Shown in pieces: positions 1 to 64,000 of a stretch of 64,000 nt of DNA (position 1 is its first letter; every line of letters starts with the position of its first letter). The DNA lies in NCBI RefSeq assembly GCF_001194135.2, contig NC_068982.1, positions 124,178,368 through 124,242,367 of the forward strand, in the 5' to 3' direction. The DNA comes from Octopus bimaculoides. Lineage: Eukaryota. The notes beneath the pieces are model-generated. The model searched no databases, was not told the DNA's origin, and worked only from the letters and a program-made list of their open reading frames with translations. The position numbers were made by a program, and so were the translations under genes.

Positions 1-102
1 GGCATGGACCCTAGAAAACCAATAGATATTAAAGATTTTCATTCTGATATTACCATCAAAAAAGAAGAACAACGTGCATTGAATATTGTCCTTCAGAAAG
101 AG
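1..102 (+). CDS. CEP290: CEP290 exon (5'-truncated by window): GMDPRKPIDIKDFHSDITIKKEEQRALNIVLQKE
   Basis: Open frame 1, donor gttagt at 103; resembles human GLEPKTMIDLTEF...RAENQILLKE. Confidence 0.85.
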
Positions 103-1029
103 GTTAGTTGATGATTGATAGAATATTGCTATGTGATTTTAGATTAAGCTTTGATTAACTGGAAATGAATTGACATAATTAGTTCTCAGGTATGATATTA
201 AATTGATAAACCACATAGCTTATGATATGAGAAAAGGTTGAGGTAATATTTGATGGTAACCAGTAAACTAACATTTTAGCTTTCTAGAAAGTCTCTGACA
301 CATTACATCTTCCATTTTTTCTTTACAAGAATGAATAGTATTGAGTTATTTTATCAATCAAGGAGATGTGACTGAGGACTGGCAAACCAGAAGGCTGCAC
401 CAGGCTTCAATCTGATCTGGCAGTTTCTACAGCTGGATGCCCTTCCTAACACCAACCACTCCGAGAGTGTCGTTTGTACTTTTACGTGCCACCAGCACGA
501 GGGCCAGTCAGGCAGTACTGGCAATGGCCACACTCAAAATGGTGTTTTTTTTACATGCCACCTGCACAGGAGCCAGTCCAGCGGCACTGGCAACGACTTA
601 GCTCAAATGTTTTTTCATTTGCCACCGGCGCAAGTGCCAGTAAGGCGACGTTGGTAATGATCACATACAAATGGTGCTATTTACATGTGACTGGCACGGA
701 AGCCAGGCAGCTGCTCTGGCAATGATCATGCTCAGATGGTGAGGTGTGAAAAGTCTATTTGTTGAGTTATAACGATACAAATATGTAAGCATTGTTAAAT
801 GGCTTATAATATAGCAGTAAATATATAATGAAGCATAAACAGAAGAGACATGGGTTCAATTCCCACTATTCTCTTACTTTTTATTTACTTTCACATTTGA
901 TGTTTGTATCTGTATAAAATACTTTGATTAAGTAATTAAACAAATGAACATACACATCTACACTTATATATTCATGCTTATGGTAAAAGGATACATGGAC
1001 ACTCAACTACTCAGTAAAATATTTTTCAG

Positions 1030-1103
1030 ATTGAACGTCTTGAAGAAGAAAGGATTTTATTAAAGCAAAACTTACGGAAACTTGCTCAGCAAACAGGACA
1101 AAG
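1030..1103 (+). CDS. CEP290: CEP290 exon: IERLEEERILLKQNLRKLAQQTGQR
   Basis: tttttcag acceptor, gtagtg donor, phase 0 to 2; resembles human IESLEEERLDLKKKIRQMAQ. Confidence 0.9.
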
Positions 1104-1609
1104 GTAGTGAAAGTTCCATAATTTATTTGACTTTTTGGGGTAAACTGTGTTCATGAGTGAGTCTTAAATAGTAATGAAAATTGATTAACTAACTGAATTT
1201 ATAAGGTATCAAAGACTAGATAATTCTTACTTTACCACCAACACTATCCTGTTCCTGGTGAAGACACTTGATTTTCAGTAGCGCAATCCACTTAGAGATA
1301 CATTATTGCAAACCACAGGTACAAAGAAGGGTTTGAGAGCTGGCTGTATTGACAGTGATTCTTCCACTTCTTTGCGATAGGATATCCTGTTACATTGGCA
1401 TATTGTTGAAGTTTACTTTGACATTGTTTGTAACAGAGGAATAGGGCTATTTGAGGAGAAAGGGTTATAATTCAGAATTTTACCTTTAATGATTGTAGAT
1501 TTGATATTATTGAGAGAATAAATGACTTGTCTAAATTGTCAGTGTTTTAGTGTTTTAATCCACACTATGTCAATTATTTGAAGGACAAGCTATTATTTCC
1601 AAAATAGTT

Positions 1610-2730
1610 CATGATCACAATCCTTTATCAGAAATTCTGAAATCTGGAAGCATATAAAAATTCAGAAGTATTTTGAATGAAAGAAGTGTCAAGGATGGAA
1701 AATTCCAAAAAGTGCTCAGAGGGTTCCTTGGGTATGTATAGATGTTACAAGTAATGCATTGAATCATTAACTGTTGCGGGTGACCTCAACCACTTTGAGT
1801 TGGGCTTGTCCAGTCCAGTTAAGTTGGTGCCTATTTATTGTCAGCAGCTGTCATAGCAATACCTTTGTGCATACTTTGAAAATATCAAAAACAAGATTTC
1901 CCCATGGGTAATAGTGAAAAGATAAGAAGGAAGCATTTATGTTTATTGATATCACAGAAACTGAATTTGTTGGCAAAACTCTACAGTGGTGTTCAGGTGG
2001 AGCATCTGACTGAGGAGTTTGACTCTGGAACAATCACTATATGTGACTTTAAGAAACAAAAGGTCAAACTTTTGAAGTTCTATGCTGAAAGTGGGGGATT
2101 GAAGTTAATGAAAAATAGAAAACCTTTACATTTATCAGAAAATTAAAATATTGATTATGTGTTGCTAGAGTGAAGATATGCCTCTTAATAGACTAATAAT
2201 CATGAAACAAGTAAAAATCTCATAAAAATGAACTGAATATTGAAAGTAACTGTGAATATTCTTATGGCTGTTTATAAAACATCAAAAAAAGGTGTACCAT
2301 TAAATATTTAAAAAATTGTGTCAATAAGTTATTTGTTGATCAATAAGCAGCTGAGAAATTCATTCTTTAGTTTGTATTGATCATTGTTGATGAATATTTA
2401 TTAGCAGAACAGGTGTATAATTCTGATGAAAATCTTTGCTCTGGTATTATTGGCTAATTAAAACATTTGCTACAGCTGGCATAAACCTTTGACCTGCCAC
2501 TATGTTCAGTGATGATAATGGACAAATTCATGAATTTGACTGATTCTTTCTGTCAAGTGAGAAAATGATATCAGGCCTCCTTACATACACAAAATATATG
2601 TTGTCAGAATCCATCAGTAAATTTTATATACTCTACATTGTACAAAATTTATATAAAATAATGTTTGCTGCATATGTATAAGAGGTTTTTATGAAATGTA
2701 AATGGAGAATGGGTTTAGGCTTGTAAATAT

Positions 2731-2769
<39 letters not shown>

Positions 2770-2856
2770 CATTTACTATTGTTTCAAAACTTTAAAATAT
2801 CTGAAATTCAAAGCACTTCTGTTCTCAAGAATTTCAGATAAAGGATTTGATTTAAA
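1610..2856 (+). mobile_element. decayed, internally deleted Tigger/pogo DNA transposon
   Basis: ORF 1904-2146 is a CENP-B-type HTH N-terminus; broken frames continue MPLN..IMKQ..ELNIE.NCEYS..AAEKFI and EQVYNSDE; inverted repeats 1619-1636 / 2830-2847 match at 17/18. Confidence 0.85.
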
Positions 2857-2899
2857 GCAAAGATTTTTATTTTTTATTTCTTAGGTAATCAAAGTTGAT

Positions 2900-3128
2900 G
2901 GAATCCTTTTGATACCTACTTGCTTGAAGCCACCACTGGTTCTAGATACAAACTACCTGTTTTAAAATGATCTACACTAAATCCTTCAGAAAAATTTCAT
3001 GTTAACTTTTGTTCCAAACATCAGGTTAATATGGACAAATTTATTTTATTAAATTTTCCATTATCTTTGAAATAAATTGAAAGAAAGGTGGTGTATTTCA
3101 ACAGAATTATGGTAACAAATGGGTTAAT
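2900..3128. mobile_element. decayed piggyBac-type MITE; related fragment near 48170-48370
   Basis: Ends in gggttaa; shared internal sequence with the 48.2-kb fragment. Confidence 0.45.
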
Positions 3129-3345
3129 ATTGCTTTGTGATGGCAGTTTAATTTGAAATTATGTTGTTAATTAAGAAAGAAGTTTAAGCATTACAAAGTA
3201 ATTAGTCTATAAGGTTTTACCTCAGCATTTAGAATAAGATTAGATTACATTGCTCAGTCTTTAAAAGAAATGTATTTAAATATATTTATATCGTGAATTA
3301 TTTGAAATAATTTCATTCATAGCTTTACTACATATTCTATTATAG

Positions 3346-3484
3346 AGCTGTGGCTTTGGGTCTTACTGCTGATGATATGATATCCATTCAGAATTATACT
3401 GAAGGGTTGAAAATGAAGAATTTATCTAATGTTAACGCAGAGATTCCCAAAAGATTAACAGAGGTTGAAGATTTGAAAATGAAG
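3346..3484 (+). CDS. CEP290: CEP290 exon: AVALGLTADDMISIQNYTEGLKMKNLSNVNAEIPKRLTEVEDLKMK
   Basis: tatag acceptor, gtaaaa donor, phase 2 to 0 fits neighbours. Confidence 0.85.
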
Positions 3485-5669
3485 GTAAAAACCTTGAAAA
3501 ATAAAATTATGTCTAATTGTTAATTTGACTTTGCAGTCTTTTTATTTACTATTTGAAATTAAAATTTTCTTTGTAAGAACCAACTTAAAATTTTTCTTTT
3601 TAAAGAATGCTTCTTATTCCAAAATAACTAGCCAAAATGTGCTCATCATACTACTATATAAAATTACTAATACTATTTTACAATATTCTGAATATTATGA
3701 GCAAGTCTTTATCTTTTTACTGCTAATAATTAAAAGCAAAGTCTTGCTGTTGCTTTTGCCCATGGACATTTCTAATATTCAGTTTTCTATTGCATTAAAG
3801 AATAAATCACTAATTTCTTTGCTGCAGAGTCAATTGACAGTTTACTCTAAATGTTCTTTTATAAATGCAACAAACTTTATGTGTTGTCAACATTAATCTA
3901 ATGTTTCATGATGAGTTTTTCTTTTTTATCCAAGCTTCCAACTCACTTCCATATTGACATTTGAAGAGTATTACTTCACTTCAAGAATATTTGGAAGTGG
4001 TGATTGCACATCTCTCACTTTCTTTATTATTGGATAATTTTCTGGGCAGATCAAAGTTTACATGACTTTTCTGTCTTAATAAACAAACCGGAAAATTGCT
4101 TTTTAAAATTTGTAGTTTTACATAAATTGATTAATATGCAAATTAAACCCACTGCTCAAGGGGAAAGGATCCAAATGTCAAAGAATATAAAAGCAAAGAA
4201 CAATTAAGAAATGAAATAAAGCCAAGTGAATTGATACGAGTTGTATAATGACTGCACTATGTCAGCTTAGGAAGAACATCAAAATGAGTGAATGAATGAT
4301 GACAAGGATGATGCTGATGAGGATTACTATGATGACAACGATGAGGGTGATGATGACAAAAGATGCTGAGGAGGATGATGACAATGAGTAATACAATAAA
4401 GATAATGATGACAATGACGGCGACAGTGATATAGTTGAAGATAACAAAGCTGTTACTATGCTCTAGAATTTTTAAAGGGTTAAGGTTGAGTTGGGAAAGA
4501 GTTAGTGACATAGTTATGTAACAAATTTCATTGAGGATTGTTATATAGGTGTCAGCTCAAATGCTCGAGAAGTATAAACCTGTTGTATCAAGAAATCCCA
4601 ATAATTTAACATGTCAAGCAGAAATGGTTTAAAACAAATGTCTTTGGTATTTATTGTAGTTGTACCAATGCCAATTATAATAATAATAAGAAGAATCAAT
4701 ATTTTGTCCATCATCCTTCCAGAACTGATAAAAGATGTTATCAATTATATCCTCTTCTTTTAAATTTTATGGCCTCATGTCAATGTCATAAGTCAAAAGT
4801 TAATTTAAACTATATATTTAAAGATAGCATGGAAAGCGGACGTTAAACGATGATATATATATATATCATCATCATCATCATCATCATCATTTAACGTCCG
4901 CTTTCCATGCTAGCATGGGTTGGACGATTTGACTGAGGACTGGTGCAACCGGATGGCTATATTGAAAGAATAATAATTGGTAAAGAATTAAGAATAGAAA
5001 TGGAATTTATTACCAATGTTTATTGGTCTTCAATTTTATAAAGCTTCCACCTAATTTAGAGTTAGATATATTCAGAAATATTCTGTTTGCTGGTGACAAC
5101 TTGACACTTAAACAGAAATATTCATGCTTGATTTGGGTAGTGCAGAAAAATAAAAGAGATAAAATGTTTTAAAAGCAATGGCAATATCGTGTGACAAATT
5201 CTGAAAAATTACACTTGATTCGGATCAAACTGACAGTCAAAAGATGTCTTCAAATTTATTGAATTAACTTATGTCATATGGAATAAAAAAAGTTTGACTC
5301 ACTTTGATCTAAGAATTGTAAACACATATAAAAGCTATAATTTTACTTGATTTTCTTCTCTTTTGCTCAAATCTTTAAAATAGTGAAAGTTCATGCAGTG
5401 GTCTTTGTAGTCAAGCAATAAGCTCACCCCAAAATTCTGAGTTCAATCCCTTCTAAATGTGGCATTTAACTAACAACAGGAGGACATCTAGGAGTCACTA
5501 CTTAGGTGAGCCTGGCTCCTTTAGAATGTCAGGAACACTTGTTTGATAGCTCTTGCTCTGAAGATTTCTCCTGCTGTCTGCTTGCCCCATAGCAATTTTC
5601 CACTCACCACAGAACACAAATATGAAAAATGAAGGGAAGTGTCTGTGCATGTGTATATATATGTATATA

Positions 5670-5726
<57 letters not shown>

Positions 5727-6341
5727 TGATTTATATCACTTTCACACAAGCATCTACCACACTCATGTATCTACCAGCCTTTTCCTCATGTCTCATACCA
5801 ACTCTAGTAGTAAGAGATAGGTGGAATAAGGAATTCCTTACTTGAAAAGCAAATAAGGGTTAGCAGCAGGAAAGGTATCTGGTTGTAAATCAATGCTTCA
5901 ATAACATATTCGTTTAATCCATGCTAGCATGAAAAAAATGGATGGCAAACTAAATGAGACATATGAATAAATGTCAGCTTCTTCCTCATCATCATGACAT
6001 GGGTTGGACAGTTCAACAGGATCTCACAAGTTGGAGAACAGTGCTGTGCTCCAGCTGGGGGGGAAAAAACCATGCCACAAATAAACATGACAAATATAAC
6101 AAAGATTGATGGGGTTCTCTGTTGTCTGTATCAGATTACAAGTGGGTAACAGACTTCTTTTGAAGTGGATCTCTCGAACTCATGATGATGATGATGATCC
6201 AAACATATAAAATTGGTTAAGTTTTTTTCTAAAGCAAGTTACACATTTGGAGGTTTGTTTTGTGTAGTTGATAGTGGTGTGAGGTATATAATTATGTGTG
6301 AAAAAAGATATTTAAGTACAAATACTATAATAGTAATGGTA

Positions 6342-6398
<57 letters not shown>

Positions 6399-6751
6399 TG
6401 GCACACACATATATGATGGGCTTCTTTCAGTTTCCATCTATCAAATCCATTCACAAGACTTTGGTTGGCCTGTGGCTATAGTAGAAGACACTTGCCCAAA
6501 GTGCTACACAGTGGGACTGAACTTGGAACCATGTGGTTGGTAAGCAAGCTACTTACCACACAGCCTCTCCTGCATATAATAAGCACAAGAATGGATGTGT
6601 GGTTAAGAAGTTTGCTTCTCAGCCATGTACTTTCAAGTTCTGTCCTACTGCATAGCATCTTGAGTGTCTTCTAATATAGCCCCAGGCTGACCAAAGACTT
6701 GTGAGTGGATTTGGTAGATGGAAACTGAAAAAAGCCCATTGTGTGTGTCCA

Positions 6752-6788
<37 letters not shown>

Positions 6789-7403
6789 ATATATCTATAT
6801 GTATTTATATGTGTATGTCTGTGTGTTTGCATATGTGTTGTTTGTGTTTACATTTGTACCTCTCTGAAAATTTCTGACCTGCAAGTAGTGTCATCATTGT
6901 CATTTACCCTGTCAAATGGCTTAAGTTAGATAGTTCAACTGGATCCAACACATCAGAACACCATGTTGTGCTCTGTGTCTCAGACTCTATGGCTGAATGC
7001 CCTTAATGCTAACAACTTTACAGTATATACTGGATGCATGTTTCTTAGCACCAGCACTATACATGCAAAATCTTGAAGTTAAAGGTCAGCATAAACAAAG
7101 GGGAAAATGAGAGTGCCTTGACATGACATGGAACTCAGAATCATGAAATTTGAAGTTTCAATATATATGTATATATATATGTGTGTGTGTGTAAATAATA
7201 ATATTTTACATTTGAGTGAGGTCATTGCCAGTGCCGCTGGACTGGCTCCTGTGCAGATGGCATATAAAAAACACCATTTGAGCATGGCTGTTGCCAGTAC
7301 CACCTGACTGGCCCTCGTGATATATATGATCAAATGTTTGGAGGTATGGTGTTATATATAAAGTTGTTGACTCGAATTTAATGTTTGTTCTTTGATCAAT
7401 GTT

Positions 7404-7443
<40 letters not shown>

Positions 7444-8035
7444 TATGTATAAAGTCCAAGAATGGAGGTGAAGGTAACACATTTATTCTTTCATTCTTTC
7501 ATTACAATGGTTTCAGTATCATCAGTATTATAAATTAACATTGGAATTTCAGTTTTTATGGAACAGCTTCCTTTAAAGATACCTGTCCACTTCTGTGCAC
7601 TCTGTTATTAAGCATTTGTAGGAGTACTGACTGAAGAAACTACTGGGATTTCTAAATCCCCTTTAAGCTGCTGTATATATAATGTGTTTGAATGTAATGT
7701 GCATATCCATGTGTATGTGTGTGTGTGTATGTATGTGTGTGTGAGTAATCATTACAACAACATTTTATCATTCTGAATTGATGATCTCTTGCTAAGCTGT
7801 TGGCAGAAACAAAAATAAGTGATTAATTATTGCTCAATTAATTGTCTTTTATGAGCCCTCTGATAAATATAAATGGCTCTTAGTAATCATATTTATAGGT
7901 ACTAGAGCACAATGTTTTGTTACTAAGACTTGTAATGGATCTATGACATCAAGTTCCAATATATATGTAGTGAGATAAATATATTTAGACTTCAGTTGAT
8001 GCTAATGTGATTGTTCAATTGATCATTTAGAACAG

Positions 8036-8050
8036 ATACTTGGTTCCTAT
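8036..8050 (+). CDS. candidate 15-nt symmetric micro-exon (ILGSY) of CEP290
   Basis: tttagaacag|atacttggttcctat|gtaagtaagt; frame-preserving between phase-0 exons 3346-3484 and 11135-11303; no transcript support available. Confidence 0.35.
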
Positions 8051-8806
8051 GTAAGTAAGTAATTTTCTAAATTTTATATATTATTAAATGTCTTATGTTA
8101 ATTTATCATAACCTCAGACATCTATAGCTCTTTATTTTCATTTTTTATAATTGTCTGTGTGTGTAGTCCAACCAGCCAGAAAATAGTCCCAAATGTAAAT
8201 ATATCAAAAGGAATAATAAACATCATAGAGATGTGAAACCATGATTATGTGGATATGCTGGCCTCTTAAACAGATACACTTAGAAGAAATATACTTGTGA
8301 CTATCAAGTCACGAGATATTGAAATTTGTTGAAATTTCATAGATATTCATCTCATCCATTCAGTAGTGTCTCAACAAGCCCACATTCAGTTATACATCAG
8401 AATGGTTCAACAAACACTGTGAAAGCAATATATGGAACTGTAAATATAATTACCACTCAAAATACATTAGGAACATGAATTCTGAACTATGTAGCTGTGA
8501 GAGTACTTGTTAAAACAGATGTTTTGGAGCTTTATATATGTATATATATGTGTGTGTGTGTGTGTGCTGCCTAAAAACACATTTTGCAGCATAAATATAT
8601 ATCTTTTGAAATCTTTTGCTTGTTCCAGTCATTTGACTGCGGCTATACTGGAGCATCGCTTTTAGTTGAACAAGGACTTATTCTTTGTGAGCCGAGTACT
8701 CATTCTATCAGTCTCTTTTGCTGAACAACTAAGTTATGGGGTCGTAAACACACCAACATTGGTTGTCAAGTGATGATGGGAGACAAACACAGACACAAAC
8801 ACATGA

Positions 8807-8848
<42 letters not shown>

Positions 8849-9003
8849 ATATATATATATATGATGGGCTTCTTTCAGTTTCCATCTGCCAAATCCACTC
8901 ACAAGGCTTTGGTCAGCTCAAGGCTATAATAGAAAACACTTGCCCAAGGTGCCATGCAGTGGGACTGAACCCAGAACCATGTGGTTAGGAAGCAAGCTTC
9001 TTA

Positions 9004-9194
9004 TGTCTTTATTGCCCACAAGGGGCTAAACACAGAGGGGACAAACAAGGACAGACAAACGGATTAAGTTGATTACATCGACCCCAGTGCGTAACTGGTA
9101 CTTAATTTATCGACCCTGAAAGGATGAAAGGCAAAGTCGACCTCGGCAGAATTTGAACTCAGAACGTAGCTAATGTTTCTGCCAGCTCGCCGCC
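9004..9194 (-). mobile_element. SINE family A nested in a family B copy
   Basis: Perfect 18-bp TSD taggaagcaagcttctta (8986-9003, 9195-9212). Confidence 0.9.
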
Positions 9195-9351
9195 TAGGAA
9201 GCAAGCTTCTTACCACACAGCCATGCGTGTGCCTATTCAAAATATATTATTCATACATAAAACCATATTTCTATGATTAACTTGGGTTCTAAGCAATACA
9301 GCCATACATGCCATTGACTAAAACTGAATAAAAGGATTTGAATTTACCCAG

Positions 9352-9393
<42 letters not shown>

Positions 9394-11134
9394 TTACAGT
9401 CACTTCACCAGATATTAGTGTTTGGTCTTAGATATTTATTTGATTTGCCAGCATTCACGGGTGATTAGACCACCAGAGTGTGTCAACAAACACTGTGAAA
9501 GTAATATTCAGAAATGTGTGTTATATAAGAGTATTGTAATTTATTTCAAGCATTGCAATAAATGTAACAGAAATAAAAGTTTAAAGAAATCCCCATGTTA
9601 AATAGAAGAAAATGATTAAAAAGTTTGGAGAATTGTGTTGTTATATGACCTGCCAATAACAACTAATCTAAATTCTTCGATTAATTACTTTCTTCAGTTT
9701 GAAAATGGAATTTTCCCTTGGATATGATGTATAGTGATGTCAATCAATGAAAATAAAGAGAAAAAAATATTGTAATACCTTACATTGGTTGTTTGATGAT
9801 CCCATAATATTTTGGGAAAAATATCTCCTTTTCAAATTGAAGAAAGAAAAAAAATCAAGTATTTTAAAAAATATCTTTTTATCTAGTTATCTAGAATAGC
9901 CTGCTGCATTACAGGTTGGTAGGTGAAATGAACATAACTAATATACAAGAGTCTTCATTTCATAAACATAGCTGACAGTACAGCACAGAATTTGTGCATC
10001 AGGAGGAAGTGGCTATGTGATAAGAAGCTTGCTTCTCAACCACATAGTTCTGTGTTCAGTCCCACTGCATGGCACCCTGGGCAAGTGTCTTCTGCTATAG
10101 CCTCGGGCCAACCAAAACCTTGTGAGTGGATTTAGTAGATGGAAACTGAAAGAAGCCAATCATATATATGTATATATATGTGTATATGTATATATATATG
10201 GGTATATGTTATGTGTCTGTGTTTGACAACTGATGTTGGTGTGGTTACATCCCTGTAACCTAGCAGTTCGGCAAAGAGACTGATAGAATAAGTACTAGGC
10301 TTACAAAGAATAATTCCTGGGGTTGATTTCTTTGACTAAACATGGTGCTCCAGTATGACCGCAGTCAAATTACTGAAATTAGTAAAAGAGTATATGTTTT
10401 ATATTTGTGAAAACAGGCTAAAGAGAATGTTTGAAGAGAGTTTTTTAAGTGAGCACATTTAACTTTAGACAGTTTTTTCTTGGTCTCTGTATCTCTATTT
10501 TTGTAAAAAATATCTCTAAGCTCGAGAAATATTTTACAAGCAAAATAAGAAGGTATATAGCTAATAACCACAGATATAAGTCAAATGAATTTGATGTTGC
10601 ACTTTTAATTAGATTGAATTTTGCTAAATTGCAGATTTAAGTTGCTTGAATATGTAACATTGGTGAAATGTTAGAAAGCTTTTAGAAGTACTTGTAAGAA
10701 AAACCTTGAATGAGTTTGGTAAGGAATTAAGAAAGGAAATGTCAACCAGAAGATGTTTAAGAAATGTGTCTAATCATTGCAGGCTTGAAACATGAATCTC
10801 AAAATGTCAATGATAACAATTAATTGAGCTCCAGGTGCAAAACTGCTCTAAATTGTGAAAGACATGTCATCTAAAGTGAAACTGTTCTTCAAATCAGTTC
10901 TGAAGACCAAAAGAAAAAAAATTAATTCAAAAGAAAATTAAAGTGTTTTTTTAAAAAATTGTTTACGGAAGTAAAAATAATGAAAATTTAAATTTATTTA
11001 CAAGTTTGGTTGATTGAAATTTATAACAATTTTTAAAGATACATTTATCTTTATCAAACAGGGTTATTGTTTAATATTCTGTTTTGTAAATTTGCTCTTA
11101 TTACTTTTATTTCTCATGTTTTTTCTTTAATAAG

Positions 11135-11303
11135 CATACAGAACTTAATGAAGATTTCAAATTAAATTTGCAACGATTGGACGAATATAAACAAGAAAAC
11201 ATTGCATTAAAAACCCAGAACAAACAGCTTGAAAAAGATAATGCAGCATTGCTAGAGTCGTTGAAAGAACTTAATACAAATATGAAAAGTGGACTTGCAT
11301 CAA
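11135..11303 (+). CDS. CEP290: CEP290 exon: HTELNEDFKLNLQRLDEYKQENIALKTQNKQLEKDNAALLESLKELNTNMKSGLAS
   Basis: Pyrimidine tract plus taag acceptor, gtaaga donor, phase 0 to 1; in frame with ORF 11168. Confidence 0.85.
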
Positions 11304-12435
11304 GTAAGAGCATTTCAAAATTCAAATATAAGAATATTCTGCTTTGCTAATCCTTGTAGAACGGGCGAAATTTTGGCTGGAATGTTATAATTTCTAATTA
11401 AACACTTAGCCTTTATCAGGCTTTTATCAACTCTATTCTTCATCATTTTCCAAACAAGATTGGATGAGGTTGGATTGTCTATGTTCAATCCACTGCAGGA
11501 TGAAGGCCTCAGCATGTTCTCTGCACCAACCATAGTCTGAAGTGGAGGCCATAAATTTGAGCTTGCAGTCATACTGGTTTGATGAGCCTACTCTGCCACA
11601 CTAGCAGTTAAGTTGATTACATTGACCACTTAGTGCTCAGCTGTTACTTATTTTATCAACCCAAAAGGATGAAAGGCAAAAGTCAATCTTGGCAGAGTTT
11701 GAAACTCAGAATGTAAGGATGGATGAAATACTGCTAAGCGTTTTCACCCAGCATTGTAAAGATTCTGCTAGCTTGCCAAACAAGATGAGGTTCCCTTAAT
11801 ATAACAATGTCAAATAACTAAACAAAATATAGGCATTTAGTGCTTAAACTATTCAGCTTTACCTGTTATACAGGTAAATACATATTTCTTTTCTAATTCC
11901 AAAATAAGTAATAAGATGAGTATCTTTTCCTTCATAATTAACTTACTTTTAAGTATCATAGTATGCATGGAAGAAACCTCCAAGTAAGCTGTATTTGCAA
12001 TACAGGTTTTGATGCTCTGATGAGCCATTTCACTTCATAATGTATGCAAAGTTAAGAGTCTGGTGGCAGAGAGACTCTATTAGAGTGATATGCTTTTTGC
12101 TACATGGCATAAAGTTAAAACTTTGACTAAAGTATATGGAGGATTTTAATATATTTACATCAGTTTGTTTAATGTGGAAGTAAAGAAAGAAAGAATACAG
12201 AAAAACATGGTAAAATAATATGAACTTTTGGTATGACTTCTTGTCCCAGGTTATCCAGTTCTTTAATTACTTACTTAATAAGTTGTTAAGTTAACATTAA
12301 AAAACATCTATAATTTATAGTTGTGAACATTTCATTGAATTTTGTCCAAATGATGACTCTGTACTAAGAGCCAATAGTCTTATATTTAATTTTGTAATTT
12401 TTCCTTATTCTTTATAATCTTTTTTTTTTCACTAG

Positions 12436-12485
12436 ATTCAGAAGAAGGAATTATCAAGTGTCCCTCTTTGGAAAAGATTCTTGAA
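12436..12485 (+). CDS. CEP290: CEP290 exon: (N)SEEGIIKCPSLEKILE
   Basis: poly-T cactag acceptor, gtgagt donor, phase 1 to 0; resembles human IIPSLERLV. Confidence 0.9.
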
Positions 12486-13646
12486 GTGAGTTTTTTTTAA
12501 TGCTTTTGTTTTGATTTATTTCCTATATTTAAAAATATTTCTACCTGACAATAGTTATAATTGAGTTGCTATATGAGTTTTATAGAGAGATTGAAATGCC
12601 TATAGAAACAGTTTTTATTGTATCTAATACCATAAATACCAAAATTCTTAATATTATTATGAAGTTGTCAAATGTTATTGTCTACTTCCCAATCAGACAG
12701 CTCATAAATTATGATAAACTGTTTCATTACATGAGCTTCTTACATTTTGACATTACTGATGATTTTAAAGTCATTAAAAGTTATTGATTTCTACCTTCCT
12801 ATCAGGTATAAAACTATATCATAGTACATAAATTATGACAAACCATTTCATTATAAGAGGTTGTTATATTTTGACTTTACTGATGGTTTAGTTTGTGGGA
12901 GAATTTACGTCAAGAAAAAAAATATATATATTTTGATGCTGACTTAGTTTATTAGAAAAGATTTATGTTGGCATAGACTAGTTTTCTTAAAACACAATAT
13001 ATTTTGTAGATGTTAAAAGGAAATTAATCTATTCCAAACTGTTAAAAGAATTTAATTGCATTTTCTCCCATTTCAGTGTGTTAAGAGACCATTTTCACAA
13101 ATGCCATTTTAGTACAAACAAAACTATTAACATTCAAACTATTGTTTGGAAAGCAGGTTAATCATTTTAAATTCAGATCTTTCACCAACATTACTCAAAA
13201 TGATACATAAATCTTTTCCAATAAACTTAGCATCAAGGTAAATTCATTATTTTATATTTACATTATCTGTGTAGCTGACATCTAATTGGTTGCCTTCATG
13301 CTTTAAGTGTGGTCAGTCACTGCTTTTATTTATTTTTTTCTAATGACTTAGTCTGAAGATGAAAGGCAGAATACACAACCCTTTATAGGGTCTTTCTGAC
13401 TGGTGAGAGGAATGGAGAAAGAATGGGTACCTGGTCCAAATGCTTGTGAGAATAGATCTGCTAAAGATACACAAGGACCAGGTGTTATTCTTAAACTAGA
13501 CATCAGATGAAATTTATCTTTTGATTTGGGCTGCTAATCATCATCATCATCATCATCTTCAGCAGCAGCATCAATTTTACTATCATTAGTAACTATTTGC
13601 GTGGAATTGCTTGATATTTAATTTTATCACTATATGAATTTTGCAG

Positions 13647-13811
13647 AACATGGAAAATAAACCTGCTTCAGAACATCAGGAAGTCATTCCTTACTTGAAA
13701 GAACAAATTAAAAATTTGGAAAACTGGAATAATGAACTGAGGTCAGTTTTCAAAGATTCTCGTCATGAAACCAATTTGGCTAAATTGGAAGCTGAAAAAG
13801 CTAATGAAAAA
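13647..13811 (+). CDS. CEP290: CEP290 exon: NMENKPASEHQEVIPYLKEQIKNLENWNNELRSVFKDSRHETNLAKLEAEKANEK
   Basis: ttgcag / gtaagc, 165 nt, phase 0-0. Confidence 0.9.
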
Positions 13812-15369
13812 GTAAGCTGTATTTCTTAAAATGATTATACAAGTACCAAAAGAATATAAGAAGTAATCTCCCCACCTCAAACAAATGTTTTCTCAAATGA
13901 AAAATTATTACTTATATAAAAAATCTCAAAGAAACATAATGACACAAACTTTTTACAAGAAAGTTTTTTTGTATTGTGTTGAGTGCTTTCACTTTTCATA
14001 GCTTTTCAAACACACCTGTTATGGAGTAATCTATATAGAGGAAGTTGTTTTTAGTAGCAGTGTTGACTATTTTGTATTTAGTTTTAGATTTAAAAGTTTT
14101 ATAAAGTATTTTTCTTTTGCTTTTTGTAGTTGATCATTTTCTTCTTTCATTTCTTCCATTTTGAAAAACCTCAAAGATTTTGAATTTTTCATTTGCACAA
14201 ATGTCTAGATTCACTACATGGAACATGCTTATGTATCTGGACCTGATATATTAATTTTGATTCCATTTGGCTGATATAATTCTCATTACATTGTATGTGA
14301 TGCAGTAAATGAGATGATTTTTTGTTTTGCAATCCATATTTTTTTTAATGTTTTGGTTGTTCCCTGTTCAATTATTTCATACATCCCACAACAAAGGTCT
14401 CTACAGTTTGTCACTTGCATTATTTCTTCTTGTGTGAATTTTGCCTTTGTTAAGTCTTTTAAGATTTGGTGGTTGTGTTTGGTTGTTGATAATTTGTGAT
14501 TTTTAAAATTATTTTTCTGAGATTTGATGATTAGTGTTGAATTCTGTTTCCTTCAGAAGCAAAAGTACTCAAAAGAACTTACTAAATCATGCCATAACCG
14601 AAGCAAAAGAGATCCTAATTTCTGTCTTATGGAGAAGCCTTCACATTGTGGGTGATGACAAACAGACATAAATACTCCATTTGTAGTCACCCATAATCTT
14701 AGAGACCATCACATCTTACATTCAGCCACATGATACCTTCCAGTTCTACATCTGTCATCAAATCTCAGAAAAGTAATTAAAGAATCACAAATTATCAACA
14801 GCTGAAGGCAGCCACCAAATCAATGAAAAACTTTTAACAAAGCAAACTTCAAATCAGAAGAAATATTGCAGGCAACAAACTACTGAAGTATCCATTGTGG
14901 GCTGTGTGAAGTGGCCGAACAGAGAACAACCAAAAACTTCAGGAATGGGAAGGCAATGAAAGTTAATGCTAAAAGGCTCATTCATGTGGTGTTTGTTTCC
15001 ATTTCTCTATGTAAACATGTCTGGGCTGTTTGTTATTTGATAGACTGAGAGATTATTATCTCAACTTGAAATCAAGTCGGGCTTGGTAATAGGAAAGGCT
15101 TCTGACCGTAGAAAAGTCTGTCTTAACATGCTCTCATCTGACCTATACAAGCAAGGAAAAGGAGATGTTAACAATGATCACACACACACACACACACACA
15201 TAATGGAATTTTTTGTTGAAGATGATGTATGATTGTTCAGTTTTTTGCTGAATGATCTACACAGACCATTTGTTAATAGTGATCAAGTGTATGTGCTGTA
15301 TATGCTCACTCCCTCCATCAAATCAATATCACCTGAAAAGGTGTGCAAGTGTACCACACATCAATTGTC

Positions 15370-15492
15370 AAAATGATTGTAGCGATGTGAAATGAAATAT
15401 TTTGCTTGAGAACACAACATGCTGCTCAGTCTGGGAATCAAACCCACAATCTAATGATTGTAAGTGCAACACTCTAACCACTAAGCCACATG
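15370..15492 (-). mobile_element. tRNA-derived SINE head (family E); related head at 25764-25845
   Basis: Minus strand gtggcttagtggttagagtgttgcac...ggtttgattccc. Confidence 0.75.
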
Positions 15493-15496
15493 ACTT

Positions 15497-15534
15497 CACA
15501 CACACACACACACCCAGACACACACACACACACA

Positions 15535-15594
<60 letters not shown>
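15497..15594. repeat. (CA)n microsatellite
   Basis: Direct reading. Confidence 0.98.
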
Positions 15595-15597
<3 letters not shown>

Positions 15598-15752
15598 ATG
15601 TACGTACGTTCTTTTGTGATAAAATAAACCATTTTCTCCATGTCTTCAAGCCTTGGAAAGGTTACATTGTAAAATTTATGTAAAAAAACAGCAAAAAAAA
15701 AAATCTTCACCCAAAACAACTATAAATGAAAAATGTTTTATTTATTTTGTAG

Positions 15753-15905
15753 GTAAAAAAAGTTGAGCAAGAACTTGCCAATTTGCAACAGCAAGCATTT
15801 CCAACACAAGGCAAGTTTCAACCACTGGCACTACCAGAAGATATGCCTGTTAATAGTTCTGAGTTAATTGCAAGTCTAAACGAACACTTAATTGTCACAT
15901 TAGAG
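15753..15905 (+). CDS. CEP290: CEP290 exon: VKKVEQELANLQQQAFPTQGKFQPLALPEDMPVNSSELIASLNEHLIVTLE
   Basis: ttttgtag / gtaagt, 153 nt; resembles human LPDGIAPSSASIINSQNEYLIHLLQ. Confidence 0.9.
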
Positions 15906-17465
15906 GTAAGTGTTTTATATCGCATACACCTTTTATTTTTACACGAACCCTAAACTCCTGATAGAATTGTAGGGCACTCTCAGAGCATATAGTATAGTTT
16001 GGGCATTTTAAGCTTCATGGAGCTCATCTTTTTCTTCTTTTCAACATAACAAATTTCTGCTAGAGAGAAAGAGAAGAATCAACTCCATTACTTGATTGTC
16101 CTCATCTTCTTGCCCATGTGGAATTTGAAGAAATTGAATACTAATAACCATTATTGAAGTTAACACTTTCTTGCAAATCTGATTAACAGTGTAACTTATG
16201 TAATGTCAACTAAGTCTGATGTTTATATCTTCTTATTCTCTCCCTGGAAAGACATGGAGTTTCAGCTGTTTCCATATTCTTAATCACCATACTAACTATT
16301 CTTATACTAACATCTTCTGCCGAATTTTCTTTAGTCTCATTATCCAATTCATACTGCTTGTCCTTGTAGAAATGAGCTGCGATGTTACTGGTGCCAAGCT
16401 GTATCAGCCTTTGCCTTTCCCTTTCTCTTGTAGTGTGAAAAGGGGAGACTGGTATGTAAGGGTGACTGCTGGTCTTCCATAAACAACCTTGCTTGGACTT
16501 GTGTTTTGGAGGGTAGCTTTCTAAGTGCAATCCCATGGTTATTCATGACTGAAGGGGGTCTTTTACTCTCATGTCATTACAAATAACCTCTCTCCAATGC
16601 AATTCAGGCAAGAATCTTCTACTGTAGCCCCAGGCTGACCAAGCCTTGTGAGTGGATTTAGTAGATGGAAACTGAAAGAAGCCAGTCGTTTATATATGTA
16701 TATCATCATCATTATCATCATTGTTTAACGTCCACTTTTCATGCTAGCATGGGCTGGACGATTTGACTGAGGACTGGTGAACCAGATGGCTGCACCAGGC
16801 AGTTAAAAATGGATGTTAAAAGATGATGATGATAATGATGAACCTCATGCAGCTTCCCAGCTCTTTTCAAACCATGCAATCCATGCCAGTATCAAAAATG
16901 GATGTTAAAAGATGATGATGATAATGATAATGTATATATTATATATATATTTAAGCATAATTACAAGTTGCGCTTACATAAGATTCATTCACATTTAGCT
17001 CCTAGCTTTTCTATATCTTTCTAGATGTTTACCTGAATTTACTAACCACTTATATAAACTGAGGAGTGCACACTTCTTCAAATTTCTTTATATCCAACGA
17101 TGCATCCTGCCCTACTCTTCGAAATGCCTGTGTTAGAATGGGGGCAGCTGATGAAGATGTTCTCTATGTGGCCTGTGTGTTTTCTGTACTCATTTTTCAT
17201 TTTGTCTACGCTTTGTTTGCAATGTCCTGTACCCAGATATGCATCTATATATACAGGTAGATGTAAGTATGTACATACATGTACGTATATATGCATATAC
17301 TCATTTATTATTTGTATTACTATGGATATAGTCTCTGTTTACAATGGTGTATCCATTTTGATGTTCCCTGATGTAACCACCATTAAAATCTTATTTGTGC
17401 CTGTATAAATATACACATATAACATATGTGGATAAACTTATTTTACAGTATTAATTATATTTCAG

Positions 17466-17591
17466 GAGTTGTTTATTCATCAAGAGCAAATAAAACAGAC
17501 TGAGAGCAGTTTGGAATCCTATCACAGAAAATTTGCTGTTGTGAGACATCAACTGGGTCTGCTTTATGCTGACTATATCAAATCAAATCAG
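17466..17591 (+). CDS. CEP290: CEP290 exon: ELFIHQEQIKQTESSLESYHRKFAVVRHQLGLLYADYIKSNQ
   Basis: tttcag / gtaatg, 126 nt; resembles human LEDYNRKFAVIRHQQSLLY. Confidence 0.93.
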
Positions 17592-17806
17592 GTAATGTGG
17601 TACCATTTGATGCAGATATTATCAGATGAATTGAGCACTATCTAAGATAAATTCTTTATATTTAGATCTTAAGAATCACTATTAAAATATAAGGTAGTGA
17701 ACTACTCTAATAATTTTGGTAAAATTTTTCTTTAATGACCAGTTTTATAAACAATATAAATTGGTGGATTTTAAAATAGCCAGATCTATTAATATTTTTC
17801 TATAAC

Positions 17807-18020
17807 AAGGCGGTGAGCTGGCAGAAACGTTAGCACACTGGGTGAAATGCTTAGCAGTATTTCGTTTGTCTCTACGTTCTGAGTTCAAATTCCACCAAGG
17901 TTGACTTTGCCTTTCATCCTTTCAGGGTTGATAAATTAAGTACCAGTTGCATACTGGGGTTGATCTAATCGACTGGCATCCTCCCACCAAATTTCGGGTT
18001 TTCTGCCTAGAGTAGAAAAG
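17807..18020 (+). mobile_element. SINE family A (ggcggcgagctggcagaa head; GACTTTGCCTTTCATCC..GATAAATTAAGTACCAG core)
   Basis: Perfect 16-bp TSD aatatttttctataac (17791-17806, 18021-18036); box-B-like gagttcaaattcc. Confidence 0.9.
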
Positions 18021-19078
18021 AATATTTTTCTATAACTTGTATTGTCACTTATGAAACATCAATACCTTCATAAGATATATATTAACCTAGCATAAAGCTT
18101 CTCCTGCTTTACTATAGTCTCACTCAGTCAAAGAGGATCTTAGTCTTGTGAGTTACATGGTGACCTCACTAGTGCTGGTGCACAAATAAAAGCGTCCAGT
18201 ACACTCTGTAAAGTGGTTGGCATTAGGAAGAACATTCAGTTTTAGAAACCCTGCCAAAGCAGAATTGGATCTTGATGCAATCCTTCAACCTGTTGCATCT
18301 TATTTAACCATTCCATCCTGTGTCAGTATTGGAATATATACATTAGAAGATGGTGATGAGGATTGTATATGAATGACATTATAGTAAAATACATACATAT
18401 TACAGATCCAACAGGAAATGTTTTCCACCAAATCTCTGAAGAGTGACTTAAATTACAAATTTAAATAACAAATTAACCTTCACAAAGGTTAATCAATATA
18501 TAAAAAGAAACAAATTACTGAACTTCTTGAATAATATTATACTTGGGAGTATCACTATATATATATAAAACTAAAAATAATCACAGGTATGATTGTGTAG
18601 TTAAGAAGCTCACTTGGCAACCACATAGTTCTGGGTTCTATTCTGTTGTGTGTGACTTCAGTCAGATGTCATAGCCTTGTGTTGACTAATGCCTTGTGAG
18701 TGAAATTTAGAAGACAAAGCCTGTACTGTGTGTGTGTGTACGTACATACATATGCATGAATTCAAACATGCATGCATACATGTATGTACAGCATGCGCGC
18801 GTGTGTATTTACACGAATGAAAGATGAGAACTGGTATATTCAAACTAAAGTACCCTGCTGTTCGTGTCTGAATGAGTTATCTCCCCTTACTTCAGTTTCT
18901 TCGTTGCATTTTGTACGTAATAAGTATAGGGAAATAAACACCTAACAAGGTATTGGGATCAGTATTATTATGTAGTGAAACTACCTCCCGCCATTAGATA
19001 CAAACTACTATCTCCATTACATACAATCTTCTCATTTAAATATAAATAAATGCGAGCGTAGTAGAGAACCATTCCTTG

Positions 19079-19260
19079 TCCATCACGTGACTGATCATTA
19101 TTCGAATCGGCAACTTCTTCAAACCGTTCCCGCCAGAACGCAAACTGACCAATCACGGCCCCTAGTAAGGTCACGTGATGGAGAATATTTCTACCATCTG
19201 GTGAGCCAATAGTTTGTTATAAATAGCTTTAACTCGGCAGCCAAATTCGTCTCGGTCCAG
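19079..19260 (+). promoter_or_regulatory. Pol II core/proximal promoter inside a CEP290 intron
   Basis: E-boxes ATCACGTGAC (19082-19091) and GTCACGTGAT (19170-19179), CCAAT at 19149 and 19206, TATAAATA at 19218-19225, in a CpG-rich island. Confidence 0.75.
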
Positions 19261-19342
19261 TTTCTCTTTGAGAACTGTTCCGTGTTCCACACGACAGCAG
19301 CAGCAGTTCCAGCGACCACTTCAGCAGCTTCGTCCAGCCACG

Positions 19343-19374
19343 ATGACCTCCGCCGTCGCCACATCAGCAACAAG
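19343..19374 (+). CDS. visible start of a putative nested ORF (MTSAVATSAT...), remainder in gap 19375-19816
   Basis: ATG with A at -3 (ccacgATGa), about 120 nt downstream of the TATA box; product unidentifiable. Confidence 0.45.
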
Positions 19375-19816
19375 NNNNNNNNNNNNNNNNNNNNNNNNNN
19401 NNNNNNNNNNNNNNNNNNNNNNNNNNNNNNNNNNNNNNNNNNNNNNNNNNNNNNNNNNNNNNNNNNNNNNNNNNNNNNNNNNNNNNNNNNNNNNNNNNNN
19501 NNNNNNNNNNNNNNNNNNNNNNNNNNNNNNNNNNNNNNNNNNNNNNNNNNNNNNNNNNNNNNNNNNNNNNNNNNNNNNNNNNNNNNNNNNNNNNNNNNNN
19601 NNNNNNNNNNNNNNNNNNNNNNNNNNNNNNNNNNNNNNNNNNNNNNNNNNNNNNNNNNNNNNNNNNNNNNNNNNNNNNNNNNNNNNNNNNNNNNNNNNNN
19701 NNNNNNNNNNNNNNNNNNNNNNNNNNNNNNNNNNNNNNNNNNNNNNNNNNNNNNNNNNNNNNNNNNNNNNNNNNNNNNNNNNNNNNNNNNNNNNNNNNNN
19801 NNNNNNNNNNNNNNNN
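19375..19816. other. assembly gap; others at 23945-23989, 32240-32366, 45569-45578, 62223-62334
   Basis: Runs of N. Confidence 1.
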
Positions 19817-19942
19817 AATATTTCACATACACACACATGTATCACTCACATACACACTTTTCTTTGTATGACGGCCTGTCTTTGATTATGTTCTTATATG
19901 TCGCATTCACACTCTCACTCAGACATACATCTTTAACGCTAC

Positions 19943-19948
19943 AATAAA
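19943..19948 (+). terminator. candidate polyadenylation signal of the nested transcript
   Basis: AATAAA followed by T/GT-rich sequence, about 130 nt after the gap. Confidence 0.35.
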
Positions 19949-21029
19949 TATCTCTGTTATTCATCTAATACGGTTGTGGTCTTTCATTACTGGTCATCTA
20001 TGTTATCGTCGTATAACATTATGTATATCATCCATTGATATATATATTTGTATGTTCGACCGTGTGACACGTTTAAATAAAAGGAGTCCTGTTTTTCCAT
20101 TCGTCACCATTTCTCCTTTTATGAGTTCGCACGGTCGTTCCTTACAATTATTATGCTCCAGCATGACCTCAGTTTAATGACTGAAACCAGTTGAGGGAGA
20201 AATATATATATAACCTGTCTTTTTCTTCTTCATGTGAGTGAACTATATTCTTGCCAAAATCTTTGTTTACTATAATCTTCTCACACAATGACAAACTATA
20301 AATCATTTAAAGTAAATATCTATCTTCAGTTCATTGAACATCACTTAAAGAAAAATAATTATAAATTCAAAATTCTGAAGGTCTAATTAATTAAGGGCTC
20401 AGTACTTTTACTTGGAGAGCATAAATGAGCAAGCTTCATATAATCTTTGGAGTCCTCATTAAAATATAGCAGTGGCAGAGTATCTTTTTATGTCTTAAAT
20501 TCTCTGTTATGGTATTATCTTATTGTAGAATCTTTTCTGGCTTAAATTAGCTCTCATCATCATTACCATCATTTGGCTTTCACTTTTCCATGTTTGCTTG
20601 GGTTACACAGAATTTGTTCAGACAGATTTCTCTACAGTTGGACGCCCTTTCTGTCACCAACCCTTACCTGTTCCCAAGCAAGGTATTTCCAATGGTCAGA
20701 CATGTTTTTCATGGAAGAATGAAAACAAACAATATCATTTGATGATAGTGATGCTCATTTACAACTATCACATGATATTAAGAGAACACACACATACACA
20801 CATGTATATACATACACACAACTGGGTTCTTTGTTTTCATTTACCAAATTTACTCACTAGGCTTTGGTTGACTTGGGGCTATAATAAAAGACACTTGCCC
20901 AAGATGCTGCATAGTGGGACTGAACCTGAAACTTCTCAACCACACAGCCATACCTCTGTCTTAGTTCTGTTGAAGTTTTATCACTTCACTCACAACTGTT
21001 CATTTGCTTTCACTGTTATTTATTCTTAG

Positions 21030-21122
21030 GAACATGAAGCTGAAGTAACAACGTTGAAAGAAAAAATAAATCAATTAGAAGACTTAAATCAGCAGAACCA
21101 TGTTAAATTGCAGGAATTTGAT
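21030..21122 (+). CDS. CEP290: CEP290 exon: EHEAEVTTLKEKINQLEDLNQQNHVKLQEFD
   Basis: ttcttag / gtaaga, 93 nt. Confidence 0.88.
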
Positions 21123-21639
21123 GTAAGATTTTGGTTTTGTTTACTTTTGGCCTTTTGAAGTTAAATCTTTCCTAACTAGTAATTTACTTTAATTGCCCTT
21201 ATGTTTTTAAAATATCTCTTTTACTACTAAATTTATTCTGCAAAAAAAAAAAAAAAAAATTGCCATATCTATTTTCTACCTATTTGTTTAGTTCTCTTTC
21301 TTCATCTAATTTCACAATTAGTTACCTATTTCATTTTTGCATATTCACTCCATCTCTCCATTCCAACCATTAATTCCACAATCAATTTGCACTGTAATTT
21401 ATGTCAACTTTGAATAATTACATAATTCAAAACACTGTTAAGCAGCATAGATATTATTATAAAATTTCTTATAAGGGTGGTGCTTGAGGTCGTGGTGGAA
21501 AATAAACAAACTTTAGATCAGTTCAAATGTTTGGGATATATTTGACTGATATTACAGGTATCTTCACTGAGGTTTGCCATGGAGAAAAAAGTCTCCCATG
21601 AGGCAAAAGGTATTAAAAATACCAAAATCAGTTCAGAGT

Positions 21640-21905
21640 GCCTCTCATGGACTGGTACATGCATTTAATAATAAAATAATTATAATGAAATTATTGTATA
21701 CAGTGCTCAGGTGCACTACAACTTGTCAAAAGTGCATATAAAGCATATGCAGTAATGTACAAATGCCTGGAAAGTGAACAGTGTATGAGTCAGATACATG
21801 CTTGCGTGTGTATGGAGGGGAGAAAATCAGGTGTAGTGTTGGTGATTCTCAGGAAGCATGGAAGTTTTGAAGCATGCAACTAAGACAACTCTGAAGACAG
21901 CTAAA
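21640..21905 (-). mobile_element. LINE 3' tail with (ATT)n end; a second copy lies at about 45060-45231 (+)
   Basis: Shared gactcatacactgttca...cctgagcact.tacaataatttcattatt in both copies. Confidence 0.65.
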
Positions 21906-22274
21906 GACTTCACTTCCTTATAAGAAGTCAGTAGATATCTACTAACTGCATGCATCAACCACCAGGATGGAACAAAATATAGAGCTGGTACTCAAAGCAG
22001 TGATGTAAAATAAACAAATTTTAAATTAGTTCAAATATGTTTGGGGAATATTTGACCTGTAAAGAGACATTTTCACAGCAGCTTGCCATGGAGAAAATTT
22101 CTTATGCTATTTATTGTTCAGTTATTCTACCTTATTCCATTTATATGAGTGTGTTTTATTTTTTATGTTATTTACATAAATTACTTGTATTGTTGAATTA
22201 TTTGTATTGTTGAATTACTTGTATTATTATTTATATTATTGTTACTGTACTTGGATTCCATTTTCTAATTTCAG

Positions 22275-22424
22275 CGCTTACAGGATACTTTAGCTCAGGA
22301 TGAAGCTGAAATTGCTAGACGTTTGTCTGAACAGAGTCGGAGGATGACTGTGTTAGCTGTAAATGAGAAAGCACTCACTCGTAGCTATTATACTATGTCA
22401 GAAATTGAAAAATCTGCTAGAAAG
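22275..22424 (+). CDS. CEP290: CEP290 exon: RLQDTLAQDEAEIARRLSEQSRRMTVLAVNEKALTRSYYTMSEIEKSARK
   Basis: tttcag / gtttgt, 150 nt; resembles human ENSRKITVLQVNEKSLIRQY. Confidence 0.92.
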
Positions 22425-22482
22425 GTTTGTGTGTTTATGTGGAGATTCCTAAAATGTAATTTTTTTTTGTATTTTAACGAAG

Positions 22483-22653
22483 GGCACAGGAGTGGCTGTG
22501 TGGTAAGTAGCTTGCTTACCAGCCACATGGTCTTGCGTTCAGTCCCACTGCGTGGCACCTTGGGCAAGTGTCTTCTACTATAGCCTCAGGCCAACCAAAG
22601 CCTTGTGAGTGGATTTGGTAGACGGAAACTGAAAGAAGCCCATCGTATATATG

Positions 22654-22684
<31 letters not shown>

Positions 22685-22910
22685 ATATGTTTGTGTGTCT
22701 GTGTTTGTCCCCCCAACATCGCTTGACAACCAATGCTGGTGTGTTTATGTCCCCGTAACTTAGCGGTTCGACAAAAGCGACCGATAGAATAAGTACTAGG
22801 CTTACAAAGAATAAGTCCTGGGGTCGATTTGATTCGACTAAAAGCGGTACTCCAGCATGGCCGCAGTCAAATGACTGAAACAAGTAAAAGAAAGAAAGAA
22901 AGAAAAGAAA
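22483..22910 (+). mobile_element. SINE family B, full length, with internal (TA)n(TG)n
   Basis: tRNA-like head gtggctgtgtggtaag...gttcagtcccactgc, CORE-like ccttgggcaagtgtctt block, gaaacaagtaaaaga tail. Confidence 0.9.
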
Positions 22911-23136
22911 TGTTATTTATTTATGAGCTGAACAAACTTTTTTTTTTACTTACTGAGTCTGAAAGAAGGGGCAGTGCCCATTATATTTGCAGGCTCCAGG
23001 GCCATACCTTTATCTAAAACTGACTTTTGTTGATACTTTCTAAAAAAATGTTAATCAATTATAGAAAAAAACCATACAATGCTATTGAGTTTGTGTTATT
23101 AATAGGGCCCCTTTTCAATCGATGCCCAATATTTTA

Positions 23137-23400
23137 AATCCGGGTTTGTCCCCGTTAATGGGGGTGGCTGGATTTTACCTAACTCTTACAGCAACTGTTC
23201 TCACACCATCTTGCCTGGTTTTGGGCGTCCTCCCCTCCTCAAGCCAACCCTTGCAATCTTCTTTTCCACCTGTCCCCTCCACGTTTTCTTTGGTCAACCT
23301 TGCTTTCATGGTTCATTCACTCTAAACTCAAGCGCTCTCCTCAGAACATGATCATCATCCTTCCTCAACACATGTCCTCCGTATCACTACACTCCATTTG
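23137..23400 (-). mobile_element. RTE LINE 3' fragment
   Basis: Minus strand HVLRKDDDHVLRRALEF...PKKTW. Confidence 0.7.
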
Positions 23401-23432
23401 CCCTCTTTTTTAAAGGGTATATATATATATAT

Positions 23433-23744
23433 ATATTGAAAATGAAAAAAAATGAAAATGCCGCTTTTTTAAAACATTTTTTGTGGGGTTTAATTAATTT
23501 ACAGTTGGAATTACCATGTTCAAGGATAGGACCACGTGCGCATGCAAAAAATAACAGTAAACTATGAATATCATTCTTAATTTTAATTTCAATTTTATTT
23601 TATTAATAACCCTCTTCTCTTCATACATATTTTATATTCATTTTTGATAAGGTTTTTCAAAAAAATCAAAACATGTAAATTAATTAAACCCCACAAAAAA
23701 TGTTTTAAAAAAGCGGCATTTTCATTTTTATTCATTTTCAATAT
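23433..23744. mobile_element. MITE with ~70-bp terminal inverted repeats
   Basis: tattgaaaatgaa..gccgcttttttaaaacattttttgtggggtttaattaatttaca and its reverse complement at the other end; sits in (TA)n. Confidence 0.8.
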
Positions 23745-25020
23745 CTACTTACTCGTGTAGTACTTTTACAAATCTTTTCAAATATATATATATAGTATAT
23801 ATATATATTAGAGGAAAAAGGATAACAATATAATATATACCTGCTAACTTGAAAGCCTAATCCCTAGCTCTAGCCTCAGCCATGAACTTGGAACTTAATA
23901 GATGACCATTTATAGCGCGCGCGTGCACACACACACACACACACNNNNNNNNNNNNNNNNNNNNNNNNNNNNNNNNNNNNNNNNNNNNNCACATTTGTTA
24001 CTACCTTGTTTACCAATAAAAAAAATAGGTATTTAAACGAAAATTTGGTTTTGATCTACACAAGTATTAACATATTGGCCAATGAGTTTTCTGATTTTCT
24101 CCAATAAACTGTTGTAATCTTTTTCCAGTACCTGTTAATAATAAAAGGCATTGAGAAAATGTTTATAAGATTTAATTTTTATTTACATTATACTTTCCTT
24201 ACTCTAAAATACAGAACCTAAAAATGGTGAATGAAAATCCTCATCATCATCATCATTTAACGTCCATTTTCCCTGCTGGCATGGGTTGGATGGTTTGACA
24301 GGAGCTTGCTAGCTAAGGAGCTATCCAGACTCCAATTGTCTGTTGTGGCATGGTTTCTACAGCTGGATGCCCTTCCTAATGCCAAAGCAAAAGAAATACA
24401 AGAAAAAAAATCAAATATCTTCCTTATTAATGTAGAATATTATTTGGAATATAATTATCTTGAGTGTGGGTATTTGAGATATTTGGGCATTGTATAAATA
24501 TGTGAAAAGTTAGTGATTTGTGTTCATGGCCAAGATATTTAACTATTAATGGCTTTAAATATGTTTTGCTCTAAATAGGTACTGTAGAGGGCATAGTTCA
24601 TCATTGTAAGTAGTAAAACTACTGTAGAATTTACAATTACTTTGTTGGGTACCAAATTAAGTTCTATTTGCGGGGAAAAATTTACTTATAATTAAGGACT
24701 AGTAGATTATCTAAGAAAAGATTTACTTCTTATCCATTTAACACTATGGGCATTTAAGCTGAGCACTGACCCTGTCAGTTTATATAGAATTAGCTATCTT
24801 CCTCATCATATCTTGTGTAACTGAACTAGCCTTTGATGGACATGTGAAACTACTGTTTAGATTTTCAAATAGAGCAGTAACTATTCTTAGTAATATTTCT
24901 GTTATATTGTAGCTATTTGGTTGCAATATGACAGAATTGCTACTGTAATTTATCAAACTAGTTATTTTGTAGGTTTAGTCACCAGTTTTTATGTTTAAAA
25001 ATTTTCTTCTCCCTTTTCAG

Positions 25021-25101
25021 GAAATATCAAAACTGAGAAATGAAACTATTTCAATGGAAAAAGCTGTGACTGAGAAAATTGGTTACTTACAACGTTATAA
25101 G
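25021..25101 (+). CDS. CEP290: CEP290 exon: EISKLRNETISMEKAVTEKIGYLQRYK
   Basis: cccttttcag / gttaat, 81 nt; resembles human SMEAEVCEKIGCLQRFK. Confidence 0.92.
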
Positions 25102-25569
25102 GTTAATTACAGTGGTTTTGACTTTAATTTTGGTTTAATTATGCATTTTATAAAACATTTAATTTTTATCTACTTTCTTTTTAAACACTTCTGTATTTAT
25201 TATATGCTATTTATTAAGTTATTCAATAATTCATTGACTAAGTAAACTCCTTTATACTTAATCTATTTATTAAGTAATTCTTCCTACTGTTCAAATTCTA
25301 CCAGAGTCAGCTTTGCCTTTCATCATTTTAGGGTCAATGAAAATAAGTACCATTTGAGTACTGGGGTTGATGTAACTAACTTATCCCCTCCTCTGAAATT
25401 GCTGGCCTTGTGCCAAAATTTAAAGCCAATATTTCTCTAAAACCTCCTAAATTTCAATGGGATTATAATAGAATACATAGAGACAAGTAAGACTAACTAT
25501 ATTCTTTTCCATCCTTCCTGAGATGGGCCTGATGGAGGCAAAGTGGCTGAGTTCCTTTCGAGTGTTGGG

Positions 25570-25768
25570 CTTGATGGTTAATAATTTTGTGGGTGTTTAC
25601 CAAGTCAGTTGCCAGACATTGGAGCTTCAATGTATCTATGCCCAGGGATGCAAGGTGCTCAGAGTATGGTAGATGCCTGATGGAGAGTATTCACTTGGTT
25701 GCACGTCTCTGGACAGTTTCCAGGAGGTCAATGTCTTGAGCAAGATAGGGGTTCCAGACTGGTGAACA
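25570..25768 (-). mobile_element. CR1-type ORF2 C-terminal fragment
   Basis: CSPVWNPYLAQDIDLLETVQRRATK...LPYSEHL..LGIDTL...DLVNTHKII. Confidence 0.8.
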
Positions 25769-25958
25769 CAATGCACCACCCAGCCCATGAATCGAAACCC
25801 TGACCTAACAATTGTGAATGTAACATTCTAATCATTAGTCTACACAGCTTCACTTTGAGGAGGATTTTAGGGAAATTAATGTTTGAAAGAAACAAACTTC
25901 GTAATAAATTTATTTATTTCTTCAGTTAATGTCAAATCTTTATTTCATTTTAAAACAG

Positions 25959-26132
25959 TACACTTCCACGTTCAAGATAAATGCTTTGCAGAAGGCTCTG
26001 GAAGATTCCGTAGCTTCTGAAGAGTTGGAAAAGGCTAATAAAGAGTACCAAAGTCTTACAGAAAGCTACCGAGATCTTTTAGAAAGAGAACATCTGTTTG
26101 TAGCAAAATCCGAAGCATTTGCTGGTCTTGAG
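25959..26132 (+). CDS. CEP290: CEP290 exon: YTSTFKINALQKALEDSVASEELEKANKEYQSLTESYRDLLEREHLFVAKSEAFAGLE
   Basis: aaacag / gtaatt, 174 nt; resembles human FKIAALQKVVDNSVSLSELELANKQY. Confidence 0.92.
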
Positions 26133-26684
26133 GTAATTACATTAATGCTATTCCTTATTCCTTTTGTCTATCTTCTCATTTCTCATGTTCTATAACTTTT
26201 GCACTCCTTGCTTGTATTACAAAAAGAGAAAAACAAACTCGACAATCCATAGGTGCCAGTATGGCTGTGTGGTTAAGAAGCTTGCTTTGCAACTACAAGG
26301 TTTTGAGTCCAGTCTCACAGTACAGTACCTTGAGCAAGTGTTGTCTATTATAACCCCAGGCTGACAAAAGACTTGTGAGTGGATTTAGTAGGTAGAAGCT
26401 GAAAGAATTCTGAGGGTATGTGTATCATCATTATCATCATCATCATCATCATCATTGTCATCATTTAACATCCATCTTCCATGCTGGCATGAGTTGGATG
26501 GCTTGATGAGAGCTGGTAAGCCAGAGGACTGCACTAAGCACCATTGTCTCTTTTAACATGGTTTCTATGACTGGATGTCCTTCCTCATGCCAACTATGAT
26601 ACAAAGTGGACTGAGTACTTTTTATGTGGTACCAGCACTGGCAAGGTTTGGTTTTCATGGCTGGATATCCTTTCTAACATTGTG

Positions 26685-26738
<54 letters not shown>

Positions 26739-27268
26739 TGCATGTGTGTGTGTGTACTCTTGTCTTGACATGAAGTGATGATATCAAACAGTGATCACCT
26801 TTATACAAATGATGTTAGTTTCCAGTCTTCCATGAAAAACATGTCTGACAATGGGGAAATATCTTACTTGGAAACAGATGACAGTTGGCAACAAGAAGGG
26901 CATTTGTACATAGAAAATCTACCTCAATAGATTCTGTGTGAACCATGCAAACATAGGAAAATGGATGTTAAACAGTCAGAATGATATAGAAGAAAGTAGG
27001 AAGGGAAATTAGCATTTTAATATTTGAAACAAAGTTCACATTTATTAGAGGATCAAATCTAGATTCTGAGTAATCTGGTAATGGTCTGAGCCAGTAACTA
27101 TTAAACCATTGAAAAGTTGACTAGAAAGGCTTTAGTTGTGAAGAATTTAGTGCTGCGAGTGCTTGACCATCAACAGACAGAAGGCGATTGAATTTGATGA
27201 AGTTGTTGCAAACCTCTACATTGCAAAATGTTATAGCTAACTGGTATTTTTGTTTCCTTTGATTGCAG

Positions 27269-27377
27269 GAGGAAGTGATTCAACTGAAGAATGAAAATGA
27301 ACATTTAAGTAAAATACTTGAACTAGAAAAAGACAAAGTTAATGTCTTATCAGATAATTTTGAAAAGATGAACACCG
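27269..27377 (+). CDS. CEP290: CEP290 exon: EEVIQLKNENEHLSKILELEKDKVNVLSDNFEKMNT
   Basis: ttgcag / gtaaaa, phase 0 to 1. Confidence 0.88.
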
Positions 27378-27460
27378 GTAAAAATATTTCCTTTGAGACG
27401 ACAGACATTTTGTTATGTTTCTTTACTAAAACTTTTGCCAGTTTTTTTAAAAATTGTACT

Positions 27461-27686
27461 ATACTCTTTTACTCTTATTGTTTTACTTGTTTCAGTCATT
27501 TGATTGTGGCCATGCTGGAGCACCGCCTTTAGTCGAGCAAATCGACCCCAGGACTTATTCTTTGGAAGCCTAGTATTTATTCTATCGGTCTCCTTTGCCG
27601 AACTGCTAAGTTACGGGGACATAAACACACCAGCATCGGTTGTCAAGCGATGGTTGTTGGGGACAAACACAGACACACAAACACAA

Positions 27687-27721
<35 letters not shown>

Positions 27722-27883
27722 CGACGGGCTTCTTTCCGTTTCCGTCTACCAAATCCACTCACAAGGCTTTGGTCGGCCCGAGGCTATAGTAGAAGACACT
27801 TGCCCAAGGTGCCATGCAGTGGGAATGAACCCAGAACCATGTGGTTGGTAAGCAAGCTACTTACCACACAGCCACTCCTGCGC
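27461..27883 (-). mobile_element. SINE family B, full length; other copies near 6395-6860, 8600-9235, 10005-10390, 42385-42710, 43735-44070, 50185-50712, 59590-59760
   Basis: Reverse complement of the 22483-22910 copy. Confidence 0.9.
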
Positions 27884-29022
27884 TATATTGTATTTAAAAA
27901 AAAATTGTATTATATATTATGACATTTATCAATGCTGTCATCACTAATACTATCACTTCTATTGCTGACAGCAGCAATGTTGTACTACAAGCCAATGAGG
28001 GACTCTCTTTGTAGTTGCTTGACCTGCCAGAAATAGCAAACAAACTTCTCTTTCAGATGCTACGAACTAATTCCATTTTGGCTGTTGTTTTATAGACCCT
28101 TGATTATTTAAGCAAAAATAAATAGAGTATGCAATGCCTACCACTCCAGCATTGCATACCAAGGGCATCCAGCTGTAGAAACCATGCCAAATGAGACTGG
28201 AGTCTGGTGTAACTTTCCAACTTGCCAGTCCTTGTCAAACCATCCAACGCATGCCAGCATGGACAATGGATGTTAAATGATGATGATGATGATTCAACTA
28301 GTGAGAGTCATCATCATTCTCTTCCTCATCATCATTAACCATTTTACTATGATGTGTGAAAGATAGTTGAAAAGTGATTACACTAAAGAAAAACTAGTAA
28401 TAAATAATGATTTCAGATCTGAGATTATTGGATTTTGCAGTGTTAATGGCACAGAACTTGGAATTATTAATAACTGCTGTATTGAAAATTTGTCTAACAT
28501 ATTTCAGGTGCAGGCAAGGTTGTATAGTTTGGAAGTTAGCTTCTGAAACACAAGGATTTGGGTCCAGTCCTACAATGCAGCACTTTGGGCAAATGTCTTC
28601 TACTGTAAACCTGGGCCAAACAATACTTCATGTGTGAATTTAGTAGACAGAAAGCAAATGAATGTCATGTATCTGTGCTTGCTTGCTTGCTTGAGTCGGT
28701 CGGTCGGTCGGTCGGTCGGTCGTCTATCTCTCAATTGAATTGGCTTTTGCTGGCTCTGTACTTTCAAAGATGAGTGGAATAAAATGTCTCTTACTTGGAA
28801 GCATAGTAATGGTTACTAACACAGGAAGGGCATCCAGCTGTAAAATAATGTCTAATAATATAATATTCATTTAACCCATGCACATATGGAATAAATGCAT
28901 TAAAAAAACAAATTAATTTTAGTATGGAAAAAAAAATGTTAAAACAACAAAGCACCAACAATAACAGTAATGATTTTTAATTTAGCGAACTATTTTTTTT
29001 CCTTATTGTTTGTCACCGACAG

Positions 29023-29204
29023 ATGCAAAGTCAGTAAATGTTAATGAAAATGGAAGTCAAACTGAGAAACTGGTGAGAACTGAAATGAATGAATTGCATG
29101 AAAAGCAACGGGCTGAGCATGCAGTTCAAATGTATGATAAGTCAAAGTTCCTGATTACTGGTTTGGAAAAACGAATCAAAGAACTGGAAGAAAATTTGGC
29201 AGAA
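29023..29204 (+). CDS. CEP290: CEP290 exon: (D)AKSVNVNENGSQTEKLVRTEMNELHEKQRAEHAVQMYDKSKFLITGLEKRIKELEENLAE
   Basis: gacag / gtaagt, phase 1 to 0; resembles human EMKELNERQRAEHCQKMY. Confidence 0.92.
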
Positions 29205-32200
29205 GTAAGTAAATATATTTCAAAACCTTTTTCCCCAATTGTTGCAATTATGACAAGGGAGATCATCCTTTCTTCATAATACTTGGTAGGATTAGAAATT
29301 ATAAGGAACAAGATACATGGTATTAATATAATTATTATTTTTTTTTTACGTAAAAAACACCATTTTGAGTGTGGCTGTTGCCAGTACTGCCTGACTGGCC
29401 CTCGTGCCGGTGGCACCTAAAAGCACCCACTACACTCTCAGAGTGGTTGGCATTAGGAAGGGCATCCAGCTGTAGAAACCTGCCAGATCAGATTGGAGCC
29501 TGGTGTAGCCATCTGGTTCGCCAGTCCTCAATCAAATTGTCCAACCCATGCTAGCATGGAAAGCGGACGTTAAATGATGATAATGATGATGATGATGATG
29601 AATGATCTTGAAATTTTTGGATGGTGGCAATCATATGCCATCCAGGCATGGCGCCCCGGTTTTGCCTATGTGCCCACAATATGAGCAGAGCAATGAAACT
29701 GTTCTGCACAAATTGAACCACAACTCCTCTTCTAACTGCATCTTTCTCTTCCTCACATTTCCTTTTCATAAATTATGATTGTTTTCCAATCCCTTTTCTT
29801 GCCCTCACTGCCCTGCTCACTGTATTGCTGCTCTCCCACCCCACAACATCCACTCCCACACCCTATTTTTCTACCCTCATATTCTTGTTATTTATAAGTA
29901 TACCCTAGCACTACACCATCTCTCTTTTGCTCTCTCTTGCACTTTTGATGTTTCCTACTCTCTCCTTCTCTTGTTTTTCCTCTGACTAGGTAACCAAGTA
30001 TCTCCTTTACATCAGCACACTTGTTTCTGGTCTCTTTCTTGTATCTCTCTCTCTCACTCTCTATCTCCTCTCTCTCTCTCACTGTGTAACCATGTACCTC
30101 CTGTATAGCAAGATACCTATTTCTGCCTCTCTATTTCCCTGTTACACTCTAACCTTTCAGCATTTGGTACTGGATCACCTCCTCTAATGTCCCCTCTGTT
30201 GTGAAAGACATCTCCTTCTGTCCGTCTGTCTCTTTGTCACACTCTGATCTTTCATTCTCTGACACAAGTTCCCCTCTACAAATGTCCCTGCTCCTCTCAT
30301 AATGCCTTGTCTTGTGAGTTACTTGGTTACCTTGCCAATGCTGGTGCCATGTTAAAAGCATCCAATCCACACTATAATGTAGTTGTCGTTTGGAAGGGCA
30401 TCCAGCTGTAAAAATCATGCCAAAACTAACCTCACTTGTGCTTGTGTCACGTTAAAAGCACTGAGTCCATTCTGCGGAATGCAGGCGTTAGGAAGGGCAT
30501 CCAACTGTAAAATCTCTACCAAAACAGACACAGTAGCCAAGGGTAGTTTTTCTACCTGGCTGGCACCTGTCAACTGTCTTACCCATACATGTATGGAAGA
30601 TAGACATTAAACAATGATGATGGGTAACAGTTATGTAAATCAACAACAGCTACAGCTATGATTTCACTTGGCTTGACTGGTCTTTTCAAGCATGGCATAT
30701 CGCCAAAGGTTTCAGTCACTTGTCATTGCCTCTGTGAAGCCTAGTGTTTGAAGATCTTGCCTCACCACCTTGTCTCATGTGTTCCCGAGTTTCCCTCTTC
30801 TACAACTTCCTTCCACTGGTAGAGATTGGCACTTCTTCACACAATTGCCCACGTAGCTTTTCTCTCAAGATGTTTACACTTTGTTGTACATGTATATATA
30901 TTATATTATGTGTATATGTATGTATGTATGTATGTCTGTCTCTGTGTCATGTTATTATGTTACACTGCTTGAAAAATCAATATTAAGTTGTTAAGTACCT
31001 GACTTAAAAATAAGTAATGTGGAGTTCGCATAATTGACTAAAACTCTTCAAGGCAGTGCCCCAGTATGATCACAGTTTAATGACAGAAACAGGTAAGAGA
31101 GTATACCATTTTTTGTGTATATTCTGAATGGTTATTACACTCTCAGCAAAATCATAGATGAAATTGTTTTGGTTTCAATACAAAATCTGAGGTCAACACA
31201 CTTGCTGAACAGGTATAACTCTGAAATCATTATTTACGGGAAACTGAATTTGCAACCCAGTCACAGTTTGACATCAAGGTCACGTTACACTGTATAGAAG
31301 AAGAAGCCCCACCCAAAAGAAAATAAAATAAAAACACACACATACACACGCACACACACACACACACACATACACACACACTCACACACACAGATAAATA
31401 CATACCTACACACACAAAACAAATAAAGCAAAATATAATATGCCCGTCTTGAATTTGTATTTCTTTTTTTCTTTCTTTCATGCTCATCGTCATTTAATGT
31501 CCATTTCCCATACACGCTCAGGTTTGACAGTTTTACGGCTTGATGAGAGCTGACAAGCCGGAGGGCTGCATCAAACCCTAGCTGTCTGTTGTGGCATGGT
31601 TTCTCTGGCTGGATGCCCTTCCTAACACCAACCACTTTACAAAATGCACTGGATGCTTTTGTTTGGCATTGGCACATTGTTTTAAATTATAGTTTGTAAA
31701 CAATATGTGATTGGTTACAGGTTTCTAACTATTGGCCACTCACTGGTCCATTGAATTTTTTTGATGACATGTGTAAATGTGTGACAAGGGAGCATGCACA
31801 TTACTTGGTGCAGAACAAATAATTCAAAATATACAAGATTTTTTTTTTTCCACTGATGTTGGTTTGCTTACATCCCTGTAACTTTGCAGCTTGGCAAAAG
31901 AGACTGATGGAATGAGTACCAAACTTAAAAAATAAGTAGTGGGGTTAATCTTTTCAAGTGTTCTTCAAAGTAGTGCCCCAGCATGGCTGCTATCTGAGAT
32001 CTAGACAAAAGATAAAAGATGCTTACATCCTTTACTTGTGTACATAAACAAAAGATCGATACATATTTCATCATCATCATTCATCACTATTATCATTATC
32101 ATCATCATTCATCACTGTCATCATTATCATCATCATCTTTTTGATTTTCCATGTTGGCATGGATTGGATTGGTCTCACCATTCATTGTGGTATGTCATCA

Positions 32201-32548
32201 TCACCATAGCCTGTACCTATGTATATATATATATATATANNNNNNNNNNNNNNNNNNNNNNNNNNNNNNNNNNNNNNNNNNNNNNNNNNNNNNNNNNNNN
32301 NNNNNNNNNNNNNNNNNNNNNNNNNNNNNNNNNNNNNNNNNNNNNNNNNNNNNNNNNNNNNNNNNNATATATACATATATATAGGTTAGTTGAGTTAGAG
32401 GTTGGAATAACTGTCTGAGGGATAAAAATATCTGTTATACTACCGGTGTAATTATCTATGTTAACCCTGGACATACATATGCAAGCATATTATGCTTATA
32501 GGTTACAGATAATGACAAAGATAAACATGAGTTTATCAGGAATCAAAC

Positions 32549-33078
32549 TTAAAGTAAACAGAAAATGGAGAAATATTGATCAACAATTGACTAACATCAA
32601 TTATTACTTTTTAATTAAATACAAATGAACTGTATCCCATCTAACGGCTGTTTCTGCTTCCAATGTTATACAGTATAGCCATTGAAAATTCTTAAAATAA
32701 TATTCATCATATTTCGTAATACATCCGATCTGGAACATGGAGCTTCATCAGAGTGAAGAAAAATGCATAAAAGGAAAGAAAAGAAGAGCTTTGAGAAGAA
32801 GATGAAAGGCTTATCTTCTTCTCAAGGCTCTTCTTCTTTTCTTTCTTTTTCTTTTATGCATTTTTCTTCACTCTGATGAAGCTCCCTGTTCCAGATTGGA
32901 TGTATTATGAAATATGATGAATATTATTTTCAGAATTTTCAATGGCTATACTGCATAACATTGGAAGCAGAAACAGCTGTTAGATGGGATACAGTTAATT
33001 TGTATTTAATTAAAAAATAATAAATGATGTTAATCAGTTATTGTTGATCAATATTTCTCCATTTTCTGTTTACTTTAA
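32549..33078. repeat. 530-bp inverted repeat (about 260-bp arms, about 5-nt loop)
   Basis: Arms match at roughly 93% by eye; centre gatga-aaggc-ttatc near 32808. Confidence 0.95.
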
Positions 33079-33447
33079 ATTTCTCTCTCTCTCTATATAT
33101 GTATATATATATGTATATATATATATATCTGTGTGTGTGTGTGTGTCTGTATGTATGATGTATGATATGCTTATATAAAGTCAGCTTCCAAAGAAAATAA
33201 CATTGAAATATTTCATACTTTATAAGTTTTGGAATACAGAAAAATGTATATGAAAATATTTTTGTATTGCTTCGTTGAACTTTCAGCTGTAAAAATTTTA
33301 AATTAGAATTTTCTTACACTTTTTTTTTCTTTCTTATATCTTTATGCAATTCTGTTTCTGAAATGTTTCTCAATTTACTTTCATTTAATATTTTTGCATT
33401 TTTTTCTTCATTGTATTTTACCTCTTTTGTTTTTCATTTTTACAAAG

Positions 33448-33508
33448 GTTTCCCAGGTAAACAATACATATAAAAAATCTGAAGAGCAATTACGAGAAGA
33501 GTTAGCAA
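33448..33508 (+). CDS. CEP290: CEP290 exon: VSQVNNTYKKSEEQLREELA
   Basis: acaaag / gtaaga, phase 0 to 1; resembles human LTKINLDAQKVEQMLRDELA; an in-frame CAG 9 nt downstream is an alternative acceptor. Confidence 0.85.
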
Positions 33509-34009
33509 GTAAGAAGTGCTTCCACATTTTATAAACAATTGTTTCCAATGCTTGTTGATAGAAATTGCTGAGTTGTTCAGTTTACTGGTATTCCTTATTT
33601 TTGTTCTTGTGTATAACTAATGATGTCATCTCCATCTTCAGAATTGTTTTAAACTGTTTTTTTTTCTTTCTATGGGATAAAAACATAGTTTATTGCCTCC
33701 TCATCCCAATATTTGCCTTCTTATTTTTGAGACCCAGTATTCTGATTTGAAATTCCACCATTTTCTTCTCATGTATTTTTCTGTAGATCTTCCACATTCA
33801 TTACCAATATATCACTACTTTACATTCCTTACATTGTTTTTGTACAGAGAGAGAGAGAGAGAGAGAAATCTTATGTTGCGGTCAGAAGTAATAACTTCCT
33901 GAACTGGGATTTTTTTTGTTAGTGACTTGACAAAAATGAGTTCTTCTTTTATAAAACTCTTTTCATATTTATGGTGCAATCATTCTTACATGCTCTGTAA
34001 GGTTATAAA

Positions 34010-34445
34010 CTGACCTTGTTTGAGTGTCCAACATGCGACTCCTCAAAAGACTGTTTTACAGTGAACTGGCAGAAGGTAAGCACACACAAGGTGGACATAA
34101 AAAGTGCTTCAAGGACATACTCAAAGCCTTACTAAAGAGCTTTGAGATCAACGCTGAGACCTGGGAAACATGAAGACAAGACTGCCTGGCGAAGATGTAC
34201 CAGCAGAAGTGCCACCTCCTACAAATGGAATAGGATTGCAGGGGCACAAAGAAGGTGCAAACTGCACAAGTCCAAAGCCAACTCCTTGCCTTCAGTCCCA
34301 GCCAACCACCAGTGCCTGATCTGCAACAGAACCTTCTGAGTATGCATTGGACTAATTGGCCACAGCTGGACATACCATGACTCATCTTCTCCCACGTGAT
34401 GTCCTTGGTCATCGTTGATAACAATGGATGCACTAATAATAATTT
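34010..34445 (+). mobile_element. RTE LINE 3' end with C-terminal zinc finger (second family)
   Basis: RLLKRLFYSELAEGK..QGGHKKCFKD..LK...WE...DKTAWR...HQCLICNRTF..IGLIGH; (TAA)n tail. Confidence 0.8.
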
Positions 34446-34679
34446 TATTCATTCTTAGAAAATAAAAAGCAAAGTTGACTTGAGTAGGACTTGAACTCAG
34501 AATATGAAGGGCTGTAACTAAATGCTACAAGGTTAAAATTTTGTCTTATGCTCTAATTATTCTGATACTCTATCATTTAATGTGATCCTGATCAAATTTA
34601 TTCTGATTGTAATTTCTCTTGACTCTCAACTTTGTTGAAAATCAAATCAACAGTGTAACAATAGCTTTAAGCCTGTTTT

Positions 34680-35100
34680 CATTGGTAGCATGAATCAGTC
34701 AAGTCTGATGTGTTTACACCACCAACTCCAATCGACTGCTTCCAATTCACAAGCTTAAGGAGGATACTTGACATCAAGTGGCTGCAAAGCGTCTGAAATG
34801 ACATAATTGAGATGATGATGGGTATCAATAGGTTCAGTGATGAAACAAGATGCAGATGCTAGAACTCGATCGGACTCATCTTCAGATAAAATCGAGAAAG
34901 CAATTGTATCGTGGCACTAAAGTGGCAGCCTGAGGAGAAAAAAAAAGCAGCAGGGCACCCTAAAACCACATGGCAAAGGACCATTGACAAGGAAAGGAAA
35001 CGAGAAAAGAAGCTGGAATGAAACCAGAACAGTGGCAGAAAACAGCTGGTTGGGGAGATCATGTTGCAGCCTTATGTGCCTCATGGCATGGAGAGAACTA
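34680..35100 (+). mobile_element. RTE LINE 3' fragment (third family)
   Basis: Degenerate RRILDIKW; ALKWQPE..GHPKTTWQRTI..ALCASWHGEN. Confidence 0.65.
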
Positions 35101-35684
35101 TATAACAAACTAACTTCATTTGTGTATTAATTTCTCTATCAACTTTTATTTATATATGGTGTATTCTCTCTTCAACGTCAACACTGGCTTATATCAAGCA
35201 ATGTCACTATTTTATAGTTGTTACAACTGTCTTCAGGAATGCTTTCTGAAGCCTTCAACATATATAAAACTATTGAAGAAATATGAGTTTGTTTTCAGAA
35301 AAACTTATTAAACTTCTCTTTAAATGCTGAGTTTTTACTGTATCATTTATTAAATCAATCACTCTGGCAACAAACAAAAATGTTGGACCATCATTAAAGT
35401 GTTTCCATCTTTAAAGTATTTGTACCACAGGATTTTCGATTACAATATTGGAAGTTATTCTGTATATTCTCATCCTTTACATTTGGTTCTGATCCTTTAC
35501 ATTTGATTCTGATCTTTTACATTTGTTCTGTTATTCTATTCAAGGTTAAAAATAATCGAAGTAGTTAAAACAATTTTCTTTCTTTTATATCATTGAAAAA
35601 GTAAAGTTTAATTTATTGACAAAAAGCAACCGGTACACTGGTAATTGATCTGAACAGTGATAATGCAGGGCTTGAAAGAGCTCT

Positions 35685-35835
35685 TAAGTCTTCATAATGG
35701 CATGGCAACCCCTATAGTGCTGGTGCCATGAAAATACACTGAGTACACTCTGTAATGTAGTTGGTGACAAAAACGGCAAATATAGAACACTGGAGGATCC
35801 ATTGAATCCTTCCAACCCATTGAATTCTTTCAACC
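35685..35835 (+). repeat. 151-bp direct repeat, copy 1
   Basis: 2 mismatches versus 38376-38526. Confidence 0.95.
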
Positions 35836-35889
35836 CATTAAATCCTGTCGAACTGTTCTCTCTCTACCAACTTAGAAAATGGACATAAA

Positions 35890-35920
<31 letters not shown>

Positions 35921-35921
35921 C

Positions 35922-35966
<45 letters not shown>
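35890..35966. repeat. (GAT)n microsatellite; another long tract at about 47244-47326
   Basis: Direct reading. Confidence 0.98.
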
Positions 35967-35967
<1 letters not shown>

Positions 35968-36306
35968 TAACTAGATAAGACTAACTTCAGCTTAAAAGAT
36001 GAAAAAGAAAATTATACAGAATTGCATGAAGTCATTTAGACTGCAAAGTAATGTTCAAAATAAAAGTAATGCCTCTTTTAATCATTTGCTGTTGTAATTT
36101 CATTTCAAAATTCAAATATATGCTGGAACTCAATTAGAAGTATATAATTCTGTATGCTAATGTAAATTTAAATAGAAGCATTATTTATTGTGTTAGGAAA
36201 TGTGCTTTGTTATATGTATATTCAATATTATAAAGTGTCAGATGACTCATTCTCTCACTAACTATGATATTAACTATACTCTCTTGTTAATTATGATTTA
36301 TTTAAG

Positions 36307-36404
36307 ATGCAGCAACCAAAGATGTAAATGAATCAGATAGAAAGAAAATTGCAGAACTTGAAGAAAATGAAATATGCCTGAAAGCTGAAATCTCCAAATT
36401 AAAA
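36307..36404 (+). CDS. CEP290: CEP290 exon: (N)AATKDVNESDRKKIAELEENEICLKAEISKLK
   Basis: tttaag / gtaatt, phase 1 to 0; resembles human SDADRQRILELEKNEMELKVEVSKLR. Confidence 0.9.
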
Positions 36405-37669
36405 GTAATTATTTTCTTAAAATATTAATTTAATATCTGAAGATCTTGTTCTATATTTTACTTTATTAGATTATCTACTAAGATACTATACTTTCAGATA
36501 CTATACTTTAGTTGAAGTTGATAGTTTCATACAATTGTAAAATAGTAAATCCTTCATGGAAAAAAATCAGAAAGTTTATTTTCAACAGTATGAATAGGAA
36601 TGATGGCTGGACCTCTTCCTGTCAGGTGTCCCAGATGAACCAACTTCACGGCAGGAGGCACAGATGAGAGCAGCTGCATCAAACTCTCTCATGCACCAAA
36701 TGTCAATTCCTGAAGTAAAATTCATGAAGTAAAATTGTGTAGCAACACCAAATGGCGGTGCCCCAGCATGGCCACAGCTCATGAGCTGAAACTTGATAAA
36801 ATGAAAATGAAAAATATGCGTTCTTAATATGTTCTGGTAGATTTGAACACAAATAAGCTAATTGTTGTGTTTGTTACAGGAACCAGCTATTCCTTTATGA
36901 CATCTATGTGTTTATAACACACTTGATTCATTAGGGCAAGGGATTCTGGGATGCCAGTGTTTCAGTATGTTGTGTCTCATAACCCAAAACTATTTGGGCT
37001 AACAAATCTGACAAGAACTGATGACCTAGTTTATAATTTCAGCAAACAAATTGTTTGCTGATCTGTGCTGATATTTGCCAACCAATAATAAATTGTTATT
37101 TGTGCAGTAAACAACAAAAGTTGCATATCTGTTCTTAATACATTCCAGCAGATTTGAACAACAAGATATCTTTACTTCTTCAAAAATCTAATATCTGTGT
37201 TTAAGAGATTCAAAGAAACTTTCCTATTCTGTTACTAGACACCATGGTTTTCATTTAAAAGAATGAGTTGCAGTTTAAAATTTCTGAAAGAAAAATATAC
37301 AAGATATGGGGCAACAATATGGCTCCTGATGGACAGAATTAAAAACTAGATTTTCATAGGAAACAAGAAAGAAATTGTTGGCATGTTTCAAATATATTTG
37401 AAGAATAGTAAATATGAAAAAGAAGCAAAATATTTGTAATGGATTAAAAACAGCACAGTAGTTAATTACTTCAGAGAATAAATATTCAGAAAAATTATTC
37501 TCATTCTGTCAGCCCTGAAATGTCTTTGTATGAAATGTTCATCATGCCATACTGCTAATATTAAAAGTACCTTGTGGTATTGAGGTAATAGAGCTATAAA
37601 AGTGAATAGTTAAAATGAGCAGAACAGAACTTGCTAAACTTGTTATCTTCAATTCAATTTACATGCTTA

Positions 37670-38090
37670 TCCTCACTTGTGGCTAAAATGGGGTTCCTCT
37701 GAAGGGTCTCTGGAGTAACTTTACTTGACAATGTGTGTAGCTCAGAGATTAGGGAGTCTCCCCAAGTTGAGCCACTACTTCTCCATATTGAGAGGTCACA
37801 CAGCACCTGTGCTACCTAGATGTGATTAGAATGTTGCAAAAGAATCACAAGAATTCTCCACTCCAAGCCAACCAGTAGGAGGCCTAAGGATAGACCAAGA
37901 ACAAGATGGTTAGATAATATCCATAGTTTCAGTTGGATATGTTTAGGAATCCAACAGGAAAGTGTAACGACAGTTGCTTCTGATAGGATCCTTTGGAGGG
38001 GGTGCTTGAGGACTACTACCCCCATGATCCTCCCAGCCTAGCAATAGTGAGTGGTGAACAGATGGATAGATAGATGGATGGATGGATGAT
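37670..38090 (+). mobile_element. RTE LINE 3' fragment with (GATG)n tail
   Basis: RVSGVTLLD.V.SSEIRE..VEPLLLHIERS; RP..RPRTRWLDNI. Confidence 0.7.
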
Positions 38091-38375
38091 TTTTGTTGTA
38101 TAGTTTAGAATAAATCTTAAATTCTTTTCTGATTCATTGCTGTAAAGTACTATCTTAGGTTCCAACTGAATGTTGCTTTAAAAAACTAATTTTGATAATA
38201 GCTGTAGACCACTTATTTAATGAGCAGGAATAAATAATTAAGTAAATGAAGAGTGAGAATTATGAGAATTATTTTATAATTTTAAAAATCTTAGAGTTAA
38301 TTGAAGGTTTTGGCTGATGGGTTTTAAAACCTCAATCAGATATTTAAAAGCCAATTAAGAAATAAAAATAGCATC

Positions 38376-38526
38376 TAAGTCTTCATAATGGCATGGCGAC
38401 CCCTATAGTGCTGGTGCCATGAAAATACACTGAGTACACTCTGTAATGTAGTTGGTGACAAAAATGGCAAATATAGAACACTGGAGGATCCATTGAATCC
38501 TTCCAACCCATTGAATTCTTTCAACC
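38376..38526 (+). repeat. 151-bp direct repeat, copy 2
   Basis: 2 mismatches versus 35685-35835. Confidence 0.95.
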
Positions 38527-38803
38527 AGAGATGCTATTTTTATTTCTTTATTTCTTTCTCTATTTTTAAATCCAGGTCTGATGAATTTCCCAGTTCTCTT
38601 TATCTAGTTGCTTTTGTCTCATTGGTTTAAATTTTAATCATACAAAATTAATTAACCTTTCCAAATATTTTCCACTAGACCACTTAATGAGTATTATTTT
38701 AAACAGCTAAATTAGTATTCTTCCATGTTAAAGAAAATACAAGATTGAACACATCACAATGTTTACATACGTAACTAAACAATAGTTTGTGTTTAGAAAT
38801 TTT

Positions 38804-40290
38804 GTATGTGGCTAGAGGTCCACCAAGGATCAGTGCTCAAGCCCCTCTTATTCATCACAGTCCTCCAGGCAATAACAGAGGTATTTAAGACAGGATGCCC
38901 CTGGGAGTTTCTCTTTGCTGATCACCTTGCTCTAATAGCTGAGTCACTATCAGAATTAGAGGAGAAGTTTCAGGTGTGGAAGCAAGGTCTAGAATTGAAG
39001 GGCCTTAGAGTCAACCTAGCAAAAACTAAAGTCTTAATAAGTAGGAAGGCAGACAAACCACAAATCCCTTCAGGTAGATGGTTGTGCTTGATCTGTAGGA
39101 AAGGCATAGGTAGAAACTCCATAAGATGTACCCAGTGTAAGCTGTAGACACATAAGAGGTGCAGCAATATTAAAGGAAGGCTAACTGGGAAGATAGTTTT
39201 TGTGTGTGGCAAATGCTCAGGAGCAATAAACACTGAAAATGTGCAGAAAACAGCTTCTATCACGTTCCAGGGGGAAAAAAACTACATGTAGTTGATAGCT
39301 TCCATTACCTAGGTGACCAAGTCAGTAGCGGGGGTGGATGCTCTGAAAGTGTAGCTGCTAGAATAAGAATAACCTGGGCAATGTTCAGAGACTTCCTACT
39401 TCTGCTGGTGACAAAGAACCTCTCACTCGGAGTAAAAGGTAGACTGTATGACGCATGTGTGCGAACAGCCATGCTACATGGCAGTGAAACATGGGCTGTG
39501 ACTGCTGAGGACATGCGTAAGCTTGCAAGGAATGAAGCCAGTATGCTCCGATGGATGTGTAATGTCAGTGCATATACAACAGAGTGTAAGCACCCTGAGA
39601 GAAAAGTTGGAGATAAGAAGCATCAGTTGTGGTGTGCAAGAGAGACGATTGCGCTGGTATGGTCATGTGTTGTGTATGGATGAGGACAGCTGTGTGAGGA
39701 AGTGTCACATCTTAACAGTAGAGGGAACCTGTGGAAGAGGTAGAACCAGGAAGACCTGGGATGAGGTGGTGAAGCATGACCTTCGAACATTGGGCCTCAC
39801 CGAGGCAATGACAAGTGGCCGAGACCTTTGGAGATATGTTGTGCTTGAGAAGACCTGGCAATCCAAGTGAGGCCGTAACCGTGGCCTATGCTAGTGCAGC
39901 ATAAGCAACCCATTTAAGAGTACCCTTCAATCATTGGGCAATAAACTGCCTGATTGGCACCTGTGCCAGTGGCACATTAAAAGCACCATTTGAGCGTGAT
40001 CGTTGCCAATGCCACCTGACTGGCTCCCGTGCCGGTGGCACGTAAAAAGCACCATTCAAGCGTAGTTGATGCCAGTACCACCTGACTGGCCTTCATGCCG
40101 GTGGCATGTAAAAAGCACCCACTACACTGTTGGAGTGGTTGGCGTTGGGAAGGTCATCGAGCTGTAGAAACTTTGCCAGATTGGATTGGAGTCTGGTACA
40201 GCCTTCTGGCTTGCCAGCCCTCAGTCAAACCGTCCAACCCATGCCAACATGGAAAGCAGATGTTAAATGATGATGATGATGATGATGACA
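38804..40290 (+). mobile_element. 5'-truncated RTE-clade LINE (inactive)
   Basis: VHQGSVL.PLLFI, FLFADHL (decayed YADD), VVDSF.YLGD, AMLHGSETW, RLRWYGHV, GRGRTRKTW; stop at 39145-39147 and frameshifts near 39280 and 39575; 3' UTR with (GAT)n tail. Confidence 0.92.
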
Positions 40291-40362
40291 TCTGAAAAAT
40301 TTACAATTCATTGATAAAAAAAATGATTTCCATTTTTATTTAATGATAAATTATTTTTCTAG

Positions 40363-40495
40363 GAAATAGCTGATGTGGCAACTTCCCAAGTGTTAGCATT
40401 TGAGAATCAGCAGGTATCTCGTGACAAAGAAGTCCTTTCACTACGCCAACAATTACTTGACTTCCAAGCTCAAAGTGATGACAAGACTGTTATAG
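40363..40495 (+). CDS. CEP290: CEP290 exon: EIADVATSQVLAFENQQVSRDKEVLSLRQQLLDFQAQSDDKTVI
   Basis: ttttctag / gtaaag, phase 0 to 1; resembles human SRDKEVESLRMQLLDYQAQSDEK. Confidence 0.95.
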
Positions 40496-41230
40496 GTAAA
40501 GTTTTCCCATTTTCTTATGAATTTAACATACAGTTAAGCACAAAATGTCCCCTTGTGCAGTGCTTCTCAAACTATCTGCTGTGGTGGAAACAATATATGT
40601 AATGAATATAATAAAAGTTGACAATTTTTAATTTTATATTTATTTTGCAAACAAATAATACAATATTACATAAGCATTTTATAATTTTAATCTTTACTAA
40701 TGTGAAAGGTGAGCCTGCTTCTTCTTTGTCAGTTTATCTGCTATTGTTTCTTTCTTTTCTGGAAACTTGCTGCATACTGGCAGCATATCACCACTTTAAG
40801 TAGCACTGCCCTAGTGGACAGTTAATACAAGGGAGATAATCATTTCTTCATAATATTTGGTGGGATTAAAAGTTTGAATTTGAAATTAAGGAATAAGATA
40901 AAAAATGCAGAGAATACACACTACTTCATTCTTTTTAGAAGTTATCAGTGTGACATAACCTGAGATATAATATAAAAAAAACTTTTAATAATAAAGATGC
41001 CCACTTTAATAAAAACCGCTTCCTTAATTCCCTCTGTCAACAGAAGTTAGGCACTATGGAATATAGGTATTTTATGCAGAAGGATATTCAGCTGGAAGTC
41101 AGGATATGTATAAGATCAAATTTTCAGGCAAGATAAATTCTTGCTAGCCCAGAATAAATAATACTTAAACAAAAAATTTAGTATATATATAATGCCACAT
41201 TAGACAAATGTAATATATTCATCTGTTGCA

Positions 41231-41360
41231 TATGGATGAGGACAGCTGTGTGAGGAAGTGTCACACCCTAGCAGTAGAGGGAACCTGTGGAACATGTAGA
41301 CTCAAGAAGACTTGGGATGCGGTGGTGAAGCACAACCTTTGAACATTGGGCCTCACCGAT
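41231..41360 (+). mobile_element. short fragment of the same RTE LINE family
   Basis: Close match to about 39675-39805. Confidence 0.8.
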
Positions 41361-41981
41361 AATATTACAAAGAAACATGAATTCATCTTGCATTAGATTT
41401 GAAACCTTTGTAAACAAATATGTACAGTTAAAGAATTTAGTGTTTATAAACTGTATTCTTGGTAAATACACTTGAATTTCAAGGCCATCCTCATCTATCT
41501 TTAAGTAGGTGCCATGCTGAAGTAAAGTTTATGGCTTTATGTATTAAGACACTTTATTTAACCTTCTGTATCAGCTTAGATCTTCCAACAAATATTTGAA
41601 GGAAGATAGTCTTCATGGAATTGTCATGTTTTATTACATATTTTATTTACAAGACATAAAATATATATTAAATTTTATGTTAACCAGAAATAGATATATA
41701 AATACACAAGCTGTTTCTTTTTATTATTGTTGTTGCTTTACCCTGGTCAGTCCTGATCAAGCAGACCTAAGATCATCACCTTTCCAACTATATTCATTCT
41801 GTCTTTCCTTTTCAAACATTGTGTCTCTAGGATTGTATTGTCCAATGCATCAGAGCTGTTTTAAGATGGTAGGATGTTTTGGCTGCTATATCTTGTAAGT
41901 TGAGCAGTCATATAATGACTCTCTTTTCGGCCCTTAGTTTGATGATTTTGTTATGTAATGAGGAAATCATTTTTATTTTAG

Positions 41982-42184
41982 GGAAACTACACCGTCAAAT
42001 TGTGCAACTTCAAGTCAGTGAAGGAACAGCGATTCAGAAACTTGAAAATGAGATGCGTAAAGTTAGCAAACTTGAAGCCCATATTCTTCAGCTGGAGCAA
42101 CAGATCGATGCTAAAAACCAAACCATTTATCACAATCGGATTGACTCTCAGAATAAAATCAAACAGTTGAAGAAGAATTTATCT
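41982..42184 (+). CDS. CEP290: CEP290 exon: (G)KLHRQIVQLQVSEGTAIQKLENEMRKVSKLEAHILQLEQQIDAKNQTIYHNRIDSQNKIKQLKKNLS
   Basis: ttttag / gtgagt, phase 1 to 0. Confidence 0.94.
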
Positions 42185-42789
42185 GTGAGTTTTTATCTTT
42201 ACCTTTTAAATTTATTAAAAAATTTCTTAGTTTCTTTTAAAAATATTAATGAAATGGTAGTTTTTAGAACTGAATAGATATCTTAATGAATGGAATTTGA
42301 TACTGCTACAGGATAATGAGTTTCCATAATATTAATAGTATTGCTGAACATCAGTTTCTGTTCACAAGTCAACATATTCTTTTATTTGTTTTTAGTCAAA
42401 CATATTGACCCCAGGACTTATTCTTTGGATGCCTAGTACTTATTCTATCGGTCCCTTTTGCCGAACCACTAAGTTATGGGAACGTAAACACACCAACATC
42501 GGTTGTCAAGCAACATACAAACATGTACATATATGTATACATACAACAGGCTTCTTTCAGTTTCCGTCTACCAAATCCACTCACAAGGCTTTGGTCGGCC
42601 CAATACTATAGTAGAAGACACTTACCTAAGGTGCCACACAGTGAGACTGAATCCGGAACCATGTGGTTCATAAGCAAGCTACTTACCACACAGCCACCCC
42701 TACTCCTATAAACATTTTTAACTAAATCTCATGTAATTTCTGGAAGAGATTTGAAACCATCACCTATGAGTTGTATTACTACTTCTCAA

Positions 42790-43200
42790 CACTCATGCCT
42801 ACTGGGCCACCAAAGGATTCTTGTGTAACAATGTTTGGGTTTCTTGAGCAGTGATTTGAGATCTCCAGCATTTTCTCTGTCTCTACTGACACTAATTTTC
42901 TATTTCTCCCGCTAACTCTTGATACATAGTACTGCCCTCTTTGTTCTGTACCCTTGTACTCTCATCATCTTTTGTGACATTTGTTTTGTCTCTCCTCTGA
43001 AACATATGATGAAAATGCTTTGATTCCTTCAAAATCATATTGTCATATTGTACCTTCATATCATAAAGAAGATTTTCCCAAAAGTTGTCTACAGTGCTAG
43101 TCTTCAATACCTTGATGTTACTATAAGTTCATTATCTTCATGTGGCTTCTTTGAGGTTGTCCTCTTAAATTCTAAATATCACGATCCATTTGGCTGAATC
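42790..43200 (-). mobile_element. RLE-type (R4/Dong-like) non-LTR endonuclease-region fragment
   Basis: ORF 42892-43107: NLLYDMKVQYD...KEGSTMYQELAGEI resembles ILWD..IQ.D....K..KYQDLA.EI. Confidence 0.5.
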
Positions 43201-44366
43201 CTGGAAATGGCACTGGATTGCAAGAATAAGCACTTTATTTTACCATCATTTTATCTACATTACCATTTAATATGTATATTCGATAACCAGTATTATTCAT
43301 TATCAGTTGTAAGGTGGCAAGCTGGCAGAACCAGTAGCATGGTGGATAAAATGCCTAGTGGTATTTGGTCTTTTTTGTTAAAATTAAATCAATTTACAGC
43401 AAGTTTTTAGACTTCAGTCTTTTAGTGTTAGAAAGACTGTTTATATAATAATTTTTGTCAACTGTTGTCATGGTAACAGTTTGTTAAACTCAGAGGTATA
43501 CATCACTCTGAGTATGTATATATGTGAGTGTGTAAGTGAGAGAGAGGTTGATTATGCTTGTGAGTTATGAAAAGTAAAGATATTGCTCAAGAGAAACCTT
43601 CAACTCTGAATTTATACTTTATTGCATTATTCTAGGATTATTTTCAGATATGTATACAAATTTTGGTAACTGTTCACAAACAAATTGTAGAAATATTTTA
43701 AGACAAGCAGACAAACATCATTGTTTTTCCTTATTTTTTATCCTTTACTTGTTTCAGTTACTGGAATGCAGCCATGCTGGGGCACTACTTTGAAGGGTTT
43801 AGTTGAACAAATTAAACCCAGTACTTATTTTTTTAAAGTCTGGCACTTATTCTATGGGTCCCTTTTGCAGAATCACAAATGTTATAAGGACGTAAATACC
43901 CCCCCCCCACTTATATGATGAGCTTCTACACTGTTACTGTTTACCAAATTCTCTCACAAGGCATTAGTCAGTCTGGGGCTATAGTAGAAGATACTTGTCC
44001 AAGGTACTATGCAATGGGGCTGAACCTGAAACAATGTAATTGCAAGCAAACATCTTGATCACATAGCCATTTTACAAAACTTTGCTCATTTAGTTTACAT
44101 GACCATCCCTACTCATCACCTCATGATTTTTCATTATATTAAATCATCATCATCATCATATGTCTGTTTTCTATTAAATGATGATGCTGATGGTGATGAT
44201 GATGATGATTTTATATAATGAACAATCATGTGATGATGTGTAGGGATTGTTATGATGATAGATAATGATTTCTTTTGACTCGGTACACATTCCATTTTTC
44301 CTTTTTGTTATAGAAAGAGTTATAACTGATTAAATCATTATTCTATTGTGTTGTTTTCAATTTCAG

Positions 44367-44480
44367 GAAGTACATCGACAATATGCAGGAGCTATTCCAC
44401 TTTCCAAGCAGGAGAAATTTGCAAATAATATGATTCAGCTGCAAGAAGATAAGTCCAAAATTGAAAAAGAATTAGTGGAG
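44367..44480 (+). CDS. CEP290: CEP290 exon: EVHRQYAGAIPLSKQEKFANNMIQLQEDKSKIEKELVE
   Basis: tttcag / gtgacc, 114 nt; resembles human RRQFSGALPLAQQEKFSKTMIQLQNDK. Confidence 0.93.
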
Positions 44481-45184
44481 GTGACCCATTTTTCTCTCCT
44501 ATCAGACATGACACCATATATTTACCTGAATTTGTCTTGCTGAAAATTCTAGACATGCCCTTTGTATTTTCAAACTGCAAAATACTCTAAGTAGTGAGCC
44601 TATATCAATTTTCTAAAGGATTAAATAAGTATACAAGGTTTGTAAGAAATAAAGAATACTTTTAAATCCTGAAAATGGCTCAAATTATTATTTGATGGTT
44701 GGTTGATTCTTACTTAGTTTATTCTCCTCATTTTTAGACATGAAAAGTATTTTTACAGTATCTACATCCACGCTGTGATTATATCTGAGTGTCATCAGGT
44801 ATCTTATTCCTGGATGTGTACATAGTCCCAGACAAGATTTGAACTAGGACCCTTTATATCGCAACTAGTGGTAATAATACGATTATAATTTTTCAGAAAG
44901 ATAGACTCATCTTCAGAGATGAAGCATTTTAAAATTTTCACATCTAAACTACACTTTGATCAGGTTGATCTCTTGGATTTGTATATAATGCTGAACTAGA
45001 TCTGAAACAGGAAGCTTTATTTTTAAATGAATGGCAGCATTGCTCTTATCCTGATATCCCCCCATTCCATATGCATGCACACATGTATATCATGACTCAT
45101 ACACTGTTCATCTTCCTGACTTTTGTACATAATTCTGTGTAGTGTACGTAGTTGTAATGTACCTGAGCACTATACACAATAATT

Positions 45185-45231
<47 letters not shown>

Positions 45232-45448
45232 GAGCGTGATCGTTGCCAGCGTCACCGTCCTGGCACTTGTGCTGGTGGCACGTGAAAAGACATTCGAGCG
45301 AGATCGTTGCCAGTACCGCTGGACTGGCTCCTGTGCAGGTGGCACGTAAAATACACCATTTTGAGTGTGGCTGTTGCCAGTACTGCCTGACTAGCCTTCG
45401 TGCCAGTGGCACGTAAAAACACCCACTACACTCTGGGAGTGGTTGGCA

Positions 45449-45497
45449 TAGAAACTCTGTAGAACTGTAGAAACTCTGTAGAACTGTAGAAACTCTG
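45449..45497. repeat. 19-bp tandem repeat (2.5 units) inside a family C copy
   Basis: tagaaactctgtagaactg x2 plus a partial third unit. Confidence 0.9.
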
Positions 45498-47279
45498 CCA
45501 AATCAGATTGGAGCCTGGTGTAGCCATCTGGTTTACCAGTCCTCAATCAAATCGTCCAACCCATGCTANNNNNNNNNNCAGTCCTCAATCAAATCGTCCA
45601 ACCCATGCTAGCATGGAAAGCGGACGTTAAACAATGATGATGATGATTATTATTATTATTATTAATGATGATGATTATTATTATTATTAATGATGCTGAT
45701 TATTATTATTATTAAAGGCGGCGAGCTGGCAGAATCGTTAGCATGCTGGGCGAAATGCTTAGCGGTATTTTGTCTGCCGCTATGTTCTGAGTTCAAATTC
45801 CGCCGGGGTTGATTTTGCCTTTCATCCTTTCGGAGTTGAGTACTGGAGTTGATGTAATCGACCATCCCCCTCCCCCAAATTTCAGGCCTTGTGCATATAG
45901 TAGAAAAGATTATTGTTATTATTATTATTATTATCCACTTGGCCAGTATGCTGATTGTTTATTTATCAGATTCACAGCGGATAACTGCCATTAGTTTAGA
46001 AATAAAGGTTCAGAAAAATTATAATCGTATTAACTTACTGACATTTAGATAATTAATGTTCCTACCCACTTATTCTAGTGATGAATGTGGACAATAAATA
46101 TTACAGTTCACTACCACTGTCACTGTCATTGCCACCAGCACCAGTACCACCACCAACAGCACCAACACCACCACTGCTACCCTCCCACGGTCACTGCGAC
46201 TTCCCACCCACTGCTAACACCACCACCACCACCACCACCACCACCATCATGGTTTAATACCTGCCCTACCATGTTCAGATCATTCATTGACCTGGAGGTG
46301 AATGAATGCTCTTAGCCAAGAACTGCCCCTGTAGTTATTTCACTACAAAGAGAGAATTTTGTGGTACCTTATCCTGGCACAAAACCAAATTTCATCTCAC
46401 CACCCACCCCATTCCTTCATCTCCCACCCCAACATTTTTATTCATATCTCCACCTCTCACATCCCTTCATCACATCATCACCCACTGACTCCCTACCTTC
46501 CATGTTTCTTCGTCTCACCATCTGCCATGTTTATTTATCTTCTGATCACTCATATTCCTTTCTCTCACCGTGTGTCATGTCCATTCCTCTCATGCAACTC
46601 CCATTACATTCCTCCATTTTATTCAGGGTCTTAGCAGCATTATAGGCCCTGGGGAATTATCAGTGCACAGGGTCCTTATAGTATTTACTTATTGATGGCA
46701 AGACATATCGTACATAGATCAGAATTGAGCCCCTAGACCCATGAGCTGCTATATCTAGACCCACTACCTAGTGTGCCCAAATCTTAAGACAAGATAGCAT
46801 TGATCTTACCATCCATCGTATCTCAGCATCTCACTCCCATAATATTCCTTTATCTTACCGCTTGTCATGTTCCTTCATCTCTCGTCTTCCACAGTCCTTC
46901 AATGTCTGGCACTAACAACAAAAAAATAAGAGATAAAAAACTAGTCAAATGTTTTGTTATGTGAAGCAGGTTTTTACAATTGGATACCTTTCCTATTTTC
47001 AACCACTTTTAACAACAACAACAACAATAATAATAATAATAATAATAATTTCCTACATAGGCACAAGGTTAGAAATTTATTGAGCCTAAGGAAACAATCA
47101 GTCATATCAAACTCAGTATTTAACTGGCACATTATCTTATTGACCTTGGGAAGAAGAGGGGTAAAGTCAACTTTGGAGAAATTAGTACTCAGAATGTAAC
47201 TAAATACCGCAAAACACTTTATCTGACTCATACAGATGTAGATATGATGATGATTTTGTTGTTGATGGTGATGATGATG

Positions 47280-47329
<50 letters not shown>

Positions 47330-48672
47330 ATGTCTGTGATAGCTCTAAATTACTACCAGCACTAAGACATGCCCCTCTCTCTCAGCTTGGGCATTTAAAT
47401 AAAAACTGACCAGTTTGAAAGAGCTTGTTGCACTCCATGTGATGTGTTTGTTATTGTAGACAATTTTACAGAATTTATCTATTTACAATTTATATATTTA
47501 CAATTTATATATATTTACAATTAAATTGTCCTGCTAGAGTAACATGGAATTTTAAAAATTGTTCTACTGTTCTATTTTCACTGAGTAATATAATTAAATT
47601 ACAATCATATTGATTATATTGATAAATTTCCTTATGATTCACCTACAGATTGAATTATAAGTTCTCAAGTTTGATAACTATGGAAACAATATACATTATT
47701 ATAACACATGTTTTAAGGGATGGAGGATTGGCAGAATTGTCGAAGCATCAGAAAAATGCTTTATGATATTTGTTCCCATTCTTTATGTTCTAAGTTCAAA
47801 TCCCAGCAAGTTCGACTTTGCCTTTTGTCCTTCTAGGACCAATAAACTAGAGTACCAGTCGAGTACTAGGGTTGATTTAATTGATTTATCCCACCCCTAA
47901 ATTCTAGATTTTTGTGTCTTAGAATCAATTATTATCAACATACTTATAATAGAAACTTTCTTTTATACACTGACAGGAGTTAATACTTGCTGTTACAAAA
48001 TTTTCCTATTTCTAATCTATTTTTCTTGTAGAATTAGTTTTATTTGTCAAATAATTATTACCATCTTACCAATCATTGTAGTTCTCTTTTCCTTAATGTA
48101 CACAGTTTCTTTGTGTATTTCTCAATGTTCATTTCTAAATCTAACCAAGAAGATCGAATTTCCATTTTATTTTATCTCTACTGGTTTAACATAGATTTAC
48201 ATAACACATTTACTCTTCTTTAAGACTTTTGTTAGTGTATTTCTGCTGGAATACATTACTTTTGTCTTAATTTTAAAAATAATGAAAAATTTATTAAAAT
48301 ACCTATCATTTTTAAGCTGGTGTTTGGAACATAAATTAACATGAAATTTTGATGGAAGTTTTTAATTTAGATCTCCTTAAAATTGAGAATTCATATCATA
48401 AAACTAGGGGTGGTCTCAGGTGTGTTATTCAAAAGGGTTAAACTTGTCATGTCAAGTTTTATTACTACACATATACCACCACCACCAGATACATCACGCT
48501 CACACACCCATACACAAACACACACTCACACACAAACACATACTCACACATACACATATCTTTACTATCAGCAGTAAAGATATAAGTTCCTTAAACATTT
48601 CTTTGTAACCACATAATTGTCATCAGGTTCACCTTCATAAGTTTTCAAATTAGCAATATCCTTAGTTGTTTA

Positions 48673-48917
48673 GGGTGGCAGGCTGGCAGAAGCGTTAGCA
48701 CGCCAGCGAAATGCCTAGCGGTATTTCGTCTGCCATTACGTTCTGAGTTCAAATTCCACCAAGGTCAACTTTGCTTTTCATCCATTTGGGGTCGATTAAA
48801 TAAGTACCAGTTATGCACTGGGGTCAGTGTAATCAACTTAATCCATTTGTCTATCCTTGTTTGTCTATCCTTGTTTGTCTCCTCTATATTTAGCCTCCTG
48901 TGGGCAATAAAGAAATA
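48673..48917 (+). mobile_element. SINE family A, full length
   Basis: 18-bp TSD with 1 mismatch (48655-48672, 48918-48935). Confidence 0.9.
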
Positions 48918-49420
48918 AATATCCTTAGTAGTTTAACAGAATGTACATTTTCTGTTTCAGTGCTCTTTGCGCACTTGAAAGACATGTAAAATATTCCAAG
49001 TGATTCTATAGTATGCTCTTTGGTTATATTATCTCTATATCATATGCTGGCTTCATGCCAAAATTTGAAACTATTATCTGTATATTATATATTTTTCCAT
49101 TCACAACTTACTCAAGTATAACATTTTTTCTATGCTACAAAATGCAATACAAAAAAACCCTAGTAAATCTGATGAAAATTAGCTCAAGATGAAGTTGGTA
49201 ATACAATGAGGAAAATATGCATCTCTTTAATGAGGTAAATCATAATGTAATGGGAAAAAAATTGATTCATGTCTACAACAAAGAAAATAAATACCAAATG
49301 GTTATTTAAAATATCTAAAATATAGTGTGTTAAAAATCATGTTTGTGTTTGTAATTTCACACATGCTGTTAGGTCTATATATATTGTATTTTAATATTTA
49401 GCAATATATCTTCATTACAG

Positions 49421-49621
49421 GTTAAGGAACAACGCAGGCAAGTGGAGGATAAATTGGCAGAGTTAGAACTTCTCCAGTTGGGGAAGGAAGAGATGAAAGA
49501 GATAACAATTAAGGGAGGTCATGAAGGGGTTAAGAAGGTGGCAGAGTGGCATTCAAAGATGGAAACCTTACGTTTGAGTCAAATGAAGCAAACCCGTCAA
49601 ATATCAAGATTACAAGAACAG
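49421..49621 (+). CDS. CEP290: CEP290 exon: VKEQRRQVEDKLAELELLQ...KKVAEWHSKMETLRLSQMKQTRQISRLQEQ
   Basis: attacag / gtaata, 201 nt; resembles human QKVINWHMKIEELRLQELK. Confidence 0.93.
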
Positions 49622-50398
49622 GTAATATGTCTTATCTTCAGAATCATTGTTTTGATGTTCACTTCTCCATGTTTGTATGGATCATTTACGAAACTTGTTG
49701 AGGCAAATTTTCTATGGCTCGGTGCTCCTCCTGCTGTCAAACCTCACCTCTTTCTAAGTAAGGTAATGTTTTCCTTAGTCCTTCAAACAACGAACAACTG
49801 AAAGGCTGGATGTGTTTTCACTAAGCCAACTGATGTTGATGTTTTAACCATTTGGTCTATGCTTTCAAAGAGGTCTGGAATCAAAGAAGAAAATCTTTTA
49901 TCACTTGGAAACAAATAAAGGTTCATTACACAGAATAATGTTATTTCCATGAAATTTTTAACATCTGAAAATGCTCTTGCTCAATCCAACATGTTATATG
50001 ATAGAAAAATTACGGGTTATTTTAAAAGATAAAATTGGTTATATGGAAAATAAAATAAAATTAAAATATGTTTACACTCACTGATACACAACAATAATGT
50101 TTCCTTCACATATTGTTGAATATAATAGTTAGTAGAGCAAAATGCCTTGAAGTATTTACAATATATACAGAGAAACATTTCCTTTTCTTTTACTTGTTTC
50201 AGTCATCTGATTGCGGCCATGCTGGAGCACCACCTGTAGCTGAGCAAATTGACCTCAGGACTTATTCTTTGAAAACCTAGTACTTATTCTATTGGTCTCC
50301 TTTGCCGAACCGCTAAGTTTCAGGGACCTAAACACACCAGCATCAGTTGTCAAGTGATGTTGGGGGGACAAACACATGCATATCCATACATATATATT

Positions 50399-50499
50399 TA
50401 TATAGATGTTTTCGATCTAGTTTGGATTCTTTGCCATCAAATTTGAATTCTTTGCAATCGAATTTGATGGCAAAGAATCCAAACTAGATCGAAAACATC

Positions 50500-50505
<6 letters not shown>
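50399..50505. repeat. perfect 45-bp inverted repeat with 17-nt spacer
   Basis: 50399-50443 is the exact reverse complement of 50461-50505. Confidence 0.95.
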
Positions 50506-50542
<37 letters not shown>

Positions 50543-51077
50543 ACACATATATATATATATATATGGCGGGCTTCATTTAGTTTCCGTCTACCAAATCCAC
50601 TTACAAGGCTCTGGTCGGCCCTAGGCTTATAGTAGAAGACACTTTGCCCAAGGTGCCACGCAGTGGGACTGAACCCGGAACCATGTGGTTGGTAAGCAAG
50701 CTACTTACCACACAGACACTTACTGGTCTTGGAGGGCCTGCAAAGGTTATGGGCACTGTTCCTTCCTTCAGATTCAGCAAATTAAGAAATGATATGTATT
50801 TAATATGTAACAGAATAGGATGCAGTGGACATTGTGAATGTAACTTGGTGCTCATTATTCTATCTCTCAATTTTAAGCATGATAATTATCAAGGACATTC
50901 TTAGATAAATGCTCAACTTGATAAGCAAAAGAGAAATACCAACTTCTTATGGTTACTGAAGCTACTTTTGTAACAGATTTCATTTCTTTTTTTTTTTTTT
51001 TGACTAAAAAGAAGTCTATTTGTATATTTCATATAATATTTTCAATACTGTCAGATATTTCTTTGTTTCTCTTTTAG

Positions 51078-51266
51078 ATATCACTGCATGAAAAAACCAT
51101 AAAAAATCAAGAAGTGGCTATAGCTGATTTAGAACATAAAAATGTAAAGTTATCTAAAGAATTTGAAAAGCATCAACTTGACTGGGAATTCCGAGAGCAA
51201 GAGTTAGAAAGGACAATAAATAATTTGGAAAAACAAGCTTCAGATTTTACTTCTGCAACTGCACAG
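51078..51266 (+). CDS. CEP290: CEP290 exon: ISLHEKTIKNQEVAIADLEHKNVKLSKEFEKHQLDWEFREQELERTINNLEKQASDFTSATAQ
   Basis: cttttag / gtaagt, 189 nt; resembles human RQMAWDQREVDLERQL. Confidence 0.92.
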
Positions 51267-52109
51267 GTAAGTATAGTAACTTATTAGTTTTCTTTGAATA
51301 AATCTCCAATGTTTGCTTATCAATTTGTTTCCTCTGGTCATTTTCCTAAATGGAAAATTATTGCTTTAATAAGTTAACTTCAGATATTAAACAATAAAAC
51401 ATTAGGCCTTTAGTTTGTTTTAACATTCATTGCAAAGGCCATGCTGGAACATAAGCTGAAAATAGCCCTAATAACTGATGTATTCTGGTCATGGGTTTCA
51501 TTATCAAAATATTTTGCAGTTTATAAACACATGTACTGTAAAATGGATATTTTACATTATAAACTCTGTATGTAAATTTCAATGTGTTTTGATGCCCACA
51601 CTTGTAGCATATATGGACAACTGAAAACAGTCTCCACATAAAACTTCTAAAAGTGCTTCTAAAGTCTGTTATTTAGCATGTCTGTTATTTTTATTATATT
51701 ATTATATTTATATTATATTATTATATATTACATGTTATATTATATTTATATATTATTATATTTATATAATGTCTGCTATTTAGCATGTTTACATGTCTGT
51801 TATTTTAGCAAACTTCAAATATTTTTTAAAAAATGGAAGAGGCAAAAAGAATGATTTTATCACTATTTCTCCATCAAAATTTGCTATTGACTAAATTCTA
51901 ATGACTTCCAGAGTATTCGCATTCTTGACTTTTCTGAATCTAATTTAAGCTTTATTTTCACTGCAAATCAGTACTTTACATATGAACAGATACTGTTTTT
52001 TTTTTTTTAGCAAGGCCTAGTATATGAGGTGTATCAGTATGGTTCTCATAATTGGAAAGTAAACCCATACAAAATGTTGCTGATCTATATTGCCCCATCT
52101 ACTTTGTTC

Positions 52110-52430
52110 ATTTCATAAGGTTGACAGACAGTTCTGAAACTGTTAATGAATCCTGTCAGTAATATGATTGGATGGTTTCACAAAACAGAATCTCATTTTC
52201 AATTACATCAGTTTCATACTTGTCAATCTGTAACTGTATCAATATCTGGTCCTAGAGCTCTACCTTTTCCTGTCATCTTGATGGTATGTTCCACCTCAAA
52301 TTTAAAAATTTTTGGTCTATTAAGGTTTGATGGTGAGGGCTTTTCAGGTTTTTCATCTTCAAATAAGTCTTCTGTCCATCTGGTAAGAGCTTGGCAGTCT
52401 GACTCCTGATCACAGAAGGCAAGCAACATA
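52110..52430 (-). mobile_element. RTE LINE ORF fragment upstream of the RT core
   Basis: ORF 52223-52429: RWTEDLFEDE...IFKFEVEHTIK...GRALGPD. Confidence 0.65.
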
Positions 52431-52547
52431 ATAGTTTGGAGATGAAAGCAAACTATTTTTTATGAAAAAGTGATTCAGTTTATGTCATATATATTTAGTT
52501 GAAAGATGTAATTGAAATAAATTCTTTTTTTTTTTTTTAACTTTTAG

Positions 52548-52682
52548 TTTAATAAAAACCTTGGTAAACTGCCAGATACTTCCCAACCTGTGGCTGTTCA
52601 ACTTGAGAATGCTATTGCTACTATAAAACAGAACATGAAAGAAATATCTGACACCAAAGCTCAATCTCAAGTTCTTAAAAAG
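52548..52682 (+). CDS. CEP290: CEP290 exon: FNKNLGKLPDTSQPVAVQLENAIATIKQNMKEISDTKAQSQVLKK
   Basis: cttttag / gtaaga, 135 nt; resembles human GSIPDPSLPLPNQLEIAL. Confidence 0.92.
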
Positions 52683-52989
52683 GTAAGAATGGTTTAGAAA
52701 TGAACATTCAATTCAAAATTCTTAATAAATTCACATTCTTGATTTTTATACTTTTCTTTCCTAAATATTATGAAGTAACTCGCTTTAGGAGTCTGGCTGA
52801 GGTTCTTCTCTATCATATCTCATACATGGTACCATCTTGGTTATTAAGAGAAATTGCTTCATTCAAGACATCTAAATCAGTATAATTTTAGATGTTTAAC
52901 TCACCAATTTCAGCAACTGCCATTTGATTTTTGTAACATATATGGCTAATGTTTATATAGAAATATAATGTAATTTCTAAGGGTAGGAT

Positions 52990-53545
52990 ATTATAGGAAT
53001 GGCCTCATATCATAGCTTGTCTTCAATCTTCACTAAATAGATATTCCAGTTAGTGGCAAATGTAAATAGTAATGGAAAGCATGTATTAGCTTATGTCCTC
53101 AATCTCCAGTTAAGGAGGGGTGTGTGTGTGCATAACTGTTCCTGAGACTGTTTATATGGTGTTAGGCAGAATGAGAATGTAGGTAATAAATGAGGCTTTT
53201 TTTTCATGATATTAAATGAGGTGGGATGAGGATTTAGTTATGAAGCTATTAAATACTAATTGACTAAAACTAGCTGGTCACATTTGTCAGTATTGGGGGT
53301 GGGTGTATAAATGAAATGCCACTTTTTGATTTCCCAAATGATAATGAATGAATTATTCTCTTCTAAAGGTCAATAGGGCTGAGGAACCATGTCTTCCCAT
53401 AGTGGTGGTAAGGGTTTTCAATAAGTGGTAGTGAGAGGAGGGTGAGTTCACTAAGGCAGCTAAGGTTGTGAACATGACAGTAGATTGTGCTGTCAAGTGT
53501 ATTGATGGGGGTAGAAGGTTGTGCATATCATCTGCTTGCTGTGTG
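52990..53545 (-). mobile_element. highly decayed CR1/L2-type RT fragment
   Basis: Minus strand QADDM (YADD-like) followed by degenerate thumb motifs. Confidence 0.45.
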
Positions 53546-53944
53546 TTATGTAGTTATTTATTTTAAAACAGTTTGTTGGTTAGATATACATGAGATCATC
53601 TCATGCAAAATTTAACTCAGAGATGTTTGCCATTTGAGATTATAGATATGTCTGTCTAACATGCATGTATCACTGATAGAACAGGGACTGAGAGAGAAGG
53701 TGGGATAAAATGAGAAATAATATAATGCTGAAAGAACATTCTAAAAACAGGTTTTATTAAAATTAGAATATTATTAAAATTACTAATAGAAATTAATTCT
53801 TACTTTTAAATTTATAATCTTTCATTCCAGTAAACAGTAAAAATATAACCTTTGTATTTCATTGTTCATAAACAATTTCGATGTTGATGGTGATTTATTT
53901 GTCTTTGAACTAAAAATTATTCAATTATTTTAATACTAATTTAG

Positions 53945-54169
53945 AGAGTTGAACAACTGCAAGCTGTAGCTCAGGAGGCTGAAGCAAATCTCATTGCTAA
54001 AGACAAACTAATTGCTGAGATACGGCTTCAGATGCCAGCTACTGTGGATCGTGATATTTTCCTTAAAAATCTCAGTGTATCAAAGAATAAGAAGGCAGAA
54101 TCCAATGAAGGTCATTTTGAAACCCAGCAAGCTATTAAAGTTGCCCATTGTGCTGTTTCAAGTCTTAAG
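53945..54169 (+). CDS. CEP290: CEP290 exon: RVEQLQAVAQEAEANLIAKDKLIAEIRLQMPATVDRD...QQAIKVAHCAVSSLK
   Basis: tttag / gttagc, 225 nt; resembles human SRDKVINELRLRLPATAERE...KIAHQTIANMQ. Confidence 0.92.
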
Positions 54170-54217
54170 GTTAGCAACATTGATATTTTTATTGCATTAA
54201 AAACTGAATATAGCTTA

Positions 54218-54720
54218 TCATCATCGTTTAACGTCCGCTTTCCATGCTAGCATGGGTTGGACGATTTGACTGAGGACTGGTGAACCAGAAGGCTACACCA
54301 AGCTCCAATCTGATTTGGCAGAGTTTCTACAGCTGGATGCCCTTTCTAATGCCAACCACTCCGAGAGTGTAGTGGGTGTTTTATGTGCCACCGGCATGAG
54401 GGCCAGTCAGGCGGTACTGGCGACGGCCACGCTCGAAATGGTATATTTTACGTGCCACCTGCACAGGAGCCAGTCCAGCGGCACTGGCAATGATCTTGCT
54501 CAAATGTCTTTTCACGTGCCACTGGCACAAGTGCCAGGAAGGCGATGAACGATCTTGCTCGAATGTCTTTTCACATGCCAGGAAGGCGACGAACGATCTT
54601 GCTCGAATGTCTTTTCACATGCCAGGAAGGCGACGTTGGTAACAATCATGCTGGTGCTATTTACGTGCCACACTGGTACAGGTGCCATCTCGATTTCGCT
54701 TTCGTTTGCCCCAACAGGTC
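54218..54720 (-). mobile_element. RTE 3'-end-derived repeat (family C); other copies near 365-740, 29355-29602, 45232-45650, 26425-26660, 31480-31680
   Basis: Matches the 3' UTR and (GAT)n tail of the LINE at 39950-40290. Confidence 0.88.
54547..54634. repeat. perfect 44-bp tandem duplication inside a family C copy
   Basis: gaacgatcttgctcgaatgtcttttcacatgccaggaaggcgac x2. Confidence 0.95.
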
Positions 54721-54906
54721 TTCGCAAGCCAAGTTTAGTGTTTCTACAAATTTAGTTCAATTCCGATTTCACTTGCCTCAAAAATATTGACAACAGACAT
54801 TTACAGTTGTTATAAAAATATTCTTTGTAAGTATCATCTAATGACAGAATTTAACTAATTGATAATGGAAATAATTCCATATTTTTAATCTGGTTTCTAT
54901 TTTTAG

Positions 54907-55125
54907 GCAAGGATCCAGCTGAAAGAAGAATCTATAAAGAATCTTCAAGAGCTTTTGAAAACTGCCCATGAGGATATGGAAAAAATGACCCAAAAACATT
55001 TTGAAGAATTGCAGTCTATGCAGTTAAAAATGCAAGAGAATGCTGACAGATCTTATATTAAGTTTAAAGAAGCAGCTACAGAACTGGTTAATAAATCTAG
55101 CAAAGATGAAGCTTTTAAAAAGCAG
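54907..55125 (+). CDS. CEP290: CEP290 exon: ARIQLKEESIKNLQELLKTAHEDMEKMTQKHFEELQSMQ...DEAFKKQ
   Basis: ttttag / gtaaat, 219 nt; resembles human ARLNQKEEVLKKYQRLLEKAREE. Confidence 0.92.
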
Positions 55126-55679
55126 GTAAATATTTTGTAAATAAGATGTTTTAAAGGAGATTCATATATAAGTCCTGCCAACAGCAAGTATATGTATCAT
55201 GCCATTACTGATATCCACATTTTGCCTGTTATCAGCTAATTAATATGGTCTTCTTTCTAGTCAAATAACTTAATGAATTAGCTTCATATATTATTACTGT
55301 ATATAAAGAGTACAGTAAAAATTGTGAAGTTTTCTTAGAGAATTTGTGCACTGCTGTAAAATTTGTAAAGGAGTAAGTCATATCAAAATTGGTTATTAAT
55401 AAAGCAGACAGGTGTAAGTACAGTTTTGCTTTTGCTCTAATATAGACATTTTCAATCAAAGCTTCCCACAACTATTCAAAATTACCATACAAAAACAATG
55501 CACTGAATGTGTGCATTTATACTTTCTTTTGCTTATGGTTGTCCATTGAATTTAATGTAAACCATATTCTCCTTCAGTTGAGGATGCTTTGATAACAGAA
55601 CATCCTAAATCCTCTGTGTACAGCTTTGCTTGTAGAAGGGACATATGAATGTTTGGTTGGAATGTCTTAGTATTAATCT

Positions 55680-55935
55680 ACATGCATGCCTCTTTTCTCA
55701 CTTCTGGTAGAGTTTAAGTGCGTTTCTCATTCAGGTTTTCATCCACCTCACTCAGTAGTGAGAATTCTGTAGAGGTGTCTTCAGTTGGTCTTTGAGCTAC
55801 TTCTTTGGTCTTCCAGCCAGGCACTGACCATTGTGTAGAGGATCCTTTTGGAGAGATGTGAGTCAGACATACACATTACATGTCTGAGCCAATTCAGTTG
55901 AAACTTCTCAAGTATGGTTTTGATGTTGCTGGTGT
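55680..55935 (-). mobile_element. degenerate RTE LINE 3' fragment
   Basis: Minus strand LAGRPKK.LKDQLK...EKR. Confidence 0.5.
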
Positions 55936-56513
55936 TGTTACACTCAACCTAGACACATACTCAATAGCTTAAACCAATGATTATATAGACAAGTGATGCA
56001 CGTAATCTACTCTAAAATTCAATTCATACATTATGTATCAAATTGCACCAAAGGAATATTTAGGAGACTAAACTATTCTGCTTCAATTGTTTCTCTCTGT
56101 GTTTAGATTTCACACACTAATAAGCCATGTGTAGTGACAATTACCTTACATTGATCGTATCTATCTTGTGTACTTTGTTCTAACAACTGGTAAGTCTTTG
56201 AAATGTATAAAAATATATTCCATGATAAATTGGATATAATATGCTTTGGCTCTATAAGGAACAGTATGGTTTCAACTCTTGGTGGAAATTATGTGTAATG
56301 TATTAGTGACTTCCAAACATAAATCTATAAATCTATTGGACTTTCTGATACAGAATTAATTTATAAATTCTGTAGTGAGTGTATTATGTAATATTAATAT
56401 AGTTTTGATTATCAAACCAAAAATTATAACTAAAACAGTATTATATCTGACATTGAATTGTAAATTATATTTTAGTGAAATTAATTATTGGTTTCTCTTT
56501 TCCTTCACTTCAG

Positions 56514-56668
56514 ATGATACATATGTCTGCCCTTGAAGATTTAATTGCTGAGCGAGATGGAGCTATGTCTGGTCTAGTAATTCAGATTAAAACTAAAAAT
56601 GAAGAAATCTTGGCTCTACGTGTTAAACTACAACAGATAATTGGAGAGAAAGACCAAGCTAAGGAAGA
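56514..56668 (+). CDS. CEP290: CEP290 exon: MIHMSALEDLIAERDGAMSGLVIQIKTKNEEILALRVKLQQIIGEKDQAKE(E)
   Basis: cacttcag acceptor; donor gtgcgt gives phase 2, required by the next exon. Confidence 0.85.
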
Positions 56669-57096
56669 GTGCGTGTAACTGGTTAAATTTTTTGTAAATT
56701 TCTTGTATATTATTTAATGAAGCTTAAAATAATTTTGAAGTTGTATTTGCTTGGCAAGGGACTTGATCTGAGATTATGTGTTGAAACTGAAGCAACTACA
56801 TAATGTAAGAGACCTGTTAGCTGTTTCAAAACACATATCATCATCATCAGCATCATCATATATTCATGTTCCATGGGCTAATGTTCATGGCATGGGTTGA
56901 TTTGTTTGACAGGATTTGATGCATTCTTTGAACTGCTTCATGCTCCAGTGCCTGTTTTGGCATGGTTTCTACAGCTTGGTACCCTTCCTAATACCAACCA
57001 CTTTACAGCATGTACTAGGTGTTTTTCACATTCCATTGCACAAACCATTATATTTATTTCTGTTTTATTTCTTGATAATATTGTTTCTTAAAAAAA

Positions 57097-57411
57097 GGCG
57101 GCGAGCTGGCAGAAACATTAGCACGCCGGGCGAAATGCTTAGTAGTATTTTGTCTGCTGTTATGTTCTGAGTTCAAATTCCGCTGAGGTCGACTTTGCCT
57201 TTCATCCTTTCGGGGTCGATAAATTAAGTACCAGTTACGCACTGGGGTTAATTGACTTAATCCCTTTGTCTGTCCTTGTTTGTCCCCTCTATGTTTAGCC
57301 CCTTGTGGGCAATAAAGAAATAAGAAACATTAGCACGCCGGGCGAAATGCTTAGCAGTATTTCATCTGTCTTTACATTCTGAGTTCAAATTCCGCTAAGG
57401 TTGACTTTGCC
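57097..57411 (+). mobile_element. SINE family A full copy plus tandem partial copy; further copies near 45716-45910, 58295-58517, 47005-47230, 63005-63495
   Basis: Family A head and core motifs. Confidence 0.85.
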
Positions 57412-57876
57412 TGTAACTTAGCAGTTCGGCAAAAGAAACCGATAGAATAAGTACTAGGCTTACAAAAAATAAGTCCTGGGGTTGATTTGCTCGACTAAAG
57501 GTAGTGCTCCAGCATGGCTACAGTCAAATGACTGAAACAAGTAAGAGTAAAAGAGATATATATACACACACAGACACACACACATCTACCAAATCTGCTC
57601 ACAAGGGTTTGGTTAGCCCAGGGCTATAATAGAGAACACTTGCTCAAGGTGCCATGCAGTGTGGGACTGAACCTAAAACCATGTGGTTTTGAAGCAAACT
57701 TCTTCACCACACAGCTACATCTGCACCAATTTTACTAGATTTATATTTTTGCTGCATTTTAAGGTAGGAATATGTTATACTTTAATTGATTAGGTTAGTG
57801 CCACACTGGTTTACACTTCATTTGAATAAACAATTGCTGAATTTTATTGAAAATGATTAACTTTAATGTGTTGTAG

Positions 57877-58090
57877 GTTGTTAAGAAAACATGATGCAGA
57901 ATTATCAGAGAAGAGTAAAGAACAAAATATGTTATCCCAACAAGTTAGAGAGCAAGAGAAAGAAATTCAGATATTGAAAGAAGAAATTTCCTGTGTAAAA
58001 GAAGCCAACAGCCGAGCATCTAATGCCAGTGTGGCGAAACTGACTGAACAATTAAGGAATCAGTTATTGCAGAAAGAAAATCAAATTCAG
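57877..58090 (+). CDS. CEP290: CEP290 exon: LLRKHDAELSEKSKEQ...KEANSRASNASVAKLTEQLRNQLLQKENQIQ
   Basis: ttgtag / gttaga, phase 2 to 0; resembles human QKEANSRAPTTTMRNLVERLKSQLALKEKQ. Confidence 0.92.
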
Positions 58091-58759
58091 GTTAGAATTT
58101 TTATTTATCAAATTTAAAAAAAAAAAAAAAATGGAAGATGAGTTAAAGATTCATTGTTTGAAGAATTGAAGACTATTGTTAAGAAAAAAAGCTTTGAATA
58201 TAATCCACTGTTTATGTAGATAACATTCTACCTCTTTTGATAGTTTCTTTTCATTTTTTAAACAAAATTTGTTTGATAATGTGTTGTTTTGTTAAGGCAT
58301 CGAGCTGGCAGAAACGTTAACACGCTGGGTGAAATGCTTAGCGGTATTTCGTCTGTCTTTATGTTCTGAGTTCAAATTCTGCGGAGGTCGACTTTGCCTT
58401 TCATCCTTTCAGGGTCAATAAATTAAGTACCAGTTGCACACTGGGGTTGATCTGATTGACTGGCCCATCCCCCACTCCCCCAAAATTTCGGGCCTTGTGC
58501 CTAGAATAGAAAAGAATATGTGGCTTTGTGTATAGTCTTGATTAATATTGTTTTTCTGCTCACTCAACAGTAAACTTTCCCTCAATTATAACTAAATTTA
58601 AAACTGATCATTAGTCCTTTGAGTCAAGTTATATATGTTAGATAATTGTTAGAGTTATTAGAACATTGGATAGAATGCCTTACTGTATTTGTTCTGACTC
58701 ACTGTACTTGGGGTTTCTTTCTTTTGGAGTCAGTGAAAATGTACTAATGCAAGACGATT

Positions 58760-59010
58760 GGCAGTAGTGTTGGAATGTCAGACGAGATGCTTTGTGGTAG
58801 CTGTTCTGGTTCTTTGTATCCTGACAGTAACACTTTCAGTGACAGTGTTGCTGAGCTATATTGGCTGTAAAGCAGTGATCTGTTCCTTGGACAACATTGT
58901 GGCCTGAAGAGAGGAGTCTTGCATGCTTGGGAAACTGCCAGACTTATAGAATCCTTGACCATGCTTGCATGTACATGTGCAGATACATGATCAGTATTGA
59001 CCAATAGAGG
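58760..59010 (-). mobile_element. decayed CR1-like RT N-terminal fragment
   Basis: GSFPS / TLSLKVL..SD pattern spread over shifting frames. Confidence 0.4.
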
Positions 59011-59229
59011 CTCTAGTAGAATAAAAATATCCAAGTAGCTGAGATAAATTATTAATAAGTATATAATTTATGCTGTTAACCCCATCTTAAGAAATGAAGG
59101 GATCTTTGTGTGTACATGTAAATATTGAAAAGGTCACCATTTTTAAAGATGAAGTTATTATAGTCTGAGAAATTATAATTTCAGTTTTTTTATGTTTTCT
59201 TATCTGAGTAAAATTTTTCCTTTTGTTAG

Positions 59230-59367
59230 GCCTTGAACAAAGCATTGTCTAAAATTCGCACTGATTTGCTGGAACAAACAGAACTAACTACACAAATACA
59301 ACAAGCAGGGAAGCAACAAGAGGCACAAATAAAAAAGAAAATTGATAAGCAAACAGAAAATTTGTCT
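59230..59367 (+). CDS. CEP290: CEP290 exon: ALNKALSKIRTDLLEQTELTTQIQQAGKQQEAQIKKEIDKQTENLS
   Basis: ttgttag / gtaagt, 138 nt; resembles human ALSRALLELRAEM. Confidence 0.9.
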
Positions 59368-59565
59368 GTAAGTATCATATTTTAATTTATGGTTCCATGG
59401 GTCTGACTAAGTTTAATGAGGCAGATTTTCTAAAACTACATGTCCTTCCTGTTGCCAACCCTCACGTGTGTTTTAGCAGATTATTTGAAATGAATGACAC
59501 TGCTTGTATGACAGTGACAATTGTTTACAACTATTATGTGATGTCAAGCAAGGAAACAAATATAC

Positions 59566-59602
<37 letters not shown>

Positions 59603-59940
59603 ATGTGCTTCTTTCAATTTCCATCTACCAGATCTACTCACAAGGCTTTGGTTGGCCTGTGTCTATAGTAGACACTTCCCTCAGGTGTCATGCTGTGGGA
59701 CTGAACCTGACACTTCCTGGTTGGGAAGCAAACGTCTTAATCATACAGTCATGTCAATGCCTCATCTAATTCAATTATTAAAAATGTGAGATATTAATGT
59801 GAAGACATGGTCATTAGTTTGTTTCATCCATCACAATCAAAGACAAGAAATGGAAACAAAATTGAAGGAAGAAGGAAAATACAAATACTAACACTAATAA
59901 AAATGTTAATAATAAAAATAATTACTTAAAAATATTTCAG

Positions 59941-60055
59941 AGTGAAATTGAAGAAATTCGAAGCCAAAATGAAAAACTGAAAACAGACTTGAAGAAAAAG
60001 CATGAGCGAGAAACTAATTTACAGTCTGAATTGGGACAATTGCAGGAGAAACTTG
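59941..60055 (+). CDS. CEP290: CEP290 exon: SEIEEIRSQNEKLKTDLKKKHERETNLQSELGQLQEKL
   Basis: atttcag / gtaagg, phase 0 to 1. Confidence 0.88.
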
Positions 60056-60758
60056 GTAAGGTTTAATTTAATAAATTTTTAGAAAAATATTAGCTTTAGC
60101 TCTGTGTTGTTGATGCTGTTGTCTTGCATCTGGCCAGCTCTAAAAGAGTAGAGCTATGATCAAAAAACATTTGAACCGTAGTCATTCTGTTTTTTATGAG
60201 AGCTATCTAAGGACTATAATATCTAGTGTGTTCCTCAGGACAGTGAGATGTGATTTAAGGGAGATTTGGCTGTTGTTTCTAGCAAATTGAGTGACCACTT
60301 ACAGGTTCCCTCCTTGATACATCTTGTTCTAAATAGGCATTGGAAGTTGTGATATTGAGGAATAGATAAATATTTTGTTGACTTGCTGTAGAGAGTTGAA
60401 TTCTTTCAAGAAAGTCTCTCTCTTCACCAAACATACCTACTGTAGCTATTGTCATCAAGTTAATGCTTCTGAAAACTGATATAAGCATTGGTTCTATGAA
60501 TCTCTAATTTATGCACAAATATTAATTTATAGATTTGCCAACTTTATTGTTAGAAAATCTCTTTATCTGTATGTGCATAGTGTGTGTGTGTGTGTGTTTG
60601 TTTGTGTGTGTGTAAACTGACAACAGAAGTGTCCTTTTTTTTTTAAGCCTGTTTATAGAATATTATAATTATTAATGTAATTACTGTACTGCAGATTATT
60701 ATATGATTGAAGTGATTACTGTACTGCAGATCATTATAACCATTACTGTACTACAGAA

Positions 60759-60990
60759 CAGTCATCAAACTATTTTTGTACCATGGACTGGTTTTATGCA
60801 AGACAATTTTCCCACAGATCATGGATTCACATATGTAACAAAACACAATAAAATGCATAATATATAATTTAATTATTACATTTATAACACATATAATGTA
60901 AAAACGCCCTGCTAATTGTGATGGTCAATAAAATAGAAGTAAAATTTAAAATCAGATGCTGATCCATGTCCTGGTGATTGGGGACCCCTG
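60759..60990. mobile_element. hAT/Charlie-type MITE
   Basis: Right end ttggggacccctg (reverse complement CAGGGGTCCCCAA); decayed left end ..tttttgtaccatggactggtttt..gacaattttccc. Confidence 0.6.
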
Positions 60991-61025
60991 TTGTGGAGTA
61001 CTTATAAGAATTACTATGCTGTAGA

Positions 61026-61262
61026 TAAGTGGTTCTCAACCATTTTTAACCTATGGACCCCTTCAATCCTTATTTTATTTGGGTGGACTCTCACAGCCAT
61101 TCGATGCTTAAAAAAAATCTCATTATATTTTTAGAATTAAGTAGTATTAGGAATTGCATAAAAAAAACTAAATATATTTGGCATATTGAAGAAGTATAAG
61201 CAATTTGGAGCCCCCTATGGTCATATGGACTCCAACTGGGGTCCATATGAAAAGTTGGTTGT
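61026..61262. mobile_element. hAT-type MITE, right end cut by SINE D
   Basis: Left end aagtggttctcaacc; internal ggacccc / ggggtcc. Confidence 0.55.
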
Positions 61263-61267
61263 TGTGT

Positions 61268-61566
61268 GGAGGCACATGGCCTAGTGGTTAGAGCAGCGGA
61301 CACGCAGTCGAGGGATCACAGGTTCGAATCTCAGACCAGGTGATGTGTGTGTTTATGAGCGAAACACCTAAGCTCCATGCAGCAGAAGGTAACGATGAAC
61401 TTCTGCTGACTCTTTTGCCACAACTTCTCTCACTCTTTCCTCCTGCATCTAGCAGCTTACCTGTGACGGATCGGCATCCTGTCCAGGTGGGGAACCTATA
61501 CGCCAACGAAACCAGGAAACCAGCTCTTATAAGCCAGGCATGTTATGAGAAGGAACAAACAACAAC
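61268..61566 (+). mobile_element. tRNA-derived SINE (family D)
   Basis: Box A tggcctagtggttagagc and box B ggttcgaatc, followed by a non-tRNA body and an AAC-rich tail. Confidence 0.85.
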
Positions 61567-62086
61567 ACTAGTTGTTGTTCTGTAGACTCTTATAACCATT
61601 ACTAACTGTTGACTATTATATCTATTACTATATTATAAGCTGTTGTAACCATTATTGTTTTATAGACTATTCTAACTATTAATGTACTGTAGATATAGTA
61701 ATTACTGTACTGTAGAATATTATAACCATTACTATACAGTAGATATTATTATAATTACTGTATCGTCATCATCATCATCATTTAATGTCCGTCTTCCATG
61801 TTGGCATGGGTTGGGCAGTTTGACAGGACCCAATGTACCAGAGGACTTCATTGAGCCCTAAAGTCAGTTTTGGCATGCTTTCCACAGCTTGATTCCCTTC
61901 CTAATGCCTACTGCAGACTATTTATTACTATTATTACTGCACTCAAAGACATTATAGACATTACCATGCTATTGGCATTATAGTAAAACCAGATGACACC
62001 ATGCCGTCAAAAATGACAGCTAATTGTAGTATTTTATATATAAAAAGGGTACAGAAAGGTGAAAAAAAAAAATCAAACAGTGCTTC

Positions 62087-62126
<40 letters not shown>

Positions 62127-62334
62127 ATATATATACATTTATATGTATGAGTAACACAGTCTGTAGCGAATGCATTTTCTATACTTTGTCACAGCCTGCT
62201 TCCTTCCTTTTTAATTGTGTCTNNNNNNNNNNNNNNNNNNNNNNNNNNNNNNNNNNNNNNNNNNNNNNNNNNNNNNNNNNNNNNNNNNNNNNNNNNNNNN
62301 NNNNNNNNNNNNNNNNNNNNNNNNNNNNNNNNNN

Positions 62335-62373
<39 letters not shown>

Positions 62374-63093
62374 GCATGTGTGTCTGTATTTCTATTTTCT
62401 ATGTATCTTTCTAAATAAACATACACAAACACATATACACTCACTCAAATACATAAGTATATTTTACATAAATACACACATACATACACAAACATTCACA
62501 TTCCTCTCTTTTACATGCACACACACACACACATATTCACACAGAGTTGAAACACTGTTTGATTTTTGTTTCACCATCCCACTTCCATCAGTGGATCACC
62601 CCTTCCTTTCTCATTCATATGTTGTGACGGAGAAATACACAAGAGTATTATTATAGTAGATTATCATAGTAGAAGATACACAGACACTGTTTGCCACTTC
62701 CTCTCTCTCATTGCTATTACTTTCTCTCACTCCCACTGAGTCATGGCTATTACTCTCACTACTTCCCCTTCACTAAATTACTATTTTCTCTCCTCTCCCT
62801 TCACCATTCACTCCTGCATGATTTTGGACAAATATATATTTATGTACAAATATATAAAAACACTATGCTCATTATTATATTAGGAGATAATTATTGTACG
62901 TAGGCAGCTATCACATCCTAGATGTTCTTTTGAGTCAAAGGCAGAAGTCTGTGTTTGCTTGTGATTACATGGTACCCCTAGAACAATAATTGAAAGCATG
63001 GTAGATATTGGTTTCAAATTTTGGCACAAGGCCAGCAATTGCAGGGGAGAATGCAAGTCAGTTATATTGATCTCAAATGGTACTTATTTTATT

Positions 63094-63371
63094 AATAGTT
63101 ATCGCCAAGCTAACATGGCAGTCCCAAAAAATAGGACGAATGCTGCCGTTGATTAGCTCCAAGAGGCCACCGCCTCTAGCTAGTTATGTGACACACGAAC
63201 CTGTATCCATTATAACCTTCGAACAGGGGAGGTCAGCCGCTTCCCCTCGCTGGTCTGGCATCTACAGACTAGTTTCAGGGTGTTGCCCCTTATCAATGCA
63301 GAGCAGCCAAACCCAGCAGACTGTCTGTACGAAGGATTATTTATCTAATTTCAGTGGAATACATCCACTGG
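63094..63371 (-). mobile_element. Penelope pLTR-like / retrozyme-like 278-bp insert carrying the hammerhead
   Basis: Flanked by TTTATT duplication (63088-63093, 63372-63377); removing it restores the host SINE core; CpG-retaining and hairpin-rich. Confidence 0.65.
63262..63301 (-). ncRNA. minimal type-I hammerhead ribozyme, U3:A8 core variant
   Basis: Minus strand CTGCA-TTGATAA-GGGG-CAACA-CCCT-GAAAC-TA-GTC-TGTAG: stem I, core, stem II, GAAA, palindromic ACTAGT stem III and GUC cleavage triplet; stem I extends further via tggc/gcca and beyond. Confidence 0.8.
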
Positions 63372-63654
63372 TTTATTGACTCCAAAAGGATGAAAGGCAA
63401 AGTTGACCCCAGTGGTATTTGAACTCAGAATGTAAAGTTAGAAGAAATGTTGCTAGGCATTTTTTCCAGTGCACTAACAATTCTGTCAGCTTGCCACACT
63501 AAGCATGGTATATATTATTAAGTGAAGCTTGATTGTGAAAGATAGCCACAGACTATTATAACCATTACTGTACTGTAGACTGCTAGTTATCATTATTGTA
63601 CTATAGACTGCTTTATCTCTGGTAGTAATTATTTTAAACTGTTGTCATTCACAG

Positions 63655-63761
63655 AAAAGAAAAATTCCTTAATTCAGAAGCTAAAACAAGAAAAGCAGCA
63701 AAACAATCATCAAATTACTGAACTGGAGAAAAAAATTGAAAGAATGAAAGCAACTTCACAG
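63655..63761 (+). CDS. CEP290: CEP290 exon: (E)KKNSLIQKLKQEKQQNNHQITELEKKIERMKATSQ
   Basis: ttcacag / gtatct, phase 1 to 0. Confidence 0.85.
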
Positions 63762-64000
63762 GTATCTACAAGTCAACTTCTTTTAATACAGAATTAAGTA
63801 TTTTGTATCAAAGTGCATTAGTTACAGTGCAAAGAAAAACATAAAAGAAAAAATGAAGACATGGTTAAAAAAAACCCCCAAAAAACAAAGAGAATGTATT
63901 AGGTTTACACTCAGAAAAAACTAGAAGGAAAAGTTTTTAATGTTTTGAGTGAACACTTTTATGCTCTCCTAAAGAAAGATGAAGAGAGAAAAAAATGGAG

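What the first reader, a model, noticed from the sequence alone, without database searches (positions are those of the whole stretch)
19040..19960. Hidden transcription unit nested in a CEP290 intron, with its coding part lost in an assembly gap
Seen: two CACGTG E-boxes, two CCAAT boxes and TATAAATA are followed by a pyrimidine/CAG-rich leader and a good-context ATG (MTSAVATSAT...) that runs into a 442-N gap. An AATAAA follows about 130 nt after the gap. About 20 CpGs occur in the 350 bp before the gap and about 13 in the 370 bp after it, whereas the surrounding introns are CpG-poor. Known: CpG retention inside a methylated invertebrate gene body marks an unmethylated promoter. Inference: either a compact same-strand nested gene (roughly 100-150 aa if the gap size is right) or an alternative first exon for an N-terminally truncated CEP290 splicing to exon 21030. 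The product cannot be identified from 10 codons.
Basis: partly seen in the sequence, partly recalled or inferred. Interest (0 to 1): 0.85.

Follow-up and report, generated by a model that had tools for sequence, protein, structure and literature searches.

The report
Promoter-like insert in a CEP290 intron
A short stretch that looks like a gene's on-switch followed by a start codon does sit inside an intron of the cilium gene CEP290. It lies in a piece of foreign DNA that landed inside an old repeat, and an assembly gap hides everything after codon 10, so there is no evidence yet that it is a real hidden gene.

Summary
Two exact GTCACGTGAT E-boxes (inverted), two CCAAT boxes, TATAAATA, a roughly 85-100 nt leader without upstream ATG, and ATG 19343 (MTSAVATSAT) run into the 442-N gap. 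CpG observed/expected is 1.06-1.37 in the patch, 0.04-0.22 in the flanks and 0.27 window-wide. Such a motif cluster arose in 0.25% of simulated windows. The host is a CEP290 homologue on the + strand. The true intron is 17592-21029, between phase-0 exons 17466-17591 and 21030-21122, and no host exon is missing.

New finding: the whole CpG-rich patch is the interior of one old, CpG-decayed SINE. The head is at 18586-18785 and the tail at 20153-20196, flanked by a 12-bp target-site duplication. So the promoter-like DNA arrived by insertion. It is single-copy in the window, unlike nearly every other CpG-rich patch.

The AATAAA is at chance frequency. All three + frames close 18-42 codons after the gap in (CA)n-like sequence.

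The gap could not be closed: no sequence of this species or a close relative was found in any collection searched.

Best reading: an insertion-borne Pol II promoter with a first exon, either transposon-derived or a duplicated gene 5' end. Its activity and product are unknown. An independent nested gene and an in-frame CEP290 short isoform remain possible minority readings.

The parts
17466..17591 (+). CEP290-like exon upstream of the finding (ELFIHQEQIKQTESSLESYHRKFAVVRHQLGLLYADYIKSNQ). It has 126 nt, phase 0 at both ends, and donor GT at 17592.
   Evidence: tblastn of the orthologous exon of locus L002 gives E 2.4e-8. Sequence read. Exon order is collinear with L002.
21030..21122 (+). Next CEP290-like exon (EHEAEVTTLKEKINQLEDLNQQNHVKLQEFD). 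It has 93 nt and phase 0, with acceptor AG at 21028-21029 and donor GT at 21123.
   Evidence: Sequence read. A weak collinear match to L002 ends in IQEFD.
18557..18568 (+). Left copy of the 12-bp target-site duplication ATATATATATAA of the host SINE.
   Evidence: The 12-mer occurs 4 times in the window on both strands (0.07 expected). The two + strand copies flank the SINE head and tail.
18586..18785 (+). Head of an old tRNA-derived SINE, including its microsatellite. Three consensus CpG sites covered by the alignment read TG or CA here, and the head as far as 18740 has no CpG.
   Evidence: nhmmer with an HMM of 7 SINE copies from the window matches model positions 11-228, E 1.5e-19. There are 0 CpG in 18586-18740.
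18786..20152 (+). Interior of the SINE that is not SINE-like: the foreign insert (925 read bases plus 442 N). It coincides with the CpG-rich patch (CpG from 18796 to 20136) and is single-copy in the window.
18964..18972 (+). Left copy of a 9-bp direct repeat ATTATTATG. It may be the insert's own target-site duplication. In that case the insert starts TGTA at 18971 and ends TACA at 20146.
   Evidence: extended by reading. About 3 such repeats are expected by chance in the space searched.
19076..19091 (+). Left arm of the inverted repeat, holding E-box 1 (CACGTG 19084-19089; the 10-mer GTCACGTGAT on the - strand).
19149..19153 (+). CCAAT box 1.
19170..19185 (+). Right arm of the inverted repeat, holding E-box 2 (GTCACGTGAT on the + strand).
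19206..19210 (+). CCAAT box 2.
19218..19225 (+). TATAAATA box.
19243..19260 (+). Predicted transcription start zone, 25-41 nt after the TATA box. Two initiator-like YYANWYY matches lie at 19241-19247 and 19257-19263. This is inferred only.
   Evidence: Read. There are no expression data.
19343..19374 (+). Start codon and 10 codons (MTSAVATSAT) plus AG of codon 11. A at -3, and no upstream ATG in the leader.
19375..19816 (.). Assembly gap of 442 N (estimated length).
19817..20146 (+). Post-gap part of the insert. It begins with (CA)n-like low complexity and has 13 CpG against only 4 GpC. AATAAA lies at 19943-19948. An 8-bp inverted repeat CGACCGTG/CACGGTCG lies at 20057-20064 and 20129-20136. 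All + frames are closed.
20147..20155 (+). Right copy of the 9-bp direct repeat ATTATTATG. It abuts the start of the SINE tail.
20153..20196 (+). 3' tail of the same SINE (model positions 367-410).
   Evidence: nhmmer E 1.4e-7.
20202..20213 (+). Right copy of the SINE target-site duplication ATATATATATAA.

Best explanation
The segment is a real Pol II promoter-type module. It has two MiT/TFE- or USF-type TCACGTGA E-boxes, two NF-Y-type CCAAT boxes and a TATA box, followed by the first roughly 130 nt of a transcript: a leader of about 85-100 nt and then ATG plus 10 codons.

It did not arise in place. It lies in a foreign DNA segment of about 1.2-1.4 kb that inserted into an older, already CpG-decayed SINE within CEP290 intron 17592-21029. 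The insert is most likely a low-copy mobile element remnant (a solo LTR or an internally deleted transposon) or a duplicated 5' end of a gene from elsewhere.

Its CpGs are undecayed either because it is kept unmethylated (an active promoter) or because it is young. If active, it fires on the CEP290 strand. It would then give either short transcripts ending at a cryptic poly(A) site or transcripts that splice into exon 21030.

Shown: the motifs, the CpG contrast, the intron position, and the SINE head, tail and duplication that frame the insert. Inferred: the start site, any activity, the origin of the insert, and the fate of the transcript.
For: - Motif cluster and its rarity: (0.25% of simulated windows).
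- Clean leader and start context.
- CpG o/e is 1.06 and 1.37 in the patch against 0.04-0.22 in the intron flanks. TpG o/e is 0.88 in the core against 1.28-1.29 in the flanks; CpA separates less cleanly (1.20 against 1.20-1.48).
- All but one of the other CpG-rich patches are multi-copy repeats with o/e 0.40-0.77. This patch has no second copy in the window.
- The SINE head (E 1.5e-19) and tail (E 1.4e-7) have the same orientation. They are flanked by a 12-mer that occurs only 4 times in 64 kb.
- Another SINE copy (27475-27885) appears, by eye, to be flanked by a ~10-bp duplication of similar kind; this was not checked with a tool.
- The limits of the CpG patch (18796 and 20136) equal the limits of the non-SINE interior (18786-20152).
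- A 9-bp direct repeat has its right copy exactly abutting the SINE tail.
- No CEP290 exon is missing between 17591 and 21030, so the gap need not hold host coding sequence.
- Literature: octopus gene bodies are methylated while the TSS can stay unmethylated (PMC9476566).
Against: - There are no expression, start-site or methylation data.
- No second copy of the insert was found. That argues against an abundant repeat family, though 64 kb cannot exclude a low-copy one.
- LTR retrotransposons make up under 1% of mollusc genomes (PMC6238403).
- A 7-9 bp flanking repeat is longer than the 4-6 bp usual for LTR elements. The terminal inverted match is only 4 bp (7 of 12), and about 3 such 9-bp direct repeats are expected by chance in the space searched.
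- GC is 43-47%, below the vertebrate CpG-island criterion.
- The insert's left boundary is not fixed; it lies anywhere between 18786 and 18973.
Confidence: 0.5

Rival explanations
1. It is an independent, compact, same-strand nested protein-coding gene. Its promoter is at 19080-19225 and its CDS runs from 19343 into the gap (at most about 158 codons if the gap really is 442 nt), with the 3' end soon after the gap.
For: - Canonical TATA and CCAAT promoter, clean leader and good start context.
- Undepleted CpG and single copy in the window.
- The contig breaks right where a Ser/Thr/Ala-rich, CAG-like low-complexity coding run could begin.
Against: - Only 10 codons are known.
- AATAAA is at chance frequency.
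- The post-gap sequence is low complexity with all frames closed.
- An efficient same-strand poly(A) site inside an intron would also truncate CEP290 pre-mRNA, which is why same-strand nested genes are the rarer kind (general knowledge).
- A host gene with its promoter does not normally land inside a SINE.
Confidence: 0.15
2. It is an alternative first exon of CEP290. Transcription starts near 19250, the exon ends at a donor hidden in the gap and splices to exon 21030. The product is a CEP290 isoform lacking roughly its N-terminal quarter to third (an estimate from recall of the human protein, not measured here), with a short novel N-terminus.
For: - Same strand as the host, and the next acceptor downstream is exon 21030, which starts in phase 0.
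- Any transcript that does not terminate will use host exons.
- Intronic alternative promoters are common in long genes (general knowledge).
- The contig ends in ...ACAAG, a good exon end if GT follows.
Against: - No donor is visible before the gap.
- If the donor lay right at the gap edge, the exon would end in phase 2. It would then read out of frame into 21030 (AG+G AAC ATG AAG CTG AAG TAA) and stop after 6 codons.
- There are no junction data.
Confidence: 0.15
3. It is an inert, young transposon fragment, for example a solo LTR or the two ends of an internally deleted DNA transposon. Its promoter motifs belong to the element. Its CpGs are high only because it has had little time to decay, and it has no present function for the host.
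For: - It lies inside a SINE, and the CpG patch limits equal the insert limits.
- The ends read TGTA...TACA and are flanked by a perfect 7-9 bp repeat.
- Repeat copies in the same gene body still hold 10-22 CpG per 350 bp.
- The arrangement of a TATA box, then an ATG, then an AATAAA downstream fits an element with its own transcription unit.
Against: - CpG o/e of 1.06-1.37 is higher than in any recognisable repeat of the window (0.40-0.77), although the counts are small.
- No second copy in 64 kb.
- The flanking repeat is longer than usual for LTR elements, and the terminal inverted repeat is weak.
- LTR elements are under 1% of the genome (PMC6238403).
Confidence: 0.3
4. It is a chance motif cluster in ordinary intron sequence.
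For: The genome is AT-rich, so TATA-like and AATAAA strings are common.
Against: - The cluster arose in 0.25% of simulated windows.
- The two exact inverted 10-mers are the only copies in 64 kb.
- They coincide with the sharpest CpG and GC anomaly of the window.
Confidence: 0.03

Closest known systems
Intragenic ('orphan') CpG-island promoters and alternative intronic promoters of long genes
   Same: A CpG-undepleted patch with promoter motifs inside a CpG-depleted, presumably methylated gene body, on the host strand. In O. bimaculoides a class of genes has methylated bodies but an unmethylated TSS (PMC9476566).
   Different: There are no methylation, start-site or transcript data here. GC is only 43-47%. 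The patch is an insertion inside a SINE rather than ancestral sequence.
Transposon-borne promoters (solo LTRs such as NF-Y-bound ERV9/LTR12 in humans; ends of internally deleted DNA transposons)
   Same: Foreign DNA nested in another repeat. It has a TATA box plus CCAAT boxes, a downstream AATAAA, TG...CA ends and a flanking direct repeat. It could drive chimeric host transcripts.
   Different: No second copy was seen. The flanking repeat is 7-9 bp rather than 4-6. The terminal inverted match is only 4 bp. No element-encoded protein is visible, and the family is unknown.
Same-strand nested genes in introns
   Same: Position and strand. The promoter and start codon lie wholly inside one host intron.
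   Different: There is no complete ORF, no homologue, and no convincing 3' end.
E-box plus CCAAT promoter modules (USF or MiT/TFE with NF-Y; the CLEAR-type GTCACGTGAC element)
   Same: Two TCACGTGA cores with the flanking T/A that MiT/TFE and USF factors prefer (from general knowledge), interleaved with two CCAAT boxes upstream of a TATA box.
   Different: This is a motif-level resemblance only. No factor binding or target gene is known here.

Membership tests
TATA-type RNA polymerase II promoter | TATA box with an initiator-like site 25-35 nt downstream | tested here: inconclusive
   TATAAATA lies at 19218-19225. YYANWYY matches place the A at 19243 (25 nt from the first T of the TATA box) and at 19259 (41 nt). 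Neither is at the classic 30-31 nt.
TATA-type RNA polymerase II promoter | Proximal elements (CCAAT, E-box) clustered upstream beyond chance | tested here: met
   Two CCAAT and two exact GTCACGTGAT lie within 140 nt upstream of the TATA box. Such a cluster arose in 0.25% of simulated windows.
TATA-type RNA polymerase II promoter | Mapped transcription start (CAGE, 5' RACE or RNA-seq) | not testable with these tools
   No expression data are available. No sequence of this species was found in the collections searched.
Unmethylated CpG island | CpG observed/expected above 0.6 over more than 200 bp | tested here: met
   o/e is 1.06 over 634 bp (18741-19374) and 1.37 over 330 bp (19817-20146).
Unmethylated CpG island | G+C above 50% (vertebrate criterion) | tested here: not met
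   GC is 0.43-0.47 before the gap and 0.35 after it. The window mean is 0.345.
Unmethylated CpG island | CpGs actually unmethylated in the germ line or in tissues | not testable with these tools
   This needs bisulfite data. The core lacks the TpG excess of the flanks (TpG o/e 0.88 against 1.28-1.29; the CpA difference is weaker), which fits either an unmethylated state or youth.
Nested protein-coding gene | Complete open reading frame from start to stop | not testable with these tools
   Only 10 codons precede the gap. All + frames close 18-42 codons after it, in low complexity.
Nested protein-coding gene | Homologues of the product | not testable with these tools
   The query is too short (40 aa minimum). 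The string MTSAVATSAT occurs in no held paper.
Nested protein-coding gene | Own polyadenylation signal beyond chance | tested here: not met
   AATAAA occurs once per 736 nt on this strand, with others at 19045, 20076 and 20883.
Alternative first exon of CEP290 | 5' splice site after the ATG, in a phase compatible with exon 21030 (phase 0) | not testable with these tools
   There is no usable GT in 19343-19374. Any donor would lie in the gap. A donor at the gap edge would be phase 2 and out of frame.
Solo LTR | TG...CA termini with short inverted ends | tested here: inconclusive
   The ends read TGTA (18971) and TACA (20146). Only 4 bp are perfect and 7 of 12 match.
Solo LTR | Target-site duplication of 4-6 bp | tested here: not met
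   The flanking direct repeat is 7 bp with TG..CA ends and 9 bp in all (ATTATTATG).
Solo LTR | Other copies of the same sequence in the genome | tested here: inconclusive
   There are none in the 64-kb window by blastn or nhmmer. The rest of the genome is not available.
tRNA-derived SINE of the window (the host element, not the finding itself) | Head, 3' tail and flanking target-site duplication in one orientation | tested here: met
   Head E 1.5e-19 and tail E 1.4e-7. The 12-bp duplication is confirmed. The central 138 model positions were not recognisable.
CEP290 (host gene) | Exons homologous to and collinear with CEP290 genes that carry the CEP209_CC5 domain | tested here: met
   Hits P0001 and P0004 carry PF16574. 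Eleven exons match P0001 or L002 in order on the + strand.

The most novel reading that the evidence does not exclude
A mobile-element-delivered, unmethylated promoter inside a CEP290 intron drives an in-frame short CEP290 isoform. The isoform lacks the N-terminal quarter to third of the protein (a recalled estimate, not measured) and carries a new MTSAVATSAT... N-terminus. This would be a lineage-specific rewiring of a core ciliary transition-zone gene.
Probability: 0.08. Interest if true: 0.5.

Novelty: new member of a known kind. Interest (0 to 1): 0.27.

Why it matters
If the promoter is active, it would be an example of inserted DNA supplying a new internal start site to a conserved cilium gene in a mosaically methylated invertebrate genome. 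It would also show that islands of undecayed CpG can flag such sites from sequence alone.

As it stands, the practical value is a caution. A promoter-like CpG patch next to an assembly gap can be the interior of a nested repeat insertion. The target-site duplication of the surrounding SINE is what reveals that here.

Tried and rejected
1. Identifying the product by peptide search. The query is below the 40-aa minimum and E-values are capped at 10. An 11-residue match could never be significant. I did not pad the query or spend a database search on it, because searches show no sequence of this species or a close relative in the collection.

2. Closing the gap through other assemblies.
- Exact look-up of 10 ORFs flanking the gap found none in the collection.
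- The best CEP290 relatives (36-56% identity) come from unrelated small-intron eukaryotes (L001-L003). They were useful only for exon order.
- Exact DNA scans of metagenome and viral contigs gave 0 hits.

3. A CEP290 exon hidden in the gap. Rejected: the exon expected from L002 between the two flanking exons is present at 17466-17591, and the protein is continuous across the intron.

4. An RNA gene. Rfam gave only sub-threshold miRNA-like hits on the palindromic microsatellite 18721-18814. No tRNA was found.

5. SINE central region flanking the insert (18810-18970 and 20000-20152). Collinear by eye, but not above random genomic segments. Not claimed.

6. A reverse-oriented SINE fragment just after the gap. 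z = 5.4, but driven by the microsatellite, and nhmmer found nothing. Not claimed.

7. ER-stress, heat-shock and metal-response elements. Looked for by eye and not found.

8. Overlap of the two gap edges. None.

9. Literature search for the peptide string gave 0 papers.

10. A guess that residue 11 starts an Arg- or Ser-rich low-complexity run (protamine-like), which would explain the assembly break. Untestable and not pursued.
Full report
**1. What is in the sequence**

- Two CACGTG sites lie at 19084 and 19172.
- Each is the centre of the exact 10-mer GTCACGTGAT, one on each strand. These are the only exact copies in the window. They extend to 16-nt inverted arms, 94% complementary and 78 nt apart.
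- CCAAT boxes lie at 19149 and 19206.
- TATAAATA lies at 19218, with a second copy at 19041.
- From the TATA box to ATG 19343 there is no other ATG. The ATG has A at -3.
- The frame reads MTSAVATSAT and then AG+N before the 442-N gap.
- AATAAA lies at 19943, 127 nt after the gap.
- CpG counts are 21 in 19025-19374 and 13 in 19817-20186 (observed/expected 1.12 and 1.21). The 700 bp on either side have one CpG each (0.05), and the window mean is 0.27.
- CpGs run from 18741/18796 to 20136 and then stop abruptly.

**2. Is it more than chance?**

- A cluster of two E-boxes, at least two CCAAT boxes and a TATA box arose in 0.25% of 400 first-order Markov simulations of the window.
- The AATAAA is not evidence. 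That hexamer occurs 86 times on the + strand, about once per 736 nt, with others at 19045, 20076 and 20883.
- The CpG count alone is not unique. Ten other 350-bp neighbourhoods reach 10-22 CpG.
- However, all but one of those are multi-copy repeats (14-30 further copies in the window) with observed/expected of only 0.40-0.77. The exception is 61201-61600, which is single-copy with o/e 0.43.
- The finding's patch has observed/expected of 1.06 and 1.37, and no second copy by blastn or nhmmer.
- The core 18971-19374 lacks the TpG excess that marks the flanks (TpG o/e 0.88 against 1.28-1.29). The CpA difference is weaker, 1.20 against 1.20-1.48.

**3. The gap**

Continuity across the gap cannot be shown.
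- If the gap were exactly 442 nt, the ATG frame would continue as NISHTHTCITHIHTFLCMTACL*.
- The other two + frames close after 18 and 42 codons.
- All of this lies in (CA)n-like low complexity that does not look coding.
- The listed ORF 19268-19885 is therefore an artefact of the Ns.
- A single-exon gene would have to stop inside the gap, giving at most about 158 codons at the estimated size.
- There is no usable splice donor between the ATG and the gap.

**4. The host gene and the intron**

- A query made of + strand coiled-coil ORFs finds proteins carrying the CEP209_CC5 domain, PF16574.
- Eleven window exons match P0001, or the CEP290 locus L002 of an unrelated eukaryote, in collinear order.
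- The exon that L002 places between the window exons at 15753-15905 and 21030 is present at 17466-17591 (...YHRKFAVVRHQLGLLYADYIKSNQ, then GT).
- The intron holding the finding is therefore 17592-21029. Both flanking exons are phase 0, and no CEP290 coding sequence is missing, so the gap need not hide a host exon.
- The promoter-like piece is on the same gap-free contig (1-19374) as nine upstream CEP290 exons, so its placement in this intron is sound.
- I believe the organism is an octopod. This rests on my memory of the abundant tRNA-derived SINE with an internal (TA)n(TG)n run, and I could not verify it.

**5. The new point: the patch is an insertion inside a SINE**

- I built an HMM from seven SINE copies of the window. 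It matches the head (model positions 11-228) at 18586-18785 with E 1.5e-19, and the 3' tail (model positions 367-410) at 20153-20196 with E 1.4e-7. Both are in + orientation.
- The 12-mer ATATATATATAA occurs four times in the window on both strands (0.07 expected). Its two + strand copies lie at 18557-18568 and 20202-20213, just outside the head and the tail.
- By eye, another copy of this SINE (27475-27885) seems to be flanked by a ~10-bp duplication of similar kind. This was not checked with a tool.
- So one SINE spans 18569-20201, and about 1.37 kb of non-SINE DNA (925 read bases plus the gap) lies inside it.
- The SINE head is decayed. Three consensus CpG sites covered by the alignment read TG or CA, and the head has no CpG up to 18740.
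- The limits of the CpG-rich patch (18796 and 20136) coincide with the limits of the foreign interior (18786 and 20152).
- A 9-bp direct repeat ATTATTATG (18964-18972 and 20147-20155) has its right copy abutting the SINE tail. It would frame an insert with TGTA...TACA ends.
- About three repeats of that length are expected by chance in the space I searched, so this narrower boundary is only a candidate.
- Attempts to recognise the SINE's central part on either side of the insert, or a reverse SINE after the gap, did not beat controls.

**6. What it most likely is**

- The motif cluster, the leader and the start codon make a convincing Pol II promoter with a first exon.
- Its position inside a duplication-bounded SINE means it was brought there.
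- The usual carriers are mobile elements (a solo LTR, or the two ends of an internally deleted transposon). More rarely the carrier is a duplicated fragment holding another gene's promoter and first exon.
- Base rates do not decide. LTR elements are under 1% of mollusc genomes (PMC6238403). SINEs and LINEs are 11.6% and 12.9% of O. vulgaris (PMC13282606). The flanking repeat is longer than usual for LTR elements.
- The undecayed CpGs mean either protection from methylation or youth. Octopus genes with methylated bodies but an unmethylated TSS are described (PMC9476566). I cannot separate protection from youth without methylation data or an outgroup.
- If active, the promoter fires on the host strand. 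Its transcripts would then end at a cryptic poly(A) site or splice into exon 21030. A donor exactly at the gap edge (…ACAAG|) would be phase 2 and out of frame.

I give these probabilities:
- 0.5 to an insertion-borne promoter of unknown activity and product.
- 0.3 to the narrower reading that it is an inert young transposon fragment.
- 0.15 to an independent compact nested gene.
- 0.15 to an in-frame CEP290 alternative first exon.
- 0.03 to chance.

These readings overlap in part, because they mix origin, activity and product.

**7. What failed**

- The peptide is too short to search.
- Ten ORFs around the gap are absent from the 15-billion-protein collection.
- No close CEP290 relative is in the collection.
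- Exact DNA scans of metagenome and viral contigs found nothing.
- Rfam and tRNA scans found nothing real.
- The peptide string is in no held paper.

**8. Verdict**

There is a promoter-like unit nested in a CEP290 intron, but it sits in inserted DNA inside a SINE. The supposed 3' end is not evidence, and nothing shows a hidden gene. This is a new instance of a known kind of feature, an intragenic and probably insertion-borne promoter, and it is of modest interest until the gap is closed and expression or methylation data are mapped.

Noticed in passing
window 38806-39870 (+), with 39955-40277: A reverse-transcriptase fragment of a LINE-type retrotransposon sits in another CEP290 intron (Pfam RVT_1, E 1.2e-7, for ORF 38806-39147). 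It is followed by a repeat that recurs at 54217-54536 with 83% identity.
   Followed up: partly
window 6409-6787, 8614-9003, 10008-10387, 22484-22892, 27475-27885, 42391-42701, 43744-44069, 50185-50720, 57410-57724 and others: There are at least a dozen copies of one roughly 410-bp tRNA-derived SINE with an internal (TA)n(TG)n microsatellite, in both orientations, 76-90% identical to one another. They account for most CpG-rich spots of the window.
   Followed up: partly
window 61201-61600: This is the only other CpG-enriched patch (10 CpG, GC 0.48-0.50, o/e 0.43) with no second copy in the window. Open frames of 70-81 aa on both strands have no Pfam match. Its nature is unknown.
   Followed up: partly
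window 18721-18814: The palindromic (TG/CA, ATGC) microsatellite of the SINE gives sub-threshold Rfam hits to mir-466, mir-297 and mir-3149 (24-39 bits, against family cut-offs of 75-100). These are low-complexity hairpin artefacts, not miRNA genes.
   Followed up: yes
window 46001-47000: This stretch has the strongest strand asymmetry of the window (GC skew -0.41, GC 0.42). It has C-rich, His/Pro-rich open frames (46085-46645) next to Asn-coding simple repeats (45097-45345, 46954-47199). It looks like simple-sequence DNA.
   Followed up: no
window 17800-18000, 18140-18372 and 16700-16800: Two further repeat families lie in the same intron region: another tRNA-like SINE with several retained CpGs, and a repeat shared with 16700-16800 in reverse. 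The intron is mostly stacked repeats.
   Followed up: no
window 23945-23989, 32240-32366, 45569-45578, 62223-62334: There are four more assembly gaps. Those at 32240 and 62223 are flanked by microsatellites, as the post-gap side of the 19375 gap is. This suggests that simple repeats cause the contig breaks.
   Followed up: no
window 20057-20064 / 20129-20136: An 8-bp CpG-rich inverted repeat CGACCGTG / CACGGTCG (10 of 11 with flanks) lies 64 nt apart near the right end of the insert. The post-gap piece has 13 CpG but only 4 GpC, an odd bias that I cannot explain.
   Followed up: no
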